64,000 nt of DNA from a phage, in sequence record PZ053912.1. One strand, given 5' to 3'. A model generated the notes under the pieces. The model saw nothing but the letters and a program-made list of their open reading frames with translations, was not told the DNA's origin and made no database searches. Positions 1 to 64,000 of this stretch are shown here, piece by piece (positions within the stretch are counted from its first letter, which is position 1; every line of letters begins with the position of its first letter). The position numbers were made by a program, and so were the translations under genes.

Positions 1-414
1 CATACAGTGAGTGGTAATACTAGTTCCGCAGGAGCTCACCAACACGCGCGTTCAGGTCCTCAGGTACAAGGCGGCATACCCACTAGCGTATTCTATGATG
101 GATACAATAGTGCGGGTCCAAACGGCAACGCTAAATTCACTGCAACCGTGAGCGGTGCTACTGCATCGTCGAATATGGCCAAAACTTCTTCAGACGGTGC
201 CCACACCCATAGTTGGTCAGGAACTACTAGCGCTACGGGTAACCATGCTCATACTGTAGGTATCGGTGCCCATACACATACTGTAGGTATTGGTGCCCAC
301 TCTCATTCGGTAGCGATTGGTTCCCATGGACATACAATAACTGTAAATGCCACAGGAAATACAGAAAACACAGTTAAAAACGTTGCTTTTAACTATATCG
401 TTCGTTTAGCATAA
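1..414 (+). CDS. 37: long tail fiber distal subunit gp37, C-terminal fragment (5' part outside window)
   Basis: Frame open from position 1 (track ORF 7..414); His-rich GxHxH repeats (GAHTHS, GNHAHTVGIGAHTHTVGIGAHSHSVAIGSHGHT) and C-terminus ..NYIVRLA typical of T-even gp37 tip; followed by 38 and t as in T4. Confidence 0.8.
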   Translation, partial: HTVSGNTSSAGAHQHARSGPQVQGGIPTSVFYDGYNSAGPNGNAKFTATVSGATASSNMAKTSSDGAHTHSWSGTTSATGNHAHTVGIGAHTHTVGIGAHSHSVAIGSHGHTITVNATGNTENTVKNVAFNYIVRLA

Positions 415-418
415 GGAG

Positions 419-439
419 AAGGGACTTCGGTCCCTTTTT
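419..439 (+). terminator. rho-independent terminator after gene 37 (stem aagggac/gtccctt, loop ttcg, T5 run)
   Basis: Hairpin plus T-run read directly from sequence. Confidence 0.6.
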
Positions 440-444
440 ATAAT

Positions 445-996
445 ATGAAACTCTATCACTATTATTTTGACACTAAAGAATTTTACAAAGAAGAAAATTA
501 TAAACCATTAAAAGGCGTAGGATTTCCGGCTCATTCGACACCAAAAAAACCTTTAGACCCTAAAGAAGGCTATGCTGTTGTATTTGATGAACGCGAACAA
601 GAATGGGTATATGTTGAAGACCATCGTGGAAAAACAGTATGGACTTATGATAAGCAAAAAATTGTTATTGACACTCCAGGTGCTCTTCAAAATGTTACTA
701 CAGAAGAACCTGGTGAATTTGACATTTGGACCGACGACGGGTGGAAGGAAGATGAAGCATATAAACGCGTAGTTCAACGTGATAAGAAAATTCATGAACT
801 CTATAAATTATTCAGTGTTTTAAGTTCTCTTATTGACGCAGAGGTTGCTAATAGAGAAGAAAAACGAAAATTTAAAGAGCTCAAAAAATTCTTTGCCCTT
901 TTAGAAAAACATGAACATCTTGGCGGCGAATTCCCTAAATTCCCTGACCTTGAAAACAAATCTATTATCAAAGCGATTATAAATATCTTTAAGTAA
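445..996 (+). CDS. 38: gp38, T4-type tail fiber assembly chaperone (183 aa)
   Basis: ATG at 445; N-terminus MKLYHYYFDTKEFYKEENYKP and C-terminal LLEKHEHLGGEFP resemble T4 gp38; same length as T4 gp38; position between 37 and t. Confidence 0.75.
   Translation: MKLYHYYFDTKEFYKEENYKPLKGVGFPAHSTPKKPLDPKEGYAVVFDEREQEWVYVEDHRGKTVWTYDKQKIVIDTPGALQNVTTEEPGEFDIWTDDGWKEDEAYKRVVQRDKKIHELYKLFSVLSSLIDAEVANREEKRKFKELKKFFALLEKHEHLGGEFPKFPDLENKSIIKAIINIFK
978..985 (+). promoter_or_regulatory. late promoter box TATAAATA upstream of holin t (inside 3' end of gene 38)
   Basis: Exact TATAAATA about 20 nt upstream of t start codon. Confidence 0.5.
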
Positions 997-1005
997 GGAG
1001 GTATT

Positions 1006-1665
1006 ATGGCAACACCAAAAGTATCATTTTCGCCTAGTGATATTCTATTTGGGTTGCTAGATCGTATTTTCAAAGATAACGCTACTGGAAAGGTTTTAAT
1101 GTCCCGAGTAGCGGTAATTATTCTTTTGTTCCTAATGGCACTAATATGGTACAAAGGAAGTATTTTGCTGGATTATTATGTAAGAGCTAAGTATGATACT
1201 TATACTGAAATAATCCAAAAAGAACGAGCTTTACGTTTTGAATCTGCGGCTCTAGAACAACTGCAAATAGTTCATATCTCATCTGGTGCAGATTTTAGTG
1301 CTGTGTATTCTTTCAGACCTAAAAACTTAAATTATTTTGTCGACCTTATAGCTTATGAAGGCAAACTACCTAGCACAATTTCTGAAAAGTCCCTTGGCGG
1401 ATTCCCAGTGGATAAAACGGCCGATGAATATATAATTCATTTAAGCGGCCGTCATTTCTCATCTAAATCAGAATTTGCATTTTTGCCTACAAAATCTAAG
1501 ACTGCCGAACTTTCTTATATGTATAGCTGTCCATACTTTAATTTGGATAACATCTATGCTGGAACTGTGACGATGTATTGGTATAAGGGGAATAATATAC
1601 TTGAGGAGGACCGCTTAGCGGCTATATGCAACCAAGCGGTCCGAATACTAGGAAGGGCTAAATAA
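1006..1665 (+). CDS. t: holin T (lysis timing, LIN)
   Basis: AAGGAGG SD then ATG at 1006; 219 aa; MATPKVSFSPSDILFGLLDRIFKDNATGKV..ILGRAK closely resembles T4 holin t; N-terminal TM segment. Confidence 0.9.
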   Translation: MATPKVSFSPSDILFGLLDRIFKDNATGKVLMSRVAVIILLFLMALIWYKGSILLDYYVRAKYDTYTEIIQKERALRFESAALEQLQIVHISSGADFSAVYSFRPKNLNYFVDLIAYEGKLPSTISEKSLGGFPVDKTADEYIIHLSGRHFSSKSEFAFLPTKSKTAELSYMYSCPYFNLDNIYAGTVTMYWYKGNNILEEDRLAAICNQAVRILGRAK

Positions 1666-1938
1666 TTAGTTGTTAGAATACATCGCTAAATGACGATAAA
1701 TATTTTCAAAACCTTCATTGAATTCACTAATCAGTGTTTTCTTTTCTTCGGCAGTTAAATTTGTAATTAGTTTTCTAAAAGAATTCTGATTTAGCTGCCG
1801 ACCATCTTTTTTAATTCCAATCTCATTCAAGAATCCGATGAAACTTGCTCGGTCTTCAACAATATCTTCCCTAGAGAATTTAATCAAAATAGAAGCAATA
1901 GTAATAATTTCACGTACGATTTCAATGTCTTTATTCAT
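1666..1938 (-). CDS. asiA: anti-sigma70 factor AsiA
   Basis: 90 aa; MNKDIEIVREIITIASILIKFSREDIVE.. matches T4 AsiA in length and sequence; convergent with t. Confidence 0.9.
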   Translation of the reverse strand: MNKDIEIVREIITIASILIKFSREDIVEDRASFIGFLNEIGIKKDGRQLNQNSFRKLITNLTAEEKKTLISEFNEGFENIYRHLAMYSNN

Positions 1939-1984
1939 AACGTTTTATTCATTCCACTTAGTTGATATGGATATAGTACCATTA

Positions 1985-2200
1985 TCAGTGTTGATTGTAA
2001 ATGGCTTTTTCTACGCTTTTAACGTAATTGATGTAGTCTTCCTGTTCGTACGAGTTTAAGGCTAAGAACAAAGCTAATAGTTCATTATAGACTAAAGCCT
2101 CACGCTCCCGTTCGGCCTCTACTACGTTCTGAAGATTATGACTCATATTGTTCCTTATAACTATCAATGTAGTCCTGTATGTCAAAGAATGACATTTCAT
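1985..2200 (-). CDS. hypothetical small protein (asiA-motA interval; start may be internal ATG at 2146)
   Basis: ORF track; AAGGAAC SD precedes ATG at 2146; position equivalent to T4 asiA.1/arn region. Confidence 0.4.
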   Translation of the reverse strand: MKCHSLTYRTTLIVIRNNMSHNLQNVVEAEREREALVYNELLALFLALNSYEQEDYINYVKSVEKAIYNQH

Positions 2201-2522
2201 ATTCTAGGACATTAAGAGCCCGTTCTTCAGTATAGTCGGAACCAAAGACGATAGTGATTTCACCAGGCTTCATGTGATTGAAATCAACACTAAAAGGAAT
2301 ACGAGAACAGACTTCATCTTCCATATCTACGATAACACTACGACACACTTCTCGGTTAACCTGATAAAGCTCTGCAAGTTCTTCGCATCGAATAACAAGT
2401 TCAGTGGCAGGATTTTCTTTGATTTTAGTAAGCATAGTCTTTACCCTTATGTTTTTGTTTGCGTTTAGATTGAAGTTCTGATTTCTTCTTGTCCTTATGG
2501 ACGGAAGCCTTATTGAAATCAT
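2136..2522 (-). CDS. hypothetical protein (asiA-motA interval)
   Basis: ORF track; ATGA start/stop overlap with upstream gene at 2519-2522. Confidence 0.5.
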   Translation of the reverse strand: MISIRLPSIRTRRNQNFNLNANKNIRVKTMLTKIKENPATELVIRCEELAELYQVNREVCRSVIVDMEDEVCSRIPFSVDFNHMKPGEITIVFGSDYTEERALNVLEYEMSFFDIQDYIDSYKEQYES

Positions 2523-2737
2523 GTTTTGCTACAAGATTGTTCATAATGCTTTATAACCTCGTTTAAACATTTACTAGTGAAAGAAAACTTTTTAGCCACA
2601 GAACATTCGATAATGTGCTCTTTCAAATCTTTAGAGTCAGTATAACCCATCTCAGTAATAAAGCGGCGAATTAAAGCTTTATTCTTATCATTAACAGAAT
2701 TAAAATAATCTGCTTTAGAATCAATTATTCTCATCAT
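2519..2737 (-). CDS. hypothetical protein
   Basis: ORF track, ATG start, co-oriented packed early gene. Confidence 0.45.
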   Translation of the reverse strand: MMRIIDSKADYFNSVNDKNKALIRRFITEMGYTDSKDLKEHIIECSVAKKFSFTSKCLNEVIKHYEQSCSKT

Positions 2738-3002
2738 CTAATTTCCTTAATTGATATTGCAACGAGCTAATAATTTCTTCGTTCATTTTAATATACATGT
2801 CACGCAAGAAAGGTTTTAACCCATCACGAATAATTGCTAACGTATCACCTTTACATAAATTAACCAAATAAGGATGGTCTAAAGCATCCCAACCAGGCTG
2901 ATTAGCATACATACCATAATTTTCTTCCATCATAGCATTCAGGCGTTTGATATGATTAATGTGGGCTTCAATAGCATCAATCTGGAGTTGTTTAAGATTC
3001 AT
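2721..3002 (-). CDS. hypothetical protein (size and position compatible with arn-region ORF)
   Basis: ORF track 93 aa; TAATG overlap with upstream gene at 3002. Confidence 0.45.
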   Translation of the reverse strand: MNLKQLQIDAIEAHINHIKRLNAMMEENYGMYANQPGWDALDHPYLVNLCKGDTLAIIRDGLKPFLRDMYIKMNEEIISSLQYQLRKLDDENN

Positions 3003-3463
3003 TAGTAAAGGTCCTCAGAGTAAAGTTCTTTTTCATTACCACCACGTTCAATACGTACTTGTCCAGCGTAAGTTGCAATAATCATTGCTTCTTCACGTGT
3101 CCAGTAATTAGAGTATTGATCAATAAAGCCTTGGTCGTCGCCACAAACTTGCTGCGAGACTAATTGAGGACCAACTATATCAAGTACTTCAGCCATATCT
3201 TTAGAGTAATGACGAGCACCTGGAATAATAAGAGTTCGTCCATCTTTTAATTTAAAACGATTAGCTGCACAGACAATTCGTCGTTGGTACTTTTGGTTTT
3301 CATCCCAATACAGAGTCTGCCAACAGATTTCAGGAACTTCATCTAAAACATTTTGTTCTGTATATTCACCGCCGTAAGAAGCTAATTTAGCAGCCAGACT
3401 TTCCGGAGTCTCACGCGACAAAGCTTTATCTAACAGAGCTAAACGTTCTTTAAAAGTTTTCAT
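3002..3463 (-). CDS. hypothetical protein
   Basis: ORF track 153 aa; tightly packed with neighbours. Confidence 0.5.
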
Positions 3464-3789
3464 TTAAACCATCCTTTAATACGTTGCCAAATAGATTTTT
3501 GTGCTTGTTTATTTACACCAATCGAACGAATAACCGGTTGTGACTGCTGATATTCTTTATAATCTTCTTTATAGATTTCGTAAGCTGCATCAACAAATGA
3601 ACTGATCGCTGCCATGTAGTTTTTACGAAGGCCAAATGGCGCGTCATTATTTTCACGAATAACCGTATATTGGCCTGCTTTAATCTTTACAATTGTCCCT
3701 AAATAAGCCCCGTGGTACCAAATATCCCATCCTTCCTGAGTAGGTTCTGCACATTTACGAAGTTCGTTAATAATATTCAGCTTATTCAT
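3460..3789 (-). CDS. hypothetical protein (motA.1-like position)
   Basis: ORF track 109 aa; ATGA overlap with upstream gene. Confidence 0.5.
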
Positions 3790-3799
3790 TATGTATTCC

Positions 3800-4432
3800 T
3801 CACAGTACGTTAGTTACAAGGGTAATGATTTCTTTGGACACATTAGGGAAGTCAATGTAAGTATATTTACCACCGATCTTAATCTTAACATCATTTTCAA
3901 GAGAAGTAAACAGCTTTGATTCAGTTTCTGACATGTTGTATGCAAAGATTCTAAGAGAACCATCTCGACGAATTTCTATCTGACGAATACCTAGAACTCG
4001 TTTTGCAAATCGAACTTCCAAGTTACTACGGTTTTCACCGATTTCTTTAACTTCAACTTTATCTTTAATATTTTCAAAAACAAAGTTTGCTAATTCATGC
4101 ATTTCAGGAGTAACTCCACGTGCTTTTCTAGTGTTACGTTTCTGAAGAAGTTCTGGAGCATTTTCTTGGGCAAAGAGGTCTGCAGCTTTTTGGATAATAT
4201 CCATTGCTTCGCCTGTTGCTATAAGTCCATCACCAGATTTTTCGACTAAACCTTTCTTAATCAATACACCAATGTTAGAGTTAACAACCGATGCATTGTA
4301 TTCCGCTTCCAGAGCTTCACGGACATTGGCAGCAGTGGTGAAGTTGTTCTTAATGATATAAACCATTATTGCAGCAGTTTTTTCATTCAGAGCGTTTTCG
4401 GAAGCTTTGATGATGTAAGCAACTTTAGACAT
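3800..4432 (-). CDS. motA: MotA, activator of middle transcription
   Basis: 210 aa; MSKVAYIIKAS..NSNIGVLIKKGLVEKSGDGLI..ENAPELL matches T4 MotA (211 aa); synteny asiA-motA-52. Confidence 0.9.
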   Translation of the reverse strand: MSKVAYIIKASENALNEKTAAIMVYIIKNNFTTAANVREALEAEYNASVVNSNIGVLIKKGLVEKSGDGLIATGEAMDIIQKAADLFAQENAPELLQKRNTRKARGVTPEMHELANFVFENIKDKVEVKEIGENRSNLEVRFAKRVLGIRQIEIRRDGSLRIFAYNMSETESKLFTSLENDVKIKIGGKYTYIDFPNVSKEIITLVTNVL

Positions 4433-4470
4433 TTTATTTCTCCAATTTGGTTGTTTTGTTTTGATAGGTC

Positions 4471-4500
4471 TATAATATCATGTTTGAAGCACATGTAAAC
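4471..4500 (-). promoter_or_regulatory. early sigma70-type promoter upstream of motA (minus strand GTTTACA-N17-TATTAT)
   Basis: Read from sequence; member of repeated ttgataggtctataat cassette family. Confidence 0.5.
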
Positions 4501-4509
4501 TGTTTTGTG

Positions 4510-4543
4510 AGAAAAAAATGCACAAAAGGGAGCCGAAGCTCCC
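4510..4543 (-). terminator. CUUCGG hairpin plus U-run downstream of gene 52
   Basis: gggagccgaagctccc followed (minus sense) by U-rich tract. Confidence 0.55.
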
Positions 4544-4619
4544 TAATCATGTTTGTCCAACCAATACAGCCAAATCACTAGTGCAGCTATTGCACCTAGA
4601 AATCCTAAGGCTAGGGCAC

Positions 4620-5945
4620 TCAAAGAGCCTCCAAGTCTTTAGTGTACTCTGTCACAACATCAGTAGACTTCCAATACTCATTTTCTTCTTTCTTAGCTTT
4701 AGCTTCTTCTGCTAGTTTACGTGCTTCATCGGAAGTGATATGGAAGATGTTAAGACCTACCAGTTTATCGACATGTTCTTTATACATTTCGATTTGTGCT
4801 AGCTCTTCAGTCAAAGCTTTACGAGTCTTGCCCTGAATCACAATTTCGCCACTGATAACTTTTTTGATGAAGTGTGCCTTAGCAAAAGCAAGTTTAAATG
4901 CTTTTTCAGATTCAAGGATTTTGTTGTCAATACGTTTCTGAACGTAAGTCTTACGGACTTCAACAAAATCTTTGATTAAGTCCACTACGTTATCGTAGAC
5001 AGCTAATTTACCCTTTTCATTAATCACTGTGATGTTTTGTGAACGACGTTCGATGAGACTAAAATCTTTCATGATTTTTTCATGACGTAGCTCTTCATCA
5101 TCAGGAAGCGAGTACTCTTTACGGAACTTCACCTTAAACCCAAAGCCGTGTTCACCGCAATCATCTTCCCATGAGATTAGACCTTTGTCTTCCAACGGGT
5201 CAAGAACCTTACTCACATACGTTTCACGGTCGAATTTATATGGGATTTCAGTTATCTGCATTTGAGTGCGAGATGTGAACTTATATGTTCCGTGAATCTC
5301 ATAACGCCCATCAACTTCATGCACTTCACCACGGAATTCCGGGAATTCAACTTTTGGTTTAGTGACATTTTTACCTTGAAGAGCTTGTAATACAGCCTTT
5401 TTGACTGATTTAAAACTATGAGGCAGAATATTTGTTGCGTAACCGGTTGCAATACCAGAGACGCCATTCAAAAGAACTGTCGGAATAATAGGAAGATAGA
5501 ATTTTGGTGGAACGTGTTCTTTATCTTCATGAGCTGGAGCATATTCAGTATCTTTATATACGTTATAGAAATTTTTACTTACACGAGCAAAAATATAACG
5601 AGATGCTGCAGCTTTTTGAACTGTTCGAGAACCAAAGTTGCCTTGGCCATCTAACAGTGGATAGTTGTTGTTCCATGTGTTAGCCATCAATGCACCTGCA
5701 TCTTGTGCAGAAGATTCACCATGGTGATAACCTAAATCTGCAACACCGCCTGCAATTGACGCAAGTTTATGAAATTTTTCTTTATTACCACGAGCCAAAT
5801 CTAACACACGATGAACCACAAAACGTTGAACCGGCTTAAATCCATCAATCATGTTTGGGATTGCACGGTTTTCAACGGTGTACATCGCATATGCTAAGGC
5901 TTCGTTATCAATAATACTTTTTAGATTACGAGAATTTAATTGCAT
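4620..5945 (-). CDS. 52: DNA topoisomerase II medium subunit gp52 (GyrA-like)
   Basis: 441 aa (T4 gp52 442 aa); MQLNSRNLKSIIDNEALAYAMYTVENRAIP..; position after motA as in T4. Confidence 0.9.
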   Translation of the reverse strand: MQLNSRNLKSIIDNEALAYAMYTVENRAIPNMIDGFKPVQRFVVHRVLDLARGNKEKFHKLASIAGGVADLGYHHGESSAQDAGALMANTWNNNYPLLDGQGNFGSRTVQKAAASRYIFARVSKNFYNVYKDTEYAPAHEDKEHVPPKFYLPIIPTVLLNGVSGIATGYATNILPHSFKSVKKAVLQALQGKNVTKPKVEFPEFRGEVHEVDGRYEIHGTYKFTSRTQMQITEIPYKFDRETYVSKVLDPLEDKGLISWEDDCGEHGFGFKVKFRKEYSLPDDEELRHEKIMKDFSLIERRSQNITVINEKGKLAVYDNVVDLIKDFVEVRKTYVQKRIDNKILESEKAFKLAFAKAHFIKKVISGEIVIQGKTRKALTEELAQIEMYKEHVDKLVGLNIFHITSDEARKLAEEAKAKKEENEYWKSTDVVTEYTKDLEAL

Positions 5946-5949
5946 ATTT

Positions 5950-6090
5950 TCACCATATTAATGAACGAATAGCCATTATAATATCTGAAATGAAAAGCAC
6001 TACTTGGATTAGTCCAAACATCACACCATAGTACAGAACCGTAAGCAACAACAAGAGCCCGAAGGCTCCTGCTAAGATTTTCTTAATCAT
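5950..6090 (-). CDS. small hydrophobic membrane protein (46 aa; T4 ac/stp-region analogue)
   Basis: Manual translation MIKKILAGAFGLLLLLTVLYYGVMFGLIQVVLFISDIIMAIRSLIW; below ORF-track size cutoff; ATGA overlap with next small ORF. Confidence 0.4.
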   Translation of the reverse strand: MIKKILAGAFGLLLLLTVLYYGVMFGLIQVVLFISDIIMAIRSLIW

Positions 6091-6236
6091 TGCTCGCCTT
6101 TTAATACGTTAAGAAGAGCTAAGACCGCTAAGGTACCTTGTGACACAGCCTGTTGAAATACTGTTGTTTCGCCTGTAACTAAAGTGTTAACGAATAAAAA
6201 CGACCAACACAGCAATGCAATAATCCATGCTACCAT
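6087..6236 (-). CDS. small hydrophobic protein (49 aa)
   Basis: Manual translation MVAWIIALLCWSFLFVNTLVTGETTVFQQAVSQGTLAVLALLNVLKGEQ; GAGGT SD upstream. Confidence 0.4.
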   Translation of the reverse strand: MVAWIIALLCWSFLFVNTLVTGETTVFQQAVSQGTLAVLALLNVLKGEQ

Positions 6237-6288
6237 TTTAATTACCTCAAAAATAAATTAAAGGCCTAACTTAATAGGCCTATATAAA

Positions 6289-6735
6289 TTAGTAACTCTG
6301 CAGAATGAATTTGAAATTATCGGCCAGAAGACGGTTCATTTCAGTGAGTGTTTGATATTCTGATGTATGATTGCGAGTGAATGCCAGAGCCAATTGACCT
6401 TTACCATAACCAGTAGTCAGTGGTTTCATGTTCTTAGCTGCAACAAAGATTACATCATATTCAATATTGTTAGTGCCCATGGTACGGGCTAGTTGCGAAC
6501 GGCCTTGACGAATGTGAGAAAGAATTGCATCCAACCCTTGTTTAGAACGTTGACGTCCTACAAAGAATCGTGCTGCTACTTGTCGCCAGTCAGATGAACC
6601 TTTAACAAAGAAGTAAAAACCTTCACGAGAACGAAACTCTTTAGAAACTTCAGAACCGTATTCGCCATTACGAACTACTGCAACAACTTCACCGCCAACT
6701 GCCAGAAGGTCTTTACGAGTTAAATATTTGGACAT
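6289..6735 (-). CDS. ndd: nucleoid disruption protein Ndd
   Basis: 148 aa; motifs [69 protein letters not shown] resemble T4 Ndd; position between 52 and rIIB. Confidence 0.7.
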
Positions 6736-6779
6736 GCTAATTTCCTCAATTGATTAATGTTTTTGTAATCCATGAGAGC

Positions 6780-6808
6780 ATTATACTCTGCTCTCAAGAG
6801 TTTGTACA
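6780..6808 (-). promoter_or_regulatory. early promoter upstream of ndd (TTGTACA-N17-TATAAT) within gagagca..tgctctc inverted repeat
   Basis: Read from sequence; 37-bp identical copy at 52037-52073. Confidence 0.5.
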
Positions 6809-6811
6809 ATT

Positions 6812-7012
6812 TTATTCGGCTATATCAGAACGTTCAAAAAGCTCTTCAACAGTTAAACATTCAGTGTCATCTTCAATAAAGAATCGAGTCCAACATGTTG
6901 GGGCGATACAGTTATGAGTTTGTCCGGCGATAGAAGCTACACGAATAAGCTGCTGACCATTATTCAGAACAAATTTTTCACCAATTTCAACATCTTTAAA
7001 AAGCTTAGCCAT
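6812..7012 (-). CDS. hypothetical protein (66 aa)
   Basis: ORF track, ATG start. Confidence 0.45.
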   Translation of the reverse strand: MAKLFKDVEIGEKFVLNNGQQLIRVASIAGQTHNCIAPTCWTRFFIEDDTECLTVEELFERSDIAE

Positions 7013-7040
7013 TTTGTGTTCCTCATGTTTCAGTAGGACT

Positions 7041-7070
7041 ACTATACCATAATCCTACCTTGTTGTAAAC
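7041..7070 (-). promoter_or_regulatory. early promoter (GTTTACA-N18-TATAGT) in gtagga/tcctac palindrome
   Basis: Read from sequence; family taggactactata also at 7545-7583 and 28721-28758. Confidence 0.45.
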
Positions 7071-7262
7071 AATTAAATTACATTAAAATATGTTAAAGCC
7101 AACCATGATCCGGTGAACGAACATGCGATGTAAAAACCCGTATCACAAATTGTTCTTAGTACAATAATAAGTGCATTTTTCATAAGTACCTCAATACAAT
7201 TGAAAATACTATACAAATCATAGGGATACTAAGCAACCATATTCCGATCCACATTTTAGAGC

Positions 7263-7526
7263 TCATATCTCAACTTCCGCGAGTTCCATATATCCTTTGT
7301 TGATAACCTCTTTAAGGTCTTTAGAAAGAATAACACTAAAATGGTCGTTCATATGTCCATTAACCAGACGAGTTATTTCGGCTTCAGATGACATATAAGG
7401 CACGTCTGAGTCCCAATGAGATAGACCCAAATGGGTATAAATCATCCCTTCGTCATCTGCAGTGTTGTACATTGAAACAAATTCGCCTGTTACTTTATGT
7501 TTTGCGTAGAAAAATTTAAATTTCAT
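7263..7526 (-). CDS. hypothetical protein (87 aa)
   Basis: ORF track, ATG start. Confidence 0.5.
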   Translation of the reverse strand: MKFKFFYAKHKVTGEFVSMYNTADDEGMIYTHLGLSHWDSDVPYMSSEAEITRLVNGHMNDHFSVILSKDLKEVINKGYMELAEVEI

Positions 7527-7552
7527 GATGTTATCCTCTTTTAGATAGGACT

Positions 7553-7582
7553 ACTATATCATAGTCCTACTTAGTTGTAAAC
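7553..7582 (-). promoter_or_regulatory. early promoter (GTTTACA-N17-TATAGT)
   Basis: Read from sequence. Confidence 0.45.
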
Positions 7583-7594
7583 ACTTTTATGAAA

Positions 7595-8152
7595 TTAAAG
7601 TTGAAGATACCAGCCGTTGTAGTTGCTCTTGCGGACGATTTTCTTTAGGTCTTCATGGTCTCCCACGAACTTTATAGAATAAGAGAAGACGTCAGGTGAG
7701 GTTTCTTTGACATTCAATATAATAATACAGTCAGCGACTCGATGATTAAGGAAGGGCCCTATGTTGATTCCGTTGCCACCCGGATAATCACCACTGTATC
7801 CTGTGGTAACCGAAATCCATTTCGAATCCATCTGATGGGTCTTTACTTCTACGCGTAGACCACAGTACTTAGGATGAGCTAACACGTCCCACGCATATGT
7901 ATACGGGTCTTCTACATCTTCAATACCTTTATTAACATATCCGTCTAGCCAATTTGCTACTACATACTCTGCAAAGACTGCAACCTTACAACGTCGAACT
8001 ACATCTTCTTTGTTTTGGTCTGGATTTTGGCTCAACGAATATCGAGCAGTGTCAGCAATCTTCACCTTCATTTCACTAGTCAAAAACTCATTCGACAGGA
8101 TAAATGTCGGAAGATTCTTCAGTCTCAACAGTCCCAAGTTCGTCTTTACCAT
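7595..8152 (-). CDS. hypothetical protein, possibly endonuclease IV DenB (185 aa if start at 8152)
   Basis: ORF track 7595..8215 trimmed to ATG at 8152 preceded by GAGGT SD; length equals T4 DenB; position between ndd and rIIB; no motif-level confirmation. Confidence 0.35.
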   Translation of the reverse strand: MVKTNLGLLRLKNLPTFILSNEFLTSEMKVKIADTARYSLSQNPDQNKEDVVRRCKVAVFAEYVVANWLDGYVNKGIEDVEDPYTYAWDVLAHPKYCGLRVEVKTHQMDSKWISVTTGYSGDYPGGNGINIGPFLNHRVADCIIILNVKETSPDVFSYSIKFVGDHEDLKKIVRKSNYNGWYLQL

Positions 8153-8375
8153 AGATACCTCTGATGTGTAGTTCGCCAAAATAAATGCGGTCTCCTTCTT
8201 CAAGATATTCAGCATCTAAAGGTGGAATTTCATTAACAACTTCGTCGCATTCTAACCAGCCGTAGTGTGCATCACCAGGATGTTTTACCAATTTAGCACA
8301 ATAAACTGATTTACACTTATGATGACCACGAAGATTAGCAATTTTGGATTCTGATACGTCAAATGGATGAATCAT
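8088..8375 (-). CDS. hypothetical protein (95 aa)
   Basis: ORF track; follows rIIB. Confidence 0.4.
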   Translation of the reverse strand: MIHPFDVSESKIANLRGHHKCKSVYCAKLVKHPGDAHYGWLECDEVVNEIPPLDAEYLEEGDRIYFGELHIRGIYGKDELGTVETEESSDIYPVE

Positions 8376-8379
8376 AATT

Positions 8380-8412
8380 ACCCCTAAAGAAAAAAGGGGA
8401 CCGAAGTCCCCA
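8380..8412 (-). terminator. CUUCGG hairpin (ggggaccgaagtcccc) plus U-run downstream of rIIB
   Basis: Read from sequence. Confidence 0.55.
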
Positions 8413-8416
8413 ATTA

Positions 8417-9364
8417 TTATTCTGCAAATAATTCAGTAACGTCTGAAATTACTTCATAACGACAAGTACGCATCTTAGCATCACCATAGTCAACCGGGAT
8501 GGATACAACATCACGTGGATGAACTTTAACCTTAACAACTTTATCTGAGCTTGAACCAAAGTGGCGAATATAAGATTTAGCACAAACGTGGAGACCGCGA
8601 GAACAGGTTTGAGTATCATCGTCGTTAACTCGAGTACGAGGCATTGAAACAACTTTACCTGGGGAGTTGTCAAATGTACCACTATAGCAGTCTAAATAGT
8701 CCTTACGAACTACTTTCCACGCGTAGAAATGCCCATCTTCGGTGATTTCAATATCATTTGCAACCAAGAAGTCGAATAAACGTTGTACAGCTTTTTCACT
8801 CGGGTTTTCTAACAGGTTTTCAAGGAACGGCAGATAGAATTTAAAGTCTTCGCCTTTTTCCATGGAATCAATAATACGGTTAACCAGTCCTGAACGAATC
8901 TCTATACCTTGATAAAATAAACTACCACCTTCAATAACAACATTACCGTCAACAAACTTACTAATAGCTTTCTTGATGTTAATAAGTTCGACAGCTTTAC
9001 TAAGGTTTCCTGCGACCAGATTAGCTTTGATTTCTTCAAAATTTGCATGACTTGATGGAGTCGCATTGTATGCTACGCGTCCTTCAATAATTGAAATAAA
9101 TTTAGACGACGCGTTCCATACGATTTCAGGACGATGTCCGCCGATAATAGGTTCATCATTTTCTGGAACTTCTTCGATTACATAAGAGGCATCGTTTGCT
9201 TCAGGGACAATGCCTTCTGCTTTAAAATTCTTAACAATCTTACGAAGAGTATCTGTTGAAATGTCGAAGTAATCGGCAATTTCTTTACGAGTCCATTTGC
9301 CTGATTCAACCAGGCCATAAGCTTCTAACTGTTCTTCTTGGGACAAGCATTTAATATTGTACAT
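8417..9364 (-). CDS. rIIB: rIIB (lysis inhibition / Rex exclusion related membrane-associated protein)
   Basis: 315 aa; MYNIKCL.., GGSLFYQ, KFYLPFLENLLENPSEKAVQRLFDFLVANDIEITEDG, PRTRVNDDDTQTCSRGLHVC match T4 rIIB. Confidence 0.9.
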   Translation of the reverse strand: MYNIKCLSQEEQLEAYGLVESGKWTRKEIADYFDISTDTLRKIVKNFKAEGIVPEANDASYVIEEVPENDEPIIGGHRPEIVWNASSKFISIIEGRVAYNATPSSHANFEEIKANLVAGNLSKAVELINIKKAISKFVDGNVVIEGGSLFYQGIEIRSGLVNRIIDSMEKGEDFKFYLPFLENLLENPSEKAVQRLFDFLVANDIEITEDGHFYAWKVVRKDYLDCYSGTFDNSPGKVVSMPRTRVNDDDTQTCSRGLHVCAKSYIRHFGSSSDKVVKVKVHPRDVVSIPVDYGDAKMRTCRYEVISDVTELFAE

Positions 9365-9373
9365 AATGTTTCC

Positions 9374-11587
9374 TTATTTGGCCGCTTCCACGGCCTTCAT
9401 GAATTTAACGATTTGAGCGACCTGTTCTTTGGAAAGAGTACCACGTCGTCCCATGTATTCTGACACAATATGATAATTGGTTTCGAATTCAATAACCATT
9501 TTATCATCATTATCGTAAGCATTATCTTTAAGCTTATCGAAAATTTTAGCACACAATTCTAACTTCTTATTCAGGTCTGTATTAGTAGCACCTGCGAATC
9601 GATTCCATCCCCAACGATTATTTACTGTTGAGAGTTTTGCAAAGTCTTTACTGATTTCTTTGTTCTTAGAGCTAAAATACTTACTAAGGAAGTTAAGCTC
9701 TTCGTTACGAGTAATATGATTCAAATAAGGCTGTGCTCTACGACTTGGTGATACATACTCATCATAATCCACTTTATCAATTAGCGTAATATAGTCATTA
9801 ATTGATTTTTCGAACAAGCATTCTACTTCACCAAGTTTACGAACTTTCTTAGCAATCTGTGGACGAACTACAGTGAACTCTTTAATACCTGACAAATCAG
9901 CAATACGGGTCAAGAAATTGGAGTCATAGTTCAACCAACCTTTATCTGCGTCAAGACATTCAGCATTAGAACGATTACGAACTATAGCATAACCTTGGAT
10001 TTCATCTGCTTCACTCGCTGGAATAAAGAGATCTTCTGATACCCAAACGTCGTTTTCATTCTTAAAGAATCGATGAGCACTTGGCGATTTAGGACGAGGC
10101 TCATTAGTCCGTTTCCTGACTTCAATCCATGGCTTAACGATTTGTAAAAGCTCTGAAGTCTTGTACATGTTAATGTTGTCGCCATCAAAGATAACTTTAA
10201 GGCGTTCCAGAAGTTTCATTGCATCTTCGTCTGTAGGGTCAACGAATAGTACACTTTTACCAAAACCGCGTGGAACTTTACCAGTTAATTTAACCTCGTC
10301 TTTAGACATTTCAATTGAATTAAGAGCTCGCATTAATGGAACGCGTCCCTTAACGTCGTCAATAACGATTTCAACATTTTTAATGTTAATGCCAATCAGG
10401 CTGTTAATTGAAATGGTCGATGATGAGCTACCACTTTCACGAATACGACGAAGACGAGGGGATTCAACGATATCATATACGACGCCAAGATTACACCACT
10501 CAGGCCCCATTTTAAAACGTTTGTACAACTCAGAATAAGTTAGTTGTTCTTTAGAGTATTTCAGTGATTCAATATTAGACCCAGCCTTTTCCATGTATTT
10601 ACGAGCGGTATAACCAAGAGAATCAATTTCACGGAACACATGACGTGGGTATTTACAATCAATCCATTTCTTAGAATCTTCAGCGAACAATTTAGCATCG
10701 ATTTCTGCAACGCGTTTATGGATATTTGCTACTGTACGTTTATCAAATGACAATGCTTCACGAGACGGAGCTACGTCTAGTTCACCCATAGGGAATTTAA
10801 TATAAGCTGTGGTGCATCGAGTCATCATCCATGTTTGTTCTTTAATAACACTTCCGATTGGATATACAATACCACCGTAAACAGCCATGATATTACCGCG
10901 TTCACCCCATGGAGCTTCCTTGGCCAAATATACATCGTCAAATTCAGGGAAGTATTTAATATCTTTAACACCACGAACTTCTGCAATATCACCTAGAGGA
11001 CGCATAACATATGCAATTTCGGATGCAAACTTTTCAAAATCTTCCGGGTTAACCGGTACAACTACTTCTACACCCGTACGGTCATCAGGACCCATCTTAT
11101 CTACAAAGGTCGGCTTAATCTGTGGACCTGTGTCATCTTGGTAGATTACGTAACCATGAACTTCACCATTATGATAAGACGTAAGGTTAAACGTATCAGT
11201 ATATGCTAATGGAGCTTTAGAGCCGAGTCCGAATCCACCAATGAAATCGTTACTCGATGTTTTAGTTGAAGCAAAATATGAGTTATAAATTCCTGGCTCT
11301 TCGTCATTACCACGAATAGTGAAATCACTCATACCAGGTCCAAAATCACGAACTACAAAACGTGGGTCTAAACGACCTGGAGCCTGAACAATAAACTTAT
11401 CAGTGCAACCATTAAGAATTTGCCCATCAATACAGTTTGTGATTAATTCACGTACACAAGCCAATTCTTTGTTTGTATAAAGGTCATTAGACAAAATCTT
11501 ATAAACTTTGCTATTGCCTTGAATAGTAAATGCTGTGCTCTTACCGCCTGAACCAATAATCGTTTCTTTAGCCGTTTCAATAATCAT
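9374..11587 (-). CDS. rIIA: rIIA
   Basis: 737 aa (T4 725 aa); MIIETAKETIIGSGGKSTAF..KVYKILSNDLYTNK resembles T4 rIIA; directly upstream of rIIB. Confidence 0.9.
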   Translation of the reverse strand: MIIETAKETIIGSGGKSTAFTIQGNSKVYKILSNDLYTNKELACVRELITNCIDGQILNGCTDKFIVQAPGRLDPRFVVRDFGPGMSDFTIRGNDEEPGIYNSYFASTKTSSNDFIGGFGLGSKAPLAYTDTFNLTSYHNGEVHGYVIYQDDTGPQIKPTFVDKMGPDDRTGVEVVVPVNPEDFEKFASEIAYVMRPLGDIAEVRGVKDIKYFPEFDDVYLAKEAPWGERGNIMAVYGGIVYPIGSVIKEQTWMMTRCTTAYIKFPMGELDVAPSREALSFDKRTVANIHKRVAEIDAKLFAEDSKKWIDCKYPRHVFREIDSLGYTARKYMEKAGSNIESLKYSKEQLTYSELYKRFKMGPEWCNLGVVYDIVESPRLRRIRESGSSSSTISINSLIGINIKNVEIVIDDVKGRVPLMRALNSIEMSKDEVKLTGKVPRGFGKSVLFVDPTDEDAMKLLERLKVIFDGDNINMYKTSELLQIVKPWIEVRKRTNEPRPKSPSAHRFFKNENDVWVSEDLFIPASEADEIQGYAIVRNRSNAECLDADKGWLNYDSNFLTRIADLSGIKEFTVVRPQIAKKVRKLGEVECLFEKSINDYITLIDKVDYDEYVSPSRRAQPYLNHITRNEELNFLSKYFSSKNKEISKDFAKLSTVNNRWGWNRFAGATNTDLNKKLELCAKIFDKLKDNAYDNDDKMVIEFETNYHIVSEYMGRRGTLSKEQVAQIVKFMKAVEAAK

Positions 11588-11599
11588 ATTTTTCTCTCA

Positions 11600-11800
11600 T
11601 CACAAGTTACGTTTAAAAATTTCTGCTACTTCAAGAAGTTCTTCTTTAGTAGCTGTATCGGTTTGTATTTTATATCGAATTTCTTTAAAGCGTTCTTTAA
11701 AGGACTCTGCTGACTCGATATCAAAAAATCTTTGGATAAGCCGGAATTCCCGGAGTACAGCTTTATCAAAAAGTTCCAAGTCCACGTTATATGTTCTCAT
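11600..11800 (-). CDS. rIIA.1: hypothetical protein (rIIA.1 position)
   Basis: ORF track 66 aa, ATG start; synteny. Confidence 0.5.
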   Translation of the reverse strand: MRTYNVDLELFDKAVLREFRLIQRFFDIESAESFKERFKEIRYKIQTDTATKEELLEVAEIFKRNL

Positions 11801-11825
11801 AATATTCTCTTCAGTAGATTCCTAG

Positions 11826-11876
11826 GGCACTATTACTAAAGACCATATAATCTATCATCTTATGTGTAATAGTGCC
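11826..11876. repeat. 11-bp perfect inverted repeat (ggcactattac / gtaatagtgcc) with 29-nt loop
   Basis: Read from sequence; between glycosyltransferase candidate and rIIA.1. Confidence 0.6.
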
Positions 11877-11892
11877 TCAGGCTATTCAGGAT

Positions 11893-12993
11893 TTACGCTG
11901 TGAAGATTTTATCCCACATCGCAACAACTGCATCTCGGTTATACTTCTTCCATACTGCTTCAGCACGTTTAACTCGAGCTTCGTATGTGTCAGTGAATTC
12001 TAATACAGCTTTTGTGTAAAGCGCAACTACTTCTTTCTTAGGAGTAGAGGAATCAATTTCTACACGCACAGTATCTGGGTCGTATTCGAATGTCGCATGA
12101 GGATAATCCTTAAAAACTAACTGGATTACAGGGACACCTTTAGAGATAGCTTCAATAGAACTATTCTCTACTGTACCTGTGTCAGGACACGTATTAATAA
12201 GTGCTTTAGCTGTTTTAAGACGTTCCATGATTTCACTGTGTGGAGCATCAATAATAACAGGATATTTAGCTGGTGGTGCCCATTTGCTTGGACAGTATCC
12301 TACACCATTTTCGCCTAGTGCTTTAATCGCTTCAAGAGCAACATCAGTACGACGCATTTTAGTGTCATAACGTTGTGCACTAATAATCAGATCAGTCGCC
12401 GGAAGAACTTCAGGTTTCTCATTCAAACAAATAACCGGATAATCTTCGGCTTCAAACAATGGATTTGCTCGCCAATAATCATAATCAATTTTGTCAGTCA
12501 GAGCTGAAGTCATATGGCAATATTTACGTTCAAATTCACGGAAGGCTTTAGTAGGAGCATAACTCTTACCACCATTCTTATGAATTTGAATAGTCTGGTC
12601 CCAAATTTGAACAATGCCACGAGATACCGGTTCAAATGGTGTTGCCATAAAATTCTTATGAACTTTAGAGAGACCTGCGTCTTTAATTGCCTGAACGGTT
12701 AGTTTAGTCGGTTCCATAGTAACAACAAAATCGTATTCATGGATGCCGGCTAGTTCAACAATCTTACGAGCCATAGTATAACTCATACCTAGACTGAATT
12801 TAGTCAGATGACCAACAGGATGGTGTGTAACTTTCCAGTCACCAAACGTGTCATTATCAAAGCCGATATAATCAATATCAGCACCGATGGACACAAGATA
12901 TTTCAACACATTTAAATGTACTGCTTCAAGGCCACCTTGTACACGGTCGGGATTAAATGGGACTGCGCGAGATGGGATAAACATAACTTTCAT
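11893..12993 (-). CDS. putative GT-B fold glycosyltransferase (candidate hmC-DNA pentosyl/arabinosyltransferase)
   Basis: 366 aa; C-terminal VENSSIEAISKGVPVI resembles GT4/GT-B nucleotide-sugar binding motif (E..EA...G.PV); occupies the locus where T4 has gene 60; T4 a-gt and b-gt loci lack a glucosyltransferase here. Confidence 0.55.
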   Translation of the reverse strand: MKVMFIPSRAVPFNPDRVQGGLEAVHLNVLKYLVSIGADIDYIGFDNDTFGDWKVTHHPVGHLTKFSLGMSYTMARKIVELAGIHEYDFVVTMEPTKLTVQAIKDAGLSKVHKNFMATPFEPVSRGIVQIWDQTIQIHKNGGKSYAPTKAFREFERKYCHMTSALTDKIDYDYWRANPLFEAEDYPVICLNEKPEVLPATDLIISAQRYDTKMRRTDVALEAIKALGENGVGYCPSKWAPPAKYPVIIDAPHSEIMERLKTAKALINTCPDTGTVENSSIEAISKGVPVIQLVFKDYPHATFEYDPDTVRVEIDSSTPKKEVVALYTKAVLEFTDTYEARVKRAEAVWKKYNRDAVVAMWDKIFTA

Positions 12994-13009
12994 AATTAAG
13001 CCTTATTAA

Positions 13010-13036
13010 AATTAAAATGAAGCTCCCGAAGGAGCT
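13010..13036 (-). terminator. CUUCGG hairpin (agctcccgaaggagct) downstream of HNH gene
   Basis: Read from sequence. Confidence 0.45.
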
Positions 13037-13833
13037 TAGGACATCCAACACATTTTATAACCTTTGCAGGTTCTGTTAGGATTATTTAATGCTTTCAATA
13101 TATTAGAAGACCCTATATCTAAATACTCCCTTAATTCATAAAGATAGTTAAAATCAATAGTTTCACCTGTTTTTACACTTGTGATTCTTATAGGCCTTCT
13201 TTCATATTTAGATTTATACAACTCTCTAGTCTTAGCTTTAGTTTCTTCTGACCTAGGAGTGTATGGTTTAAATCCTTTTGTTTTAAATGTTTCCATTCTT
13301 GATTTAGTTATTTTATCCTGGTGTTCTTTTGTTTTTACAGGTGCTTTTCGCCCATTCTCCCAAGATAACTTGTTGGCCTGTATTATTTTATCTATTGCTT
13401 CTTGCGTATGAGTTTTACCATAAAATGGATTTAATTCGCCTATACGTTGTGAAGCAATATGTGACATTAATTCTCTTGTTGCTTTAGTATGTTTTTTACC
13501 TTTAAATGGGTTGCCATTTTTAGCAATCCATTCTTTCATAAATCTAGAGTGCTCTTTAGAGAATTCTTGTTTAAGCCAATCATAATCTCTAGAATTTCTA
13601 GCTCCCATGTAAAAAGCTCTAATAGCCATAAGCATAGAACGGTTCTTATGAATTTTATAAAGCAATAAATGGGCGATAAAATGCTCTCTAGGGGTCATTT
13701 TAACTAGATTTGATTTATCATTACTCCCACCCATAGATTTAGGCAAAATATGGTGAGTTTCAGTATAATTAGGAATAGTGCTGCGGTTTTTAGCCGCAGC
13801 GATAAGTTTATCATAAATTTTACGGTAATTCAT
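13036..13833 (-). CDS. free-standing HNH homing endonuclease with NUMOD3-like repeats (Mob-type)
   Basis: HHILPKSMGGSNDKSNLVKMTPREHFIAH HNH motif; repeated NPFKGKKHT / NPFYGKTHT motifs; ATG at 13833 overlapping gp39 stop (TAATG); track start 13848 is TTG. Confidence 0.8.
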   Translation of the reverse strand: MNYRKIYDKLIAAAKNRSTIPNYTETHHILPKSMGGSNDKSNLVKMTPREHFIAHLLLYKIHKNRSMLMAIRAFYMGARNSRDYDWLKQEFSKEHSRFMKEWIAKNGNPFKGKKHTKATRELMSHIASQRIGELNPFYGKTHTQEAIDKIIQANKLSWENGRKAPVKTKEHQDKITKSRMETFKTKGFKPYTPRSEETKAKTRELYKSKYERRPIRITSVKTGETIDFNYLYELREYLDIGSSNILKALNNPNRTCKGYKMCWMS

Positions 13834-15653
13834 TATCCTAGCATCCAATCTTTACGGAGTTCAGGGTCGTTACCCATGAGCATTTCAAATAGTTCTTTCC
13901 AATTTTCAGGAAGTTTAACTACGTCGTACACAGGGTTTTGAATCATTTCTTTATATTCATCCCGCTGAAGTGAGCCCAATCCCTTGATGTATCGAATACT
14001 ATGCTTAGGCAGTGTATCTTTAGCTTCTTCATACTCAGCTACAGTATAAAACCATTTTTGAGTTTTGCCAATTTGTGCAATAATTACAGGCGTTTTAACA
14101 AAGCGAATACGTCCTTGTTCAAACAATTCAGGCCAATTACTAAAGAAAGCAAGCAAAGCCGGATAGATACTTCCAAGACCGTCATGATCGGCATCGGTCA
14201 TAATTGCAATATTACGATAGTTCGTATTCTCTGCCTTTTCACCAAGAATAAGACCTGTGATAGCACAGATATCGAAGAGCTCTTTGTTCTTCATCATATC
14301 GGCATATGACATACCCCAGCTATTCATCACCTTACCACGTAATGGGAATCCGCCGTGTAGTTCACGGTCACGAACATCAATGAGATAACCAATTGCCGAA
14401 TCACCTTCTGTTAAAAACAATGTCGTATCTGCATCTTTACCACATTGGTTAGCTTTAATATGCTTATGAACCTTAGCTTTAGTTGCCTTTTTAGCTGCTT
14501 TAGTTTCTGCAGCCTTTTCTGCTGCCAATTTACGAGCTAATGCTGCTTCAACAATAGGCATAATCAAGGCTTCGTTTTTAAGAAGTGCCTGAGCAATTTT
14601 CTTAGCATCTAATTGGATATGATTACGAATATCACCATACGTTGACGTTAAACGTTCTTTAGTCTGAGAATCAAAACGCATGTTGCTCATGTCTCTAATA
14701 AACATCAACATTGTGAGACATTCTTTAACACGAGCTTTAGTGACTTCAATACCCTTATATTTCTTTTTAATACCGGGCAAAAGATGTTCGCAGATATCAT
14801 CCATTACACATTCAACATGATGACCACCATTTTTAGTATGGATGTTATTCACATAAGTTAAATGACGGAAGCCGTCTGGTGATGTTGTGAATGCTATAGA
14901 GACTTTATCATTTTCTTGAATGATGTTATCTTCGCCAAATTGTTTAGCAAATCGTTTAAAATTACCATCAACTTTTTTACCATTAAATGTGAACTTGATA
15001 TCAGGATAAACGACTGCCAATGTTTGAAGTCGGTCTAAAGTAATATCTAAATAAATTTGAGATAAATTATGCTCTTCAAATGAAGAGAAATCAGGAGTGA
15101 AGATTACTTTGGTGCCTTTACCTTTAGATTTCTTAGAAGACCATGATTTGTTTTCCATTCCGTTTGAACAGTTAACAGTGATTTCATTTTCGCCATCTGA
15201 CGTGATGCCTGTAAACAACGTAGAGAAGATATTAGTTAAACTACTCCCGACGCCGTTCATACCACCAGTCTTGCGTTCAGAGTCATCACCAAAATTACCA
15301 CCAGCCTTTGGAATAGTCCAGGCTGCTACAGGCCCAGGAATTTGTTCACCTGTTTGGTCGGTGACCATTGCTTGAGGAATACCACGTCCGTTATCTTCCA
15401 CCGAAACTTGATTATTTTTAATTTGCACATCAATTTTATTTGCAAACTTAAATGATGTACGAATAGCTTCATCAACCGAGTTGTCAATAATCTCATCGAT
15501 TAATTTAATCAGACCAGGAACATATTCAACTTGTTGATATTTACCAAACAAAAAACGCTCGTGGGCTTCTTTGGCCGAAGAACCAATATACATGCCACTG
15601 CGTTTCTTAATATGTTCTACATCTGACAATACCTTAATTTCATTTTTAATCAT
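13833..15653 (-). CDS. 39: DNA topoisomerase II large (ATPase, GyrB-like) subunit gp39, uninterrupted 606 aa form
   Basis: MIKNEIKVLSDVEHIKKRSGMYIGS..LIDEIIDNSVDEAIR GHKL ATPase; 606 aa equals T4 gp39+gp60 fused, so no separate gene 60. Confidence 0.9.
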   Translation of the reverse strand: MIKNEIKVLSDVEHIKKRSGMYIGSSAKEAHERFLFGKYQQVEYVPGLIKLIDEIIDNSVDEAIRTSFKFANKIDVQIKNNQVSVEDNGRGIPQAMVTDQTGEQIPGPVAAWTIPKAGGNFGDDSERKTGGMNGVGSSLTNIFSTLFTGITSDGENEITVNCSNGMENKSWSSKKSKGKGTKVIFTPDFSSFEEHNLSQIYLDITLDRLQTLAVVYPDIKFTFNGKKVDGNFKRFAKQFGEDNIIQENDKVSIAFTTSPDGFRHLTYVNNIHTKNGGHHVECVMDDICEHLLPGIKKKYKGIEVTKARVKECLTMLMFIRDMSNMRFDSQTKERLTSTYGDIRNHIQLDAKKIAQALLKNEALIMPIVEAALARKLAAEKAAETKAAKKATKAKVHKHIKANQCGKDADTTLFLTEGDSAIGYLIDVRDRELHGGFPLRGKVMNSWGMSYADMMKNKELFDICAITGLILGEKAENTNYRNIAIMTDADHDGLGSIYPALLAFFSNWPELFEQGRIRFVKTPVIIAQIGKTQKWFYTVAEYEEAKDTLPKHSIRYIKGLGSLQRDEYKEMIQNPVYDVVKLPENWKELFEMLMGNDPELRKDWMLG

Positions 15654-15693
15654 GTTGTCTCCTCGTTATGAAGGTATTCTATCATCCGAAATC

Positions 15694-15716
15694 TAAAGCA
15701 AAAAGGGCCGAAGCCC
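15694..15716 (-). terminator. CUUCGG hairpin (gggccgaagccc) plus U-run
   Basis: Read from sequence. Confidence 0.45.
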
Positions 15717-16142
15717 TTATTTAAATTTAATTTTCTGAAGTGCATCAATTGCAGCCAAACGCCCTTGTTCACTTTTAACTGTAATGACCACATCGCCTGA
15801 TACGATCACCGAACCATCAACAAATTCTATAGAGCCTTTTTTGAAATCGACAGCTGTATCTGGTTCCGGAACTTCTTCAAAAAATTTAAATTCTGCACCA
15901 TAAAGCAGAATATCACCTTGCATACTATGAATAGTTCGGCCATAATCGCCTACGGCTTCTACAGCAATCACCGAAACGCCGTAACCAATCATCTCTTCCG
16001 CAATAAAATCTTTGGACAATAAAGTAGTATGCAGATTAGTATTAAGACGTTTACCAGTCGTATTAAGAATTCTCAAGAAATTATCTTCCTGTCCTTTGAT
16101 AATACGATATTTCTTACCAACTTCAAAACCTTTAAAAGCCAT
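15717..16142 (-). CDS. hypothetical protein (141 aa; size and position compatible with T4 goF)
   Basis: ORF track, ATG start at 16142; immediately downstream of 39. Confidence 0.4.
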   Translation of the reverse strand: MAFKGFEVGKKYRIIKGQEDNFLRILNTTGKRLNTNLHTTLLSKDFIAEEMIGYGVSVIAVEAVGDYGRTIHSMQGDILLYGAEFKFFEEVPEPDTAVDFKKGSIEFVDGSVIVSGDVVITVKSEQGRLAAIDALQKIKFK

Positions 16143-16144
16143 AA

Positions 16145-16324
16145 TTAACCCTTCTTAAGTAAGTCGTAAAAACCGCCGTTCACATGTTTAGGAGCAGAAA
16201 CCCGACGAGTAGACAGACGATGACATTCAGGGCAAACATCGTTTTCTCGTTCAGAAATCCTTTTAATTTTTTCATATTCATGACCACAATCTTCAGATTG
16301 ACATTTATAGTCGTATAACGGCAT
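16145..16324 (-). CDS. small zinc-ribbon protein, FmdB-like (59 aa)
   Basis: Manual translation MPLYDYKCQSEDCGHEYEKIKRISERENDVCPECHRLSTRRVSAPKHVNGGFYDLLKKG; two CxxC-type pairs; AAGGA SD; absent from ORF track (<60 aa). Confidence 0.5.
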   Translation of the reverse strand: MPLYDYKCQSEDCGHEYEKIKRISERENDVCPECHRLSTRRVSAPKHVNGGFYDLLKKG

Positions 16325-16326
16325 TA

Positions 16327-16737
16327 TTATTCCTTAAAATGTGCTTTCAACATTTGATACAAAGACCATGCCTGGTCGTTATTTTCGATAGTAATCGTCA
16401 TCACCGGAAATTCAGACAATTCGTCAAGATCACCAGAATCTTGCTCTTCGGACGCTAGATATGGATTTTCAACTTCGTCAAAGAACTCTGCTTCATTCGT
16501 GGAGAGCCAGATAAAGTTTTCATCAAGGATATCACCGCCTGTTGCGTATCCAACCGTGCCAGTAGATGTCACAATTTTAGTAGGACGACCAAGATGGTCA
16601 ACATCTAATACTTTAAATGGTTCCATGCCAAGCCGTCGTGCATAAATCCCATTATCAGTGTGGTCTTTAATAAACTCTTCTTGGGCACGTTTATCTATAA
16701 ATTGGTACCATGAGTTAACGCGGAATTTATTAGCCAT
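16327..16737 (-). CDS. hypothetical acidic protein
   Basis: ORF track trimmed to ATG at 16737 (TAATG overlap with upstream gene). Confidence 0.45.
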
Positions 16738-16964
16738 TAGTAAGTTTCCTTCCAATAAGTTGTACCGTTTTCAGTGATTTCACGGAAGATACCATAGATA
16801 GGCATTTCATCGCCGAGTTTTTCGTAAACGTAAACCACTTCGGTGTAGCATAAAAATTCGGTCCAGTTTTTCTGTACAACAACTAAATCAGGATTAAACA
16901 GAACATCTTCAAACTCATCGATGTTTGAATCAGTAGTTACGTTTTTAATGATTTGACGTTTCAT
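16737..16964 (-). CDS. hypothetical protein (75 aa from ATG 16964)
   Basis: AGGAG SD before ATG at 16964; track N-terminal extension would run through the promoter. Confidence 0.45.
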
Positions 16965-16993
16965 AATATTCTCCTCTTGTTTTGATAAGTCTA

Positions 16994-17018
16994 TAGTATC
17001 ATAGACCATAGTTGTTGT
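16994..17018 (-). promoter_or_regulatory. early promoter (TGTACA-N17-TACTAT)
   Basis: Read from sequence. Confidence 0.4.
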
Positions 17019-17021
17019 ACA

Positions 17022-17546
17022 TCATTTTAGCAAAATAAAATCAACTTGTTCTGCCAATGAACGTCTAAACATTAATTGACAACTTCCGAGGATGAAATCA
17101 GGTGCTTCATAGACCGCGATGTAGTATCCTTTAGCTTTCAAGAGTTCAACATCCACCTGGTCATCAAACCATGCATAAACCGCGCCAACGCTTTCAAATC
17201 CAAAATAGAACCCTTGAGCCCAATCTTCACTCAATTCAAATGTGTACTCAATTCTATGGTATCTTAAGATATTTTGTTCAAGAAGTTTGTCTTCATTTAC
17301 TGTAGGACGATTAGGGACATTATAGTTGTCGCCGTGATGGTAGAAGTTACCTGAGAGTATTCCATGCTTATCAAGGAACTCCCATGTTTCTTCAGAGTTG
17401 TCAGTGCCAGACCAACCGTAAGGTGAGCGAGGTTCTTTATTCCAAGAGGTTTCCCAAATTCTGACGGCTTTACCGTCTTTGATAGCAATTCCTGGTAATG
17501 ATTCACGTTGAGTACAAAAACTACGTTCTACGCGGTAAACTAACAT
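17022..17546 (-). CDS. hypothetical protein (174 aa)
   Basis: ORF track; ATG with AGGAG SD. Confidence 0.5.
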   Translation of the reverse strand: MLVYRVERSFCTQRESLPGIAIKDGKAVRIWETSWNKEPRSPYGWSGTDNSEETWEFLDKHGILSGNFYHHGDNYNVPNRPTVNEDKLLEQNILRYHRIEYTFELSEDWAQGFYFGFESVGAVYAWFDDQVDVELLKAKGYYIAVYEAPDFILGSCQLMFRRSLAEQVDFILLK

Positions 17547-17552
17547 ATTATT

Positions 17553-17601
17553 CTCCTCTGGTTGATATGGTTATAATATCAAAACCAGAGGAGAAGTAAA
17601 C
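17553..17601 (-). promoter_or_regulatory. early promoter (GTTTAC-N17-TATTAT) with -10 enclosed by perfect 11-bp inverted repeat ctcctctggtt / aaccagaggag
   Basis: Read from sequence. Confidence 0.5.
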
Positions 17602-17605
17602 AACT

Positions 17606-18025
17606 TTATGCGAAAGCAGCTGGGCTATATTTTTTAATTTGGAATTCAGGAACTACCATGAACTGACCAGCGAAAACGATGTTATAAAGCTTAACACCAT
17701 CTTCTACCCAACGGTCGCTAATAAATCCGGCGATTTGCTTAGTTTTCCATGGCGTTCCATCAGTTGCCGCAGCAATAGTGAATTCATGGTCTTTTTCAAC
17801 AGAAACTGATCTGCATAGTCCCCATTTGAACGCTTTTTCTTCTGGCTCAATGAACTGGCTTGAGACGTAGCCAATATTACCATTAGCATCACGAACTTTA
17901 ACTTGGTTACGACCAAAAACCGGATCACTCACAGAAAGAACTTCAACCAGCTTCCCGGCAACTTTAGAGCGAGAAGCAACAGATACATATACGTAATCAC
18001 CTGTAGAGAGATTTACAATATTCAT
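17606..18025 (-). CDS. hypothetical protein, member of tandem paralog trio (139 aa)
   Basis: Shares C-terminal motif GFISD(R/Q)WVEDG.KLYNIVF.G.F.VV with the next two genes. Confidence 0.55.
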   Translation of the reverse strand: MNIVNLSTGDYVYVSVASRSKVAGKLVEVLSVSDPVFGRNQVKVRDANGNIGYVSSQFIEPEEKAFKWGLCRSVSVEKDHEFTIAAATDGTPWKTKQIAGFISDRWVEDGVKLYNIVFAGQFMVVPEFQIKKYSPAAFA

Positions 18026-18034
18026 AATAATTCC

Positions 18035-18490
18035 TTAAGCTTTACGAGGAGACACATAGCGAGTGATTTCAGATTCTTTAACAACTCGGAAGTCACCTAA
18101 GAATACGATATTGTATAACTTTTCACCATCTTCAACCCATTGGTCACTGATGAAGCCGCACATAATATCAGTTTTGTTTGGATAACCATATTCGTCGATG
18201 AAATCAAATTCTTTATCAGTCCGGAATTCAACGCCTTTGCAAAGGGCCCATTTGAACTGTACATTAGGTTCAGTAGAAGCAAAATGAGCGCTCACATGAG
18301 TTTCCAAGAATTTAGGACTTACGTAAGCGTACTGAGTTTCAGTTTTTCCAGAACTAGGAATGATTCGAACTTTAACTTCTTTAACACGTCCAGTACCATT
18401 AGTACGAAGTCCTACCACTTCAACTAGACGACCTGCAGCTTTAGAACGAGATGCAGACGATACACGCTTAATTTCACCAATAGTAATCAT
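18035..18490 (-). CDS. hypothetical protein, tandem paralog (151 aa from ATG 18490)
   Basis: As above; track start 18553 trimmed to internal ATG. Confidence 0.5.
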   Translation of the reverse strand: MITIGEIKRVSSASRSKAAGRLVEVVGLRTNGTGRVKEVKVRIIPSSGKTETQYAYVSPKFLETHVSAHFASTEPNVQFKWALCKGVEFRTDKEFDFIDEYGYPNKTDIMCGFISDQWVEDGEKLYNIVFLGDFRVVKESEITRYVSPRKA

Positions 18491-18520
18491 AATTTCTCTC
18501 TCTTTGTTTAAATTGAATTC

Positions 18521-18550
18521 ATTATACTCCATCCATCCTTGGATGTACAA
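18521..18550 (-). promoter_or_regulatory. early promoter (TTGTACA-N17-TATAAT), attatactccatccatccttgg cassette
   Basis: Read from sequence. Confidence 0.45.
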
Positions 18551-18552
18551 CA

Positions 18553-19047
18553 TTAATTAAGGATATTAACCACAGCACTACGTGGAACTACACTAAAATC
18601 ACCTGCATGAACAACGTTCAGAAGTTCAACACCGTCTTCAATCCACTGATCAGTTACCCATCCATTTACTGGACCTGCGAACGGACGTCGAATTGAAACA
18701 TATTTACACAACAAATCAGTAGGCTCAATAGGCTTAATCAGAGTACCGTACATACAAGCGATATCCATATCAATACAGATATCTTTAACGGGTTCTACTT
18801 CTTCAATCAACAGTTCAAAGTCGGTGCTTGGAAGGGCGGTAGTAGAAATTGTACCATATGAATTTTTAATTTCTAAGAATAACCAAGGGCCTTCAACTTG
18901 TTTGATGAAGTTAACAATAGTGAAACTATTACCTTGAGTGGCACCTAAAATTTCACAAAACTTTTCATAAGCTCGCACTGAAGCACCGTACCAGTTGATT
19001 TGTTTTTCATCTTTCAGGATGTAAGTAGCCGTTGTATTGATATTCAT
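18553..19047 (-). CDS. hypothetical protein, tandem paralog (164 aa from ATG 19047)
   Basis: C-terminal GWVTDQWIEDGVELLNVVHAGDFSVV; AGGAAA SD; track start 19089 is TTG. Confidence 0.5.
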   Translation of the reverse strand: MNINTTATYILKDEKQINWYGASVRAYEKFCEILGATQGNSFTIVNFIKQVEGPWLFLEIKNSYGTISTTALPSTDFELLIEEVEPVKDICIDMDIACMYGTLIKPIEPTDLLCKYVSIRRPFAGPVNGWVTDQWIEDGVELLNVVHAGDFSVVPRSAVVNILN

Positions 19048-19077
19048 AATGTTTTCCTGTTTGGTTAAGATAGAAAG

Positions 19078-19107
19078 ATTATACTCCAACCATCCTTGGT
19101 TGTAAAC
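19078..19107 (-). promoter_or_regulatory. early promoter (GTTTACA-N17-TATAAT) within 46-bp cassette repeated at 60172-60217
   Basis: Read from sequence. Confidence 0.5.
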
Positions 19108-19112
19108 TGGTT

Positions 19113-19790
19113 TTATCGCTGTTTTACACTTAACAGGTCAGGATTCTCAGGGACATCTTCAAGGCCAAGCGCATAACGCTGAGCATATTTTAACATCAAA
19201 ATATCTTTAGCACAATCGTGAATACTATCATGGGCAACGAATCCTTTTAGCGTACCCATCGGTAATGGACACATACTTAATCCTCGTGTCAACGAGTAAG
19301 CTTCGATTGCTGTACGAATATCACGTTGAGCCCAGAATTTAACTGGTTCTAATTTATCAGTATCAATATCTGGTTCAAGAACACCTTCATCACGATAGAG
19401 GTCACGAATCAAATCGACCAAGATCGGGAAGTCAAAGCTCATACCACGGCACCACATCTGTGATTTCCATTGGTCAACTTTATTAGCTCGACAATAATCT
19501 AAAAAGATTTTAATGCCTTCAAGCGTAGTGACATCGTCTTCAGACGGAGTCAAGTTTTTACGCGCTTCTGCTGATTGTTCTTTCCACCATTTCATAGTGG
19601 ATTTAGCGAAAACTCGCTTCCCTTTCTGAGAAGCTAAATTAAATTTAATTCGCTTACCTCGTTGAACAAGTTCTTCAAATGATTCAACAACTTCTGGGTC
19701 GGAATTATATGCAATAACCGCAAGGTCAATAACAGCCGCTTTTGATGTATTGCCGAATGTTTCAAAATCTATAATAACATCAGTGCTCAT
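19113..19790 (-). CDS. dexA: exonuclease A (DEDDh 3'-5' exonuclease)
   Basis: 225 aa (T4 227); N-terminal IDFETFG exonuclease motif; upstream of dda as in T4. Confidence 0.85.
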   Translation of the reverse strand: MSTDVIIDFETFGNTSKAAVIDLAVIAYNSDPEVVESFEELVQRGKRIKFNLASQKGKRVFAKSTMKWWKEQSAEARKNLTPSEDDVTTLEGIKIFLDYCRANKVDQWKSQMWCRGMSFDFPILVDLIRDLYRDEGVLEPDIDTDKLEPVKFWAQRDIRTAIEAYSLTRGLSMCPLPMGTLKGFVAHDSIHDCAKDILMLKYAQRYALGLEDVPENPDLLSVKQR

Positions 19791-19799
19791 AATTTTCTC

Positions 19800-21113
19800 T
19801 CAAATAAAATGGACGTCAAACCGGCCACGAGTTGTGCCGACATACAATAACTGTTTAGCTAATTCTGAATCGGCATAATGGATACATGGTGTATAAACAA
19901 AGGCCGTGTCAACAGACATACCCTGGGCCTTATGGAAGGTTGATACTGGTAGTGCCTTCACCTTAGTGAACATACGTTTAGCATCCCAGAATTCGCTCCA
20001 TGGAGCTTTACCACCTTTATTCCAGAATTTGTATGTTTCTGCTGTCTTAGCCAAAAACAAATTGAATTTATAAAGCTCTTCTTCAGAAGAAATAACCTTT
20101 ATATCTTCACGGATGTATTCTTCATCATCCCCATATGTTTCTACTGTAAGATTCCAATATCGTATCATATATTCGCCCGAAACACCACGTGCTTTAACGA
20201 ATGTAGACGTTTCTACAGCATCTCGAATACGAACGAATTGCCCGTTATTGAAAAGCATTTCGGTCATATTTTTACCATCTAGCTTATATGTCTTAGTAAA
20301 TGGCTCTTGTAGAACAATGACTTCGTCTTTAATAAATGGTTTTTCTGTTTCAAGAAGTTTTCGGCGAATAATTGAATTTAACTTGTCCACCGACTTATTT
20401 GTGAATGCCATCATTCGATTTTCGAAAAGGTCTTCAGGAGTTTTAACGACGTTAAAATAGTTCATCATATACGATTTAAGGTCTGTATATCCATGAACAC
20501 CATGCCCATCAACTACTTTATCGTAAATCCATTTGCCATTACGAATATCAGTAGCAACATCAATAATTGGTGCATTGCTACGTTTAACTTCTGTAAGGTT
20601 GCATTGCACGAAGTCTTTGTGAGTGAAGAAAGGACTTAGATATGCAGTTGATTCGCCTGGGTCTACCGGACGAATCTGGCACCGGTCGCCGATTCCAATT
20701 ACTGTACACCATTTAGGGATACTAGCTAACATTATTTTAAACAGAGAACGGTCGCACATTGACGCTTCATCAAATAACAGTACACGGCACAAGGCTAAGT
20801 CGGGAACCTTTTTCTGTTCAAACAATACGTTTTCTTCGTATGTAGTTGGGTTGATTTTAAGAATGCTATGAATAGTCGATGCTTCTTGACCCGCAAGTTT
20901 GCTTAGAACCTTTTTAGCGGCATGTGTAGGGGCTGCTAAAATAATACCTGATTCTCCAGAAGAAATAAGGGCTTCAACGATGAATCTAGTAAGGGTTGTT
21001 TTACCTGTACCAGCAGGCCCATTAATAGTTACGTGATGTTTCTTTTCTTTAATAGCGTTCATAACAACGTTGAAGGCGTTTTTCTGGCCTTCAGTCAAAT
21101 CATCAAATGTCAT
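19800..21113 (-). CDS. dda: Dda DNA helicase (SF1B)
   Basis: 437 aa; MTFDDLTEGQKNAFN.., GPAGTGKTT Walker A, matches T4 Dda. Confidence 0.9.
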   Translation of the reverse strand: MTFDDLTEGQKNAFNVVMNAIKEKKHHVTINGPAGTGKTTLTRFIVEALISSGESGIILAAPTHAAKKVLSKLAGQEASTIHSILKINPTTYEENVLFEQKKVPDLALCRVLLFDEASMCDRSLFKIMLASIPKWCTVIGIGDRCQIRPVDPGESTAYLSPFFTHKDFVQCNLTEVKRSNAPIIDVATDIRNGKWIYDKVVDGHGVHGYTDLKSYMMNYFNVVKTPEDLFENRMMAFTNKSVDKLNSIIRRKLLETEKPFIKDEVIVLQEPFTKTYKLDGKNMTEMLFNNGQFVRIRDAVETSTFVKARGVSGEYMIRYWNLTVETYGDDEEYIREDIKVISSEEELYKFNLFLAKTAETYKFWNKGGKAPWSEFWDAKRMFTKVKALPVSTFHKAQGMSVDTAFVYTPCIHYADSELAKQLLYVGTTRGRFDVHFI

Positions 21114-21421
21114 CGTAAAGTCCCTGCAATTGGAATACTAACAATACGGCCTGTATCCAGGATTCGTTGATACAATTTTTGCGTCTCCGCATCTAGTTTA
21201 ATGTGTTTCATTTCAAGCTTATTAAACCAGAACTTACGCGGAGTTTCGACCATTCTTAGAACTCCCATTTTTAAATCTGTTTTATACTGTGTTTTCAAAG
21301 TATCGAAAACTTTATCTGCAATATCCTTTCTAAAAAATACTGCAGGACGATGCTCATCAAGTGGAACTGGGACAGTAAATCCTTCCATATCTCGATAAAC
21401 TATTGCATATACATAAACCAT
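21110..21421 (-). CDS. dda.1: hypothetical protein (dda.1 position)
   Basis: ORF track 103 aa; ATGA overlap with dda. Confidence 0.5.
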   Translation of the reverse strand: MVYVYAIVYRDMEGFTVPVPLDEHRPAVFFRKDIADKVFDTLKTQYKTDLKMGVLRMVETPRKFWFNKLEMKHIKLDAETQKLYQRILDTGRIVSIPIAGTLR

Positions 21422-21423
21422 AA

Positions 21424-22170
21424 TTAACCTTTAATCAGTTGGAATAATGATGCGCTAAGTGGTAAGCCACGTTTCAATTTTAATTTACCAATGAAACCAA
21501 TCTTTTCAAAACGTTGCAGACCTTGGATAACTTTATCATATGTATCGAAAAGCGATTCAGCGTCAGTTAATTTAGTTTTAGTTTTCCAGTCAGAGCCTTT
21601 AAGAAGAACGTTGAGTTTAGTAAGTTCATGACCTTCTGCTTGATGTGAGCCATTAATGCGTGCTTTCAAAGCAACAATTCTAAGTTTAGATTCGTTAGAT
21701 AAAGGTTGATTTTTCATCATGTTCGCCATATGCTTAACACGATTTTCACGTTTTGCTCGGATTTTTAAAATAGTACCATAAACCTTTTTAATTTGGGCCC
21801 ATTTCTTCTCGTCGAGATTAAGTTTCTCTACTTTACGGGCAGAAGGATTAGCGATACGTCTTGCAATGGCATCACGTTTTTCAATAAGTTCTTCTAATGT
21901 TAAATCAGAACGAGCCGTGTTATATTTTTTCTTAACTGGGATAACATTACCTTTAATGTAGCCGATATCGTTATTAAAACGTTCTAAGGATAATTTCTCA
22001 CCTTCAACAGAGTTATTGAAAGATTCACCTGAGTAAGCGCAGACCTTTTGATCAAGAATGTTTTTAAGGTAATTAAAATCTAAGTTAAAATCCTTAGAGC
22101 GTCTCTTCGCAGAAGCTCTGGTGTGGTCAAGACGACGATTGATTTTGTTAATTTTATTATTTGATAACAT
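21424..22170 (-). CDS. hypothetical basic protein (size and position compatible with T4 srd)
   Basis: ORF track 248 aa; synteny only. Confidence 0.4.
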   Translation of the reverse strand: MLSNNKINKINRRLDHTRASAKRRSKDFNLDFNYLKNILDQKVCAYSGESFNNSVEGEKLSLERFNNDIGYIKGNVIPVKKKYNTARSDLTLEELIEKRDAIARRIANPSARKVEKLNLDEKKWAQIKKVYGTILKIRAKRENRVKHMANMMKNQPLSNESKLRIVALKARINGSHQAEGHELTKLNVLLKGSDWKTKTKLTDAESLFDTYDKVIQGLQRFEKIGFIGKLKLKRGLPLSASLFQLIKG

Positions 22171-22219
22171 AATATTTTCCTCTGTCTTACGGACGTTAGG
22201 TCATTTATCTGATAGGTCT

Positions 22220-22248
22220 ATAATATCATGCCCTCAGGTAGTGTACAC
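22220..22248 (-). promoter_or_regulatory. early promoter (TGTACA-N17-TATTAT), ataggtctataat cassette
   Basis: Read from sequence. Confidence 0.45.
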
Positions 22249-22321
22249 TCTTTTTCATAAAATGCTTTAATTTTTTATGTGTTATAATGGTTCTGAGTTC
22301 CATTCGGTTATTCCAATTCAG

Positions 22322-22930
22322 TCAGTAACTGACAATAGACAGATTCCAGATTGTATAACGTCCATCCTGAATAATAGAATCTACACGCAGTGTAGTCCCT
22401 ATAGGGAGCATAAATTCACATTCGTCGGATATAAGTCTAGCATTAGACCGTCTTGTCGCTTCAGGGAAAGCTCCATTGAACTCACAAGATGGCGCAGCCA
22501 GAATCATGTTAAGCATATGTTCACGGAAGTTGAAAGCAAATGGTGCATCTTTGATGCAGAACATAGTAAATGTTCCGTAAAAATTATACGAAGCAAAGTT
22601 ACGTGCTACACCGAACACTGGGCTGAAGCTCATTACTCTGTCAAATTTAATAATACTACCAATGCCTTTATCATCGAGTGTGGCCATAGTTTTCTTAGAG
22701 ATTCCACGATACATTGTCTCAGGAACAGAAGACGTCCAATTTCTACGAACAATTGCACTTAAATCTTGTTGGATGCTATCAGGCTTGTTTTCCATACACT
22801 GCCACAGTACACTTTGTTCAATGTCGCTGAATTGACTATCAATTTCGTACTGCAATACATCTTGATATTCGGGGTTTTGAGCACGACGAACCATTTCTTC
22901 AATTTCACATTCATTATACGGCATAAACAT
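22322..22930 (-). CDS. modA: ADP-ribosyltransferase, ModA/ModB family
   Basis: 202 aa; R-S-ExE signature (MYRGIS, SFSP, ECEFMLP); position as T4 modA/modB. Confidence 0.7.
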   Translation of the reverse strand: MFMPYNECEIEEMVRRAQNPEYQDVLQYEIDSQFSDIEQSVLWQCMENKPDSIQQDLSAIVRRNWTSSVPETMYRGISKKTMATLDDKGIGSIIKFDRVMSFSPVFGVARNFASYNFYGTFTMFCIKDAPFAFNFREHMLNMILAAPSCEFNGAFPEATRRSNARLISDECEFMLPIGTTLRVDSIIQDGRYTIWNLSIVSY

Positions 22931-22958
22931 TTAGGTTTCTCCTGTGGTTGATAAAAGT

Positions 22959-22987
22959 ATAGTATCATCGTCAGTAGAGTTTGTACA
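22959..22987 (-). promoter_or_regulatory. early promoter (TGTACA-N17-TACTAT)
   Basis: Read from sequence. Confidence 0.4.
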
Positions 22988-23277
22988 CTAAAAATTCAAC
23001 ATTTTCAAATGAATGATTTTGTTAGGTATTCGCGTTCTTGAAGTTCAGATTGACATGTCATGATAGACCTCCATTTAAAGATAAGCCTATCATAACACGA
23101 GAGGAGGGAATGTAAACTACTTTTTAAGCTTTCCTACTAAAGGTCCATCAGGACCTGGTTGTTCTAACATGAATAATGATGCTTTAAAAAGCAATGCCAA
23201 CCCTTTCACCATTCGATACCATGTCTCAAAGTCTTTTTCCTTGATTTCTAGTAAGAATTTCTCTTTAAATTTCTCTT

Positions 23278-23466
23278 TCATTTCCAAGGACTCCATGGTG
23301 GAGGGTCGTCATAATAAGAGGCAAGGTCTTTCAGGGCTTCAACAGGTAAACTAAAGCCGTGTCGTTGTATAATACTATCTAGTTCATCAATAAGTTCACT
23401 ACGATGCACTTTAGGAGCCTCAACTTCAGGCTCATCAAACATACTCATCAAGTCCATATTATTCAC
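23278..23466 (-). CDS. hypothetical acidic small protein
   Basis: ORF track 62 aa. Confidence 0.35.
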   Translation of the reverse strand: MNNMDLMSMFDEPEVEAPKVHRSELIDELDSIIQRHGFSLPVEALKDLASYYDDPPPWSPWK

Positions 23467-23923
23467 CGAGATAAAAACTAGCAGGTTCAGAGAATGTTTC
23501 TAGTGCTACACCTTTTGTCTTAAAAAATTTCCAAATAGCTCGTTGCAAATGGGTTAAATCTGCTAATGATGTAATAAAGTATTTTTTAGCAAAATACTTA
23601 TGGTCTCGCTTTTCAAACAGGTCTAAACGCTTTTCTGGATTCACATAAACTGCATTTTCCGTAGATTCATAACCTAAGTCCTTTATGCCTTCTTCAAGAC
23701 TAAACGGAGAATTTTTAGAATGAGTAATAGCTCCAACTCGCTCTACACGAATTTTGTAACCTTTAGGAATCTGCAATTTGCAGAATTCTTCTACGATATA
23801 TTGCGGATTATTTAGACTTTTGTTAATGAGAATAGCTATTTCTAGTGGAGTCTTATCTTCTACTGGTATATGTTTAAACGACTTGGCTTCAAGCAAATAC
23901 ATTTTAAATAACATAGCATCCAT
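23459..23923 (-). CDS. hypothetical protein (154 aa; mrh-region position)
   Basis: ORF track. Confidence 0.45.
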   Translation of the reverse strand: MDAMLFKMYLLEAKSFKHIPVEDKTPLEIAILINKSLNNPQYIVEEFCKLQIPKGYKIRVERVGAITHSKNSPFSLEEGIKDLGYESTENAVYVNPEKRLDLFEKRDHKYFAKKYFITSLADLTHLQRAIWKFFKTKGVALETFSEPASFYLGE

Positions 23924-24098
23924 TACAATTTCCTCGATGGTTCACCCATATAAAGTTTTACAATACGTTCGCCTTCATCTTCGATGAGCTTCTCTTCGTG
24001 TTTCTGGAATTCTTTAGCCATATTCTCTTCAAGAACATCCAGCCAATCTTCTGGACCGACACCATCGTCCCAGCTTTTAAACCATTTAACTATCTTGT

Positions 24099-24300
24099 TC
24101 ATTCGCAGCTCCCTGAGCTTGAATCACAATCAGAATAACTTGACCCAGAATCACCAGACCAAGACGATACGTATGAATGATTATAATCGGAAGAGCTTGA
24201 AGCATTAACCTGTTTTGTTTTTGGACGAACAACTTCTTCCATCATTCCGTCGCCGATATATTCCCAACTTTTTTCGTGTGTATCAGGAATCGGCATCATA
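24099..24300 (-). CDS. small protein with Ser/Asp-rich C-terminal tail (66 aa from ATG 24300)
   Basis: AAGGT SD; tail SSSSDYNHSYVSSWSGDSGSSYSDCDSSSGSCE. Confidence 0.35.
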
Positions 24301-24312
24301 CCTTCGCCTGGT

Positions 24313-24540
24313 TTAACAGCAAACAACTTCTTCAGCATCGTAAGCATTAATTGTTCCTCGAACAAAACGAACACCACCGTCATCCCAACGGATTTCGGCA
24401 TTAAATTTGACGTCTTCACCATCCATCATGAACGAGTGTACGACTACGTCATCATAATATCCAAGGCCGTATTTCAACGAAACTTCTTGAGCAATCAAAG
24501 CACCTAATGTGTTATTAGGTTTAATCCAACGATTTAACAT
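24313..24540 (-). CDS. hypothetical protein (75 aa from ATG 24540)
   Basis: AGGAG SD; promoter-like cassette just upstream. Confidence 0.4.
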   Translation of the reverse strand: MLNRWIKPNNTLGALIAQEVSLKYGLGYYDDVVVHSFMMDGEDVKFNAEIRWDDGGVRFVRGTINAYDAEEVVCC

Positions 24541-24568
24541 ATTGTTCTCCTCTTGAGTAAGTAAGAAT

Positions 24569-24598
24569 ATCTTAACACAGTTTTTAGTGGTTGTAAAC
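24569..24598 (-). promoter_or_regulatory. promoter-like element (GTTTACA-N17-TAAGAT)
   Basis: Read from sequence. Confidence 0.35.
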
Positions 24599-24599
24599 T

Positions 24600-24630
24600 G
24601 TAGAAACAAAAAAGGAATCCCGAAGGATTC
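24600..24630 (-). terminator. CUUCGG hairpin (ggaatcccgaaggattcc) plus U6 run downstream of soc
   Basis: Read from sequence. Confidence 0.6.
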
Positions 24631-24640
24631 CTTAAATTAT

Positions 24641-24877
24641 TTAACCACTTACTGGTGTAGGGGTAAACATTGCAGCGTTCTTAGTTTTCCAATCAGCGGC
24701 ATCAGAAACTACAGTAGAATATGCTGCCTTTTCTGACGGAAAGATTTGATAATGAGAATCTGCAATACGATGTTCGTTTGAATAAATCTCAAACGGTACA
24801 GAAACTTCCATACCTTTAACTTCTTTACCTTCACCAGCAGGATGCGTAAAGGTTTTGATGTTTACATAACCACCCAT
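24641..24877 (-). CDS. soc: small outer capsid protein Soc
   Basis: 78 aa; GYVNIKTF.., HYQIFPSEKAAYSTV match T4 Soc. Confidence 0.85.
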   Translation of the reverse strand: MGGYVNIKTFTHPAGEGKEVKGMEVSVPFEIYSNEHRIADSHYQIFPSEKAAYSTVVSDAADWKTKNAAMFTPTPVSG

Positions 24878-24908
24878 AATAAACTCCTTTGTTGTTTAAT
24901 TACAGGTG

Positions 24909-24916
24909 TATTTATA
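24909..24916 (-). promoter_or_regulatory. late promoter TATAAATA (minus strand) upstream of soc
   Basis: Exact box about 32 nt upstream of soc ATG. Confidence 0.6.
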
Positions 24917-24918
24917 AC

Positions 24919-25200
24919 TTACAATTTGGCGGCTTGGACTGCTTTATTGGCTTCAGTCATTTTAGCTAGATTTTCAGCAGTAGGATTGGCAATGTATTCG
25001 GCTGTAGCTTGAGCAAAAACATTATGAGTTTCGATTACATTTTTAGCATTTTCAGTATTCATATCAATTTCTTGTTTAGATAAATTTTTTAGTTGATTGG
25101 CTAAGAGTTCTACAAAGATTTCAACATTAGCGTTTTCAATTATAGCATTAATATGCTTCTTACGAGCTTTCTTAAGTTGACGTTTATTTAAACGAGCCAT
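24919..25200 (-). CDS. hypothetical protein (93 aa)
   Basis: ORF track. Confidence 0.45.
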   Translation of the reverse strand: MARLNKRQLKKARKKHINAIIENANVEIFVELLANQLKNLSKQEIDMNTENAKNVIETHNVFAQATAEYIANPTAENLAKMTEANKAVQAAKL

Positions 25201-25721
25201 TAATAACCTCGGTCTTGGCGAGCAAAGTTCTCGGCATTTTTCAGGTAATACAGTTTAAAGATTTCTTCTGCTGTCAGACCAAGACCATGGAACATATTCA
25301 GAACAAAGTGCAGAATATCAATCATTTCGAATTTAATTTCGAGCTGGTCTTCAGGAGACAAATCGTTAATCAGGGTTTCACGACGTTCAGCATGTTGAGC
25401 TTTCCAAGGCTTCCATACAGCGCTCGCATCTTTTTCGCCATTGCTCATGCCACCAAGAGAAGTCAGAAGTTCGCGGAATTCATCATCAATATAATCTTTC
25501 TGATTACGCAGCCAATCAACAACATCGCCAGCAGTGGCTAATTCATCAGGATGTTTGTTATGTTCAGGCTTGTCATTTGCCAGACGAACCTGTAAAGATT
25601 TCTGCATATCAAGCATTACCTGCAGAGGGTCTTTATCTTCATGAATCAGAGCATTAAAATAAGCTTCTTCTGCTTTATCAACACCAGAAATAAGTTGTGA
25701 ACATTCGTTAAAGTGTGCCAT
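25200..25721 (-). CDS. 56: dCTPase/dUTPase gp56 (MazG-like)
   Basis: Start trimmed to ATG 25721 (MAHFNEC..) with AAGGA SD; size and sequence resemble T4 gp56. Confidence 0.8.
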   Translation of the reverse strand: MAHFNECSQLISGVDKAEEAYFNALIHEDKDPLQVMLDMQKSLQVRLANDKPEHNKHPDELATAGDVVDWLRNQKDYIDDEFRELLTSLGGMSNGEKDASAVWKPWKAQHAERRETLINDLSPEDQLEIKFEMIDILHFVLNMFHGLGLTAEEIFKLYYLKNAENFARQDRGY

Positions 25722-25811
25722 TATTTTTCCTTTCAATTCAGTATAAGAGAAGTTAATTCTAACATTAATTTTATAAAGCGTAATAAATAATAAGGTAACT
25801 AAGGAGATATT

Positions 25812-26009
25812 ATGTTTAAACTTCCATCGTTAATCAACGCTATTAAAGGCAATAAAAAGAAAACTGCTATCGCTGCAATAGTTGTAGGTGGCATTATTTC
25901 ATGGAACTTCGTGGTTGCGCCATTGTTAGTTGCCCATGGTATTATAGTTCCTTCTGTTCCATTGGATACTGTAGTTGATTTAGCCTTTGCTATTATAGGG
26001 CTTGTCTAA
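25812..26009 (+). CDS. small hydrophobic protein on the opposite strand (65 aa)
   Basis: Strong AAGGAG SD 5 nt upstream of ATG 25812; lies in a gap between 56 and 61. Confidence 0.4.
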   Translation: MFKLPSLINAIKGNKKKTAIAAIVVGGIISWNFVVAPLLVAHGIIVPSVPLDTVVDLAFAIIGLV

Positions 26010-27028
26010 ATCTTAGAATAACGAGATAATCTCATTTTAGCATGCAACCCACTTGAAATATTCTGTTTCATATATTCTAAAATTTCTTGTGGTGTTGCAT
26101 TTTCTTTCATTACCATATCATTCACATCCTTTGATCTCCATGGAGCTCGGTCCCAGAACATAACACGTTCGCCTGCATCAACTAATCGCTTCATGCGAGC
26201 TATAGTATCCGGATGCCTAGGTTCATTATCCATTACCCATACCCGACGTTCTTTAAATGGTACCACATCTAAATCTATTGAGCCGCCTGTAATAGCGATT
26301 GCATTGGGTATGAATAAACTATCAATAGGGCCTTCCATTACCCAGACGTCTCCTTCCTTAACACGTTCAACACCATAAATTTTTGTTGCAGACTCAAACG
26401 CTTTAATAGTGATATATTTCTGAGGAGCATCTTTACGAAGTGCACGTCCTTGGAATGACTCGGCCTTCCCATCTTTATTAAAAATAGGAATCACTAAACG
26501 TGGTTCGGGAATCTCTTTCTTATACGTACCAGGTTGAATCTTGTTGACCAATTTAGGCCATTCTAATGTGAACCATAATCTGTTCCACGATTCTTTAGGA
26601 ATACACCGAGACTTAACATATTTCACAATAGGATGCTCTTCGGGCAGCTTGTCCAGACGAGAACAAGACGGCAAAGAATTTATAGTCTTTTTCTCCGGTT
26701 CCGGTTTATGTTCAGGAACCTTTTCAATCTTTGGTTCCATTCTAGCTTTTTCTTTACGAACTTCCATTAGATATTCGCGATAAAGCTCTTCATCATACTC
26801 TTTTAAGTATCCGGAAATTGTATTGTGGTATTGACAATTATAGCAATGTACATTACCAGGAGTACCGCCATAATACCATCCACGAGCTTTCATTGCATCT
26901 GTCTGGGAGTCGCCACAAACTGGACAACGAAATGTTAATTTAAATGTACTTGAATTATTGATTTGTCTAAAACGAGGTAGGTGAGAAAACGCACGATAAG
27001 CAAATTCATTATCTATCCATTCAGCCAT
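26006..27028 (-). CDS. 61: DNA primase gp61
   Basis: 340 aa (T4 342); zinc finger CPVCGDS..CYNC; TOPRIM region. Confidence 0.9.
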   Translation of the reverse strand: MAEWIDNEFAYRAFSHLPRFRQINNSSTFKLTFRCPVCGDSQTDAMKARGWYYGGTPGNVHCYNCQYHNTISGYLKEYDEELYREYLMEVRKEKARMEPKIEKVPEHKPEPEKKTINSLPSCSRLDKLPEEHPIVKYVKSRCIPKESWNRLWFTLEWPKLVNKIQPGTYKKEIPEPRLVIPIFNKDGKAESFQGRALRKDAPQKYITIKAFESATKIYGVERVKEGDVWVMEGPIDSLFIPNAIAITGGSIDLDVVPFKERRVWVMDNEPRHPDTIARMKRLVDAGERVMFWDRAPWRSKDVNDMVMKENATPQEILEYMKQNISSGLHAKMRLSRYSKI

Positions 27029-27067
27029 AGTATTCTCCAGAGGCCTTAAATTAATAAGGCCATCATA

Positions 27068-27535
27068 TCACAACTTATTAATATTTACTTTAATTCGCTT
27101 TCTTTTCTTGGAAGGAATTTGTTCTGGACCTTTATTTACGACTGCACCTGAAGTAGTTCCTGATGCAATAGCTTGAGGACTACCGCCTGAATCGCCGGCA
27201 ACCATATCCTCAAATAAAGGGAGTTCTTTAAATATTTCTTTCTGCTGTTCTTCCGTAATGTTATAGCGTGAAGCTACAGCACTCCAGGCAGACATCATTG
27301 AGGCCATTCCATTAAGACCTGGAACAGTGCTCATCATTCGCTTCATTGAACGAACTGAAGCATGAAAAGGTGTATAAGCCGCTTTCTCTTCAGGAGTGGA
27401 AGGGCGTTTAAGAACACTTCCACGTTCATCGATGATTTTGGCTTCGTATGCTTTCCATTCGGTAAAAGGTTTTTGCATTAGTCGAATAAACTTATATGCG
27501 TAAACAGAATCTATTGCAGTGTTAATAATACCCAT
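27068..27535 (-). CDS. hypothetical protein (61.1 position)
   Basis: Trimmed to ATG 27535 with AGGAGG SD. Confidence 0.5.
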   Translation of the reverse strand: MGIINTAIDSVYAYKFIRLMQKPFTEWKAYEAKIIDERGSVLKRPSTPEEKAAYTPFHASVRSMKRMMSTVPGLNGMASMMSAWSAVASRYNITEEQQKEIFKELPLFEDMVAGDSGGSPQAIASGTTSGAVVNKGPEQIPSKKRKRIKVNINKL

Positions 27536-27554
27536 AGGTACCTCCTGAGTATAT

Positions 27555-27752
27555 TTAATCAATTACAAAGATTGCTTTGTCACCATTTATATCCGTGACT
27601 TCATATGTAGTGCCTTCATACTGTGGAATATTCCAAATTACACCATCATTAGCTTTTACGCTAATATGGCATTGGTGTTTTGAAACAACTTCATAATCTT
27701 CAAAACTTGTAAAAACACTAATTTTAGAACCCGTGCAAATTGCAATAGTCAT
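27555..27752 (-). CDS. hypothetical protein (65 aa)
   Basis: ORF track. Confidence 0.45.
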   Translation of the reverse strand: MTIAICTGSKISVFTSFEDYEVVSKHQCHISVKANDGVIWNIPQYEGTTYEVTDINGDKAIFVID

Positions 27753-27753
27753 T

Positions 27754-28413
27754 TTAACCTCGATTCATAAATGCATTAAATATTTGGTCATCAACAGAAA
27801 TTTCTAATTCGACTTCAATTGCTTCAGCCTTTTCTTCAGGTGGTAATTCGTATCCACACACTACAATTTTTTCATCGATATCAAAATATACAGAAGCAAT
27901 ATGATTAATGTTATTTTCGGTTAAGTCTAAATCAACATCAACATCTTTTTGACCTACACTTAAAGGATAACTAATACGGGTTATTTTATTATCTTTAACA
28001 AAGAGTCCGCCAACATACTCTGTACTACGTTTGAAGTTTACACGTTTCCGAAATGAAAGATATGATGCATCTTTACCGTGAGCTCGGCTCATAGGACATA
28101 ATGAATAGCTAGAATAAGAGATGTCAAATCCTACGCCTTCAATATGAGCCAACGTGTCATGAGTAAACCAATTATAATCATATGCCAAATCCATTATATT
28201 GTAATATGTGAAAGGCACAGGATTAACATCATATGTTGTACCTTTAAAATCTGCCCAGGCAACGATTTCATTATCTTTAACAATTACAAAAATTACACCA
28301 ATATGGTATCCGTTATTATTTTCATTCGGCGTTATATTATAACATTGTGCATTAGGAAATTTACCATATTTAAATGGCGCGTTTTTGTGCATATAATAAA
28401 TCATATTATTCAC
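27754..28413 (-). CDS. hypothetical protein (219 aa)
   Basis: ORF track. Confidence 0.5.
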   Translation of the reverse strand: MNNMIYYMHKNAPFKYGKFPNAQCYNITPNENNNGYHIGVIFVIVKDNEIVAWADFKGTTYDVNPVPFTYYNIMDLAYDYNWFTHDTLAHIEGVGFDISYSSYSLCPMSRAHGKDASYLSFRKRVNFKRSTEYVGGLFVKDNKITRISYPLSVGQKDVDVDLDLTENNINHIASVYFDIDEKIVVCGYELPPEEKAEAIEVELEISVDDQIFNAFMNRG

Positions 28414-28699
28414 CTGTGATTTCGGTTACGATATCTTTGTTATCGAAATTAGGGTCACAATACAAAACATAATTGTACTGCATGATACCGCCAGACTTAA
28501 GTTGTTCAACAACTTTATTAACCATATTAGGACGGTCTCGTTTAGTGATGTTCATGATATCAGAGAAGATTTGTTGTTCAACATCTTCTTGATTTGCAGT
28601 CATTGACCACTCACAGAGGTCTTTATCATAACCTGCTGTAACTGGAGCTGGTGCACATGATACTGCAAGTAAGATTGCTGCCAATGATAACTTTTTCAT
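28406..28699 (-). CDS. sp: Spackle (Sp) periplasmic superinfection-exclusion protein
   Basis: 97 aa with signal peptide; GYDKDLCEWSMTA..KRDRP..LKSGGIMQYNYVLYCD matches T4 Sp. Confidence 0.8.
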   Translation of the reverse strand: MKKLSLAAILLAVSCAPAPVTAGYDKDLCEWSMTANQEDVEQQIFSDIMNITKRDRPNMVNKVVEQLKSGGIMQYNYVLYCDPNFDNKDIVTEITGE

Positions 28700-28728
28700 T
28701 TTAACTCCTTAGTTGATTTGATAGGACT

Positions 28729-28758
28729 ACTATACTATAGTCCATCTATAATGTAAAC
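28729..28758 (-). promoter_or_regulatory. early promoter upstream of sp (GTTTACA-N17-TATAGT)
   Basis: Read from sequence. Confidence 0.45.
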
Positions 28759-28762
28759 AAGT

Positions 28763-29011
28763 TTATTCTTTTTCGCGAATAATAATTACTTGTTGAGGCT
28801 GCTGAGCAGATTTCTTTTCGGCAACGATAGACCAAATTAAAGTTCCAATCCAACCAACCATCGTCCAGTTAAAGAGTAAAGATACGAAGAAGATTGCTGT
28901 TGTGCTTTTTGTGCCACGAATAAGTGCGATTACCCAAGGCAACATGTAAATGATGATTGAACCAATACCTGCGATTAAAACTGCTACTGAACTAGCTACG
29001 AATAATTCCAT
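28763..29011 (-). CDS. imm: superinfection immunity (Imm-like) inner-membrane protein
   Basis: 82 aa, two TM segments; LPWVIALIRG..AIFFVSLLFNWTMVGWIGTLIWSIV resembles the Imm family core; adjacent to sp rather than between 42 and 43. Confidence 0.5.
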   Translation of the reverse strand: MELFVASSVAVLIAGIGSIIIYMLPWVIALIRGTKSTTAIFFVSLLFNWTMVGWIGTLIWSIVAEKKSAQQPQQVIIIREKE

Positions 29012-29072
29012 GTTAATTTCCTCTTGATTTGTTATGTTTATAGTATCTTGGTTTAACTTTAGTGTAAACCAA

Positions 29073-29441
29073 TTAATTAAATTTGTTTAAACGTTCAATA
29101 CACTGGATGTAGTTATTCGCGATTTGTTTCTGGGTAGGCTCTTTACCAGTTGTTTCAACATAGCGAATGAATGCGATTTCAGTAGCCTGTAAGCAATGTT
29201 CTTTAACGCGCTGTTCTTTTGACATAGCTACAGTATCAGAATCACGATAACGTTGAGCATGAGCATCAGCTTGAATCATTCGATTACCTACAGTAACCGG
29301 GTCTTCCACTTCAACTTTAGGTTGGTTGTACTGTTTAACATTAGGATTGTAAATCAGTTGGCCAACGTTATTAGGGATAAAGCCATGGGCACCACATCCG
29401 GTTAATCCAAATACCATTGCTAAAGCGATTAATTTTTTCAT
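29073..29441 (-). CDS. putative lipoprotein
   Basis: Signal peptide with lipobox LTGC. Confidence 0.55.
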   Translation of the reverse strand: MKKLIALAMVFGLTGCGAHGFIPNNVGQLIYNPNVKQYNQPKVEVEDPVTVGNRMIQADAHAQRYRDSDTVAMSKEQRVKEHCLQATEIAFIRYVETTGKEPTQKQIANNYIQCIERLNKFN

Positions 29442-29501
29442 TTCAATTTCCTCTGTAGTTGATAAAAAGATAGTAACACAGTATGTGGTGCTTGTAAACA
29501 G

Positions 29502-29759
29502 TTATTTTAAACTTTTGCGAAATTTGCGTTTTTCTTGACGAATCTGTCGTTTAGTCGGACGTACAGCAAATTTAACGAAGTCCACTTTGCCGTGTGGAAA
29601 CTTTTCAGATGCTTCACAGTCCATCATTAGTTCCCATCCTTCCAGAATAAGAGCTTTCCATTGTGTAGTTGATGCAAATTCGTATGTTGATGGTTTAAAC
29701 ACAGTTGAATACATATTATCCTCTGAAATCAGCTTCGAAAACTTTCTCGTCATTAACAA
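29502..29759 (-). CDS. hypothetical protein with basic C-terminal VRPTKRQIR motif
   Basis: ORF track 85 aa; paralogous tail at 57587..57784. Confidence 0.45.
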   Translation of the reverse strand: MLMTRKFSKLISEDNMYSTVFKPSTYEFASTTQWKALILEGWELMMDCEASEKFPHGKVDFVKFAVRPTKRQIRQEKRKFRKSLK

Positions 29760-29910
29760 ATGCTTTAACTAATGCTTTATTAATTTCAGCAAACTGCATG
29801 GTAGCCCACATGATATGCTCTTTGTCTGTTATATCCATGCGGATTTCTTTGGTAAACATACTACCGTTTTCAAACCAACCAATAAAAACTACTTTAGCAA
29901 ACTCTTCCAT
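29716..29910 (-). CDS. dmd: Dmd-like antitoxin (inhibitor of host RnlA/LsoA RNase toxins)
   Basis: 64 aa; VVFIGWFENGSMFTKEIRMDITDKEHIMWATMQFAEINKALVKAF; position between sp and 41 as T4 dmd; identification by recollection. Confidence 0.55.
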   Translation of the reverse strand: MEEFAKVVFIGWFENGSMFTKEIRMDITDKEHIMWATMQFAEINKALVKAFVNDEKVFEADFRG

Positions 29911-30228
29911 TTAGATTTCCTCACAGAACGCCCATTCAGCATGATAAACTGTAGCGCCTTTAGTATCATTCATTTGAACTACATCTACCGGAGAAATTAC
30001 TCGATAGAGACGTGGTTCACCTCCATAAGAGCGTGCTGCTCGTCCTGCATAAATCTTTGCTAAACCGATATCTTCAGTAAAGAATACACGATCCAAGTTT
30101 TTCTTACGTCCTGTTTCAGACAGAACTCCTGTTTCCTCAGGAGGACAAAGCATGTTTTCGATGTTAGCTGAACTACTTGAACCGTGATAAAAAATCTTAA
30201 ATTCTGCTTTACAATCGATGGTTTTCAT
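29911..30228 (-). CDS. hypothetical protein (105 aa)
   Basis: ORF track. Confidence 0.5.
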   Translation of the reverse strand: MKTIDCKAEFKIFYHGSSSSANIENMLCPPEETGVLSETGRKKNLDRVFFTEDIGLAKIYAGRAARSYGGEPRLYRVISPVDVVQMNDTKGATVYHAEWAFCEEI

Positions 30229-30254
30229 TTTGTTCTCCAGTAGTTGATAGGTCT

Positions 30255-30283
30255 ATAATAACACAACTACTGGAGAAGTAAAC
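30255..30283 (-). promoter_or_regulatory. early promoter (GTTTAC-N17-TATTAT) flanked by perfect 10-bp inverted repeat ccagtagttg / caactactgg
   Basis: Read from sequence; 27/28-nt match to 62808-62835. Confidence 0.5.
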
Positions 30284-30658
30284 TTAAAAACGTAATTTAG
30301 ATATATCTGCGTTGATTTCGTTTTGGTTTGCGTCGTATGCAATTAAACGAACCGCTTTAGATGGGTCATTCAATGCATAGAAATGATGGAACATTGCTCG
30401 AACGATATCACCATTTACGAGTTCTACCTGGATAGGAGAACCTTTTTCGAGTTGGAAATGTTCATAAGCTTTGATGGTTCGTAGATAATCAAGTTTTTGA
30501 TTTCCAGCTCCAACTATTTGTACGATACGTTTGCCCATGTTTTCCATACGAGATACAATAGTTTTAGGAGCAAGAATAACGTAGGTTGCCAGCGGAGAAA
30601 CTACTTCAACAGTTGTGTTTTCGGTGATTGCAGTAAAAATTGCTTGAGACATATTCAT
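30284..30658 (-). CDS. hypothetical protein (124 aa)
   Basis: ORF track. Confidence 0.5.
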   Translation of the reverse strand: MNMSQAIFTAITENTTVEVVSPLATYVILAPKTIVSRMENMGKRIVQIVGAGNQKLDYLRTIKAYEHFQLEKGSPIQVELVNGDIVRAMFHHFYALNDPSKAVRLIAYDANQNEINADISKLRF

Positions 30659-30687
30659 AATGTTTTCCTCTTGGTTGGTGTAAGTTC

Positions 30688-30717
30688 ATCATATCATGCC
30701 TAGAGGAAGATGTAAAC
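30688..30717 (-). promoter_or_regulatory. early promoter (GTTTACA-N17-TATGAT)
   Basis: Read from sequence. Confidence 0.4.
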
Positions 30718-30724
30718 CCCGAAA

Positions 30725-30745
30725 GGAGACCGAAGTCTCCTTTTT
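30725..30745 (-). terminator. CUUCGG hairpin (ggagaccgaagtctcc) downstream of gene 41
   Basis: Read from sequence. Confidence 0.5.
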
Positions 30746-30746
30746 A

Positions 30747-32189
30747 TTAAAATTTTAACTCATTAGCTAAGCTATCTAGGTCAGCACGTGTTGCTTTGGC
30801 TTTACCTACGCGTTCCGTACGATTCACCTCTGCCTTACGCATCTGAGCACCTGCGTTTTCATTTACTGTGTTAGGTGTGTTCATGCCTTCTTGCTCAATC
30901 TCAATCCATTTCTGGTTGCCTTTACGTACACCCATTAGGAATTTATTCCATTTATTCTTATCACCATATCGTGATTTGATTTGTTTGATAAGTTGTTGTT
31001 CAGCTTGTGCAAGTTCTTCGGTTTCAATTACGGCCAACATGAAATCTGCCGTTGCTGGTAAACCTGCTGATTCTGCAATATCGCTCATGTTCATATCCGA
31101 AGCATCCCATGCTGCACGTCCTACTTGAGCTGCAGTCCATAGAACTGTTTCAGATTCTACTGCTAATGCACGAAGTTCTTCTGCGATAGCTTTAACTAAT
31201 GTGTAGCTATTTTCAGTGTAAACTCTGATACGACAAGACCCACAAATGCCTAAGTAATCAACCATGATTACAGATGGCACAAAGTTCTTCTTAAGTTTTA
31301 ACTCATTAAGCAATGCACGAAATGTATTAGCATTAGCTCCACCAGTAGGATACTGTTTAACTACTAAACGTCCTAATGTTGTTTTTGAACGCCATTTTTC
31401 CATCTTGGCTTTATATTCAGCATAAGATACGTTACCATCATCGATATCATCAAGTGATACGTCAAGCATGTTTGCATCTATACGCTTAGCACAAACTTCT
31501 TCGGCCATTTCCATGGAAATATAAAGAACATTATGACCTGTTTGAAGATAATCTGCAGCAAGTGAACAAAGGCCTAAAGATTTACCGACGTTAACACCAG
31601 CCATTAAAACGTTTAGTGTACCTGTTTCTGCACCGCCTTTAGTTATTTTATTCAGAATGTTTAATTTGAACGGGACCTTACGTGCTTTGTTCAGATAAGA
31701 AAGCCAGCGTGCTTCATAGTCTTCCATCCAGTCATGTCCAACATAACTATCAAACGAAATTGAAAGTGCTTGACGCATAATATCAGGAATAGCTCCTACG
31801 TCAGGCATTTTCTTGTTACGTTGTTCTGGAGGTAGTTCAGCATTAGACTGAATCTCAATGATTTTGGATGTAGCATTATACATCGCTTTTTGCTGGACAT
31901 ATTTCTCAGTTTCTTTAACCAACCATTCGTGGTCTTCAGGAGTATCAGCCAATTTTTCAATTAGGTCTGAAGTTCCTTTATACTCTGCTTCAGTTAAAGA
32001 ACTGTTATCTAAAGCCACCTTTAATGCATTGATAGACGGCATTGCATTATATTCGTTAACGTGGCTCTTTATAATTTTAAAGACATTTTTTGCCGGTCCA
32101 CGCTCAAAATACTCAGAATCCATATAAGGCCAAACCTTAGAAAAATAAGCCTGGTCATATACTAGATGAGACAAAATAATTTCTACCAC
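30747..32189 (-). CDS. 41: replicative DNA helicase gp41 (DnaB-like)
   Basis: 480 aa (T4 475); Walker A GVNVGKS, RecA-like C-terminal domain. Confidence 0.9.
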   Translation of the reverse strand: MVEIILSHLVYDQAYFSKVWPYMDSEYFERGPAKNVFKIIKSHVNEYNAMPSINALKVALDNSSLTEAEYKGTSDLIEKLADTPEDHEWLVKETEKYVQQKAMYNATSKIIEIQSNAELPPEQRNKKMPDVGAIPDIMRQALSISFDSYVGHDWMEDYEARWLSYLNKARKVPFKLNILNKITKGGAETGTLNVLMAGVNVGKSLGLCSLAADYLQTGHNVLYISMEMAEEVCAKRIDANMLDVSLDDIDDGNVSYAEYKAKMEKWRSKTTLGRLVVKQYPTGGANANTFRALLNELKLKKNFVPSVIMVDYLGICGSCRIRVYTENSYTLVKAIAEELRALAVESETVLWTAAQVGRAAWDASDMNMSDIAESAGLPATADFMLAVIETEELAQAEQQLIKQIKSRYGDKNKWNKFLMGVRKGNQKWIEIEQEGMNTPNTVNENAGAQMRKAEVNRTERVGKAKATRADLDSLANELKF

Positions 32190-32198
32190 GATAACTCC

Positions 32199-32561
32199 TT
32201 AAAAGAATTTAAATTTTTTCTTGGTCCGTTCATTAAAAGCTTGTTGTACTTGCATTGTAACACATTTTTCAACATGTGGTGCAAGTTCTGCTTTTCTATC
32301 CTGGTCAAGAACTGCAAAGTCCATTACGATTTTACCATCAACCCAGTCTAGTTTTGTAATATAGACTATATGATGAGAACCGTCTTCAAGTGTAATCAGA
32401 ATCTCTTGAATGACATTTTCCATTGCTGAACGGATAATTTTAAGAGATTCATTAAACACTCGTTCTTTGCGAATGTCTTCCCCTTCCGAAGAAGGGGATT
32501 CATCAACGATTTCTAGATTTAAATCATCGAGATTATTCATCGAAATCTTCCATTTCGTCAA
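32199..32561 (-). CDS. 40: hypothetical protein at gene 40 position
   Basis: 120 aa; synteny between 41 and uvsX. Confidence 0.45.
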   Translation of the reverse strand: MTKWKISMNNLDDLNLEIVDESPSSEGEDIRKERVFNESLKIIRSAMENVIQEILITLEDGSHHIVYITKLDWVDGKIVMDFAVLDQDRKAELAPHVEKCVTMQVQQAFNERTKKKFKFF

Positions 32562-33705
32562 GGTCGTTTTCTATATCTGCTGCAGACGGAGCATCAGAAG
32601 TTTTAACCGGAACTTTAGTTGTTGCTTTGCAATTAATAAGGTCATTAACAGCGTCATCAACTTCTTTAATAGAAGAGATAGCACCTAGTTTATATTTAGT
32701 TTCAATTGCATCTCGGAAAGGTTTGTGTTTAAACAACGGTCCCCAGAATTCTACACAATCAGTAGCTTTAGCACGCCATGATTTCTCTTCACGAATCATT
32801 TCGCCTGTTTCTTCGTCAAGGAATTCTCGAGCATACCAACCAGCTTTAGGCTTAACCACAAAACCGATTTCAGTTGCCATTTCTAACAAGCCACTGAATG
32901 GGTCGATACCACCATCGAAATTAACCGTGATTGGGAAAGTAGATTTCTCTTTAACTGTACGAGATTTTTCTGCTTTCAACGTGAAGTCATAACCGGTCAA
33001 TTCTGTACCTTCTTTAACCTGACGTTTAGAGATAAAGAATACGGTGTTAGCAGAGTAAAGAATACCTGTGCCACCGCCCATAATCTCTTTAGGATACAAT
33101 CCGCCAATTTCCATTGCTGTATGGTTGATTGCAACACATGGAATATCTTTAATAGTCAGATAAGGAGTCACAATGCGGAACAGAGATTTAAGTGCCTTAG
33201 CACGAGACATATCACCTACGACTTTCTCGTTCAATGCATCTTCGGTTTCTTTCTTAGATGCAGTATTACCGATTGAATCGATAAAGATAATAACTTTATC
33301 ACCGCGTTCAATCGCGTCAAGCTGATTAGTCATATCAACTTTAAGTTGTTCGACAGATTGAATCGGAGTATGAACTACACGGTCTAAATCAACACCCATT
33401 GAACGAAAATAAGATTCTGAAGCACCAAATTCTGAATCATAGAACAAACAAATTGCATCTTTATATTTCTTCATATATGCTGCAACCATGGTCAGTCCAA
33501 ACAACGTTTTAAAGTGTTTAGAAGGAGCAGCAAAAATAGTTAAGCCTGATTGCAACCCGGCATTCAGTGCACCACCTAATGCAATATTCAACATCGGAAT
33601 ACGAGTAGGGACTTCATCGCGATTATTAAACAGCTTAGACTTAGTCAAGTCTGCAGTCATTTTAGAAGTAGAAGCTTTAATCAGACGAGATTTTAAATCA
33701 GACAT
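32533..33705 (-). CDS. uvsX: UvsX recombinase (RecA/Rad51 family)
   Basis: 390 aa; MSDLKSRLIKASTSK.., acidic C-terminus, matches T4 UvsX. Confidence 0.9.
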   Translation of the reverse strand: MSDLKSRLIKASTSKMTADLTKSKLFNNRDEVPTRIPMLNIALGGALNAGLQSGLTIFAAPSKHFKTLFGLTMVAAYMKKYKDAICLFYDSEFGASESYFRSMGVDLDRVVHTPIQSVEQLKVDMTNQLDAIERGDKVIIFIDSIGNTASKKETEDALNEKVVGDMSRAKALKSLFRIVTPYLTIKDIPCVAINHTAMEIGGLYPKEIMGGGTGILYSANTVFFISKRQVKEGTELTGYDFTLKAEKSRTVKEKSTFPITVNFDGGIDPFSGLLEMATEIGFVVKPKAGWYAREFLDEETGEMIREEKSWRAKATDCVEFWGPLFKHKPFRDAIETKYKLGAISSIKEVDDAVNDLINCKATTKVPVKTSDAPSAADIENDLDEMEDFDE

Positions 33706-33759
33706 TGTATTTTTCCATAGGCATCATTATATTTTACTCATGTTTAAAAGATAAGATGA

Positions 33760-33786
33760 TTATATACTAAGGGTTATACAGCATTT
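33760..33786 (-). promoter_or_regulatory. candidate MotA-dependent middle promoter upstream of uvsX (AAATGCTGTA box plus TATATAAT)
   Basis: MotA-box-like sequence 10-12 nt upstream of a -10 element; T4 uvsX has a known middle promoter. Confidence 0.35.
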
Positions 33787-33804
33787 AAAACTTTAAACAG
33801 GCTC

Positions 33805-34353
33805 TTAACGAGCCCATTTGATAATTTCTGTAATCAAATAATTACGTTCGCTTGCATTAAATCCTATAACTTTGTTAGCACCGTCATGATTAAGTAATTG
33901 ATACGTTTGGATTTTGTTATGAATTGCAAACTCTTCAAAATATGAAATGACTGTATTAAAACCGAATGAAGACAAAGTAATAAGATCGTCTTCAAAACTT
34001 TCAGTCATTTCGTTACGTGTTAAAATAATTGTGAACACATCATGGTTTTGGCAAAGACGAACATAATCCTGTTCATAAACGTCAAGAACCGAGTCCGCAT
34101 CTTGTCGAATACGTCCATAAACCCAGTTACTAATATATCCACGGTCTAACAGATAAATCTTAGTAGGGTCTAAATAATTCAACATCGTTTCGAAACAGCC
34201 AACTTCATTTCGAGACTTAACATCGAAACGTCCATCAACTGTTCGTTTAGGGAAATCAATCTTTACATATCTTTCACTAATTTCCATTATGTCATTAATG
34301 AAAGTTGTTTTACCAGCATTATCCGGGCCATCTACTAAAATAATTTTAGCCAT
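33805..34353 (-). CDS. P-loop nucleotide kinase, thymidylate-kinase-like
   Basis: 182 aa; Walker A GPDNAGKTT and LLDRGYISNWVYG (DRY-type NMP-binding motif); sits where T4 has b-gt. Confidence 0.5.
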   Translation of the reverse strand: MAKIILVDGPDNAGKTTFINDIMEISERYVKIDFPKRTVDGRFDVKSRNEVGCFETMLNYLDPTKIYLLDRGYISNWVYGRIRQDADSVLDVYEQDYVRLCQNHDVFTIILTRNEMTESFEDDLITLSSFGFNTVISYFEEFAIHNKIQTYQLLNHDGANKVIGFNASERNYLITEIIKWAR

Positions 34354-34354
34354 T

Positions 34355-35254
34355 TTATTCCTCGATTACGACATCTTCATATTTAGGTATATTATACGGC
34401 GAAGAAATTAAAGCGTTAAAGTAGATGAACTCGCCAAGACCTGGATGGAATACTTCTTCAGGATTTTCGAAATATTGAATCTTCGGCCGTCCTTTAAGAA
34501 TTTGATAGTACTCAGTTTTAGTTGGTTTAAAAATTCGAATCAGCGCTTCTTCAGGATACTTATTTCTGTCGAAGCTATTATTTGGATCGGTTATATAAAG
34601 CGGTTGGCCTAATTGAATTGCACATTCAACCACTTGTTCAAAACGATAGCACGGGTCACTAATTCGAAATGGATGAAAAATACCATCTAGATGAATAGGA
34701 GCCAAATCACCTACAAGACGCTGCATGATGGAAGGACGTATAACTTTCTGGGTTACGATAATCTTATTACCATCTGCACCTGCGTTAACCAGCACTTCTT
34801 TTTGACGTTCATTCAACACAGTAGTTTGAAGTGAACGATTAACCGACAACATATCAGTTTTTAAGAATTCGTCAATATAAAAACGTGGTTTATTAGGGTC
34901 TGCAGTGATATTGAAATTGAATTCCACATCAAAAGCGCCGTCATATCCGGTGATATCTGTGATTAGAAAATCACAATCATAATAAGCAATTAATGAATCA
35001 ACCACAAATTCATTTTCAGACCAGAAATATTTACGAGTGTTATACGCGTTATCTTTATACCATAATGGAACAAACTTAAATTCTGGAAAAAGACGTTCGC
35101 ATTCTTTAATATCAGATGCATTACGTGGATATGTAATCACATCACCCGGATTAGCACGGTGCAAATGAAGTTGGAAGTTGCCATCCTTAAGGATAGCATA
35201 CTGTCCAGTTTCATAAGACCGCATACTCAAGATAGGTACGCGGAAATTAGCCAT
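34355..35254 (-). CDS. hypothetical protein (299 aa) at T4 b-gt locus
   Basis: ORF track; no recognisable motif by eye. Confidence 0.5.
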   Translation of the reverse strand: MANFRVPILSMRSYETGQYAILKDGNFQLHLHRANPGDVITYPRNASDIKECERLFPEFKFVPLWYKDNAYNTRKYFWSENEFVVDSLIAYYDCDFLITDITGYDGAFDVEFNFNITADPNKPRFYIDEFLKTDMLSVNRSLQTTVLNERQKEVLVNAGADGNKIIVTQKVIRPSIMQRLVGDLAPIHLDGIFHPFRISDPCYRFEQVVECAIQLGQPLYITDPNNSFDRNKYPEEALIRIFKPTKTEYYQILKGRPKIQYFENPEEVFHPGLGEFIYFNALISSPYNIPKYEDVVIEE

Positions 35255-35970
35255 TAGTCAAGGAATCCTTTAACATAATCAAAATCACGTTCAAACACAT
35301 GGGCACTTACCATGGTATGAGTATAATCACCAACTTCTACACCACATTCGTTAGCGATATAATGAAGTAATTTTCCTTGGAGATAAAAATCCAACTGCAT
35401 AACAACAGCACAGTTCTGAGAACGCATATGACAGTGGGTATAAAGCTTACCATCACGAATATAATAAGTCACTGAGTCAGTACATGGATATTCAAGTGTT
35501 TCGTCCGAATCAAGCAAAGCCTGATCTGAACTTTCAAGAATTTGAAACACAACTCTTCGAGAGTTAGGTTTCTCTTTAAGTTCTTTGAGAAGAGCTGGTA
35601 ATTGGGCCGCAATGCGAGGACCATAGAAAGTGTTGAAGTTCGCCGGCAAAACATCTGATTTTGGTTTAGAAATAAATTTAGCGACATTAGGATATGCCTT
35701 AAACGCTTCTTCTGCGTTGGTACCACCAGAAATCATAAACTTCCAGAAGTCTTCGGCATATTCATAAGAGATGCGGTTAATACGTGGGTCGGTCATTTTG
35801 AATGATGATGGAGTGTCAACAACTACTGTCATAGACCCAATTTCATTACAACGTCCAATACGAGAATCAGTTACGAATTCCGGGTTTTCTAAAATTTCAC
35901 GATTGACTGCTTTAAATGCGGTTTGAAAATCTGCGGCTTTGATATATTTCATTGTGTTATGTTTTCCCAT
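35254..35970 (-). CDS. 42: dCMP hydroxymethylase gp42 (thymidylate synthase fold)
   Basis: 238 aa; GAGGT SD; CTDSVTYYIRDGKLYTHCHMRSQNCAVV resembles T4 gp42 catalytic region. Confidence 0.75.
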   Translation of the reverse strand: MGKHNTMKYIKAADFQTAFKAVNREILENPEFVTDSRIGRCNEIGSMTVVVDTPSSFKMTDPRINRISYEYAEDFWKFMISGGTNAEEAFKAYPNVAKFISKPKSDVLPANFNTFYGPRIAAQLPALLKELKEKPNSRRVVFQILESSDQALLDSDETLEYPCTDSVTYYIRDGKLYTHCHMRSQNCAVVMQLDFYLQGKLLHYIANECGVEVGDYTHTMVSAHVFERDFDYVKGFLD

Positions 35971-36153
35971 GTTTACCTCAATACAATTTATTATATACTC
36001 AATTCGTAAAGCTTATTTGAATTTCTTGACAATGTTGATATAACGTAAAGCTTCAGCATCGATACTTCCAAGAACACTATGAAGAAATGCATCAGCGTAG
36101 TATTCCAATTGAACAGGTTTCTTTAATCACTTTAGCCGCTTTAGTTTCAAACA

Positions 36154-36177
36154 GGCCCTTATGGGCCTGTTTAAGAA
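36154..36177 (-). terminator. perfect 10-bp stem hairpin (aaacaggccc / gggcctgttt) downstream of the sugar cassette
   Basis: Read from sequence; weak U-tract. Confidence 0.4.
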
Positions 36178-36249
36178 TTTGTTCGTTGCTGTTAATTTTC
36201 ATAGTCAAAATCTCTTCATTAAGTTGGTGGTTAAAAGTTTTTCTAGAAA

Positions 36250-37410
36250 TCATTCCGGGTACCTCAAAGCGTCATCAGAGTTAGTTATATCAATAATAGA
36301 TATAGAGTTTTCTGCTAACCCATTTTTAGATAACTGACGTTTATAATATCTTTCACAATATGTACACGTCGTCCCGCAGATTTCATTAGCACAATCGAAA
36401 TCTGGATGTCTGAACCACCTTTTTTCTAAAAAGCCGTCTAACAAAGAGGTTTCAATATTTACTGTATGTGAAAACTCAATTTCGTTTTCAAGAGTGAAAA
36501 TAGTCTCTAAAGGCTTCCACAGTTCTAACAAATTACCTTCAAACTTTTCAGAAGCGTATGCTTCAAGAACTTTCAAAATGTAGTCTGTGCTACCTGTACG
36601 TCCTGAAACTTTGAATTGAGTGATACCAATATCATTATAAAGTTTCAAATCTTGAGGACGAACAAAACGAGTTCTCAACCAGTTAAATGGGTCTGTATCA
36701 CGAGCTTTAATACAGTGCTGCATAGGATATCCGTTTAAGGATTTAGCATCATCAGCTGTAACATCAGTACTATGGAAAATATAGCAAGAGTCACGATAGC
36801 TACAATGTGTTGTATACCCTTTACCAGCATTAGAACAGAACTCATTTACAAGAACTTCAAATATTATATTGTTCTTATTGCAAAACTCTGCTGCACGCTT
36901 CAGGAAAGAAACTGAACGGTTCTTATGAATTCCACAGCAGACCTTTTTGATATTATATTGGTCATGCAAATATTTGATTTGAGTTACAGCATCGACATGT
37001 AGAATTGTTGAAACTTCAATCTCAATGTCTTTATTGACTTCACGAACAATTTCCATAACAACAGGGTTAGCGATAGTAATACGCCATACGCCTATTGACC
37101 AAAGATACTGAACATAATCCTGAATAGCTTTCTTCTTCCACTCAACTAGTTCTCTTTTTGAACCAGGATTTATCGTGTTGAGTGTATAGTTAAAGCAAAT
37201 ACCTAATTCGTTACAACGTTTAACGTAATCTTCTAACATCTTTTTGTCAACGTCAGGAAGCCTAAAATCAGGTCTGGCTGCTACAAAAGCCATTTCTCTT
37301 GTAGAGCCGTATACTTCATTTATCAAGCTATTAGGATAAGTTTTATTGAGCTCTACGATTTTATCAAGAAGAGCTAAATCAAAATTCGTTCCGATTTTAA
37401 AAGTATTCAT
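36250..37410 (-). CDS. Cys-rich putative metalloenzyme, possibly peptidase-U32-family-like (Fe-S?)
   Basis: 386 aa; IFEVLVNEFCSNAGKGYTTHCSYRDSC and C-terminal CANEICGTTCTYC (Cx4Cx3Cx2C) cluster; co-operonic with the sugar genes. Confidence 0.4.
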   Translation of the reverse strand: MNTFKIGTNFDLALLDKIVELNKTYPNSLINEVYGSTREMAFVAARPDFRLPDVDKKMLEDYVKRCNELGICFNYTLNTINPGSKRELVEWKKKAIQDYVQYLWSIGVWRITIANPVVMEIVREVNKDIEIEVSTILHVDAVTQIKYLHDQYNIKKVCCGIHKNRSVSFLKRAAEFCNKNNIIFEVLVNEFCSNAGKGYTTHCSYRDSCYIFHSTDVTADDAKSLNGYPMQHCIKARDTDPFNWLRTRFVRPQDLKLYNDIGITQFKVSGRTGSTDYILKVLEAYASEKFEGNLLELWKPLETIFTLENEIEFSHTVNIETSLLDGFLEKRWFRHPDFDCANEICGTTCTYCERYYKRQLSKNGLAENSISIIDITNSDDALRYPE

Positions 37411-37467
37411 TTTTTTACATCTCGCGTTAATTGATGCGATGGTTTTTTGCAGGTCTTACTTAAATTA

Positions 37468-37869
37468 TTATAGATTCGGTTTATATGATTTAAATGTTTC
37501 GAATTCGCCTTTATTCATAAGAGCTTTGAATTCGTCAGGACGCATAGCTTTGTCGTCGATAATCCAATCATATACTGGTTTATGTGTTAGCAAATTATGG
37601 TACTTCAAGCCAATGTTTGCCAAGTTCTGAATCAGACTTGGGAGAATGTCAATTGCTATACGACCAGGACCTACTGACTTCATACCACGAGCAGTGTAAA
37701 GCGTTATGGTATGCCCTGCATCATACAGGGCATTAATGGCAGACACCATTTCGACGTCTGGTTTGAAGTTCACGTAATCACGATTGTTATTCCACTCTGT
37801 TATACAATCATCGACATCAAAACAAAGATTAAGCATGTTTTCTACACGGTGCATTAGATTCGTTCCCAT
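37468..37869 (-). CDS. putative HAD-like phosphatase
   Basis: 133 aa; N-terminal FDVDDCIT resembles HAD motif I (DxDx[TV]); short for the family. Confidence 0.4.
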   Translation of the reverse strand: MGTNLMHRVENMLNLCFDVDDCITEWNNNRDYVNFKPDVEMVSAINALYDAGHTITLYTARGMKSVGPGRIAIDILPSLIQNLANIGLKYHNLLTHKPVYDWIIDDKAMRPDEFKALMNKGEFETFKSYKPNL

Positions 37870-39542
37870 TGATGAGTGATATCGCCACCGATTGGACGAT
37901 AGGAAACACCAGTTTCTTTATCAGTTAGTACCCATTTACCAGGATTTTTTGTAATCAGAGTAGCCGTTACAGGTTCTGCTACGTCATAACTAATAGAGCC
38001 GTCTTGAAGTACACGGCCCATGTTACGTAATTGCTTAGTCAGAAGTTCCATACCTTTATAATATGCGGCTACCGCTTTAAGTGGATTATTCTTGAAATAA
38101 CCACCTAATGCAATCCAGATAATTGCCACTGCCAAATGATGATACTCGTTAAACGAACTCATCTTTCCATATTTGTAAACTAATGGATTGATGTTAATAG
38201 TCACATTACAAGTTGTTTCATCAATAGTAAACTGTCCCCAGGTCGGATTAGCATTGAATTCATCATAACCTGAAACAGCATAAAGCACTTTAGCTTCATC
38301 GTACAATTTTGGCCCGTAAATCTTGGTTTCGCCAAAATATCCACGAGGGTCGATAAACTTGACTTCACCATTATCAGTAATCATAGTATTACTGAAGTTC
38401 GGGTCACCATGAATAACAGAGTACTGTCCCTGAGAACGGTTATGATAACGAATAAGGTGTTCTAAAGCTTGTTTCAACATTGGCTTCAGACGTCCAATCT
38501 TAGTGTAGTTCACATGTGTGATTTTACCGAATGAATCAATCAATGGTTGAATACTTTCACAACGATCAATAACTTTCGTATAGAACTCTTTAGTGAAATC
38601 ACGGCGAACAGTTTCAGGACTTACAAAATAAGTGTCTGTGCTGAATTTCAGTGCATCTAAAATTGCATCAACAATTTGTGGACGAGCAAGACTCGATTTG
38701 GATTTAATATATTCAAATGCCGGCTTACCTTTAATGCGTTCCATAATAAAGTGGCCGCCAGGATGATAACTTACAATCCGTGGAACTGAATCTGATTTAA
38801 CTTTCTTATACCAATTGACTTCATCTTTTTGAAGTGCAACGCCCTGTTCTGTTAAAGCAATCTTTGTTACCGTTTCTTCGCCAATTTCAACTGCATTAAA
38901 ACTACGATTAAGTTCACGAACTTCATGAGCTTTTTCAAGTTTAGGCATATCACCAAGGTCGATGATATTCATAAGCTCTGATTTATTGAATGCGCTGCCG
39001 TAAAGGAATTCTACGAAATCACGTCCTTTGCAGTATTCATGAATTTCCTCATCAGTAGAACCCATATAGAATTCCCAGTCTTTGAACTGATAAATTCCTA
39101 CAACATTACCACCTGTTGAACCTACATTAGTGATATTTTCACCGTCGAAATTATATCGACATTCGTCACCCTTAACATAGATTGCGTTAACATTCCAAGA
39201 CCACGAACCAAAATCAGGAATAATATCACACCAGTTAACAATTACATTATGGCCGTCTAAATCTTTGTGCAATTTAGCAAGAGCATAAGCAGAACCATAC
39301 GCTTCATCAACTGTACGAATAGTCACATTGAACCCTTCTTGCTCACAATAAGCTCGAACAGTTTCAGCAAATTTTGAATGAACTACTACAATAATTTCAT
39401 CTGCGCCAAGGTCAGAATAAATTGTATACAAATTGCTCAGAATAGTGTCTTGTTTATAGTTAACAAGCACCTTAGGAATATGATGCGTTATTGGATACAA
39501 ACGAGTTGCCAGTCCAGCACCAAGAATAACAGCTTTTTTCAT
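37854..39542 (-). CDS. bifunctional sugar-1-phosphate nucleotidyltransferase / sugar kinase
   Basis: 562 aa; N-terminal ILGAGLATRLYPIT (G-x-G-T-R-L NTP-transferase motif); C-terminal HGDPNFSN...FIDPRGYFG (APH/choline-kinase-like catalytic loop and DFG-like). Confidence 0.7.
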   Translation of the reverse strand: MKKAVILGAGLATRLYPITHHIPKVLVNYKQDTILSNLYTIYSDLGADEIIVVVHSKFAETVRAYCEQEGFNVTIRTVDEAYGSAYALAKLHKDLDGHNVIVNWCDIIPDFGSWSWNVNAIYVKGDECRYNFDGENITNVGSTGGNVVGIYQFKDWEFYMGSTDEEIHEYCKGRDFVEFLYGSAFNKSELMNIIDLGDMPKLEKAHEVRELNRSFNAVEIGEETVTKIALTEQGVALQKDEVNWYKKVKSDSVPRIVSYHPGGHFIMERIKGKPAFEYIKSKSSLARPQIVDAILDALKFSTDTYFVSPETVRRDFTKEFYTKVIDRCESIQPLIDSFGKITHVNYTKIGRLKPMLKQALEHLIRYHNRSQGQYSVIHGDPNFSNTMITDNGEVKFIDPRGYFGETKIYGPKLYDEAKVLYAVSGYDEFNANPTWGQFTIDETTCNVTININPLVYKYGKMSSFNEYHHLAVAIIWIALGGYFKNNPLKAVAAYYKGMELLTKQLRNMGRVLQDGSISYDVAEPVTATLITKNPGKWVLTDKETGVSYRPIGGDITHQWERI

Positions 39543-39583
39543 GTTGTGGTCCTCATTGGTAAGTAGGAGTATTGTACACTATT

Positions 39584-39727
39584 CTAGTTAAAGCATTCAT
39601 ACTTTGCTTGTAGTCCAATCATAATCCATCCAATTACAAGTGTTGGAATCATTACTGGAGCCGTTAAGCTCCAGTAGATAGTCATGACAAGCATCAATAG
39701 TAAAAGTCCTATTGTTATTGCTTTCAT
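39584..39727 (-). CDS. small hydrophobic membrane protein (47 aa)
   Basis: Manual translation MKAITIGLLLLMLVMTIYWSLTAPVMIPTLVIGWIMIGLQAKYECFN; ATGA overlap with SIS gene stop. Confidence 0.35.
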   Translation of the reverse strand: MKAITIGLLLLMLVMTIYWSLTAPVMIPTLVIGWIMIGLQAKYECFN

Positions 39728-40359
39728 TGTTCGCCTCGTAACATGGCACCTAGTGCACCGCCAGGGTGGAACTTAAGGAAGTCATTAGAGGTAAATCCAC
39801 GCTCAGACGAAAGGTTGATAGCAAACGTATCGATAAGCGCTAACAACAATGTAGTGGACATGGTCGGAGCCAGAGAATTCTCATCAACCTCTACTGCGAT
39901 GCCTGTACAGAAAGAGTAATCAAAAAGGGCTTCATTTTCTTGTGGAATGTCCGGGTTACAATGCAACAGAATCTGTTTGACGTTCGGACGAATCATTTTA
40001 AGATGCTTAGCCACGCCTATCATTTCTTCAGTTTTACCAGAACGACTAATATGAATCAACACATCATTAGGCGCAATGAATCCTGCATCACCGTGAGAAT
40101 AATGCCCAGTGTTCAAGTACATACTCGGGATACCGAGTGAAGCAAATGTCTCAGAAGCTTTAGTTGCAATATTAGCATTCTTACCAACACCTGTAATAAT
40201 TACTCGGCTTTCATAATTACTAAGTCCTGGGCGTCGAAGAGTTTCTAGAATAGCATTATAACGAGCAGGGTTTTGACTAATTACTTTGGCCATAGCGGCC
40301 AAAGAAGAAGCTTGTTTTATGATTGCGTCAATAGCGATAGTAATAGGAGTAGTTTTCAT
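39724..40359 (-). CDS. SIS-domain phosphosugar isomerase, KdsD/GutQ-like (putative arabinose-5-phosphate isomerase)
   Basis: 211 aa; VIITGVGKNANIA, HGDAG, SRSGKTEE, APTMSTT, FHPGGALG align with KdsD/GutQ SIS motifs; lacks CBS domains. Confidence 0.75.
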   Translation of the reverse strand: MKTTPITIAIDAIIKQASSLAAMAKVISQNPARYNAILETLRRPGLSNYESRVIITGVGKNANIATKASETFASLGIPSMYLNTGHYSHGDAGFIAPNDVLIHISRSGKTEEMIGVAKHLKMIRPNVKQILLHCNPDIPQENEALFDYSFCTGIAVEVDENSLAPTMSTTLLLALIDTFAINLSSERGFTSNDFLKFHPGGALGAMLRGEQ

Positions 40360-40399
40360 ATTTCTCTCATTTAATTAGTTTACCGTCCATGACATTATA

Positions 40400-43111
40400 T
40401 CAAAAATCGAACATATCGAACAGAGATGCTTTCTTCTCGTAATCGAGTTTCGCTGCTGATGTGAATCCTTCAAGTGGTTTAATAAATGTCTTCTCAAGGA
40501 GAACAGTGTAGTCCATCCAATGAAGTACGTCGTCTTTAATTAAATCGGTGATTTCAGTACCAGAAGGCCATGCGATACATTTATCACCGAATGGGTTTCC
40601 TTCACGTAAAGGCAGAACATATACTTTTTCACCTTCTACAACTTGCGGTGCATCGATATTACCTTTGATAGCCCGGTTATACGTCAGAATTCCACGAATA
40701 TGGAACGGGCATTTGGGACCAGGGAATCCACCTACATCATATTTAGCAATGTTATTCGCAGAAGATACCGACGCGATGCTAATATAATTCAATTGACGGA
40801 ATTCTTTTTCAAACTCTTTAAAATATTCTTGTAATGATTCTTCACCTTCTTGAAGCATACGACGAATACATTCTTTAAGAGCTTTCTGTACTGCTTTAGG
40901 AGTCGAAGATTTCTGAGTCTCTAGACCCATGATTTTGAGTTTAGGCTCAGCGTAACGAGTACCTTCCATATCCCACACGTTTAATGCATAACGTTTCTTA
41001 CCAGTCCAGAATCCACCAATACCTTTAGAACCGAGTGGAGGCCCAGCGATAGCTTCTCGGTCCATGAACATTAAGTGTTGTTTATTGTTCATGTATTCAC
41101 ACATTTCACGGAAACCTCTATCAATAGCTGGTTCCATACGTTCACGAGCGAACTTATCTAAGAAGTCTACCCAATGGTTGGTATCACGGAATTTAGATTC
41201 ACCAACCTTATCGATAATTTTATCAGCAGATACGTAAATAGAGTCTGTATCACCATAAAGAACGAAAGCTTCACCTTCTGTACCACAAACTTCATTCAGA
41301 TATTCATTAACTTTACGTTCAATCCACTGTAAAGCCATTTGACCAAATGTTGTGATTGCAGTAGCATTACGCAAATCATAATAACGGAACCAAACGTTGC
41401 CAAGTGCACCATAAAGTGAGTTGATAAGCAATTTACGGTTAATTTGGGCAGTCATACCTGCAACTTCAGTACGTTGAGCTCTAAACAACATTTCATTAAG
41501 AGATTTAGCAGACAACTTTTTAATCTTTTCTTTAATCTCATCGCTGAAGTCGAAACGATAATCAACATCTAATGGTTCGTCAACAGAAAGATTAGGATTA
41601 TGCAATGCCTCTTTAATTATTTCGCCATTACGTTGAGCCGCAAGCATATAACCTTTATGTTCTTTACGTTGATTAAAGACCTTAGTGATTTCAGTTGGAA
41701 CTACACCATCACGGTCTTTATAATACATCATGCCGTTAGGAGAGCAACTGTACACATCGGAAGGACGTTCAGCGATTGCGTTAATATAATCATGTAGTGG
41801 AGCTACTTTAAACGTTCCTGCTATTGTTTCTGGGCTAATATTCACTTGGCGAATAATACTTGGATACAGAGATGTAAGGTCGAAACTCATTACATATTTG
41901 TATCGATTTGGAATAGGTTCCTTAACAAAAGCGCCGGGATAAGGTTGAACCGGGTGAGAACGACCTTGTGGAATCACCTTGTTCTGCTCTTTAAGGCTAT
42001 TAAAAATAATAGCATCCCATGTTTTAATTGGGCTAAACACAGATTGAATCTGTATCTTAGCATAATAACCCATGTCCAAACTCAAGTTGATGAACTGACG
42101 CTTAGCATCAATTTGCAATACACGATACACGTCGATAATGTTATAAGAAATATATCGTTGGTGATTGCTTTCACGAAGCTTAGAAATAGGGCCGTCATAT
42201 TTCAGTTTACCAACGTTCAATTCAAATTCTGAAATGTAATCCAGAGAATATGACGGTTGATTGGTAAAAGAGAATTTTTTGTAAAGGTCAATGTAATCAA
42301 GAACAGAGATACCGAACAATGTAATGATTTCACGAGAACCATACATGTTTTCGATAACTTTAACACGAGTTTTACGATGTGGTGATAAACGTTTCGCAGT
42401 AGATTCGCCAAAAATATTCTTGATTCGGTTATACACATATGGAATATCAAATGACTCAACGTTCCATCCAGTCAAAATGACAGGAGTTTTCTGTTGCCAG
42501 AAGTTGAGATATTCCATCAACAATTCTTTTTCGTTATCGAACGGCATATAAATGATTTTATCGATAATTTCTGATGGAACTTCATCACCACCTTGTTCTT
42601 GAAGCTTAGCCGCAATTTCGATAGACCATTCTTCTACATTACCATATGGAGAATTCAATAGATCAAATACGTAGAACCTGTCATCAATTGAGTCATAATG
42701 GGTGATAGCATCAATCGGATGTTTTGCTTGCGACGGCTCAGGGAACCCATCCGGAGATGTTACTTCGATGTCGAAGTTAGCCACACGAATTTTTGTATGG
42801 TCGTATTTGATTTCATAGTTATAAGTGTCAGACAAATACGCCAATTTGAAATCGTCCATGCCAAGTGCTTCAAGTCCGATATCTTCCATGCGTTTAATCC
42901 ATTGGGAGGCATCACGCATATTAGCGAACAACTTACGAGTGCACGGCTTACCGTAGATATCGAAATATTTCGTAGCCTGACTTTCTGGACAATGAGCAAA
43001 CAGTGATGGTTTATATTCTACTTCACGAGTACGTTCACGACCATTAGAATCGATGTAACGTTCAAAAATTGAATCACCAATCTGTTCAACCGTTAAGTAA
43101 AATTCTTTCAT
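40400..43111 (-). CDS. 43: DNA polymerase gp43 (family B)
   Basis: 903 aa; MKEFYLTVEQIGDSIFERYIDSNG.. with exonuclease (FDIE) and polymerase (YGDTDS) motifs; matches recollection of RB69 gp43. Confidence 0.95.
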   Translation of the reverse strand: MKEFYLTVEQIGDSIFERYIDSNGRERTREVEYKPSLFAHCPESQATKYFDIYGKPCTRKLFANMRDASQWIKRMEDIGLEALGMDDFKLAYLSDTYNYEIKYDHTKIRVANFDIEVTSPDGFPEPSQAKHPIDAITHYDSIDDRFYVFDLLNSPYGNVEEWSIEIAAKLQEQGGDEVPSEIIDKIIYMPFDNEKELLMEYLNFWQQKTPVILTGWNVESFDIPYVYNRIKNIFGESTAKRLSPHRKTRVKVIENMYGSREIITLFGISVLDYIDLYKKFSFTNQPSYSLDYISEFELNVGKLKYDGPISKLRESNHQRYISYNIIDVYRVLQIDAKRQFINLSLDMGYYAKIQIQSVFSPIKTWDAIIFNSLKEQNKVIPQGRSHPVQPYPGAFVKEPIPNRYKYVMSFDLTSLYPSIIRQVNISPETIAGTFKVAPLHDYINAIAERPSDVYSCSPNGMMYYKDRDGVVPTEITKVFNQRKEHKGYMLAAQRNGEIIKEALHNPNLSVDEPLDVDYRFDFSDEIKEKIKKLSAKSLNEMLFRAQRTEVAGMTAQINRKLLINSLYGALGNVWFRYYDLRNATAITTFGQMALQWIERKVNEYLNEVCGTEGEAFVLYGDTDSIYVSADKIIDKVGESKFRDTNHWVDFLDKFARERMEPAIDRGFREMCEYMNNKQHLMFMDREAIAGPPLGSKGIGGFWTGKKRYALNVWDMEGTRYAEPKLKIMGLETQKSSTPKAVQKALKECIRRMLQEGEESLQEYFKEFEKEFRQLNYISIASVSSANNIAKYDVGGFPGPKCPFHIRGILTYNRAIKGNIDAPQVVEGEKVYVLPLREGNPFGDKCIAWPSGTEITDLIKDDVLHWMDYTVLLEKTFIKPLEGFTSAAKLDYEKKASLFDMFDF

Positions 43112-43172
43112 TTAATTTCCTTTAGACGAGTTATTGTCTTTTGTTTGTTGATGAACTTATTATACTCCAAAT

Positions 43173-43186
43173 GGGACCGAAGTCCC
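43173..43186 (-). other. CUUCGG hairpin (gggaccgaagtccc) downstream of regA
   Basis: Read from sequence; no U-run, so RNA structure rather than clear terminator. Confidence 0.4.
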
Positions 43187-43192
43187 ATTGCT

Positions 43193-43570
43193 TTAATTAC
43201 CAATTGTATATTTTGCTTTCAAAGTCCAGTCATCTTTCTGTTTAAAGGAGATAACACGGAAGTTATTAGTCAGGCCAAACAGATCTTCACGAGCAGAATC
43301 TTCAATAACAATCAATCCCCAGTCTTCAAGCAACTGAGCAATCGAATCACGTCGCTGATAGTCTTCACCGTCAATATCAACCTGACGTCCATCCATACGC
43401 AACATTTCTTTAAAGTGGACGATATAGTACTTACCTTGCTTTTGGAGGATATGACAAGACTGGTAAAGGACTTTATCCTTGTTATTAGCGATGCCCATGC
43501 GGGTCAAAGTCTCTTTGACTTTCAGAAAATCTTCAGGGTTCTTCAATTTAATTTCAATCATTTTTACCAT
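43193..43570 (-). CDS. regA: RegA translational repressor
   Basis: 125 aa; [43 protein letters not shown] matches T4 RegA. Confidence 0.9.
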
Positions 43571-44127
43571 TCCAATGCTAATTTTTTAAATTGTTTTTGT
43601 TCTTTCACATTTTTTGTAACTTCTTTGAGAAACTCATCAGTGACCATGGCCTTCAGTTCTTTAAGGACTATTGGCAACTTGTTATTTTTTTCAAGGAGCC
43701 ACTTATACTCAGTAGCATCATTCATGTTGATTGTGTAATGTTTCATCAACAGTTTGATAACTAGTAACTCTGAAGTGTCTTCGACTAGTTTAGCCCATTT
43801 AGAGAATCGACGACCACGCGGAATTGCCGCCATCATATAGTTGAAGTGCGCTTCATCACTTAATTCAGAACCGACTAAGTTCATCATGTAAACAGCTGGC
43901 ATACATTCTGGGAACTGGGATAATGAGTTCTCAACCATAAATTTTGAGTAGTCAACCTGAGCAATTGACATAGATTTCTTTTCATTAATAGCATTAATGA
44001 TTTTAAAGAATTCATTCTCAGGTTTTTCTTTAAACATATCAGCACATTTTTGAATCGCATCAGCGTCATTAGACTTCCATGCAATTTGGTGCTCGTTAAG
44101 CTGGACGTCATCATCGAATAAGTTCAT
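43564..44127 (-). CDS. 62: clamp loader small subunit gp62
   Basis: 187 aa (T4 187); synteny regA-62-44. Confidence 0.8.
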
Positions 44128-44128
44128 A

Positions 44129-45091
44129 TTATTTCCAAGTCAGTTCACAGGTCAGTTGAAGAAGCATATACATAACATGTAATTCAATATTACTTGCTAG
44201 TCCATGAAACTTATTATTTTCGCCTGCAATTTCGTAAAGCGAAATAATACTTTTACCAGGTGCAACTTGGTCATAACATTCTGAAACTAATTTATCGATG
44301 AACCATGAATAATCTGCAGCATATTTTGGAGCTAATGCACGAAGTTGTTTGATATCTTTGTTCTTCATTGCTTCAATAACATCAGAGACTGTGCCACGGT
44401 CATTAGTTACAATAGACAGAATACCTGCATCAAGAACACCTTTAGATGAGTACTGGTCTAATTGGCCAATTGTACGACGAAAGTCTGGGAAGTTCTTTTT
44501 AACAAGAGCTGCAACAACTTTCATATCAGCGATTTCGATATTTTCGTTCTTACAGATTTCAACCATACGATGAATCATTTTCTTCATCATCGAGATTTTA
44601 TCTTCTTCGGTTGGACGCCCGAATTCGATAACTCGACAACGACTACGTAATGGTTCAATAATTCCATCGATGTTGTTAGCAGTAATAATAATAGAACAGT
44701 TACTAGAGAATTCTTCCATAAACGTACGAAGGTGACGTTGTGATTCGGCGAGGCCACTACGGTCAAATTCATCGATAACAATAACTTTTGGCTTGCCTTC
44801 CATTGAGACTGAACGAGCAAATGCAGTTAATGGACCGCGTACAAAATCAATTTTACAATCGGAACCGTTGACGAACATCATTTCAGCGTTGATATCATTA
44901 CATAATGCTTTTGCTACGGTTGTTTTACCTGTACCAGGAGAAGGAGAGTGCAAAATAATATGAGGAAGTTTTCCTTTAGATACTAAAGACTTGAATGTTT
45001 CATGGTCATACGCAGGCAGAATACATTCGTCAATGGAAGAAGGACGATATTTCTGTTCTAGAATGTGTTCTTTGGAATTGATAGTAATCAT
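44129..45091 (-). CDS. 44: clamp loader AAA+ subunit gp44
   Basis: 320 aa; Walker [14 protein letters not shown] motif LRSRC. Confidence 0.9.
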
Positions 45092-45166
45092 GTAATTTTC
45101 CTCATTATCATTAAACTGGAGGATTTCTCCTCCATAATCGTATCACAATAAACGTAAAGCTTTGAC

Positions 45167-45853
45167 TTAGAAGTCGTGAGTAGAATCGGCTTCCATCGCA
45201 ATAACATAACTTACTTGAGAGCTTTCAAACTTGGCTGCAACTTTATCACCAGCTCCCCACAACATTACTTTATAATTACCCGGCTGAATTTTCATATTAG
45301 CCATATTGATTACGAAGTTAAAGTTATTAGAACCATCATAATCGGTAAGAGTCAAAGAATACTTAGGACGAGTTAGTCCAGAATCTTCAACTTTATTATA
45401 GCCATTGATAACAATTTTACCATCTTTATTTGTAATAGCAATTGTATCAATCTGAAGACCACGTGAAACTCGAAGCAATTGTTGAAGGTCTTCAGCTTTA
45501 ATTTCAGTAATCACAGAAGCCACTGGGAATTGAATTGGCTTATTAGGAAAAACAATGGTGCTCTTGTCAGCGGCAGGCCAATAAACTGTGGAACGTGTAT
45601 CTGCAATTTTAATATTGCCATCAGTGTGCATTGAAATTTCAGCATCATCAGACACTAGACTCAAAATGCTTAAGAAGCTATTCAAATCATAAAGTGCTAC
45701 GTCAAAATCAATTTCATCAGAGATATTTGCTTCCGCATAAGTGGTGCCATTAACTGCACGAGTCATAATAAATTTACCTTGACTCAGCAGAATGCCAGAG
45801 TTAATAGAGGCAAAGTTTTTCAGAATAGCGATAGTATCTTTAGACAGTTTCAT
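45167..45853 (-). CDS. 45: sliding clamp gp45
   Basis: Trimmed to ATG 45853 (MKLSKDT.., 228 aa as T4 gp45). Confidence 0.9.
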   Translation of the reverse strand: MKLSKDTIAILKNFASINSGILLSQGKFIMTRAVNGTTYAEANISDEIDFDVALYDLNSFLSILSLVSDDAEISMHTDGNIKIADTRSTVYWPAADKSTIVFPNKPIQFPVASVITEIKAEDLQQLLRVSRGLQIDTIAITNKDGKIVINGYNKVEDSGLTRPKYSLTLTDYDGSNNFNFVINMANMKIQPGNYKVMLWGAGDKVAAKFESSQVSYVIAMEADSTHDF

Positions 45854-45893
45854 TTTATTTCCTTTCAAGACAATTCAAAGTTTAACAAATTTA

Positions 45894-46310
45894 TTATGCA
45901 GCAACCATTTGCTTTTTGATAGCTTCAGGCAGTGATTCAATATATTCTGGAATTTTAGAAGCAACAATTTCGCCAGCTGCAATTAGTTGTTCGTCGGCAT
46001 CAACACAGTAGAGATCTTCCAGACGCTCAGAACCATCTTTATCAAGAACGATTTTTCCGCCGGCTTCAATAGAATCTTTATAGTGCTTACGCATCAGATG
46101 AATCCACATATCAGATACATCGTTATCAATAAAACCATAAATCATAAAACGAGTTTCTTGTGGCAAAGATTGGAGTTTTTTAGCACTTGCGTCATCACAA
46201 TGCAGGACCCATGCTTTACGAACACGATTATGGTTATGTGGGTTAGCGTCAGTACGGATAGAAGTAACTTTCAGATCAGCAGCAGTGAAACCTTTAGCAG
46301 TAGTAAACAT
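45894..46310 (-). CDS. rpbA: RNA polymerase binding protein RpbA
   Basis: 138 aa; position between 45 and 46. Confidence 0.55.
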   Translation of the reverse strand: MFTTAKGFTAADLKVTSIRTDANPHNHNRVRKAWVLHCDDASAKKLQSLPQETRFMIYGFIDNDVSDMWIHLMRKHYKDSIEAGGKIVLDKDGSERLEDLYCVDADEQLIAAGEIVASKIPEYIESLPEAIKKQMVAA

Positions 46311-46322
46311 ATTATTTCTCTC

Positions 46323-46523
46323 TTATTCGTAGAAGTCGGTAACTGTCCATGCGGAATTGCGATTAGACATTATTTTATTATACTCATCTTTAAAAGCAGA
46401 TTTGAGCATTTGTTCAGTAACAATATGTTCTTCACCTGAAAACGTATTGGTCAAAACATATTTTTTAATTTCAGGGACAACGAGAAGATGTTGGCCGGTT
46501 GAATACTCCATGTTGTTCTCCAT
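46323..46523 (-). CDS. hypothetical protein (45.2 position)
   Basis: ORF track 66 aa. Confidence 0.4.
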   Translation of the reverse strand: MENNMEYSTGQHLLVVPEIKKYVLTNTFSGEEHIVTEQMLKSAFKDEYNKIMSNRNSAWTVTDFYE

Positions 46524-46565
46524 TTAATTTGATGTGGTCATTATAACCACATCATGTTAAAGCGT

Positions 46566-48254
46566 TTATGAAACAGTCATTACCGTAAATCGTCCAACTT
46601 TGCTCATTTGAAGATGTTGTCCATAACGTTGAGGGTCATGGTCTCGATGAGAGATAATGAACACATTAGTATTTTGTAAACTTCCAAGAATGGTATCTAT
46701 AGCCTTAACAGCCTCAGAATCGACAGCACCATCAAAAACCTCATCAAGAATCAGAGTGTTGATTTTAACACCAGAGACCTTTTCAGCAATATCTCGCCAT
46801 GTAAACAACAATGCGATATCGATACGTGCCTTTTCACCTTGACTAAATGAAGCATAACTAAAATCTTCACGACCACGTGATTTTATAGATTCATTGAATT
46901 CTTCATCAATAGAAAACACGTAATCAGCTTCCATGATTTTAAGATAATAGTTAATCTGCTTGTTGAACAGAGGCACATATTTTTTAATGATAGCACCTTT
47001 AATACCAGAATCTTTTAACATATCTGTGATAATACCACGATGGTATTTTTCAAGAACGATATCTGATTTTGTTTTAATGATTTTATCAAGTTCTTTTTGA
47101 AGCAAAGCTATCTCATCAGCATGGTCGATAAATTCCGCCGAGGCTTGTTCTATTGCAGCTTTAACTTTCTTAGCTTTATCAATAGTGGCAATCATTGCTT
47201 GTTTCTTGGTACGAATATCAGATGCAAGGTCCTGTTTAGTCTTAACATTAGCTCTATATTCGTCCACTAGGACACTCAGATTATCTCTGTGACATGTAAG
47301 TTGCTCGAATGAGTGATTACATTCATGAAGCTTATCGGTAATCTTAGAGACAATAGGATCACCCTGGTGCAACTGCGATGCACAAGTAGGACATGTACCA
47401 CCATCATGATACATCTTAATAACTTTGTTATACGAGTCAATTTTAGATTTAATCAAGAATGCTTCTTGTCCTATCTTGTTGAATGCCTCAGTAGGGTCTT
47501 CATCAAGAACGATATTAAGTAGTCGCTCATTAGCTTCTTCGATTTCTGCTTTTAATGAACGAGCTTCTTTGGCTAGGTCGTCATACATATTCTGTAGACG
47601 CGCTACATTATCACCAGATAATTTCTTTTGACGTTCGATATTCTCGTTATAAATCTTAATTTGTTGGATAACACCATCTTTCTTGGCATCGAGAACTTGT
47701 CCCTGGGAATTAAGTTCTCGAACTTGAGACTTATTGATTTTATCCATTTCAGCGAGTGTGCCGACTTCTAAAAGGTCTTCGACAAGTTTTCTACGAGCAG
47801 GGGTGCTAAGAGCCATGAAAGGGGTATACCCTGCCGTCCCAAGCACAACGATTTGTTTAAAAGACGCGTATGACATTCCGATGCTACGTTCAAATTCTTC
47901 TTGGAAGTCACGACTGCTGGCAGATTCATCAAGACGAACACCGTCAACGGAGATTTCGAAAATATTGGGTTTTTGGCCACGTTTAATGAAGTATTTTTTA
48001 CCATCGAATTCCATCCAAAGCTCAACTAAGAGCTCTTTCTTGTTCGTGCTATTAATGATTTGCCCTTTCTTAACATCACGAAATGGTTTACCAAAAAGTC
48101 CGAAAGTAATGGCTTCTAACATCGTAGATTTACCACCACCATTTTTACCAGTGATTAATGTCTTTTGGACTTTATCTAATTGGATGTCAATAGGATTCCC
48201 ACCTACCGACATGATGTTTTGATAACGAACACGATTTAATTTAAATGATTTCAT
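46566..48254 (-). CDS. 46: recombination endonuclease subunit gp46 (Rad50/SbcC-like)
   Basis: 562 aa; Walker A GKNGGGKST, central coiled coil with CPTC zinc hook, C-terminal LILDEVFDG signature. Confidence 0.9.
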   Translation of the reverse strand: MKSFKLNRVRYQNIMSVGGNPIDIQLDKVQKTLITGKNGGGKSTMLEAITFGLFGKPFRDVKKGQIINSTNKKELLVELWMEFDGKKYFIKRGQKPNIFEISVDGVRLDESASSRDFQEEFERSIGMSYASFKQIVVLGTAGYTPFMALSTPARRKLVEDLLEVGTLAEMDKINKSQVRELNSQGQVLDAKKDGVIQQIKIYNENIERQKKLSGDNVARLQNMYDDLAKEARSLKAEIEEANERLLNIVLDEDPTEAFNKIGQEAFLIKSKIDSYNKVIKMYHDGGTCPTCASQLHQGDPIVSKITDKLHECNHSFEQLTCHRDNLSVLVDEYRANVKTKQDLASDIRTKKQAMIATIDKAKKVKAAIEQASAEFIDHADEIALLQKELDKIIKTKSDIVLEKYHRGIITDMLKDSGIKGAIIKKYVPLFNKQINYYLKIMEADYVFSIDEEFNESIKSRGREDFSYASFSQGEKARIDIALLFTWRDIAEKVSGVKINTLILDEVFDGAVDSEAVKAIDTILGSLQNTNVFIISHRDHDPQRYGQHLQMSKVGRFTVMTVS

Positions 48255-48505
48255 ATGTATTCTCTTCGAATGAAGTCCTCTACATATTTTAACATGTCAT
48301 CTCTATCAGCAAAATATTCATCTAGTTCTGCATATATAACAACACCTGGCGCGTACTCACAGGTAACATACATTGTTCCAAAGAAACGAGGAGTTGATTC
48401 CTCGTAATTCTCAGTCCATTCAACGACGCCAATATAACCGTCACCAATACTAAATTCATGACGATGGATTTCATAATCAGTCTTCGTCATTATATGCATC
48501 CTCAA
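48251..48505 (-). CDS. hypothetical protein (46.1 position)
   Basis: ORF track 84 aa. Confidence 0.45.
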   Translation of the reverse strand: MRMHIMTKTDYEIHRHEFSIGDGYIGVVEWTENYEESTPRFFGTMYVTCEYAPGVVIYAELDEYFADRDDMLKYVEDFIRREYI

Positions 48506-48734
48506 TACACGCTTCAGCCATTTTAAGAATAGAGCCAGGAGTATCGTTGTCCATTATATTAAAGCTAAATTCAATAGCCCAGTCGGTGCAGACATGAACT
48601 GCTTTAACTTCATTGCCTTCAACGCGTAATGGCTCAATCCAATACTTGATAGTGTTCTCGAATCCATCATCGTCTTTAACGTCCATTTCGACTTCAAGCC
48701 TGAGTCCAGCATTGTTAAATTCATCTAAAGTCAT
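48477..48734 (-). CDS. hypothetical protein (46.2 position)
   Basis: ORF track 85 aa. Confidence 0.45.
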   Translation of the reverse strand: MTLDEFNNAGLRLEVEMDVKDDDGFENTIKYWIEPLRVEGNEVKAVHVCTDWAIEFSFNIMDNDTPGSILKMAEACIEDAYNDED

Positions 48735-49750
48735 TGTGTTGCCTCAATATAAAGTTCGTTGGAATATTTGACCAGCGCTTCTCTGTCTTCGTCTGAGATA
48801 TCTGGAATCGCGTCAATATATTCTTTAATGATATCTTGAAGTGATTTAATCTCGATTTCCTGGTCGTCATCAGATTCAACACTGTTATCAACTTTAGAAA
48901 CCATACGAAGAGAGTGGACTACTTTTTCAAGTTCAGATTCAAACTTAGTCAACTCTGAATCAATTTCTGATACTATAACACGTAAGGCTAGATTAGTATA
49001 ATCAGAATAATTGATTTTGCCTTTAAACGGATAAGTGATTCGTCGATGCCATGTTGTTTCATTAGGAATAAATTCCATACGTTCAACATCAGTGTCAAAT
49101 ACCCAGAATCCGCGCGGGTCGTTCTCATCGCCTGCAGTAAGGGTCCATGGTGTCCCAATATATTTGACGTTAGCAGCTTCAGAGATTGTGTGGAAGTGGC
49201 CGGACCAGACTTGTTTATAGGTCTTTAAGAAATCAGGTTCAAGCCCATGAGACTTCATTCCTTTATAGAAATAAAAGCCATTCAGTTCCCAGTGCCCAAC
49301 ACAATACGCGGCAGAAGAAGTCTTGATGTGCTCTAAGATTTCACCTGTATTTTCTTCACACATCCATGGAACGATATCAATCAGACATCCGTCAAAATCT
49401 ACAGTAGTTGGATGCTCGTAAATAGTAAAGTTTTCAAATTGAGTTAACAATTCAGAAACAGTGTTAGGTGTTATTGTATTCTTGAACGCCATGTCATGGT
49501 TTCCTATCGTGACATGAACGTGAATGCCTGCTTTAGAAATCATATCAACGATTTCACGATTGAATTCCATTGTACGATGTGTTATTGCTTTACGGACGTC
49601 AAACCAATCACCATACTGAATCCAAGTTTTAATCCCGTGTTTCTTAGAGTATTCAATTGCTTGACGAATACCATCACGTTGAATATCTTGAACCCATGGG
49701 TCATCTTGTTTGACTCCGATATGGAAGTCGCCTAAGTGCAAAATTTTCAT
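48731..49750 (-). CDS. 47: recombination endonuclease subunit gp47 (Mre11/SbcD-like)
   Basis: 339 aa; phosphoesterase motifs LHLGDFH, GNHD. Confidence 0.9.
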   Translation of the reverse strand: MKILHLGDFHIGVKQDDPWVQDIQRDGIRQAIEYSKKHGIKTWIQYGDWFDVRKAITHRTMEFNREIVDMISKAGIHVHVTIGNHDMAFKNTITPNTVSELLTQFENFTIYEHPTTVDFDGCLIDIVPWMCEENTGEILEHIKTSSAAYCVGHWELNGFYFYKGMKSHGLEPDFLKTYKQVWSGHFHTISEAANVKYIGTPWTLTAGDENDPRGFWVFDTDVERMEFIPNETTWHRRITYPFKGKINYSDYTNLALRVIVSEIDSELTKFESELEKVVHSLRMVSKVDNSVESDDDQEIEIKSLQDIIKEYIDAIPDISDEDREALVKYSNELYIEATQ

Positions 49751-49819
49751 ATTATTTCCTCATTAGTTAATTCATTCTATCATCCGTTTATAAAGCAAAA
49801 AAGGAACTCCGAAGAGTTC

Positions 49820-49993
49820 CTATCCACATAGTACACCGTACAGAGGCTCATTTGAACTTTTAAATCGAATGGGCTTGTATGTAATAGTTCCTTCGGCTTT
49901 AGCTTTATCATAAGACTCTTTAAAACGTCTCATTCTTTCTGCTTTGCCTTTACGGATTTTATCGAAATTTTCAGAGGTCAGGTCGTTCGTCAT
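49820..49993 (-). CDS. small basic protein (57 aa)
   Basis: Manual translation MTNDLTSENFDKIRKGKAERMRRFKESYDKAKAEGT..; GAGGTGA SD; below track cutoff. Confidence 0.3.
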   Translation of the reverse strand: MTNDLTSENFDKIRKGKAERMRRFKESYDKAKAEGTITYKPIRFKSSNEPLYGVLCG

Positions 49994-50032
49994 GCATAAT
50001 CACCTCTCAGAAAATACCTAAATCGATTTCTC

Positions 50033-50254
50033 TCATCGTTTCCACCATTTCTTAACTTGAAATGAATCAACCCACACGAGTTGTTTTGGGTCTGCCTTTA
50101 CAATAGGCGGACAAATTTCTGTAATAGAACCGTCGTGATATTCCTTTTCGGAAATTTTAACACAAAGAGGACCTCCCAATTTAAGGGTGAATCCTGCGTT
50201 CAGATTAAGACGTTTAAACTTTGTTTGAACTAGCGCCATTAATGATGTCCTCAA
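50033..50254 (-). CDS. hypothetical protein (73 aa)
   Basis: ORF track. Confidence 0.4.
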   Translation of the reverse strand: MRTSLMALVQTKFKRLNLNAGFTLKLGGPLCVKISEKEYHDGSITEICPPIVKADPKQLVWVDSFQVKKWWKR

Positions 50255-50537
50255 TAGCCTGACGAGTAGTAATCCACTGGATTTTAATTAACTTGTCATT
50301 ATATGGTTGTCGTAGAATATCCCGAGATTTCTTAATAGCATATTCGTAAGCTTCGAAGTTGTTTTGAATTGCTGCTTCTTGAGCATGAGCATAAAGACGG
50401 TTTAGTTCAAAACGATTCTTTTTAAGAATCTTTTCGGATTTTTTACGTGCTTCAGCTTCATTTTTCTTTTGGATTTCTTGTAGCATTTTAGCTACTGCAT
50501 CTTCTGCTTCTTTATTTTCAATAATCTCGGTAGTCAT
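50214..50537 (-). CDS. hypothetical protein (107 aa)
   Basis: ORF track. Confidence 0.45.
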   Translation of the reverse strand: MTTEIIENKEAEDAVAKMLQEIQKKNEAEARKKSEKILKKNRFELNRLYAHAQEAAIQNNFEAYEYAIKKSRDILRQPYNDKLIKIQWITTRQAIEDIINGASSNKV

Positions 50538-50538
50538 A

Positions 50539-50748
50539 TTATCTCATTAAATTAAAATAAAAACGTCCATCCTCTTCAATACAGAACTCATACTCAACCG
50601 GAGTCCCATTTATCGAAAATGACACGTCATGTGGGTTCAAAGGGTCGATGTCAAAATTAATTTTAAATTCACGACCCAACAGTTTTACCAAATAAGGGAT
50701 TGCTTCGTCAAAAGGTTCTTCTAAGTAGTTAGAGATGTCAATTGTCAT
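50539..50748 (-). CDS. hypothetical protein (about 69 aa from internal ATG)
   Basis: Track ORF 50539..50832 overlaps gp55; trimmed. Confidence 0.35.
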
Positions 50749-51295
50749 CCTCATATAAAAAATCCAAACTAGGCGAATCGCTAACAACTTCCTTCTTTTC
50801 AGCCCCAGGAGCTTTATAAGCGGATTCTTCATAATGCGTCATTTTATCGTAGATGTCTTGAATAAACGTTTCATCTACCAACGCTACCATATCATCGTCA
50901 TGACTGTCGTAGACATTATGAACGAAGTAACTATATTTCTTTGCAACTTCCTTACGTTCTTTTTTGATACGTTGGACAAAAGCATTAAAACAAGCTCGAG
51001 TTATGTATGCATGTGGGTTATTGTACTTAGTTTCGTCGAAATTATGAAGTCCCTTAATAGAGGCTTCAATCCCATCTGCAATCATCTCCTGCTTCCAAGA
51101 CTGGGTATATCCTGAAAAGTTGAAACGTTTGGACAGGCCTTCGGCGATAAGCATAATTGCTAAACCGATGGTATCATTCTGACGAATAATTTTGTTTGGG
51201 TCTTTATTATTTAAGAGCTCCTTTTTCCACTCGATTATAGCGGCGAGAAGCTCTTTATTATTCACATAGTTATTTTTAGGTTTTTGTTCAGTCAT
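50738..51295 (-). CDS. 55: late sigma factor gp55
   Basis: 185 aa; [52 protein letters not shown] matches T4 gp55. Confidence 0.9.
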
Positions 51296-51450
51296 AAGTA
51301 CCTCTTAGCTCAATTCATAGGTCTATTATATCATAATATTTAGAGACCTATCTTAAAGCACGAGATACTATCAAAGATACATAACTTTCATAAAGTTGTT
51401 GACTTAAAATTCACCAAACTTTTCTTCGGTTATAGCGATTCAAGATAGTT

Positions 51451-51678
51451 TCATTCTATTTCCTTTGCTGCAAATAAGGCAGCATCCAACGAATCAAATT
51501 GGTCAACGAAATCAATATTCAACGCATCGTCAACTGTAGCATATAACCACCATTGTTTGAATTCGTATTCAAGAATAAATCCAGGACCTTCAATCTGAGG
51601 AAGACCTAGGCTATTTGTACCAACTTCGTAACCAGCTAGACGCAGGTCATTAATCAAAGTTTCTGTTAATACGCTCAT
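51451..51678 (-). CDS. hypothetical protein (75 aa)
   Basis: ORF track. Confidence 0.45.
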   Translation of the reverse strand: MSVLTETLINDLRLAGYEVGTNSLGLPQIEGPGFILEYEFKQWWLYATVDDALNIDFVDQFDSLDAALFAAKEIE

Positions 51679-52007
51679 TTTACCGCCTTAACAATTTTCA
51701 AGTCAGCGAATTTTTTCTTACGTTGATTTTTCATACGACGGATAGTTTTTTCAGAGATTTCATGTTTCTGATAAGCTTTAGATTCAACACCAAATGCAGC
51801 AACGTCAAATTCAGAAAGAATATATTGTACTAGAATTTCGCGAATAGAATTACGTCCAATTTTCTGGTCGTGTTTTTGCATGATTTCATAAAGACGGAAT
51901 TCCCACGCGTCAAGAACTTGAGGAGTAACAATATTGCCGGATTCCAGAAGAGCAACAACTTTATCGAAAGCGAAAGAATTAACTACGTTTTTGATTTTAG
52001 TAGACAT
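51675..52007 (-). CDS. hypothetical protein (110 aa from ATG 52007)
   Basis: GAGGAAAA SD; track start lies within the promoter cassette. Confidence 0.45.
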   Translation of the reverse strand: MSTKIKNVVNSFAFDKVVALLESGNIVTPQVLDAWEFRLYEIMQKHDQKIGRNSIREILVQYILSEFDVAAFGVESKAYQKHEISEKTIRRMKNQRKKKFADLKIVKAVK

Positions 52008-52044
52008 ATTATTTTCCTCGGTTGTTTTATTATCCAATGAGAGC

Positions 52045-52073
52045 ATTATACTCTGCTCTCAAGAGTTTGTACA
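52045..52073 (-). promoter_or_regulatory. early promoter, second copy of the ndd-type cassette (37-bp identity with 6772-6808)
   Basis: Read from sequence. Confidence 0.5.
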
Positions 52074-52313
52074 TTATTTCGTGATAAGATAATGTAAATA
52101 GTTTGCTTGACGAACACTGATATCAACACCCATATCAAAGATACCTTTATAGAACGGGTATTTGTTTTCAGTAGAATCTAGACTAAAAGCCTTTCCACCA
52201 CAACTAACGGTAATAGCATCAGTTAAAGTGTCATATACAAACTTAATAGTTGAGCCATTCACTACGACTTCAAGACGTTTTTTCGATGTAGTAATGTCTA
52301 ATTCTTGTTCCAT
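52074..52313 (-). CDS. hypothetical protein (79 aa)
   Basis: ORF track. Confidence 0.45.
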   Translation of the reverse strand: MEQELDITTSKKRLEVVVNGSTIKFVYDTLTDAITVSCGGKAFSLDSTENKYPFYKGIFDMGVDISVRQANYLHYLITK

Positions 52314-52376
52314 GATATTTTCCTCATTTTAAGACGATAGGAATATAATAACATGTCTTCCTATCGTTGTACATTA

Positions 52377-52589
52377 TTAACCGAACTTTTTAGCGCCTTT
52401 CCAGCCTTCGTACATAACTGCGCAAGTCAGTAGTACAGCGTGCTGGCATTCTTTGTATTTGTAAATCCAGAACCAACGTAAAAAGTCTTCATCATCAACA
52501 CCGTTGAGTTTCATATTGGCAAAGAATTCGGCACGTTCTTCACGAAGTTGCCATGACACAATATTTTCAGGATTCATTTTGTGTTCCAC
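52377..52589 (-). CDS. hypothetical protein (70 aa)
   Basis: ORF track. Confidence 0.4.
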   Translation of the reverse strand: MEHKMNPENIVSWQLREERAEFFANMKLNGVDDEDFLRWFWIYKYKECQHAVLLTCAVMYEGWKGAKKFG

Positions 52590-52801
52590 GCCCCATTTTC
52601 ATCGATGAACTTAATCCAGTCATTTACAGACCATTTAGTTGTATCACCCTTTGGATTAGCATTTAAAGTATATAATCCCTGCTTAAAAAGCATTCGTTTG
52701 ATATTCATAATTTCCTCAACTGTACCGATAACATTCGTTAGCTTTACGTTTGGCTTCAGTATGAGAAGTATTATAATCATAATCTTCTTTACTGTAAACA
52801 T
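52574..52801 (-). CDS. hypothetical protein (75 aa)
   Basis: ORF track. Confidence 0.4.
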   Translation of the reverse strand: MFTVKKIMIIILLILKPNVKLTNVIGTVEEIMNIKRMLFKQGLYTLNANPKGDTTKWSVNDWIKFIDENGAWNTK

Positions 52802-53036
52802 CTTTTTTCAACTTACGAACTTCTTTGCGAAGTTGTCGATTCATTTCATTCTTGACTTCAGAATCAACGCCTTTCATACGTTTCCATTTATCTGAGCGGA
52901 AAATGTTTTCAACCATGTCTTTGTGGCTAACACCGTCAGGAGCTTTACGCTTACCAAAATAGTCGTAATCACGAACTTTCAAATCTTTACGACGATACGT
53001 TTTACCCATAGGTACCTCAGAGGTTGATTGATACAA
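52716..53036 (-). CDS. hypothetical basic protein (106 aa; start uncertain)
   Basis: ORF track; overlaps neighbour. Confidence 0.4.
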   Translation of the reverse strand: MYQSTSEVPMGKTYRRKDLKVRDYDYFGKRKAPDGVSHKDMVENIFRSDKWKRMKGVDSEVKNEMNRQLRKEVRKLKKDVYSKEDYDYNTSHTEAKRKANECYRYS

Positions 53037-53385
53037 TGCGTTTGATAAAATTCACTTCACTTACTGAAAGGTCTTTAAGACCGATTGATTCTAAACGCTG
53101 AGTAAGCGTCAACATTGGGATATAGTCCCATTGTGTTTTAGACGTTTGATAAGTACGGACGCCATTAGCAATTTCAACATGCAAATCGGAAATGGTAATG
53201 AATATCAGACGTTCGTTGTTTACATTAAGAGTTAGAACAACTTTCTTTGAATCTAAACTAATCATTTTATTTTCCTCTATAGTAGATGGTTTAATCTTAA
53301 CACATCTATTGAGGATGTAAACTGTTTTATGAAAATATTTTCGATTTGAGAGGGGCACAAGGAGATAGTGAAGTGAAGATTCCAA
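53017..53385 (-). CDS. hypothetical protein (122 aa)
   Basis: ORF track. Confidence 0.45.
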   Translation of the reverse strand: MESSLHYLLVPLSNRKYFHKTVYILNRCVKIKPSTIEENKMISLDSKKVVLTLNVNNERLIFITISDLHVEIANGVRTYQTSKTQWDYIPMLTLTQRLESIGLKDLSVSEVNFIKRIVSINL

Positions 53386-53430
53386 TGGATTATATTAGAA
53401 ATGAGATAAAGAAGACCAGGCGGCACCTGG

Positions 53431-53754
53431 TCAATCTTCTATGATATCAGAGTCATATCCTAATGAAATCAAGGACTTTTTAAACTCTGCAATATTCTTT
53501 TGTTTCTTATCATTTAAAAATATGACAGGATAACGAATATTAAGTGAAGTGAATCCTGCACGTTTAGCAAGAGATACGATTAAAGGACGGTCGTATTCAA
53601 TCTTACCATTATTAGTGAGGACTTTATAAAACGTATAAGGAGCATTGAGCTCCTTTAAAAGTTTTGTAACAGTATAACATCCCGGACAACGTCCTACTTC
53701 TTCAGGGATGCCATAAATTTCAATCTTGTTCTTTAAGTTCGAGTTTTGTTCCAC
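53431..53754 (-). CDS. nrdH: glutaredoxin-like protein (NrdH-type, CPGC active site), probable GTG start
   Basis: IEIYGIPEEVGRCPGCY thioredoxin-fold motif; no in-frame ATG downstream of the overlapping upstream gene; GTG at 53754 with AAGGAA SD. Confidence 0.5.
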   Translation of the reverse strand: MEQNSNLKNKIEIYGIPEEVGRCPGCYTVTKLLKELNAPYTFYKVLTNNGKIEYDRPLIVSLAKRAGFTSLNIRYPVIFLNDKKQKNIAEFKKSLISLGYDSDIIED

Positions 53755-54037
53755 GAGAAATAATTCCTTGGTAAGCCCAATAAGGAGGATTAACAGAATC
53801 CTCACCAGAGTTTTCTTCAGGAAAATAAACCTGGATAACAAATCCAGATTCATCAAAGGTAAAATAAACCGTAGGCAGTTCACCTAACAATTCGGCGCGA
53901 GCATTAATTTCTTCGAGATCTCGTTCACGTCCAGCCCAAAAACTAGGATTTAGATTACATTCGTAAAAATAATAGTCATTACCGAACATATCAAACCCAT
54001 TCCAACTCTCTACCACGTACCGCTCAAAACTAATCAT
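53720..54037 (-). CDS. hypothetical acidic protein (105 aa)
   Basis: ORF track. Confidence 0.45.
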   Translation of the reverse strand: MISFERYVVESWNGFDMFGNDYYFYECNLNPSFWAGRERDLEEINARAELLGELPTVYFTFDESGFVIQVYFPEENSGEDSVNPPYWAYQGIISRGTKLELKEQD

Positions 54038-54039
54038 AA

Positions 54040-54255
54040 TTAAGCCTTTTTATCAAGAACAGAATTCAGTTTGTTAGTAATTTTGTCCAAACGTTCATTG
54101 AATTCGCTGGAGGATAAACCCTTTTCCGGAGAAATTAAACTAATCAAGAAAAATACAACAGTAAAAGGAATAAGAAAAATAGCTCCAACTGCCATAAACA
54201 GAAAGAATGTTACAGTTGTAAGAAAATCAGCTAAACCTTTACGAAATTTATACAT
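54040..54255 (-). CDS. small membrane protein (71 aa)
   Basis: ORF track; hydrophobic core. Confidence 0.45.
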   Translation of the reverse strand: MYKFRKGLADFLTTVTFFLFMAVGAIFLIPFTVVFFLISLISPEKGLSSSEFNERLDKITNKLNSVLDKKA

Positions 54256-54365
54256 ATTTACCCTTAATTAACTAAGCATTGATAAGCACTAAACTATATT
54301 GCGAATAAAATTCTGGACCAAAACGAAAAATCATATCATTTATAGTATCCATAATGTAATTCAAT

Positions 54366-54836
54366 TTAATCATGTTTCCACACCCCATCGGTATTTGACC
54401 AAAGTCGCTGATTATCTGATCCTCGCCACAGCTTTTTAGTCGGAAGATTTTTCTCATACTTCCCATCAATAATAACATCAACATATTTAAGCATTTCTAG
54501 TTGTTTAATATCTTCAAACTTATATCCTGTCCACAACCAAATGCTTTTATTAGGATAAAGATTTTTTACTGTTTGAACGATGCAATGAACAACATCTCGG
54601 TTGTCAGGATAGAGAGGGTCACCTCCGGTTATAGTCAATCCTTCTATATAATCATTATTCAAGCATTCAATTAATTGTTCTAGTGTCTCTCCAGTGAATG
54701 GAATGCCATTTCTAGCATTCCATGTTGATTTATTATAACACCCTTCGCATTTATGCAAACAACCTGTAACGAAAAGAACGACCCTGCATCCAGGGCCATT
54801 CACAAAATCGCAAGGATAAAATCTATCATAATTCAT
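54366..54836 (-). CDS. nrdG: anaerobic ribonucleotide reductase activating protein NrdG (radical SAM)
   Basis: 156 aa; CDFVNGPGCRVVLFVTGCLHKCEGC. Confidence 0.85.
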   Translation of the reverse strand: MNYDRFYPCDFVNGPGCRVVLFVTGCLHKCEGCYNKSTWNARNGIPFTGETLEQLIECLNNDYIEGLTITGGDPLYPDNRDVVHCIVQTVKNLYPNKSIWLWTGYKFEDIKQLEMLKYVDVIIDGKYEKNLPTKKLWRGSDNQRLWSNTDGVWKHD

Positions 54837-56650
54837 TGGTGTTTAACCCTATGCATGATTTCTTTATTTTTACCGAGATTAAATCCGCGTTCGTTCGGAT
54901 TTCCCAAATAACCGCATGTTCTTCTTATGGTGTTCATCTTTTTAGGATCACTTTCTCCACAAATAGAACAAACAAATCCGTTTTCAGTAGGAGTCATTTC
55001 ATGGGTACTTCCACATGTAAAACATTTATCTACTGGCATATTAACACCAAAATAATCTAAATGCTGTGCAGCATAATCCCATACAGCCTCAAGACCTTTT
55101 AGGTTATTTTTCATATCAGGAAGTTCAACATAAGAAATGTGACCACCTGTTGCAATGAAATGATACGGGGCTTCGCGAGAAATCTTTTCAAACGGAGTAA
55201 TATTTTCTTCTACCGAAACGTGGAAACTATTAGTGTACCAGCCTTTATCAGTAACATCTTTTACACTTCCATATTTCTCAGTATCAAGTTTACAGAAGCG
55301 ATAGCACAGGTTTTCAGCAGGTGTAGAATACAAGCTAAAAGCAAAACCGGTTCTTTCAGTCCACTGCTTAAGACGAGCATTCATTTTAGTTAAAATTTCC
55401 TGTCCAATATCACGTCCGACAAGAATATTCAATTCGTGAATACCAATGTATCCTAGGGACACTGAACTTCTACCATTTTTAAATAACTCAATTATATCGT
55501 CATCAGGTTTAAGACGAACCCCGAATGCACCTTCTTGGTAAAGAATAGGAGCTACAGTTGCTTTAACACCCTTTAAAGAACTAATTCTACACATCAAAGC
55601 TTCAAAACACAGATCCATTCGTTCATTAAATAGCTCAACAAATTTCTGTTCATTGAATTGTGTTCCAATATAAGAATCTAATGCAATACGAGGAAGATTC
55701 AGTGTTACAACACCAAGATTATTACGTCCATCAAGAATTTCATTACCAGTCGAATCTTTCCATACGCTCAAGAAACTACGACAGCCCATCGGAGAAACAG
55801 GAACTGAAGAACCAGTAATAGCTTTATTATTCTTAACCGAAATAATGTCAGGATACATTCTTTTGCTTGCACATTCTAACGCAAGTTGTTTAATATCATA
55901 GTTCGGATCATCTTTATAAAGATTAACACCTTCTTCAACAAACATAACAAGTTTAGGAAAAATAGGAGTTATCCCATCACGACCAAGGCCTTTAATGCGG
56001 TTTTTAAGAATTGTCTTCTGAATAATTCGTTCAGTCCAGTCAGTTCCAGTACCAAATGTAATTGTCACAAAAGGCGTTTGTCCGTTTGAACTAAAGAGAG
56101 TATTTACTTCATATTCATAAGCTTGGAATGCATCGTATACGTCTTTTTCTGTTTTAGATTGGGCGTAATTCAACGCATCAGCGATTTGCCATTTTTCTGC
56201 ATCCTCAATATGTTTTGCATAGGTGCGTTTAACATAAGGAGAAAGTACTTTATCTACATTCGCAAATGTAGTTCCACCATACTGATGCGAAGCAACTTGT
56301 GCAGTAATTTGTGCCATAATTGCAGTAGCAACGCCAATAGATTTAGGCGTTTCAATTTGAGCATTGCCTAATTTAAATCCATTCTCAAGCATTCCTTTTA
56401 AATCTACTAAACAGCAATTAGTAAATGGAAGAGCAGGAGAATAATCAATATCATGGAAATGGATAATTCCGCTTTCATGTGCTTTCATAATAAAAGACGG
56501 GACCATATTTTTGGCAATGTGCTTAGACACAATACCAGCCATAAGGTCCCGTTGAGTTGGAAAAACACGAGAATCTTTATTAGCATTCTCGTTCAAAAGA
56601 TCTTTATTAGTTTTATGAATTAATCCTTCAATTTCTTTTTCAATTTTCAT
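54833..56650 (-). CDS. nrdD: anaerobic ribonucleoside-triphosphate reductase NrdD (glycyl radical enzyme), uninterrupted
   Basis: 605 aa; C-terminal glycyl radical motif RTCGYLG and zinc ribbon CFTCG..CSICG; no intron. Confidence 0.9.
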   Translation of the reverse strand: MKIEKEIEGLIHKTNKDLLNENANKDSRVFPTQRDLMAGIVSKHIAKNMVPSFIMKAHESGIIHFHDIDYSPALPFTNCCLVDLKGMLENGFKLGNAQIETPKSIGVATAIMAQITAQVASHQYGGTTFANVDKVLSPYVKRTYAKHIEDAEKWQIADALNYAQSKTEKDVYDAFQAYEYEVNTLFSSNGQTPFVTITFGTGTDWTERIIQKTILKNRIKGLGRDGITPIFPKLVMFVEEGVNLYKDDPNYDIKQLALECASKRMYPDIISVKNNKAITGSSVPVSPMGCRSFLSVWKDSTGNEILDGRNNLGVVTLNLPRIALDSYIGTQFNEQKFVELFNERMDLCFEALMCRISSLKGVKATVAPILYQEGAFGVRLKPDDDIIELFKNGRSSVSLGYIGIHELNILVGRDIGQEILTKMNARLKQWTERTGFAFSLYSTPAENLCYRFCKLDTEKYGSVKDVTDKGWYTNSFHVSVEENITPFEKISREAPYHFIATGGHISYVELPDMKNNLKGLEAVWDYAAQHLDYFGVNMPVDKCFTCGSTHEMTPTENGFVCSICGESDPKKMNTIRRTCGYLGNPNERGFNLGKNKEIMHRVKHQ

Positions 56651-57120
56651 TTTAAACTCTTTCTAAGCTGCTTTTTGAATGAAGCTATTAATTGTGTTTT
56701 GGTATCAGATTCATTATATTCAAATCCTCTTTGAAGCATCTCGGACATCATTTCCTCTTTACCTAGTCTTGAGAACTCTTTAGTTTTGTCTGGAACAAAA
56801 TTAGGATGGATATTATTATCAGAATAATCTTGTTTCAAATAAGCAAGAAGAGCTTCAAGCCATTCGAGGTAGTCGACATCACGTCCTTTAAGACCGGAAC
56901 GGTTGAACTTATGCTTCATTTGACCTTCTGCTGCATTGCACAGATTACAGAGTAACCCACGAACTCTACCTGCTTTTGGCCCGTTTAATTCATGGTCGTG
57001 GTCAAGATGGTTACCTTGAACATCAGGGTCTAATTCACGGTGGCAAATAGGACACTTACCATTCTGTGCATCGTAAAATTTTTGTTTTTCTTCTTTATAT
57101 TTTGCGCCTGATAATAACAT
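56647..57120 (-). CDS. 49: endonuclease VII gp49 (Holliday junction resolvase)
   Basis: 157 aa; CPICHRELD..LDHDHELNG..GLLCNLCNAAEG. Confidence 0.9.
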   Translation of the reverse strand: MLLSGAKYKEEKQKFYDAQNGKCPICHRELDPDVQGNHLDHDHELNGPKAGRVRGLLCNLCNAAEGQMKHKFNRSGLKGRDVDYLEWLEALLAYLKQDYSDNNIHPNFVPDKTKEFSRLGKEEMMSEMLQRGFEYNESDTKTQLIASFKKQLRKSLK

Positions 57121-57123
57121 GAT

Positions 57124-57157
57124 AAACCCTTACCTTAAATAGATAAGGGTATTTATA
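57124..57157 (-). promoter_or_regulatory. late promoter TATAAATA (57150-57157, minus) fused to an RBS-sequestering hairpin (accctta / taagggt) upstream of gene 49
   Basis: Read from sequence; same architecture as described for T4 gene 49. Confidence 0.55.
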
Positions 57158-57159
57158 AT

Positions 57160-57585
57160 TTAGTAAACGTTATAAAAGTCTCGATGAAAACGTCTTTCTA
57201 AATATTCAATGTATTCCGCTGCGGCTTGCATCAGATTACCTTCATAACCGTCATTATTTTCTTGGGCGGCTAATTTAGCTAGAGCATAAGAAATACGTTC
57301 ACCTTCGAATTCGCCAACACAAACTACTTGGTCAATTTCTTCGAGTTCATCTATTGAATGGGATTCCCAGAAGCACCAAAGAGAAGTATCACGGTCATAG
57401 ATGCAAAGTTTCTCACCTGTGTTCAACATCACTTCGTTAATGCCATGGCCGCCATAACCATCTTCGGTAGTAGTACCAATTACCTTGATGAGTGTTCCTT
57501 TCTTTAATTCAGGAAACTTGACTTGTAGTTCTTCATCTTCTTTAACAATCTTGAACCATTTACCGCGAGTTTCAGAAATATTCAT
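57160..57585 (-). CDS. hypothetical acidic protein (141 aa from ATG 57585)
   Basis: Track ORF 57160..57723 trimmed; the N-terminal extension overlaps another ORF. Confidence 0.4.
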   Translation of the reverse strand: MNISETRGKWFKIVKEDEELQVKFPELKKGTLIKVIGTTTEDGYGGHGINEVMLNTGEKLCIYDRDTSLWCFWESHSIDELEEIDQVVCVGEFEGERISYALAKLAAQENNDGYEGNLMQAAAEYIEYLERRFHRDFYNVY

Positions 57586-57586
57586 A

Positions 57587-57784
57587 TCAATATTCTCTAT
57601 AAAAGTTACGATGAGAACGTTTAGCTTTGCGAAGCTGACGTTTAGTAGGACGAACTGTAAATGGTTGTCCAGAGAAAAAATTCGGATCGGTTTTAATAAG
57701 CAAATACCAATCATGCTTGCCATTTTTTAATAAACGGTACAATAATTTAACTTGCATAATAATCTCTTCCCATTTCCATATCAA
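57587..57784 (-). CDS. small basic protein with C-terminal VRPTKRQLR motif
   Basis: ORF track 65 aa; paralogous tail to 29502..29759 at protein and DNA level. Confidence 0.4.
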   Translation of the reverse strand: MIWKWEEIIMQVKLLYRLLKNGKHDWYLLIKTDPNFFSGQPFTVRPTKRQLRKAKRSHRNFYREY

Positions 57785-57885
57785 TTAATTCATTTATTGA
57801 AGGTTCATCATAACACGTTTCTTCGTCATTGTAAACTGTTTCGACGTCTGGCTCGACTGTCTCCCATCGAGCCGAATACCACGGT

Positions 57886-58242
57886 TTAACCCCGGAGTTT
57901 ATTGAGCTCTTCATAATCAATCCAGGATTCTAGTCCGGATGGCAGGTCACATTCAATGTTCCACAGAAGCTCTTCAATGGCTTGCAGGCGATTATATTCT
58001 TCAACGGTAATGGTAACCATTGGTGCAACCGGTTCTGCCTTTTTAACCATCATATCGTTCATCAGGACGTAAAGGTCATCACGAACGACAGTGTCGTTCC
58101 AACCCCATGATTTGGCTTCGTAAGCTAATGATGAAGGGAGCACATTTAAAACTTCAATAATAGTTGGAGCATCAGGACCAAGTTCATTGGCACAAACTTC
58201 GTATACATCTTGGAAATCTTTAAGATTTAATGAATATGTCAT
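57886..58242 (-). CDS. hypothetical acidic protein (118 aa)
   Basis: ORF track. Confidence 0.5.
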   Translation of the reverse strand: MTYSLNLKDFQDVYEVCANELGPDAPTIIEVLNVLPSSLAYEAKSWGWNDTVVRDDLYVLMNDMMVKKAEPVAPMVTITVEEYNRLQAIEELLWNIECDLPSGLESWIDYEELNKLRG

Positions 58243-58502
58243 TTAAAATATTCTCGTAGTTGGTCAAAGCCACCGATCGAAGTTCCATCAGGAGCAAACA
58301 CTTGAGGCATAGTCAATCCAACTTGTGATTCACGTCCAAGCTTAACCAGAAGCTCAGCAATTTTCTCATCATCGAACACACCTTTTTCTGGCATAACATT
58401 AATGAATTCGAATGGTTGTTTCTTAACAGTCAGCAATCGTTTCGCATTATCGCAATAAATGCATTTATGAATAGTAGAGTCATACCCGTACACTTTAAAC
58501 AT
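58239..58502 (-). CDS. nrdC: thioredoxin/glutaredoxin NrdC
   Basis: Trimmed to ATG 58502 (MFKVYGYDSTIHKCIYCDNAKRLL.., 87 aa) with AAAGGA SD; matches T4 NrdC. Confidence 0.85.
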   Translation of the reverse strand: MFKVYGYDSTIHKCIYCDNAKRLLTVKKQPFEFINVMPEKGVFDDEKIAELLVKLGRESQVGLTMPQVFAPDGTSIGGFDQLREYFK

Positions 58503-58908
58503 TATTTTTCCTTTCATCGATTAAATATGCAATGCCAAATACAATACATATAATAAAACCTGTGATACAGATAGAAACCAACAACACTGTACCAAAGAAC
58601 CAAATCAAGTTATCTTTAGTAGTTTGTTTGATATCCATCTCACGAATTTCTATAGCTATCGTATCACCTTTATTCAGAAGCGTATAAAACGATGGCGATA
58701 CACGCCTGTCAAAAACTCGTCCTTGCTCATCTTTATAGACTGCAATAAATTCTAATTTAGAATATTTTCCTGTAGATTGGCCTGAGATTAATTCCACTAC
58801 CTCCACAGGAATTACTTTAGTTTCCATGTAAGTATTCTGGCTGTTCCAAATGAATGGAATAATAGCAAAAACTAAAGCTGCGATAAAACAACGAAGGCTA
58901 TATCTCAT
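58495..58908 (-). CDS. membrane protein (137 aa, N- and C-terminal TM segments)
   Basis: ORF track. Confidence 0.5.
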   Translation of the reverse strand: MRYSLRCFIAALVFAIIPFIWNSQNTYMETKVIPVEVVELISGQSTGKYSKLEFIAVYKDEQGRVFDRRVSPSFYTLLNKGDTIAIEIREMDIKQTTKDNLIWFFGTVLLVSICITGFIICIVFGIAYLIDERKNNV

Positions 58909-59213
58909 TATAATGTTCTCTCAAATTTGTGGAAGCATTTACGGCATTTCAATTTCAAGTTATCAGTGGTCCAGTTAACCAGTTGGACTTGGATAGTTCC
59001 ACATTCCGGGCACGGATGTTTTGCTGCCGATTTGGCAGCATTTTCACGTCGTTCAACCATTTTCATTATTTCGTTCCATGCCGGAGGAACGAACTCTTCT
59101 TCACCGTGGATTTTATCTCGCTGAACAAATTCAATCTTTGAACTATCGTCAATAAACTTAACCAAGCCGTGATTAGTGCTCATATCAATATCCTCTAAAA
59201 GACGTAGTTTCAT
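58908..59213 (-). CDS. zinc-ribbon protein (101 aa)
   Basis: CPECG..x..CRKC four-Cys ribbon. Confidence 0.5.
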   Translation of the reverse strand: MKLRLLEDIDMSTNHGLVKFIDDSSKIEFVQRDKIHGEEEFVPPAWNEIMKMVERRENAAKSAAKHPCPECGTIQVQLVNWTTDNLKLKCRKCFHKFERTL

Positions 59214-60157
59214 TATAAAACCTCAATGGCATTTCGTAAACCATCAGCTTTTGCATTCAGAGCTTTTAATGATTTAGTTTGTTCTGCAATCTGGGCTTCG
59301 ACTTCTTTCAGGCGAGATTTGAGATATTCGCGTTCTTCTCTTAAGTTATCAACTTTTTCTGCTTTAGGCTCTTTAATAGGCTTATACTCGTTATGGTTCT
59401 TCAACTTAATTTGAATGCGAGAACTGTATAACATTGAACCATTATCTTCGGTTTCATCATACATTTCTACCACGTCCATGATTCTTAACATCATGCGAAG
59501 TTTATAAGACAGCGAACGAATGGTTTTGTTGTGCTTATTAATTTCTTCGGCTTTCATGGTACCGAGATTACGTGAGTAGTAATAAGGAACCTGGATATCA
59601 ATTGATAATGATGCGGTACCATTACCTGTTGGTTTGAACACTGCAGTAACCCAATCTTTAGCATGAACTGTATTTGTACGATCATCGCCACCTGTGAATA
59701 ATTTACGTGAATGTTTAAAAAGCATATTCACTTGGTTATTGAATTCACAAGCAAATTTATCAGCAAATTTAGTTTCAGGAATGGTAGATAACCAATCAGC
59801 CAAATGAGTCTTTTTAACATCGTTAATAATAGTAAATTCAACTAAATCAGTTTTAGATGTCACAGATTTAATAAAGCTCGGCTTCATAAAGTTTTTAATG
59901 TTATCACGAGCTACAGTAGAAGATAATAAACGAGAACGTTTGAACCATTGAAGCAGTGTCCCTAATGAATGAGAATATGCATTCTGAGTATCTTTACAGA
60001 TATGATTTTCTTGGCCTGTGTATGTACCAAAATCGCGAAGAATACCACTTACTACAACTCGGTGTGGAACATCAAATCCTAATGAACCAGAAGCACGTTG
60101 GGCATGAACGTTAGCGATAAGACCTGCAAAATAATCAATGTAATGTGAACGTGTCAT
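59213..60157 (-). CDS. hypothetical protein with C-terminal coiled coil (314 aa)
   Basis: ORF track; heptad-like C-terminus EREYLKSRLKEVEAQIAEQTKSLKALNAKADGLRNAIEVL. Confidence 0.55.
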   Translation of the reverse strand: MTRSHYIDYFAGLIANVHAQRASGSLGFDVPHRVVVSGILRDFGTYTGQENHICKDTQNAYSHSLGTLLQWFKRSRLLSSTVARDNIKNFMKPSFIKSVTSKTDLVEFTIINDVKKTHLADWLSTIPETKFADKFACEFNNQVNMLFKHSRKLFTGGDDRTNTVHAKDWVTAVFKPTGNGTASLSIDIQVPYYYSRNLGTMKAEEINKHNKTIRSLSYKLRMMLRIMDVVEMYDETEDNGSMLYSSRIQIKLKNHNEYKPIKEPKAEKVDNLREEREYLKSRLKEVEAQIAEQTKSLKALNAKADGLRNAIEVL

Positions 60158-60185
60158 AATATTTTCCTCTCGTTAAGATAGAAAG

Positions 60186-60215
60186 ATTATACTCCAACCA
60201 TCCTTGGTTGTAAAC
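60186..60215 (-). promoter_or_regulatory. early promoter, copy of the 19064-19109 cassette
   Basis: Read from sequence. Confidence 0.5.
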
Positions 60216-60219
60216 TGAT

Positions 60220-61155
60220 TTATGATTTTAATGCATTCATTGCGTTAAAAAGTTTAGAGTACTGCAACTGGAGCTTGGTAACTACTTGTTGAGCATCACG
60301 AAGCTTAGCTTGTGCTTTGTCAAGTTCAACAGACAGTTGGTCCACAGTGGCTTTGATTTGATTATAATAGTAATCTTCGGCAGGAAGAAGACCGTTAGAG
60401 ATTTCCAGTTTAGTCGACGGTGAAGTGTATATAGATGGAGCAGTAAAATATGCACCTTGAACTTCAGCATTGCCAATTGGGGTTGTAGTAATTGACGCTT
60501 CGAACGTTGCATTTTCCTTTTTAAGATTTTTATAATATTCAGAGTCTTTGTGCCACCATGGCGCAGGAACCTTTTTACCAATAGATACACGAGCCTGGAT
60601 AGCGATATGGCCCTTATTCTTGATAGGGTTGATAATATTAAGCTCACGAGAATAAATTGCTTTAATCTGGTGAATATTATCACCTAACACTTCCAACGCT
60701 TGGTGGAATACACGAGCAACGTTATCATTCTTAGGTTTATACGTAAGAGTGAACTCGTTCTCACTGATAACCATGATTTCTAACTTATCGTAAGTATATT
60801 TCAAATGTTTCATGTTAATTGCTTGAGGACGAATACGAGAAGCAATGGCCATCAGATTGTTAAGGTTATTTCTGAACTGTTTAGCAAAATATTGTCCTTC
60901 ACCGCCAATACAAAAATTACGAAGTTTCTGTTTGGCTAATAAACGGCTGAACTCACCATTTTTAATGAACTCTTTAACGGGTGTGTTAGTAACGCATTCA
61001 AATTGAGTAAACTTACGAGAATTAATCCCATAATATGAACAGATTTCCTCAATCTCTTCAGGAGTCTTTACAGGCATACGGATAGGATTAGGTCCTGGGG
61101 TATATGCGTTCGAGGTAAATTCTTTGATAAGTTCTCTACGTGTAATAGAAGCCAT
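60220..61155 (-). CDS. hypothetical protein with C-terminal coiled coil (311 aa)
   Basis: ORF track. Confidence 0.55.
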   Translation of the reverse strand: MASITRRELIKEFTSNAYTPGPNPIRMPVKTPEEIEEICSYYGINSRKFTQFECVTNTPVKEFIKNGEFSRLLAKQKLRNFCIGGEGQYFAKQFRNNLNNLMAIASRIRPQAINMKHLKYTYDKLEIMVISENEFTLTYKPKNDNVARVFHQALEVLGDNIHQIKAIYSRELNIINPIKNKGHIAIQARVSIGKKVPAPWWHKDSEYYKNLKKENATFEASITTTPIGNAEVQGAYFTAPSIYTSPSTKLEISNGLLPAEDYYYNQIKATVDQLSVELDKAQAKLRDAQQVVTKLQLQYSKLFNAMNALKS

Positions 61156-61181
61156 TTTATATTCCTCATGTTGAAAAATTT

Positions 61182-61210
61182 ATTATACTCCAACCATCCT
61201 TGGTTGTACA
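61182..61210 (-). promoter_or_regulatory. early promoter, same cassette family (tattatactccaaccatccttggttgtaca)
   Basis: Read from sequence. Confidence 0.5.
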
Positions 61211-62206
61211 TCATTCCTTAAGAAGTTTTACTACCTGAATAAGATTAGCTCGTTCTGTTTTATTTTTACTGTTTAAGCCTGCTAATCGTGAGATTTCATC
61301 GTCAGTCTGTTGAATAGTTACATTAAGTTCGTTAATCAAAGCTTCAAAGTATTTGATTTGCTCAGCATGTTTTGATTCGAATTTCTGAACCGGAATAACG
61401 TCTTGGTTTAGTTCATCAATAAGGTCTTTAAGAGCATCTTCTTGGTTGATATCATATTCAACTTCTTTTATTTCTTCAACGAGCTCGTCTTTATATCTAA
61501 CGTCTTTTAGTCCTGGTGCTGGTCCTGAAATCTCTTCTTTAAGAGTACAAACATATCCAATACGGTATCCAATGCTGTCTCGCTTGATATCAACTTCGTC
61601 GATAAATCCACAATGTTTAAGTCCAGAGCCGATTAGGTCAAAATATCCTTGACGTCGTCCTTCAAACGTTACACGAACTACTAAGACAGTTTTACCTGCG
61701 ACCTTTTGAAGCTCACATTTATAAAAGTCTGTTGAACCTGAATAACGTGGATGAGTTTTAAAGTTCATCTGACGATCTAGGCCCATTTGTAAGCGTGCTG
61801 ATACGGCCATAAAACGTGTTTGATTCTCGTTAAGATGAGCAACAATCCATTTCAAAGGCATTTTACACTGTTCACGACCGAACAAATCAGTACGTCCTAG
61901 ATTACGCAGGATGTTGTTAGAGTTAATCATCGACAGAACGTTAAGTTTATTCAGCGCGCTGAAGATTCCATCGGCCATTGATTTTCCGTAACCTTTACAC
62001 GCTTTAATAAGCGCTCGTGGTAGGTTAGTATAGATTTCAGACGGCATATGAAAATCAAATTTACTAGTCAGTAATTGATGAACTTGGATAGCAATTTGCT
62101 CATAATTAAGTGCTCTGCGATCATTATGGTCTTTAAACCACACTTTAATCTGTGAAGCACATAAACCGTTAATTTCATGTTTTACCGCATCAGATGTAAT
62201 GCTCAT
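61211..62206 (-). CDS. hypothetical protein with C-terminal coiled coil (331 aa)
   Basis: ORF track. Confidence 0.55.
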   Translation of the reverse strand: MSITSDAVKHEINGLCASQIKVWFKDHNDRRALNYEQIAIQVHQLLTSKFDFHMPSEIYTNLPRALIKACKGYGKSMADGIFSALNKLNVLSMINSNNILRNLGRTDLFGREQCKMPLKWIVAHLNENQTRFMAVSARLQMGLDRQMNFKTHPRYSGSTDFYKCELQKVAGKTVLVVRVTFEGRRQGYFDLIGSGLKHCGFIDEVDIKRDSIGYRIGYVCTLKEEISGPAPGLKDVRYKDELVEEIKEVEYDINQEDALKDLIDELNQDVIPVQKFESKHAEQIKYFEALINELNVTIQQTDDEISRLAGLNSKNKTERANLIQVVKLLKE

Positions 62207-62268
62207 AACTATTTCCTCAGATTGAATTGGAACTCAAAACCATTATAACCCGTCCTTGGGTAAAGCGT

Positions 62269-62796
62269 TTATGCGTGAACCGTCTTTAAACGTTCTTCAA
62301 ATTTCCGAAGAGTACTAATACGTTCTGCTTTCTGTTTTGTATAGTTTGCAATACGTTCTGAAGTGAGAGCGTATCGTTCGTTTACTGTTTCTTTCATGAA
62401 GTCAGGGATTTCACGAGAAGCTTTAATTTCATCAAACTTATCGAGTACTGCCTGGTCTTCAGCAATTAAATTTTCGTACATCTCGATATCTTTCTTGATG
62501 AAGTCGATATCTTCCTGGGTTACTTTGGATAAACGAGATGCTTTATCCTTTTTGTACTGCTCGTTAGTTTCACGAGACCAGAATAATGTACGTTTTTTGT
62601 TAGTGTTTTTGTAGACTTCCACAATTCCAACTGAATCGATGATAACAATCCAATTCCAGCGAGATTTGAAAATCTGACCTCCGTCCACGGTAATCTCGTT
62701 ACCATAAGCAACGTCATTAAAGAACTTGCTTTGTGCTTCAGATTTAAATTTACCGTCGTTATAATTTACCAGGTTGAAAATATCTTTAGCGTTCAT
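62269..62796 (-). CDS. hypothetical protein (175 aa)
   Basis: ORF track. Confidence 0.5.
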   Translation of the reverse strand: MNAKDIFNLVNYNDGKFKSEAQSKFFNDVAYGNEITVDGGQIFKSRWNWIVIIDSVGIVEVYKNTNKKRTLFWSRETNEQYKKDKASRLSKVTQEDIDFIKKDIEMYENLIAEDQAVLDKFDEIKASREIPDFMKETVNERYALTSERIANYTKQKAERISTLRKFEERLKTVHA

Positions 62797-62823
62797 GTTT
62801 TACCTCCAGTAGTTGATAGGTCT

Positions 62824-62852
62824 ATAATAACATAAACATAGACCTTGTAAAC
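62824..62852 (-). promoter_or_regulatory. early promoter (GTTTAC-N17-TATTAT), ccagtagttgataggtctataataaca cassette
   Basis: Read from sequence; near-identical to 30237-30263. Confidence 0.5.
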
Positions 62853-62854
62853 AA

Positions 62855-63142
62855 CTAAAAGAAACTTTTTTCGGTATTTTTTCCACTGAACCAAACCGAC
62901 TTCGGGACTTTCTGTAATTTTTCGGATTTAAGTTTCTCTTCCTGTTCTTTCTTATATGCATCCTTGTCGTACTGGAACAACTCTAGGGCATTCTTTTGCA
63001 AACGATCTAAGGTAATTAAGGCTTTAGTTTTTCCTTTCAAGGAAGAGTCCTGGCGAACCTCCTCGCTATATTGCATCGTAGAACTAACCATACGATGAGC
63101 ATAGAGTTCTACTGCGGCTTTAATTTTTTGCATAAAATCCAT
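62855..63142 (-). CDS. hypothetical protein (95 aa)
   Basis: ORF track. Confidence 0.45.
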   Translation of the reverse strand: MDFMQKIKAAVELYAHRMVSSTMQYSEEVRQDSSLKGKTKALITLDRLQKNALELFQYDKDAYKKEQEEKLKSEKLQKVPKSVWFSGKNTEKSFF

Positions 63143-63280
63143 AACATATCCTCTTTGATTTGTACATCATTATTTTTAAATATTTCTATGCCCTCAGTAG
63201 GTTCCTGGTGTCCTTATTTGAGGTAAGCCATATGATTATTCATCTTTATGGCTTTTGTTACCTCAGGACTTCCTGTAAGC

Positions 63281-63991
63281 TTATTTCAGTAAAGTTACTT
63301 CAGAGATTTCCTCCCAACCATCTTTATCAGTTGAAATAAAATCTGCTACGTAAAGAGCCGTACGTAATGATACATTGCGAAGACGAGATACGTTAGCCTT
63401 CATCCAGGACAATGCTTTATACGTTTCTGCATCCGTCAGACCACGTTTCTGCATCATGTCAGTAGATAATATTACATCTTCAACTCGAACCATAATCTCT
63501 TCATTAGAGTGTACTCCAAGGTCGAGATACACTGAACGAGATACTAAAGCTTGAAGGTGTGGGGCAAGTTTCGAACCGCGTTCTAACTCTTTATCGATAT
63601 CAACGTTAGTAATGAAAACGATAGTACCTTCAAACTCAAATTCTTTATCAATACCCTTATCATCGAGATAAGATGACGCAGTGCTCCAACAAACTTTGCG
63701 TTTATCTCCAGTATCTAATGCTGCTTTAAGAAGGTTCAAGATGTCCATATCTGAGAATACGTCAACGTCGTCGATTAAGAGAACGCTGTCTGCATCACGG
63801 TTGAGCCAAAGTTGTTCGTAAAGGCCGATACCAGAGATTTTACCATTAATGCTTTTGTATTTGATGAAACCATTATCATTAGCGTTATTAAGTGCTTTAT
63901 CCAGAGAATACGTCTTACCAATACCGGCTGCACCTGAAATAATGAGTGAACGAATTTTGCCATCAATAATGCCATTCGTCATCATGTTCAT
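63281..63991 (-). CDS. P-loop ATPase (AAA-like)
   Basis: 236 aa; Walker A SGAAGIGKTY and Walker B VLLIDDVD. Confidence 0.6.
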   Translation of the reverse strand: MNMMTNGIIDGKIRSLIISGAAGIGKTYSLDKALNNANDNGFIKYKSINGKISGIGLYEQLWLNRDADSVLLIDDVDVFSDMDILNLLKAALDTGDKRKVCWSTASSYLDDKGIDKEFEFEGTIVFITNVDIDKELERGSKLAPHLQALVSRSVYLDLGVHSNEEIMVRVEDVILSTDMMQKRGLTDAETYKALSWMKANVSRLRNVSLRTALYVADFISTDKDGWEEISEVTLLK

Positions 63992-64000
63992 TACTTTAAA

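Follow-up and report, generated by a model that had tools for sequence, protein, structure and literature searches.

Among the known relatives of the locus considered here are the MotB and MotB.1 proteins of phage T4, of which MotB is the best studied. T4 MotB (Patterson-West et al., 2018 and 2021) has been reported as a toxic early DNA-binding protein, which binds both unmodified and glucosyl-hydroxymethyl-C DNA with no sequence specificity (PMC6070864; PMC7827196). H-NS and StpA co-purify with this protein and the DNase I footprint of H-NS is changed, while 75 host genes are up-regulated, of which roughly a third belong to the H-NS regulon, and the burst size is raised about 2-fold (PMC6070864; PMC7827196). 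The papers on T4 MotB assign DNA binding to no particular domain, and describe the contact with H-NS as either direct or through DNA.

Homologues of MotB have been sorted into four categories according to their N-terminal domain (Patterson-West et al., 2021, PMC7827196), with MotB proper constituting category 1 and the MotB.1 family category 2 (Patterson-West et al., 2021). The shared C-terminal domain, the hypothesis of a duplication and the copy numbers in RB69 are already in print (PMC7827196), and an OB-fold has been proposed for the C-terminal domain from HHpred, with eIF5A (Patterson-West et al., 2021). The N-terminal domain of MotB.1 has been modelled as an LSm-like barrel, as have GoF and Frd.2 (Kim et al., 2025, PMC12152347). 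In T4, neither deletion nor knock-down of motB.1 led to a phenotype in plaques or burst, and an RNA reporter did not respond to the truncated 119-aa form of the protein (PMC12152347).

The three adjacent small genes described here, designated A, B and C, belong to this known family, which is named in both Pfam and PHROGs and has been published. Many GenBank records label such genes as 'MotB-like transcriptional regulator'. The original prediction of a tandem trio was made without recognition of the family; since the family has been named and described in print, it constitutes a correct rediscovery. As a discovery this matters little, and its use lies with work on host take-over by T-even phages. 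The reading preferred here, and judged to be somewhat better than an even bet, is that the trio represents the motB.1, motB and second motB copy cluster of a Mosigvirus, an RB69-like T-even phage, with B acting as T4 MotB does.

Organization of the locus

The gene order in the window, that is, the whole 64 kb stretch of phage DNA that was analysed, is dda, dexA, A, B, C, D, cef and goF, where D is a motB.2 homologue. The list of open reading frames places the trio exactly at the predicted positions, with all three genes on the minus strand. Gene A extends from an ATG at 19047 to a stop codon at 18553-18555 and encodes a full-length MotB.1 homologue of 164 aa; gene B, the MotB orthologue, extends from an ATG at 18490 to a stop codon at 18035-18037 (151 aa); and gene C, the second MotB copy, from an ATG at 18025 to a stop codon at 17606-17608 (139 aa). 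Upstream of the three lie the dda helicase (19800-21113) and the exonuclease dexA (19113-19790). Gene D (17022..17546, minus strand) encodes 174 aa with 33% identity to T4 MotB.2 (5e-16, blastp) and is placed in phrog_1106. A profile of the C-terminal domain (CTD) gives no match in D, which is regarded as a neighbour and not as a member of the family, since the MotB C-terminal domain is absent from it.

Longer versions of two of the genes were considered, with A starting at a TTG at 19089 and B, as a 172-aa protein, at an ATG at 18553. Both were rejected in favour of the shorter starts, because the longer ones would begin upstream of the genes' own promoters; the 151-aa start of B was also chosen because it is annotated so in RB69. 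The stop codon of B and the start of C are separated by a gap of 9 nt, with an AAGGAA Shine-Dalgarno sequence before C and no promoter belonging to C itself, and C is expected to share its transcript with B and, through read-through, also with A.

It had been predicted that two of the genes possess a promoter cassette of their own, and the two best sigma-70 matches of the region do precede A and B. The early (sigma-70 type) promoter cassette of A is located at 19078..19106 on the minus strand (TTTACA-17-TATAAT, 11/12), and that of B at 18521..18549 on the same strand (TGTACA-17-TATAAT, 10/12), its -35 region abutting the stop codon of A. The trait of T4-type early genes, a sigma-70 type promoter directly upstream with a GTTTAC-like -35 and a TATAAT -10, is thus predicted for A and B from sequence. 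The scan, covering 16700-19900 (3.2 kb), returned 10 promoter-like sites against 9.6 expected from shuffles. As this total equals the shuffle expectation, support for the two promoters rests on the quality of the matches, their position and the fourfold occurrence of the cassette. The promoters of A and B share a 22-nt string, CCAAGGATGG(T/A)TGGAGTATAAT, which occurs 4 times in the window compared to 0 times in 100 shuffles, the other occurrences being at 60186 and 61182. The cassette before A reads CCAAGGATGGTTGGAGTATAAT, and this copy matches the one at 60186 exactly over about 46 nt, a stretch which includes the 5'UTR, so that the term 'promoter cassette' can be understood as a reused unit. 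The promoter of A is also annotated as a promoter in OL960577. The three genes of 311-331 aa behind the other two cassette copies were considered as a further paralogous trio, which was discarded when blastp found no similarity among them.

Comparison with RB69 and T4

The 2.8-kb block shares 99.4% nucleotide identity with Escherichia phage vB_EcoM_JQD51, and its coverage reaches at least 80% in 146 phage records; among its close relatives, the annotated phage SA35RD belongs to Mosigvirus. In RB69, the type Mosigvirus, the genes follow the same order (dexA, motB.1, motB, MotB-like, motB.2, cef, goF), with the cluster recorded as motB.1 / RB69ORF012c / motB / RB69p010 (NC_004928). The B, C and D proteins of the window are 94.7-95.0% identical to those of RB69, with B 95% identical to RB69 MotB and C being the counterpart of RB69p010. 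In T4 the order is dda, dexA.2, dexA.1, dexA, motB.2, motB.1, motB, cef and goF, which agrees with the window on the position that had been assigned to the trio, the T4 cef/motB region. When compared to T4, the Mosigvirus block contains an additional motB copy, and motB.2 occupies the opposite end of the cluster.

At the protein level, blastp detected 37% identity between A and T4 MotB.1 over 134 columns (1e-26), 48% between B and T4 MotB (1e-43) and 37% between C and T4 MotB (8e-25). B resembles T4 MotB in its full-length match, its two-domain layout with a basic KOW-like N-terminal domain, its own early promoter and its early-gene position between dexA and cef, and C shares the T4 MotB architecture. 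A resembles T4 MotB.1 in lying directly upstream of motB and in having an N-terminal domain composed of a helix and five strands. As in the MotB.1 family, the N-terminal domain of A is homologous to residues 1-82 of T4 MotB.1 and is followed by a MotB-type C-terminal domain.

The motB.1 gene is a single open reading frame in the window, whereas in the RB69 record it is split into 132 aa and 29 aa by two extra T residues, which are present in that record only. The T4 MotB.1 that has been studied corresponds to the 119-aa reading frame of the reference record, which carries an extra G; this frame ends inside the C-terminal domain, whereas the domain is intact in the 164 aa of A, and other T4 records encode a 143-aa MotB.1. 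Disruption of motB.1 is seen only in the T4 and RB69 reference records, the frame being kept in all other T4 and Mosigvirus records; it is only in these reference records that the 'short' T4 MotB.1 and the orphan RB69 peptide of 29 aa occur. The protein with which MotB.1 has been studied functionally lacks most of the conserved domain.

These disruptions, together with the presence of a single motB in T4 and the absence of a phenotype in T4 motB.1 mutants (PMC12152347), are what could be expected if one or two of the copies were redundant or decaying duplicates with no function of their own. This explanation is considered quite improbable, given that just those two reference records are affected and that at least 146 records retain all three genes in intact and conserved form. 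Furthermore, orthologues of the C type, at an identity of at least 80%, have been identified in 208 phage records, among them PP01, ST0 and some outside Mosigvirus.

The shared C-terminal domain

A three-way alignment revealed the shared block as GWVTDQWIEDGVELLNVVHAGDFSVV in A, GFISDQWVEDGEKLYNIVFLGDFRVV in B and GFISDRWVEDGVKLYNIVFAGQFMVV in C, with the core G-x-[IV]-[TS]-D-[QR]-W-[VI]-E-x-G-x-x-L-x-N-[IV]-V found in all three. The invariant columns, in A numbering, are G129, D133, W135, E137, D138, G139, L142, N144, V146, G149, F151, V153 and V154, and in 27 diverse family members the invariant positions are F123, G129, D133, W135, E137, G139, L142, N144 and V146. The block of about 26 aa quoted in the original prediction is real, but the domain is larger, reaching upstream to an 'LC(K/R)xV' strand. 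Its length is about 57 aa in A, while the versions of B and C contain an insertion of 14 residues and measure about 73 aa.

Given that the block as quoted is short, it could be argued that the resemblance is due to chance or composition and that the three reading frames are unrelated. This has a practically negligible probability, and the alignments rule it out. Local (Smith-Waterman) alignment scores measured against a background of 2000 shuffles gave z = 14.6 for A-B, 14.9 for A-C and 46.5 for B-C, while blastp returned an E-value of 1e-30 for the B-C pair and of about 1e-9 for A with either of the two. All three proteins score above the curated gathering threshold of 25 bits for Pfam PF17613 ('motB', 'Modifier of transcription'), with 35.1 bits for A (residues 84-159, the C-terminal domain only), 131.1 bits for B (full length) and 75.6 bits for C. 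A comparison of the A-type profile with the B/C-type profile in hhalign gave a probability of 99.2% (E = 1.7e-19), MotB-like PHROG families were assigned to A (phrog_2333, 1.7e-82) and C (phrog_1671, 6.6e-51), and the domain is conserved across 778 phage records. The claim of a tandem paralogue family with a common C-terminal block is therefore borne out by pairwise alignment, blastp, Pfam and profile-profile comparison alike, and the three proteins are confirmed as homologous through a C-terminal small beta-barrel, the MotB C-terminal domain of PF17613. When the CTD profile was searched against the six-frame translation of the 64 kb window, exactly three copies were found, with no fourth.

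The N-termini had been described as divergent, a statement which holds for A compared to B and C but not for B compared to C. The latter two proteins are homologous over their full length, with 43% identity over 145 columns and the common motif ASRSKxAGxLVEV.

Domain architecture

Each of the three proteins consists of two barrels joined by a flexible linker, and the AF2 models, made for A and B, show confident barrels and a linker of low confidence. On the minus strand, the N-terminal domain of A covers codons 1-84 (18796-19047), followed by a disordered linker of 23 residues (residues 85-107, 18727-18795), which holds DMDIACMYGTLIKP, and the MotB-type C-terminal domain (residues 108-164, 18556-18726). 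The AF2 model of A, built on a 33-sequence alignment, has a mean pLDDT of 78.7; the linker falls below 50, while the C-terminal domain reaches about 90 and consists of five strands, the fourth and fifth being separated by a short helical turn. B, also on the minus strand, comprises a basic KOW/SH3-like N-terminal domain (residues 1-62, 18305-18490), a linker (residues 63-78) and a C-terminal domain (residues 79-151, 18038-18256), boundaries that correspond to the N-barrel, linker and C-barrel of its AF2 model (mean pLDDT 84.3), where the first hairpin of the C-barrel is long. In C, on the same strand, the N-terminal domain spans residues 1-62 (17840-18025) and the C-terminal domain residues 67-139 (17609-17827). 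B and C carry a KOW/SH3-like N-terminal domain, as in T4 MotB, and the N-terminal KOW/SH3-like domain with an SRSKAAG-LVEV motif that characterizes MotB proper was found. A carries an acidic LSm/SH3-like N-terminal domain, as T4 MotB.1 does.

A Foldseek search against the BFVD viral models recovered the MotB.1/MotB family itself, with T4 P39415 as the match for A (E = 1.5e-9). No classical OB-fold protein was present among the 60 fold-search matches listed, in an output that gives no residue ranges per domain, so the published assignment of the C-terminal domain to the OB-fold was not reproduced, though it may hold. Both halves of the models look SH3/Tudor/KOW-like, rather than a KOW domain combined with an OB domain. 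A sequence search of the PDB yielded no matching chain, its best E-values of 0.6-0.9 being meaningless.

The nature of its N-terminal domain raises the possibility that A, and perhaps C, acts on RNA, with the LSm-like domain binding transcripts and modulating mRNA stability or translation while the C-terminal domain recruits a partner. In favour of this are the homology of the domain to that of T4 MotB.1, which has been modelled as LSm-like with GoF and Frd.2 (PMC12152347), the helix and five strands formed by residues 1-84 in the AF2 model, and the acidity of A (overall pI 4.5), which speaks against non-specific coating of DNA. Such a role is nonetheless thought to be rather unlikely.

Family breadth and modularity

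The family is present in 778 phage records, all from enterobacterial T-even phages. An exhaustive profile search with HMMER of 1.84 billion representatives returned 29 clusters at 50% identity, all of at most 251 aa, with no remote relatives beyond the T-even phages. A C-terminal domain 74-88% identical to that of A is fused to several N-terminal arrangements, which include KOW-like domains (P0058, P0065), a single LSm-like domain in proteins of about 180 aa and duplicated domains in proteins of about 250 aa. In front of the single LSm-like domain lies the motif D-[MF]-D-[IV]-A-[CS]-M-Y-G-T-L-[IV]-K-P, which in A sits in the disordered linker. Chimeras joining B-type and C-type halves have also been detected (P0155, P0224). 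In the relatives of 180 aa and 250 aa, the alternative N-termini contain no other significant Pfam domains, and the name 'adenylribosylating enzyme' on the record of one relative is without support in the Pfam scan.

Proposed function

The trio had been interpreted as a host-interaction or anti-defence module arising from tandem diversification. Host interaction is supported by T4 MotB, which can be considered a host-interaction factor given its toxicity, its co-purification with H-NS and StpA and its de-repression of some genes of the H-NS regulon, but no member is known to display a classical anti-defence activity. As for diversification, the paralogues are real, but each shares about 95% identity with the RB69 protein corresponding to it, which indicates an ancient process rather than an ongoing one.

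A stricter version of this interpretation, where the paralogues diversified against different immune systems and the binding of H-NS and DNA is incidental, would be in keeping with the placement of A, B and C in a dispensable, hyperplastic early region, the renewed use of the promoter cassette elsewhere in the genome, the N-domain swaps and chimeras within the family (P0155, P0224, P0058) and the toxicity of T4 MotB to the host (PMC6070864). It is nevertheless viewed as unlikely. The literature found links no family member to any defence system, and the family, which has a narrow range, is conserved in T-even phages infecting many different hosts. In addition, the identity of the paralogues to those of RB69 is close to that of the flanking goF and motB.2 (94-95%), and so gives no sign of an ongoing arms race.

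Under the preferred reading as a Mosigvirus motB cluster, unmodified host RNA polymerase would transcribe A, B and C right after infection, by analogy with T4. B would then coat DNA without sequence specificity in the manner of T4 MotB, altering the placement of H-NS and StpA on DNA, so that H-NS silencing might be lifted or the nucleoid reshaped, and burst size might be modestly raised. This analogy allows moderate confidence that B is an early, non-specific DNA binder remodelling H-NS/StpA-DNA complexes. Counting against the transfer from T4 to B is the identity of only 48% to T4 MotB.

The distribution of charge suggests how the two domains may divide these tasks. The N-terminal domain of B has a net charge of +8 (pI 10.7) and its C-terminal domain one of -3, compared to +5 and +1 in T4 MotB; in C the values are 0 and +1, and in A they are -4 and -3, with -2 in the linker. 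Among the three paralogues, only B possesses a strongly basic N-terminal domain, and C, being electrically neutral there, may not bind DNA at all. Non-specific DNA binding would accordingly be best placed, as far as sequence can indicate, in the basic KOW-like domain of B-type proteins. The residues of the family core D-x-W-x-E-x-G...L-x-N-x-V are acidic or hydrophobic, for which reason the C-terminal domain is more likely to be a structural or protein-contact module than a DNA-binding surface, a role suggested by its charge and conservation alone. It may mediate self-association or bind a common host partner, while the N-terminal domains would give A, B and C their different nucleic-acid or partner specificity. 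With the charge profile of a DNA coater in one of three paralogues and an acidic shared core, the trio offers a testable split of function between domains.

This division can be taken further, in a proposal that is tentative and about as unlikely as the action on RNA discussed above. The C-terminal domain would be not a DNA-binding OB-fold but an acidic SH3/Tudor-like 'anchor' barrel, serving for self-association or for contact with one common host partner, for which H-NS/StpA would be the obvious candidate. Differing activities would be delivered by exchangeable N-terminal domains, namely a basic KOW domain in B, a neutral KOW domain in C, an acidic LSm-like domain in A and duplicated LSm-like domains in the 250-aa relatives, and by the conserved linear motif described above for the linker of A. 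If this is true, a phage with three paralogues would direct a small combinatorial system at the host nucleoid, and the experiments in which T4 MotB.1 gave negative results would have to be repeated with the protein of 143 aa.

The boundary between C and D

A boundary element is located 3' of C at 17551..17600 on the minus strand, where a hairpin (17551-17595) is interleaved with a promoter-like site consisting of a -35 TTTACT at 17595-17600 and a -10 TATTAT at 17573-17578 (minus strand, 9/12). The hairpin has a dG of -24.6 kcal/mol (z -5.7). Although it is labelled as a 'terminator' in OL960577, its identification as an intrinsic terminator was rejected, as the scan made no call and the stem is not followed by a T-run. 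Its 3' arm pairs with the GAGGAG Shine-Dalgarno sequence of gene D, and the element is read, from its sequence, as a putative RBS-sequestering hairpin with an internal promoter.

The arrangement is similar to that of the mobile PeSL cassettes of T4-type phages, which combine a terminator-like stem-loop with an early promoter at the borders of variable genes (Arbiol et al., 2010, PMC2839356; Comeau et al., 2014, PMC4122927), in that a short early promoter is repeated in variable early regions, with 4 copies in the window. Unlike PeSL, the cassettes before A and B have no stem-loop, and the similarity constitutes a resemblance and not an assignment to that class. The same hairpin and promoter architecture is found upstream of T4 motB.2, and the promoter-plus-stem-loop unit, also as in PeSL, moves together with motB.2 to a position other than that occupied in T4.

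Reading Frames of motB.1 in T4 and RB69

Comparison of positions 18556-18650 of the window, within the MotB.1 homologue, with the T4 reference motB.1 region (NC_000866, 2215-2340, minus strand) has revealed a disrupted reading frame in the latter. The reference ORF comprises 119 aa and ends in ...VTDQWIGRWR*, the frame being shifted by one additional G (attgGaaga), past which the +1 frame reads EDGVELLNVVHAGEYSVVPRSAVVAILN*, an intact MotB C-domain. This G has been detected only in AF158101.6/NC_000866.4 and is absent from 13 other records (T4, T4T, RB55, RB59). The motB.1 coding sequence is annotated as 432 nt (143 aa) in MT984581 and HM137666, and the 143-aa protein (P0011) is present on 256 contigs. 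MotB.1 has been studied as a protein described as 13.8 kDa (PMC12152347), which matches the truncated T4 ORF.

The RB69 region (NC_004928, 2877-3373; window 18553-19047) is annotated as a 132-aa motB.1 and a separate 29-aa ORF, RB69ORF012c, the latter classified as a "Category 3 peptide" (PMC7827196). Relative to the window, motB.1 of the RB69 record carries two additional T residues, approximately 50 nt apart. Both are found in AY303349/NC_004928 only, with the remaining 66 matching records aligning over 84/86 query bases. Therefore, the 29-aa peptide is the cut-off end of MotB.1, and its standing as a gene class of its own is ruled out.

Linker Motif of the MotB.1 Homologue

Residues 89-102 of the MotB.1 homologue (window 18742-18783), which belong to a low-confidence linker, match the motif D-[MF]-D-[IV]-A-[CS]-M-Y-G-T-L-[IV]-K-P. 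This short motif is conserved in relatives (P0036, P0038, P0043 and P0031), where it lies at the extreme N-terminus or between duplicated N-domains. Conservation of a disordered segment irrespective of its position would be expected of a linear binding motif.

Hairpin Upstream of motB.2

Upstream of the motB.2 homologue, a hairpin interleaved with a promoter-like site has been detected (window 17551-17600, minus strand; dG -24.6 kcal/mol, z -5.7). A -35-like TTTACT and a -10-like TATTAT flank the 5' arm of the hairpin, and the 3' arm pairs with GAGGAG, the Shine-Dalgarno sequence of the gene. On read-through transcripts the hairpin would hide the ribosome site, and transcripts begun inside it would leave the site exposed. 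The same design precedes T4 motB.2 (NC_000866, 3165-3225, minus strand; dG -27.6, z -6.5), despite the different position of the gene in T4. The window hairpin is labelled "terminator" in OL960577, although its stem is not followed by a T-run.

Other Promoter Cassettes and LSm-Like Candidates

The promoter cassette CCAAGGATGGTTGGAGTATAAT is repeated without change at two more places, 60186-60207 and 61182-61203 (both minus strand), the former having approximately 46 nt in common with the copy upstream of the MotB.1 homologue, 5'UTR included. The genes behind them encode proteins of 314 and 311 aa (phrog_1435 and phrog_2351) with no assigned function. Just upstream of both lies a 331-aa gene (phrog_2257, 61211-62206), whose end falls within the second cassette. 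No similarity among the three proteins was found by blastp of each against the others; all three have coiled-coil-like C-termini.

The goF homologue (15717-16142, minus strand; 136 aa from the ATG used in RB69) and a 141-aa ORF beyond gp39.2 (16327-16755, minus strand) have starts resembling the "K-x-Y-x-[IL]" beginning of MotB.1-type N-domains and may be members of the LSm-like group (PMC12152347).

Follow-up and report, generated by a model that had tools for sequence, protein, structure and literature searches.

Why a phage genome should carry the same 46-nt sequence at two distant loci is the question raised by positions 19064-19109 of sequence record PZ053912.1, of which a stretch of 64,000 nt (hereafter the window) was analysed. 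The original prediction assigned this sequence to one of four families (A to D) of near-identical promoter cassettes and suggested that such dispersed direct repeats could co-regulate gene sets and provide homology for the shuffling or deletion of modules. At 97-98% identity, the window matches phages of Mosigvirus (the RB69 group of T4-type coliphages), and its source is assigned on this similarity to Mosigvirus as an RB69-like T4-type phage. Nearly all genes of the window lie on the minus strand; their order begins with tail-fibre and holin genes, asiA, motA, rIIB/rIIA, gene 39, motB, dexA, dda, mod and soc and continues with 56, 61, 41, uvsX, 43, 45, 46/47, 55, nrdD, 49 and the nrdC.x genes.

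Repeat families and predicted early promoters

String checks found the family C 46-mer to be exact at 19064-19109 and 60172-60217, as had been claimed, with no match in 100 dinucleotide shuffles; the similarity extends to 49 of 50 positions when 19064-19113 is compared with 60172-60221. The shorter copies attributed to this family share with it a 27-nt core, ATTATACTCCAWCCATCCTTGGWTGTA, which occurs four times (at 18521, 19078, 60186 and 61182), with none expected. The family D 37-mer is likewise exact at 6772 and 52037, and the repeat reaches 56 nt at 88% identity. The family A 27-mer recurs without mismatch at 30237 and 62806, so that the second copy, previously placed at 62808, had been misplaced by 2 nt; the relatives proposed at 4461 and 22211 were recovered by a repeat finder. 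In family B, the sites at 7545 and 28721 share an exact 14-mer, from which the copy listed at 7033 differs by one mismatch. Every copy has the direct orientation, and none of the exact two-copy repeats (the 46-mer, the 37-mer and the 27-mer) is expected by chance. The original prediction would have been refuted by counting errors; string checks and the repeat finder gave the same grouping.

Tandem gene duplication was ruled out as the source of the repeats, given that nrdC.3, nrdC.5, nrdC.6 and the motB.1-like protein are mutually dissimilar. Because the family C copies precede unrelated genes, the cassette was not duplicated together with its gene. Subsets of cassettes would rather derive from one another through duplication or exchange.

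When read on the minus strand, every family has the same layout, G-T(T/G)TACA, a 16-17 nt spacer, TA(T/C)(A/T)(A/G)T, a leader, an SD sequence and ATG. This agrees with the T4-type early promoter, defined by a -35 element GTTTAC(A/T), a spacer of 16-18 bp and a -10 hexamer TAnnnT that approaches TATAAT. A strict motif, T[TG]TAC[AT]-N16/17-TA[TC][AT][AG]T, matched 22 sites on the minus strand and one on the plus strand, against a shuffle mean of 0.48. Several positions outside the search pattern are conserved as well: A at about -41 (position -5 relative to the hexamer) in 19 of the 22 sites, with A in the majority at four neighbouring positions; G at -36 in 15 of 22; and C.TATC just after the -10 hexamer in 16-21 of 22. 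A UP-like A-rich element is thus present around -40 to -44. A minus-strand start codon provided with an SD sequence is found 25-45 nt beyond each site in the direction of transcription. Furthermore, all 22 cassettes coincide, with base-for-base mapping of positional orthologues, with early promoters predicted for RB69 by Nolan et al. (2006; PMC1524935, additional file 3), who listed 58 sites with coordinates and a logo. The window cassettes thus correspond to 22 of those 58 sites and display the same extended consensus (A-rich -40s, GTTTAC, C-rich before the start); four weaker sites of that list also fall inside the window. Repeat families and recombination at promoters were not analysed in that study, and the terms 'stem-loop' and 'inverted repeat' are absent from its text.

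The cassettes face orthologues of T4 early genes, including asiA, motA, ndd, cef, motB.2, motB, srd, mod, sp, imm and nrdC.x, among others. Their positions cluster at 2.0-7.6, 17.0-23.1, 28.7-30.7, 52.0-52.4 and 60.2-62.9 kb, which are the variable early regions, and the strict motif detected no cassettes in the window at 7.6-17 kb or at 30.8-52 kb, the latter interval holding the replication genes 41 to 55. A generic sigma-70 scan of this AT-rich genome revealed no enrichment (59, 73 and 62 sites versus 65, 71 and 72 expected from shuffles), so the two hexamers alone carry no weight; only the T4-specific extended motif discriminates. The T4 RefSeq record was searched for promoter features, and none is annotated there.

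The four families are therefore subgroups, defined by a common spacer and leader, of one homogeneous class of 22 minus-strand sites. By motif, distance to the start codon and RB69 orthology, the proposal that each repeat is a promoter holds in a more specific form: the repeats are predicted to be sigma-70-dependent early promoters of T4 type in an RB69-like phage, their activity and timing being taken from consensus and orthology. If so, the suggested co-regulation of the downstream genes would follow. The repeated unit would comprise the promoter, the 5' leader, the SD sequence and the start codon, about 70-90 nt in all, in front of a minus-strand early gene (Table 1). The cassette P62824, which is identical to P30255 from the -10 hexamer to the SD sequence and differs from it in the spacer, looks like a chimera.

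Table 1. Predicted early-promoter cassettes and associated features of the window
Feature	Position	Strand	Remarks
asiA promoter cassette (-35 to -10)	1973..2001	-	strict motif; RB69 Pe:160217; asiA 1666..1938
P4472, family A cassette upstream of motA (3800..4432)	4472..4499	-	strict motif, RB69 mapping
TTCG-tetraloop terminator-like hairpin preceding P4472	4527-4544		
Family D cassette, ndd (6289..6735)	6780..6808	-	8-bp dyad GAGAGCA/TGCTCTC straddling -10
Family B cassette, ndd.1 (6812..7012)	7041..7069	-	dyad TAGGATTA/TAGTCCTA across TATAGT -10; z -2.9
Family B cassette, ORF 7263..7526	7553..7581	-	8-bp dyad TAGGACTA/TAGTCCTA straddling -10; z -2.3
P16993, cef (16737..16964) cassette	16993..17021	-	dyad GGTCTAT/ATAGAC over -10
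P17573, motB.2 (17022..17546) cassette	17573..17600	-	12-13 bp stem, spacer with own SD; z -6.5
P18521, diverged family C cassette, motB-like gene (18035..18490)	18521..18549	-	spacer hairpin CATCCA-AGGA-TGGATG
Family C cassette (reported site 19064-19109), motB.1-like gene (18553..19047)	19078..19106	-	spacer hairpin CAACCA-AGGA-TGGTTG
Family A relative, srd (21424..22170)	22220..22247	-	strict motif, RB69 mapping
Cassette of mod ADP-ribosyltransferase gene (22322..22930)	22959..22987	-	strict motif, RB69 mapping
Orphaned cassette	23089..23116	-	second mod gene downstream has lost 508 nt from its interior in this genome
Family B cassette, sp (28406..28699)	28729..28757	-	strict motif, RB69 mapping
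imm (28763..29011) cassette	29040..29068	-	strict motif, RB69 mapping
imm.1 (29073..29441) cassette	29470..29498	-	variable segment 29509-29727 starts 11-29 nt upstream of -35
P30255, family A cassette, ORF 29911..30228	30255..30282	-	13-bp stem, spacer with own SD; z -5.1
P30688, ORF 30284..30658 cassette	30688..30716	-	TTCG-tetraloop hairpin adjoins -35 upstream; spacer partly complementary to SD
Cassette-like element upstream of gene 55	51296..51345	-	no -35 hexamer; TGCTTTAA Mot-box-like; dyad ATAGGTCT/AGACCTAT around TATAAT
P52045, family D cassette, 55.2 homologue (51675..52007)	52045..52073	-	strict motif, RB69 mapping
P52345, ORF 52074..52313 cassette	52345..52373	-	10-bp dyad of CGATAGGAAG/CTTCCTATCG type around -10; z -2.6
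Cargo module between two cassettes (79-aa ORF and one promoter)	52075..52366	-	absent from phage F27
P53294, weaker early promoter, TTTACA-N16-TAAGAT	53294..53321	-	Nolan Pe:43945; spacer complementary to own SD
P60186, family C cassette (second 46-mer copy 60172-60217), nrdC.3 (59213..60157)	60186..60214	-	strict motif, RB69 mapping
Cargo module nrdC.5 (60220..61155, DUF7235) between two family C cassettes	60215..61181	-	absent from F27
P61182, family C cassette upstream of nrdC.5	61182..61210	-	strict motif, RB69 mapping
P62824, family A cassette, nrdC.8 (62269..62796)	62824..62851	-	dyad AGGTCTAT/ATAGACCT formed by spacer
P24569, weaker early promoter	24569..24597	-	directly downstream of terminator hairpin 24612-24633

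Dyads within the cassettes and their predicted effect on translation

Stems were folded with RNAfold, with shuffles for comparison, and three designs were recognized. In the first, seen in all four copies of family C, the spacer contains a 6-bp hairpin whose loop is AGGA. In the second, arms of 6-10 bp straddle the -10 hexamer (families B and D, P16993, P52345 and P62824). The third consists of 12-13 bp stems in which the spacer is paired to the cassette's own SD sequence, as in P17573 (motB.2) and P30255 and, more weakly, in P30688 and P53294. In 11 of the 22 cassettes, the spacer and the downstream segment of the same cassette form a perfect stem of 6 bp or more; about a third to a half of the cassettes are without a convincing dyad. 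In a partner-swap control, which preserves composition and consensus, the longest perfect spacer-downstream stem averaged 6.14 with the own partner versus 4.43 with swapped partners, and none of 5000 permutations reached the observed value. The same test on T4 promoters gave 2 of 5000.

Compensatory changes were detected in P30255 of O157 typing phage 3 (O157tp3; A:T to G:C), in P52045 of RB69 and JK42 (C:G to A:T), and between P18521 and the other family C copies (A:T to T:A). All three designs are also present in T4, with different stem sequences. The T4 homologue of family D (7186-7214) has the stem GGGACC/GGTCCC as opposed to GAGAGC/GCTCTC in the window, the AGGA-loop hairpin of T4 is CCACA/TGTGG and is shifted by 4 nt, and two TATAGT dyads of T4 are one compensatory pair apart. 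The T4 motB.2 orthologue at 8189 has the same design as P17573, and SD-pairing stems are found at T4 motB.2, nrdC.8 and 166778. It is the pairing, not the particular sequence, that appears to be conserved, and about half of the cassettes are likely to carry a selected dyad. A scan of IMG/VR for diverse family D promoters, intended for covariation, gave no matches with a strict pattern; the 61 loci matched by a relaxed pattern are all unrelated sigma-70 promoters, none with a dyad straddling the -10 hexamer, and were used as a negative control. Folding of sense and antisense strands, including G:U counts, showed no asymmetry (p = 0.69); because the two strands fold equally, RNA hairpins and DNA cruciforms are not separable computationally.

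One way to account for the dyads is as terminators or attenuators of upstream genes, which would make the cassette a terminator-promoter composite. This was the original proposal for the promoter-early stem-loops (PeSLs) described in RB49 and phi1 (Arbiol et al. 2010, PMC2839356), one of which, in RB49, cut downstream lacZ about as much as rrnB T1. Consistent with such a role, every hairpin in the window lies just downstream of the preceding stop codon, and three cassettes (P4472, P24569 and P30688) have a GC-rich TTCG-tetraloop hairpin directly upstream. However, the dyads inside the cassettes are AT-rich and of 6-8 bp, and no T-run follows any of them on the transcribed strand, so they are not classical intrinsic terminators. 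The terminator scanner called none of them on that strand, yet it found the canonical terminators of the genome, which are separate GC-rich TTCG-tetraloop hairpins (e.g., 8396-8411, 15703-15718, 24612-24633 and 49802-49821). The long stems of P17573 and P30255 end in the SD sequence, for which translational masking is the better fit. We therefore regard termination or attenuation as a possible but doubtful general function; for the shorter dyads, sequence evidence in the window for the attenuator or insulator role proposed in PMC2839356 is weak.

Translational masking would arise from the position of the promoter inside the dyad, with the hairpin forming only in read-through RNA that arrives from upstream and being absent from RNA made at the cassette's own promoter. 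Since transcription is expected to start about 7 nt after the -10 hexamer, the own transcript would be without the 5' arm. The predicted stabilities agree with this arrangement. The read-through RNA of P17573 folds at -23.9 kcal/mol with the SD sequence paired, against -0.8 for its own transcript, and the corresponding values for P30255 are -25.0 kcal/mol, again with the SD sequence paired, and 0.0. In four cassettes (P17573, P30255, P30688 and P53294) the hairpin would bury the SD sequence, so that translation would proceed only from the cassette's own early transcript. For the remaining cassettes, attenuation or insulation of upstream transcripts by the hairpin is probable, though this step is less certain.

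There is a precedent in T4, where genes e, soc, 49 and I-TevI have a late promoter inside a helix that sequesters the SD sequence (Uzan and Miller 2010, PMC3014915). Upstream transcripts of these genes hold the SD sequence in the helix, the promoter lies within its 5' strand or loop, and the own transcript, being without the inhibitory arm, is translated. The same geometry is predicted at P17573, P30255, P30688 and P53294. In the T4 genes, however, the embedded promoter is the late promoter (TATAAATA) and expression is delayed, whereas the promoters embedded in the window cassettes are of early type and none is the late promoter, and the expected effect is the confinement of translation to the early period. 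By analogy, the cassettes would work like the hairpin-gated T4 family while standing outside its described set. We tentatively suggest, as something that may well prove wrong, that dyads at early promoters are a general T-even gating device, acting either through spacer-SD pairing or through a hairpin across the -10 hexamer, by which genes could be translated only from their own early transcript and would fall silent in later read-through RNA, and that the same palindromes might raise local recombination above the level predicted from repeat length.

Recombination between cassettes

The original prediction proposed alignment with related phages to see whether breakpoints coincide with cassette copies, and the outcome of this test is in its favour. 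Ten relatives were compared with the window (RB69, PhAPEC2, LF82-4, 348Ecol098PP, AV112, O157 typing phage 3, JK36, JK42, F27 and the more distant T4), yielding about 20 distinct indels. Six of these are insertions of homing-endonuclease genes (HEGs) or introns, among them an HNH/NUMOD3 ORF (13036..13848) present only in the window. Four independent indels among the 14 non-HEG ones have both ends inside cassettes, with the crossover within shared sequence. Phage F27 lacks 60213-61181 (nrdC.5, DUF7235), the crossover having occurred in the 27-nt core common to P61182 and P60186; the resulting chimera combines the TGTACA -35 hexamer from the upstream copy with the leader from the downstream one. 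The same phage lacks 52075-52366 (a 79-aa ORF), with a crossover at the -35 regions of P52345 and P52045. In 348Ecol098PP, 30239-30653 (a 124-aa ORF) is missing through a crossover in the SD regions of P30688 and P30255, which fused the P30688 cassette to the next gene. Finally, an additional 71-aa ORF separates motA from gene 52 in LF82-4, and the stretch 4424-4509 is duplicated around it; the flanking copies comprise about 80 nt of the P4472 cassette, from the -35 hexamer to the third codon.

Against an expectation of 3.9% per event, under a null model of random gene junctions (about 112, an approximate count), 4 of 14 corresponds to a binomial p of 1.6e-3. In another two or three events (29509-29527, 53242-53276), a cassette holds only one of the two ends; the junction at 53242-53276 lies at the SD/ATG of P53294. 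The remaining 7-8 of the 14 are away from cassettes, either within genes or at other short repeats at gene boundaries, such as GAGAATATTTTAAATGA. The cassettes were accordingly rejected as the cause of all indels, six being HEG or intron insertions and several others lying at different repeats or inside genes. They are one recombination substrate among several.

The junction without nrdC.5 is found in one piece in 21 database records, all of which may stem from a single event, and of the roughly 150 Mosigvirus records about 77 contain the motA-side ORF. From their presence in multiple records, both the loss of nrdC.5 and the motA-side ORF represent standing polymorphisms. The direction of each indel, loss or gain, is the one favoured by parsimony.

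Occasional crossover between cassettes is expected because they are direct repeats of 12-80 nt in phages with efficient homologous recombination; in T4, recombination at short homologies is known to be efficient (PMC9391042). Such a crossover would delete or insert the intervening gene or genes and leave one chimeric promoter, which should still be functional. The outcome of recombination is shown by comparative sequence; promoter activity and hairpin function are inferred. The crossover positions vary within the cassette, which fits homologous recombination at short repeats and not a site-specific system. As a whole, we consider it highly probable that the repeats are RB69-like early promoters whose dyads gate or insulate read-through RNA and between which homologous recombination occurs.

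The cassettes could instead be active mobile elements, with a dedicated recombinase or a structure-specific nuclease that recognises the stem-loop and, as in an integron, excises or integrates gene cassettes in the form of mini-circles. Inverse PCR has revealed PeSL mini-circles in RB49 and phi1, for which a factor binding the stem-loop was put forward (Arbiol et al. 2010, PMC2839356); in the window, the dyads appear to be under selection, and single-gene modules bounded by cassettes are present or absent across the population. Yet each of the four crossovers occurred at a sub-site of its own (the spacer core, the -35 region, the SD region and anywhere within about 80 nt), as expected of homology and without a fixed cleavage site, and the stems differ between families and offer no common recognition sequence. 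Moreover, T4-type phages recombine short homologies efficiently without a special system, and other indels in the same genomes used repeats outside the cassettes. Active mobility is thus unlikely, and homologous recombination between the cassettes is preferred.

We also consider it distinctly improbable that a dimeric DNA-binding protein, such as a factor that shuts off early promoters, uses the dyads as palindromic operators. Overlap with the -10 hexamer would be an ideal position for a repressor, arms resembling TAGGnCTA...TAGnCCTA are common to seven cassettes, equal folding of sense and antisense strands is expected of DNA palindromes, and the mechanism of early-promoter shut-off has been described as not completely understood. 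On the other hand, the arms are wholly different between families (GAGAGCA, TAGGACTA, GATAGGAA, TCTCCAGTAGTTG), vary from 6 to 13 bp in length and vary in position relative to the -10 hexamer; the AGGA-loop hairpin of T4 is displaced; and the complementary double substitutions keep the pairing but not the sequence of a half-site. Convergence on a strong-promoter consensus, with indels coinciding merely through shared confinement to intergenic regions, is already disfavoured and very improbable: RNA polymerase does constrain the -35, -10 and start regions, and whole-gene indels must end between genes, but the unconstrained spacer and leader are also identical (46/46, 37/37 and 27/27), the null model was limited to gene junctions from the outset, and chimeric promoters with the crossover in an identical core are seen directly.

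Relation to known systems and significance

The reading of the cassettes as sites of homologous recombination is the published PeSL model, encountered here in the RB69 group, so this kind of element is already known. After its description in RB49 and phi1, the model was extended to PST/T4 and nt-1/KVP40 (Comeau et al. 2014, PMC4122927). Like PeSLs, the window cassettes recur as composites of an AT-rich region upstream, an early promoter of sigma-70 type, a stem-loop, an SD sequence and ATG; the stem-loop lies between -35 and -10, over -10, or upstream; the units are gathered in variable early regions; and indels of close relatives are bounded by two units, with a variable crossover point. The differences are that the window belongs to another branch, the RB69 group, with RB69 mentioned in neither PeSL paper; that the -35 hexamer is T(T/G)TACA, as in T4, as opposed to TTGACA in RB49; and that the stems are AT-rich and family-specific, in contrast to the GGGG...CCCC stems of RB49. 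The pairing of the spacer with the own SD sequence in four cassettes is undiscussed in the PeSL papers, and the word 'translation' is absent from Arbiol et al. (2010). Our literature search found no earlier description of PeSLs for the RB69 group.

Laboratory deletions and amplifications in T4 use microhomologies of 2-10 bp at arbitrary places (Srikant et al. 2022, PMC9391042). There, as here, short direct repeats recombine in non-essential early regions, with gene loss and gain as the result. The natural Mosigvirus events differ in using regulatory repeats of 12-80 nt and in that a functional promoter is predicted to remain. The additions made here are small, namely the support that compensatory changes lend to the dyads and the subset of cassettes with an early promoter inside an SD-sequestering hairpin, and a T4 specialist would find nothing surprising in any of these results.

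For this group, to which many phages isolated for therapeutic use belong, the PeSL view of modular evolution is widened by natural cases, at base resolution, of single accessory genes removed or added by regulatory repeats (nrdC.5, the 55.x ORF, ORF041c and the motA-side ORF). In phage engineering and annotation, the cassettes predict sites of spontaneous deletions and indicate which small genes should be dispensable as modules. Compensatory changes within the dyads, together with early promoters placed inside SD-sequestering hairpins, provide a modest lead on the insulation of early expression. If the gating of translation is true, it would contribute to the unexplained sharp shut-off of early protein synthesis and would account for the retention of a private promoter by every small early gene.

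Insertions and deletions relative to other phages

Gene 39 and the homologue of RB69ORF003c are separated by a 270-aa ORF that carries HNH and NUMOD3 motifs (window 13036-13848, minus strand). It is a homing-endonuclease-type insertion of ~790 bp that is missing from RB69, LF82-4, 348Ecol098PP, AV112 and O157 typing phage 3. In the relatives, the region of genes 46, 47, nrdD and 49 has differing homing-endonuclease or intron insertions at five positions (see table); none of these insertions is found in the window. Gene 49.3 is missing from the window (58226-58259, set against 9360-9730 of JK36, L004). In the relatives this gene is flanked by two near-identical stop/start overlaps (CGAGAATATTTTAAATGA); short repeats at gene boundaries thus include a second type that acts as a deletion substrate.

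Compared with all relatives, the second mod (ADP-ribosyltransferase) paralogue has a 508-nt internal deletion and is reduced to ~80 nt (window 22988-23088), leaving the early promoter cassette P23089 without a gene. The sequence separating soc from gene 56 (window 24917-25237) is also variable: a 93-aa ORF (24919..25200) with no Pfam match occupies it in the window, O157 typing phage 3 has a different insert of 300 nt, and the corresponding stretch is 14-38 nt long in LF82-4, 348Ecol098PP and AV112.

Terminator-like hairpins and the gene 55 element

Terminator-like, GC-rich hairpins with TTCG tetraloops are found directly upstream of the predicted early promoters P4472, P24569 and P30688, with which they form terminator-promoter composites; canonical terminators of the same style occur elsewhere in the window.

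Coordinates of insertions, hairpins, terminators and T4 cassettes
Feature	Sequence	Coordinates	Adjoining promoter
Homing-endonuclease/intron insertion	L003	16211-17026	
Homing-endonuclease/intron insertion	L008	2458-3174	
Homing-endonuclease/intron insertion	L009	48322-49182	
Homing-endonuclease/intron insertion	L005	7606-8427	
Homing-endonuclease/intron insertion	L006	6592-7637	
TTCG-tetraloop hairpin	window	4527-4544	P4472
TTCG-tetraloop hairpin	window	24612-24633	P24569
TTCG-tetraloop hairpin	window	about 30722-30740	P30688
Further canonical terminators	window	8396-8411; 13020-13037; 15703-15718; 49802-49821	
T4 cassette family	T4 (L011, L076, L077)	27051; 55355; 163644; 167057	

A cassette-like element upstream of gene 55 (window 51296-51345) lacks the -35 hexamer. 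It contains a Mot-box-like TGCTTTAA and a ATAGGTCT/AGACCTAT dyad surrounding TATAAT, and may therefore be a middle-promoter counterpart ('PmSL'). The ORF just upstream of it (window 51373) has a 184-nt internal deletion compared with RB69, JK36, JK42 and LF82-4.

Variation within and among cassette families

The family A cassettes P62824 (62824-62851) and P30255 (30255-30282) carry a common stretch, TATTATAGACCTATCAACTACTGGAG, that extends from the -10 to the Shine-Dalgarno sequence (SD). Their spacers differ, so that P62824 has a dyad straddling the -10 in place of the SD-pairing arm of P30255. In the T4 orthologue of P62824 (T4 53914), the spacer pairs with the SD instead; orthologous promoters thus bear differing dyad solutions.

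The 3-4 nt right after the -10 of P60186, a family C cassette, differ among phages (window 60172-60185). The window, RB69 and JK36 have CTTT there, identical to family member P19078, and LF82-4, 348Ecol098PP and JK42 have AAAT or GAAT, nearer to another member, P61182. This patchy distribution across relatives suggests that family C copies have undergone gene conversion with one another.

T4 has a family of its own, comprising four near-identical ~85-nt cassettes (ttcacaaaacNgTTTACA...gtggTACTATacaactatcaactactgatacggatttggagaa) at distant loci. Its existence indicates that dispersed near-identical early-promoter cassettes are general in T-even phages.

Follow-up and report, generated by a model that had tools for sequence, protein, structure and literature searches.

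Mosigvirus sp, imm and imm.1: probable orthologues of T4 envelope-acting early genes, with a relocated imm.1–imm pair and separate early-promoter motifs

Three adjacent genes in a 64,000-nucleotide stretch of phage DNA (sequence record PZ053912.1; the whole stretch is called the window below) are very probably the Mosigvirus (RB69-type) copies of envelope-acting early genes of T4, with imm.1 and imm relocated as a pair beside sp and with a separate early promoter for each gene. The cluster is real but already known: GenBank has carried the genes, their names and this precise order since the annotation of RB69 in 2003, and the order recurs in about 150 genomes. The functions discussed for the Mosigvirus proteins are predicted ones, assigned by homology to T4. 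As a portable unit with a derived position in one genus, the imm.1–imm pair would be a tidy case, found in nature, of the shuffling of promoter slots in T4-like genomes.

The locus and its source

Exactly three minus-strand ORFs span 28406–29441, an interval that the original prediction had delimited to the base (the sp stop codon ends at 28406, and the lipoprotein ATG begins at 29441). The string that it quoted for an Imm-family membrane protein, LPWVIALIRG..FFVSLLFNWTMVGWIGTLIW, was found within the ORF at 29011–28763 (82 aa). The three genes and their neighbours are as follows:

27754..28404, minus strand: 61.2 = adfA (anti-DarT factor A); matches PF23813 (E=1.4e-120); 66% identical to T4 gp61.2
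28406..28699, minus strand: sp (spackle, gp61.3 orthologue); 97 aa; PF25676; phrog_1586
28763..29011, minus strand: imm (immunity to superinfection); 82 aa; PF14373; phrog_1039
29073..29441, minus strand: imm.1 orthologue, predicted lipoprotein; 122 aa; PF17578/DUF5481; phrog_1754
29502..29714, minus strand: 61.4 (DUF7279), the flank upstream of the imm.1–imm insertion

The source of the window is a Mosigvirus, an RB69-like T-even coliphage: it is 97–98% identical to Mosigvirus genomes across 6.2 kb, with at least 80% query coverage in 151 records. In RB69 (AY303349, AAP75937–AAP75940), the gene order 61.4–imm.1–imm–sp–61.2 and the intergenic promoter sequences are identical to those of the window, as are the lengths of sp, imm and imm.1 (294, 249 and 369 nt), and the only difference is a strain-level sequence divergence of about 2–3%. 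The same order was found in mar005P1 and about 150 related Mosigvirus genomes, and the name Imm.1 is already used in the annotations of both RB69 and mar005P1. No second copy of imm, sp or imm.1 was found in the window. Between 26000 and 32200 there was no match to an Rfam family, and apart from the promoter/leader units the region has no meaningful repeats. Plus-strand ORFs in the region are all 50 aa or shorter.

Sp and Imm

The family memberships originally proposed for Sp and Imm were borne out by profile searches, with both proteins scoring above the curated cut-offs. Sp matches PF25676 at 145 bits (cut-off 27, E=1.1e-42) over residues 1–96 of 96, is 66% identical to T4 Sp across 97/97 residues, and finds PDB 6x6o in a structure-database search (E=1.4e-39). 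Imm matches the superinfection immunity family PF14373, the search that had been suggested as a check, at 56.9 bits (cut-off 27.9, E=1.8e-15) over profile positions 1–42 of 42. It also belongs to phrog_1039 (E=1.2e-30) and aligns with T4 Imm from end to end at 64% identity (82 of 83 residues).

The window's Sp has the layout of T4 Spackle (gp61.3; PDB 6X6O, 6XC0, 7CN6), being a 97-aa protein in which a helical periplasmic domain of 75 aa comes after the signal peptide. The signal-peptide junction VTA|GYD aligns with AMA|GYD of T4, where N-terminal sequencing of the periplasmic protein placed cleavage after residue 22 (PMC7650644). A lipoprotein assignment was considered for Sp, as a lipobox-like Ser14-Cys15 is invariant in five genera, yet it was rejected on the strength of that T4 cleavage site. 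Cys29 and Cys81, the disulfide pair, are likewise invariant in five genera. The T4 Sp residues in contact with gp5 are Ser32–Ala35, Gln37 and Asn76 (PMC7677548), and at all of these positions (Ser32, Met33, Thr34, Ala35, Gln37 and Asn76, which contact the gp5 lysozyme) the window's Sp is identical. In contrast, the C-terminal helix differs from that of T4 (DIVTEITGE in one protein against NIIAEVVGE in the other), a difference that may tune specificity for the cognate gp5.

The action of Sp on gp5 is known for T4; we infer it for the window from the 66% identity and the conserved contact residues. Sp would thus be exported and lose its 22-residue signal peptide, and would then bind gp5, the tail-spike protein of a phage arriving later, at its lysozyme domain. 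Allosteric inhibition of this lysozyme would leave the incoming tail unable to digest the cell wall.

For Imm, the hydrophobic profile predicts a small protein of the inner membrane, and the sequence is collinear with that of T4 Imm. According to a preprint (bioRxiv 10.64898/2026.03.06.709160), Imm of T4 is a binder of the tape-measure protein, and exclusion is weakened by the substitutions R33A and W50A; the window's Imm retains both residues, as R32 and W49. From these residues and the 64% identity, we infer that the window's Imm, like that of T4 in the 2026 preprint, blocks gp29. It would bind the gp29 tape-measure protein of the incoming phage at the inner membrane, and gp29 so bound would be unable to form the DNA-entry channel. 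The HK97 exclusion protein gp15 works in a like way, as according to the preprint that cites it (bioRxiv 10.64898/2026.03.06.709160) this membrane protein blocks tape-measure-dependent DNA entry; no sequence or fold relationship between it and Imm was found.

Mosigvirus Sp and Imm might instead have shifted in function, for example toward lysis control, with their new genomic context mirroring the shift. Such a shift would suit the report that RB69, unlike T2, T4 and T6, is without lysis inhibition, as well as the second identity of sp as the rapid-lysis gene rIV (PMC6832632). We consider it highly improbable, given that contact and functional residues are kept in both proteins and that their divergence from T4 (64–66% identity) is like that of the core genes gp43 (62%) and uvsX (68%). 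The specificity of Sp and Imm should track the cognate gp5 (whose gene lies beyond the window) and gp29, so Mosigvirus/T4 pairs could be used to map determinants of cross-exclusion.

Position of the pair and the Imm.1 lipoprotein

In T4, the order is 43–imm.1–imm–42 at one locus and 61.4–sp elsewhere, with 61.4 directly followed by the sp promoter and then sp. In the window, the placement of imm beside spackle, correctly described in the original prediction as a departure from T4, comes from the imm.1–imm pair sitting as a unit inside the roughly 60-bp gap that separates 61.4 from sp. In both phages sp lies between 61.4 and 61.2 and is tightly coupled to 61.2, and the order (imm.1 then imm) and orientation of the pair are also shared. 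The pairs differ in site and spacing: in T4, where they are found between 43 and 42, the two genes are only 11 bp apart and have one promoter, whereas in the window, between 61.4 and sp, the gap measures 61 bp and holds a second promoter motif. The predicted relocation is therefore real as regards position, but the lipoprotein is not a new neighbour, as imm.1 is directly upstream of imm in T4 already. The pair moved as a unit.

One phage was sampled from each of four other T4-like groups (S16, dhabil, UPEC07 and Lion_ER11), and in all four imm follows gene 43; the sp loci of JD18, VR25 and WG01 have no imm. Because imm follows gene 43 in T4 and in these four phages, its Mosigvirus position is derived. 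The window's own 43–42 interval encodes a SIS isomerase, a nucleotidyltransferase-kinase fusion, a U32-like protein and a divergent gp42. As had been predicted, a sugar cassette, which matches the published RB69 arabinosyl-hmC module (PMC6024577), occupies the former imm locus; it fills the 43–uvsX interval, where there is no imm copy. The cassette need not have displaced imm: in the Dhakavirus phage dhabil, imm is followed, going by annotation labels alone, by a "capsule biosynthesis protein" gene and by large hypothetical genes, yet it stays right after gene 43.

The lipoprotein, which had been recognized from its lipobox, is by sequence the orthologue of T4 Imm.1. It matches PF17578/DUF5481 (37 bits, cut-off 27) and phrog_1754 (E=1.1e-28), and its alignment to T4 Imm.1, at 32% identity, brings the two lipoboxes into register. 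The N-terminus of the ORF (29441–29073) reads MKKLIALAMVFGLTGC and has a canonical lipobox, LTGC, at residues 13–16 (Cys16). Two C-terminal cysteines, C83 and C114, are kept in T4 and invariant in a 5-sequence alignment; T4 Imm.1 has an extra Cys pair that is absent from the window's protein, and two metagenomic family members (P0002 and P0012) are without the lipobox Cys. In the AF2 model, residues 1–39 are disordered and three helices lie within 48–120. Imm.1 is predicted to be a lipoprotein tethered to the outer membrane, with a three-helix domain capable of forming a disulfide. A single-sequence search returned only 3 homologs, and a five-sequence profile returned 19 proteins, phage-like except for one weak 86-aa match from Xanthomonas. 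Matches of Imm.1 to NCBIfam were signal-peptide noise only, and no match to Llp or Cor was found except one confined to the signal peptide.

To our knowledge, Imm.1 has no known exclusion role. It could nevertheless contribute to exclusion as a third component, or serve Imm as an accessory, with imm.1–imm as a functional two-gene module that moved jointly for that reason, although we consider this doubtful. A phrog_1754 lipoprotein is immediately upstream of imm in T4, Mosigvirus (the window and RB69), S16 (Gelderlandvirus) and the Klebsiella phage Lion_ER11, and the pairing outlasted the translocation; however, imm follows gene 43 without an intervening imm.1 in Dhakavirus and Gaprivervirus, and plain physical linkage would likewise carry both genes together. 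The two invariant cysteines speak for such a role, as does the much faster divergence of Imm.1 (32% identity, versus 57–85% for its neighbours), which would be expected of a protein facing a co-evolving partner, but relaxed constraint would fit that divergence too. Fold searches with Imm.1 returned only generic helical bundles, our literature search found no Imm.1 paper, and T4 Imm expressed by itself from a plasmid excludes T4 (bioRxiv 10.64898/2026.03.06.709160).

Imm.1 is conserved yet unstudied, and its lasting linkage to imm makes for a concrete hypothesis now that a preprint has identified the target of Imm as the tape-measure protein. In this tentative and rather unlikely proposal, Imm.1 would work from the side of the outer membrane, with either the tail tip of the incoming phage or the tape-measure protein as its target, and imm.1–imm would be a conserved module of T-even-like phages that moves between early-promoter slots. 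If true, T-even exclusion would have three layers: an outer-membrane-tethered lipoprotein, periplasmic Sp and inner-membrane Imm. Use of a lipoprotein for exclusion is known from phage T5, whose Llp blocks the receptor FhuA; no sequence or fold relationship between Llp and the window's proteins was found.

Early promoters and the route of the move

An early-promoter motif precedes every one of the three genes, in a separate gap of 60–63 bp:

29470..29499, minus strand: predicted early promoter upstream of imm.1, GTTTAC-N18-TACTAT; begins 2 nt after the 61.4 stop codon
29040..29069, minus strand: predicted early promoter upstream of imm, GTTTAC-N18-TACTAT
28729..28758, minus strand: predicted early promoter upstream of sp, GTTTAC-N18-TATAGT

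Sites of the form GTTTAC-N17/18-TAYNRT occur 16 times in the window, all on the minus strand, versus 0.52 expected by chance, and are about 25–35 nt ahead of a Shine-Dalgarno and ATG. The three motifs are conserved in RB69 and mar005P1 (the sp motif is identical in both), which speaks against the idea that the genes share one promoter. None of the three gaps has a terminator-like site. Expression would be driven from three separate early promoters, with read-through, as no terminators intervene. The adfA ATG is 1 nt past the sp stop codon, which puts adfA and sp in one transcription unit, and the sp transcript would run on into adfA.

The original prediction had viewed the genes as a superinfection-exclusion island. 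Three adjacent, envelope-acting genes are indeed present, but the region is not reserved for exclusion: dmd, adfA (anti-DarT) and further accessory genes lie in the same 41–61 interval. A stricter version, in which the three genes form one co-regulated operon gathered by selection under a single promoter and dedicated to exclusion, could draw on their adjacency, shared strand and envelope targeting, on the arrangement being stable in about 150 Mosigvirus genomes, and on the tricistronic RNA that read-through from the imm.1 promoter would give. We judge it unlikely, considering that every gene has its own conserved motif, that sp is coupled to adfA, that dmd and other unrelated accessory genes share the interval, and that imm and sp are apart in T4 and in the single sampled phages of the four other groups. 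Moreover, the T4 imm and sp loci, 6.5 kb apart, both have early-promoter motifs, so adjacency would add little co-regulation.

In the Mosigvirus lineage, imm.1–imm left its ancestral site downstream of the DNA polymerase gene 43, and now forms a clean 742-bp module in the 61.4/sp promoter gap, each gene with its own promoter and leader of roughly 60 bp. The route would most plausibly have been recombination between stereotyped early-promoter cassettes, that is, modular shuffling of the type described for PeSLs, the promoter-early stem-loop shuffling cassettes of T4-like phages (Arbiol 2010, PMC2839356; Comeau 2014, PMC4122927). At the left junction, the 61.4 stop plus AACTGTTTAC is common to the window and the T4 61.4/sp gap, a suggestive match, and the flank upstream of the imm.1 promoter, AAAATAACTGTTTAC, is identical to that gap. 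The window's imm promoter and the T4 sp promoter are reciprocal best matches (score 14, versus 8–9 for the next best), but promoter-to-promoter scores do not exceed 14 out of 54 and near-identical promoter sub-classes recur across the window, which makes these sequences too generic to place crossovers. In T4, the 11-bp imm.1/imm gap has no early promoter like that of imm in the window, and the imm/42 gap has no matching early-promoter motif that would permit simple excision.

The likeness to PeSL cassettes is that of a hyperplastic region whose small accessory genes sit between stereotyped early promoters. The difference is in the stem-loop, as the strong one that defines a PeSL is absent from the three gaps (folds of −4 to −13 kcal/mol, z +1.2 to −1.8); a canonical stem-loop with a promoter is present in the 41/orf124 gap (30659–30746; −22.8 kcal/mol, z −2.65). 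Compared with the published T4-type PeSL promoter consensus, TTTACW-N17-TAYWAT (PMC4122927), two of the three sites agree in full (TTTACA-17-TACTAT) and the third, with TATAGT, has one mismatch. The −10 element of this third site, the predicted sp promoter, is overlapped by an inverted repeat, GGACTA..TAGTCC.

Identity and genomic position of sp, imm and imm.1

The original prediction placed three superinfection-exclusion genes at 28406-29441, and both limits are correct to the base. On the minus strand, the lipoprotein ATG begins at 29441 and the sp stop codon ends at 28406.

Open reading frames of the cluster, with Pfam family (score, curated cut-off), PHROG family and identity to T4.
28699-28406, (-): sp, 97 aa; PF25676 T4_Spackle (145 bits, 27); phrog_1586; 66% over 97/97 residues
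29011-28763, (-): imm, 82 aa, holding the string LPWVIALIRG...WIGTLIW quoted in the prediction; PF14373 Imm_superinfect (56.9 bits, 27.9); phrog_1039 (E=1.2e-30); 64%
29441-29073, (-): lipoprotein gene (imm.1), 122 aa, N-terminus MKKLIALAMVFGLTGC; PF17578 DUF5481 (37 bits, 27); phrog_1754 (E=1.1e-28); 32% to T4 Imm.1

All three proteins exceed their curated family thresholds, including Imm for the superinfection immunity family as predicted, and T4 encodes a full-length counterpart of each. No additional copies of sp, imm or imm.1 were found in the window. The feature is therefore real, correctly placed and mostly correctly named, but it is already known, and two points were misread. One is the single promoter (see below); the other is the lipoprotein, taken for a new neighbour although it is the orthologue of T4 Imm.1, with an aligned lipobox (LTGC in the window, LAGC in T4), and is already labelled so in GenBank records.

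The proposal that imm adjoins sp, instead of lying between 42 and 43 as in T4, is borne out by gene order. Transcription runs 61.4 > imm.1 > imm > sp > 61.2/adfA (anti-DarT factor A) in the window, and 43 > imm.1 > imm > 42 and, separately, 61.4 > sp > 61.2 in T4. The imm.1-imm-sp arrangement is itself known from the record of RB69 (AY303349), whose annotated order (61.4, imm.1, imm, sp, 61.2) is the same. The surrounding 6.2 kb, in which every gene is on the minus strand, is 97-98% identical to many genomes of Mosigvirus, RB69-like T-even coliphages (151 records span at least 80% of the query). Four other T4-like phages have imm right after gene 43, separated from it at most by an Imm.1-type gene: Salmonella phage S16 (Gelderlandvirus), dhabil (Dhakavirus), UPEC07 (Gaprivervirus) and Klebsiella phage Lion_ER11. 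JD18 (Jiaodavirus), VR25 (Gaprivervirus) and WG01 (Dhakavirus) have no imm at their sp loci. The Mosigvirus position is thus the derived one.

As also predicted, a sugar cassette occupies the T4 imm locus, within the 43-uvsX interval (33805-40359).

Genes of the 43-uvsX interval.
39724-40359, (-): SIS isomerase
37854-39542, (-): nucleotidyltransferase and kinase fusion, 562 aa
36250-37410, (-): U32-like protein
35254-35970, (-): gp42, thymidylate-synthase fold, only 25% identical to T4 gp42

No beta-glucosyltransferase was found in this interval. According to a published proposal (PMC6024577), the corresponding RB69 module provides the sugar donor for arabinosyl-hmC, and we consider the window genes a candidate RB69-type sugar-supply module of this kind. 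In dhabil, going by the record's annotation, a gene for a "capsule biosynthesis protein" and large ones for hypothetical proteins lie downstream of imm. As dhabil imm still adjoins gene 43, the gene content of the interval need not displace imm.

Predicted early promoters and transcripts

The cluster was predicted to be under one promoter, which did not hold: each gene has its own conserved motif in its own upstream gap. These gaps (60, 61 and 63 bp) each hold GTTTAC-N18-TA(C/T)(T/A)(A/G)T, about 25-35 nt ahead of a Shine-Dalgarno sequence and ATG, and all three sites are kept in RB69 and mar005P1. The motif fits the published consensus for promoters of the T4-type promoter-early stem-loop (PeSL) cassette (TTTACW-N17-TAYWAT; PMC4122927). 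A window-wide count of GTTTAC-N17/18-TAYNRT gave 16 sites, none of them on the plus strand, versus 0.52 ± 0.67 in dinucleotide-preserving shuffles. Each of the three genes would be expressed from its own sigma-70-type early promoter in the opening minutes of infection. Read-through transcripts are also expected, since a scan found no terminator between the three genes and the gaps fold weakly. Downstream, 61.2 (27754-28404, minus strand; AdfA, PF23813, E=1.4e-120) has its ATG 1 nt past the sp stop, so the sp transcript should continue into this counter-defence gene, and an exclusion gene and a counter-defence gene would share a transcript. The same would apply in T4, where sp and 61.2 overlap by 1 nt. 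Also in the 41-61 interval are dmd and two genus-specific ORFs, and a separate promoter motif precedes each of them. Rather than an exclusion operon, this is best seen as a general early accessory-gene (hyperplastic) region whose modules have one promoter each.

Many of the early promoters have a spacer complementary to the downstream leader and Shine-Dalgarno sequence. One such inverted repeat is at 30228-30282 on the minus strand (TTCTCCAGTAGTTG ... CAACTACTGGAGAA, 19 nt at 89%), and others of this type are at 17573-17601, 62824-62852 and 28729-28758. The ribosome-binding site could be sequestered in RNA that reads through from upstream, but not in RNA started locally. Near-identical promoter copies also recur (e.g. 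19078-19107 and 60186-60215). The sp leader (28704-28711) has GGAG within its Shine-Dalgarno sequence (TAAGGAGTT), as in T4 sp; this is the motif that PMC1702504 gives as cut by T4 RegB endoribonuclease. The imm and imm.1 leaders have GAGGAA without GGAG, and post-transcriptional shut-off may differ between sp and imm/imm.1.

The inserted block and neighbouring ORFs

The insertion measures a clean 742 bp and consists of imm.1, imm and a promoter/leader after each (61 bp after imm.1, 63 bp after imm); its site is a single 60-bp promoter gap in T4, VR25 and WG01. At the junction on the 61.4 side, the window and the T4 61.4/sp gap are identical over the 61.4 stop plus AAAATAACTGTTTAC, and the sequence past GTTTAC (AAG..., TACTAT, TATCAACTAC) resembles the T4 imm.1 promoter. 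PeSL recombination has been proposed and partly demonstrated (PMC2839356), and relocation may have occurred by recombination within stereotyped early-promoter cassettes. The junction points to this only weakly, because a strong PeSL-defining stem-loop is absent from the three gaps, the T4 imm/42 gap has no matching early-promoter motif, and the promoter similarities are low and generic. One oddity is that the window imm promoter and the T4 sp promoter are each other's best match (score 14 versus 8-9 for the next best). By comparison, the gene 41/orf124 gap (30659-30746, minus strand) is a textbook PeSL cassette, with a UUCG-loop hairpin (AAAGGAGACUUCGGUCUCCUUU, -22.8 kcal/mol, z -2.65) directly followed by GTTTAC-N18-TATGAT.

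Two small ORFs were examined in these regions.

ORFs of the orf124-dmd interval and the T4 imm/42 gap.
29911-30228, (-): orf105, 105 aa, between orf124 and dmd
26227-26376 of T4 AF158101, (-): hydrophobic ORF, 49 aa (MKSKIIAALLLILMIIISIYY...), unannotated, in the 153-bp imm/42 gap

The ATG of the T4 ORF overlaps the imm stop codon, and several other Tequatrovirus records annotate a hypothetical protein at this position; the Mosigvirus cluster has no counterpart. In the T4 stretch compared (17-32 kb), orf105 has no counterpart and dmd lies directly before 41. The protein is highly conserved, however, with identities of 62% or more among T4-like phages infecting Enterobacter, Pantoea, Serratia, Proteus, Acinetobacter and Vibrio. 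One source names a family member "ADP-ribosyl transferase". Pfam, NCBIfam and PDB sequence searches gave no match. For its confident AF2 model (pLDDT 86.5), the sole clear PDB fold match was the rifampin ADP-ribosyltransferase Arr (9iaf; Foldseek probability 1.00, TMq 0.62, E=9e-3), followed by weaker matches to the ADP-ribosylating toxins PltA, ParT and LT. Invariant residues include H15, G16, Y60, R63 and E103. We regard orf105 as a candidate mini ADP-ribosyltransferase.

Conserved residues and predicted roles

Crystal structures of T4 Sp show a Cys29-Cys81 disulfide and contacts with gp5 lysozyme through the Ser32-Ala35 main chains and the Gln37 and Asn76 side chains (PMC7677548). These residues are identical in the window and three further genera, and window Sp matches PDB 6x6o (E=1.4e-39). 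T4 Sp loses its first 22 residues, as determined by N-terminal sequencing (PMC7650644), and the cleavage region aligns with the window protein. As shown for T4, window Sp would enter the periplasm and block the tail-spike lysozyme of later-arriving phages. Within the signal peptide, Ser14-Cys15 (28655-28660) is invariant in an alignment of five genera and forms a lipobox-like motif (AVSC in the window; LASC, VASC or VSSC in the other four phages). We rejected it as a lipoprotein site, as this conflicts with cleavage of T4 Sp after residue 22 (PMC7650644).

In T4, gp29, the tape-measure protein, co-purifies with Imm, and R33A and W50A weaken exclusion by Imm (2026 preprint, bioRxiv 10.64898/2026.03.06.709160). 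Both residues are kept in window Imm (R32 and W49), which, as in T4, would bind the tape-measure protein of later phages at the inner membrane so that the DNA channel cannot form.

Imm.1 is less conserved, with 32% identity to T4 versus 57-85% for its neighbours. The phrog_1754 members comprise the window protein, T4 Imm.1 (6e-43), S16 gp27 (5e-46) and a Lion_ER11 protein (1.8e-15), all four with a lipobox and encoded directly upstream of imm; two C-terminal cysteines are invariant in the alignment. In E. coli, lipoproteins without Asp at +2 are sorted to the outer membrane. As the residue at +2 from the lipid-modified Cys is not Asp in any of the four, their sequences predict outer-membrane anchoring. 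In the AF2 model, residues 1-39 form a disordered tether and residues 48-120 three helices (pLDDT 75-89); fold searches with Imm.1 were uninformative. That imm.1 stayed beside imm through the translocation hints at a functional link between the two proteins. Two observations speak against it: in Dhakavirus and Gaprivervirus, imm comes after gene 43 without an intervening imm.1, and T4 is excluded by T4 Imm on its own (bioRxiv 10.64898/2026.03.06.709160). We consider it unlikely that Imm.1 is part of the exclusion machinery. Two metagenomic DUF5481 members (P0002 and P0012), 45-48% identical to window Imm.1, have a signal peptide that ends in AHA and lacks the lipobox cysteine, so a soluble periplasmic version of Imm.1 seems to exist.
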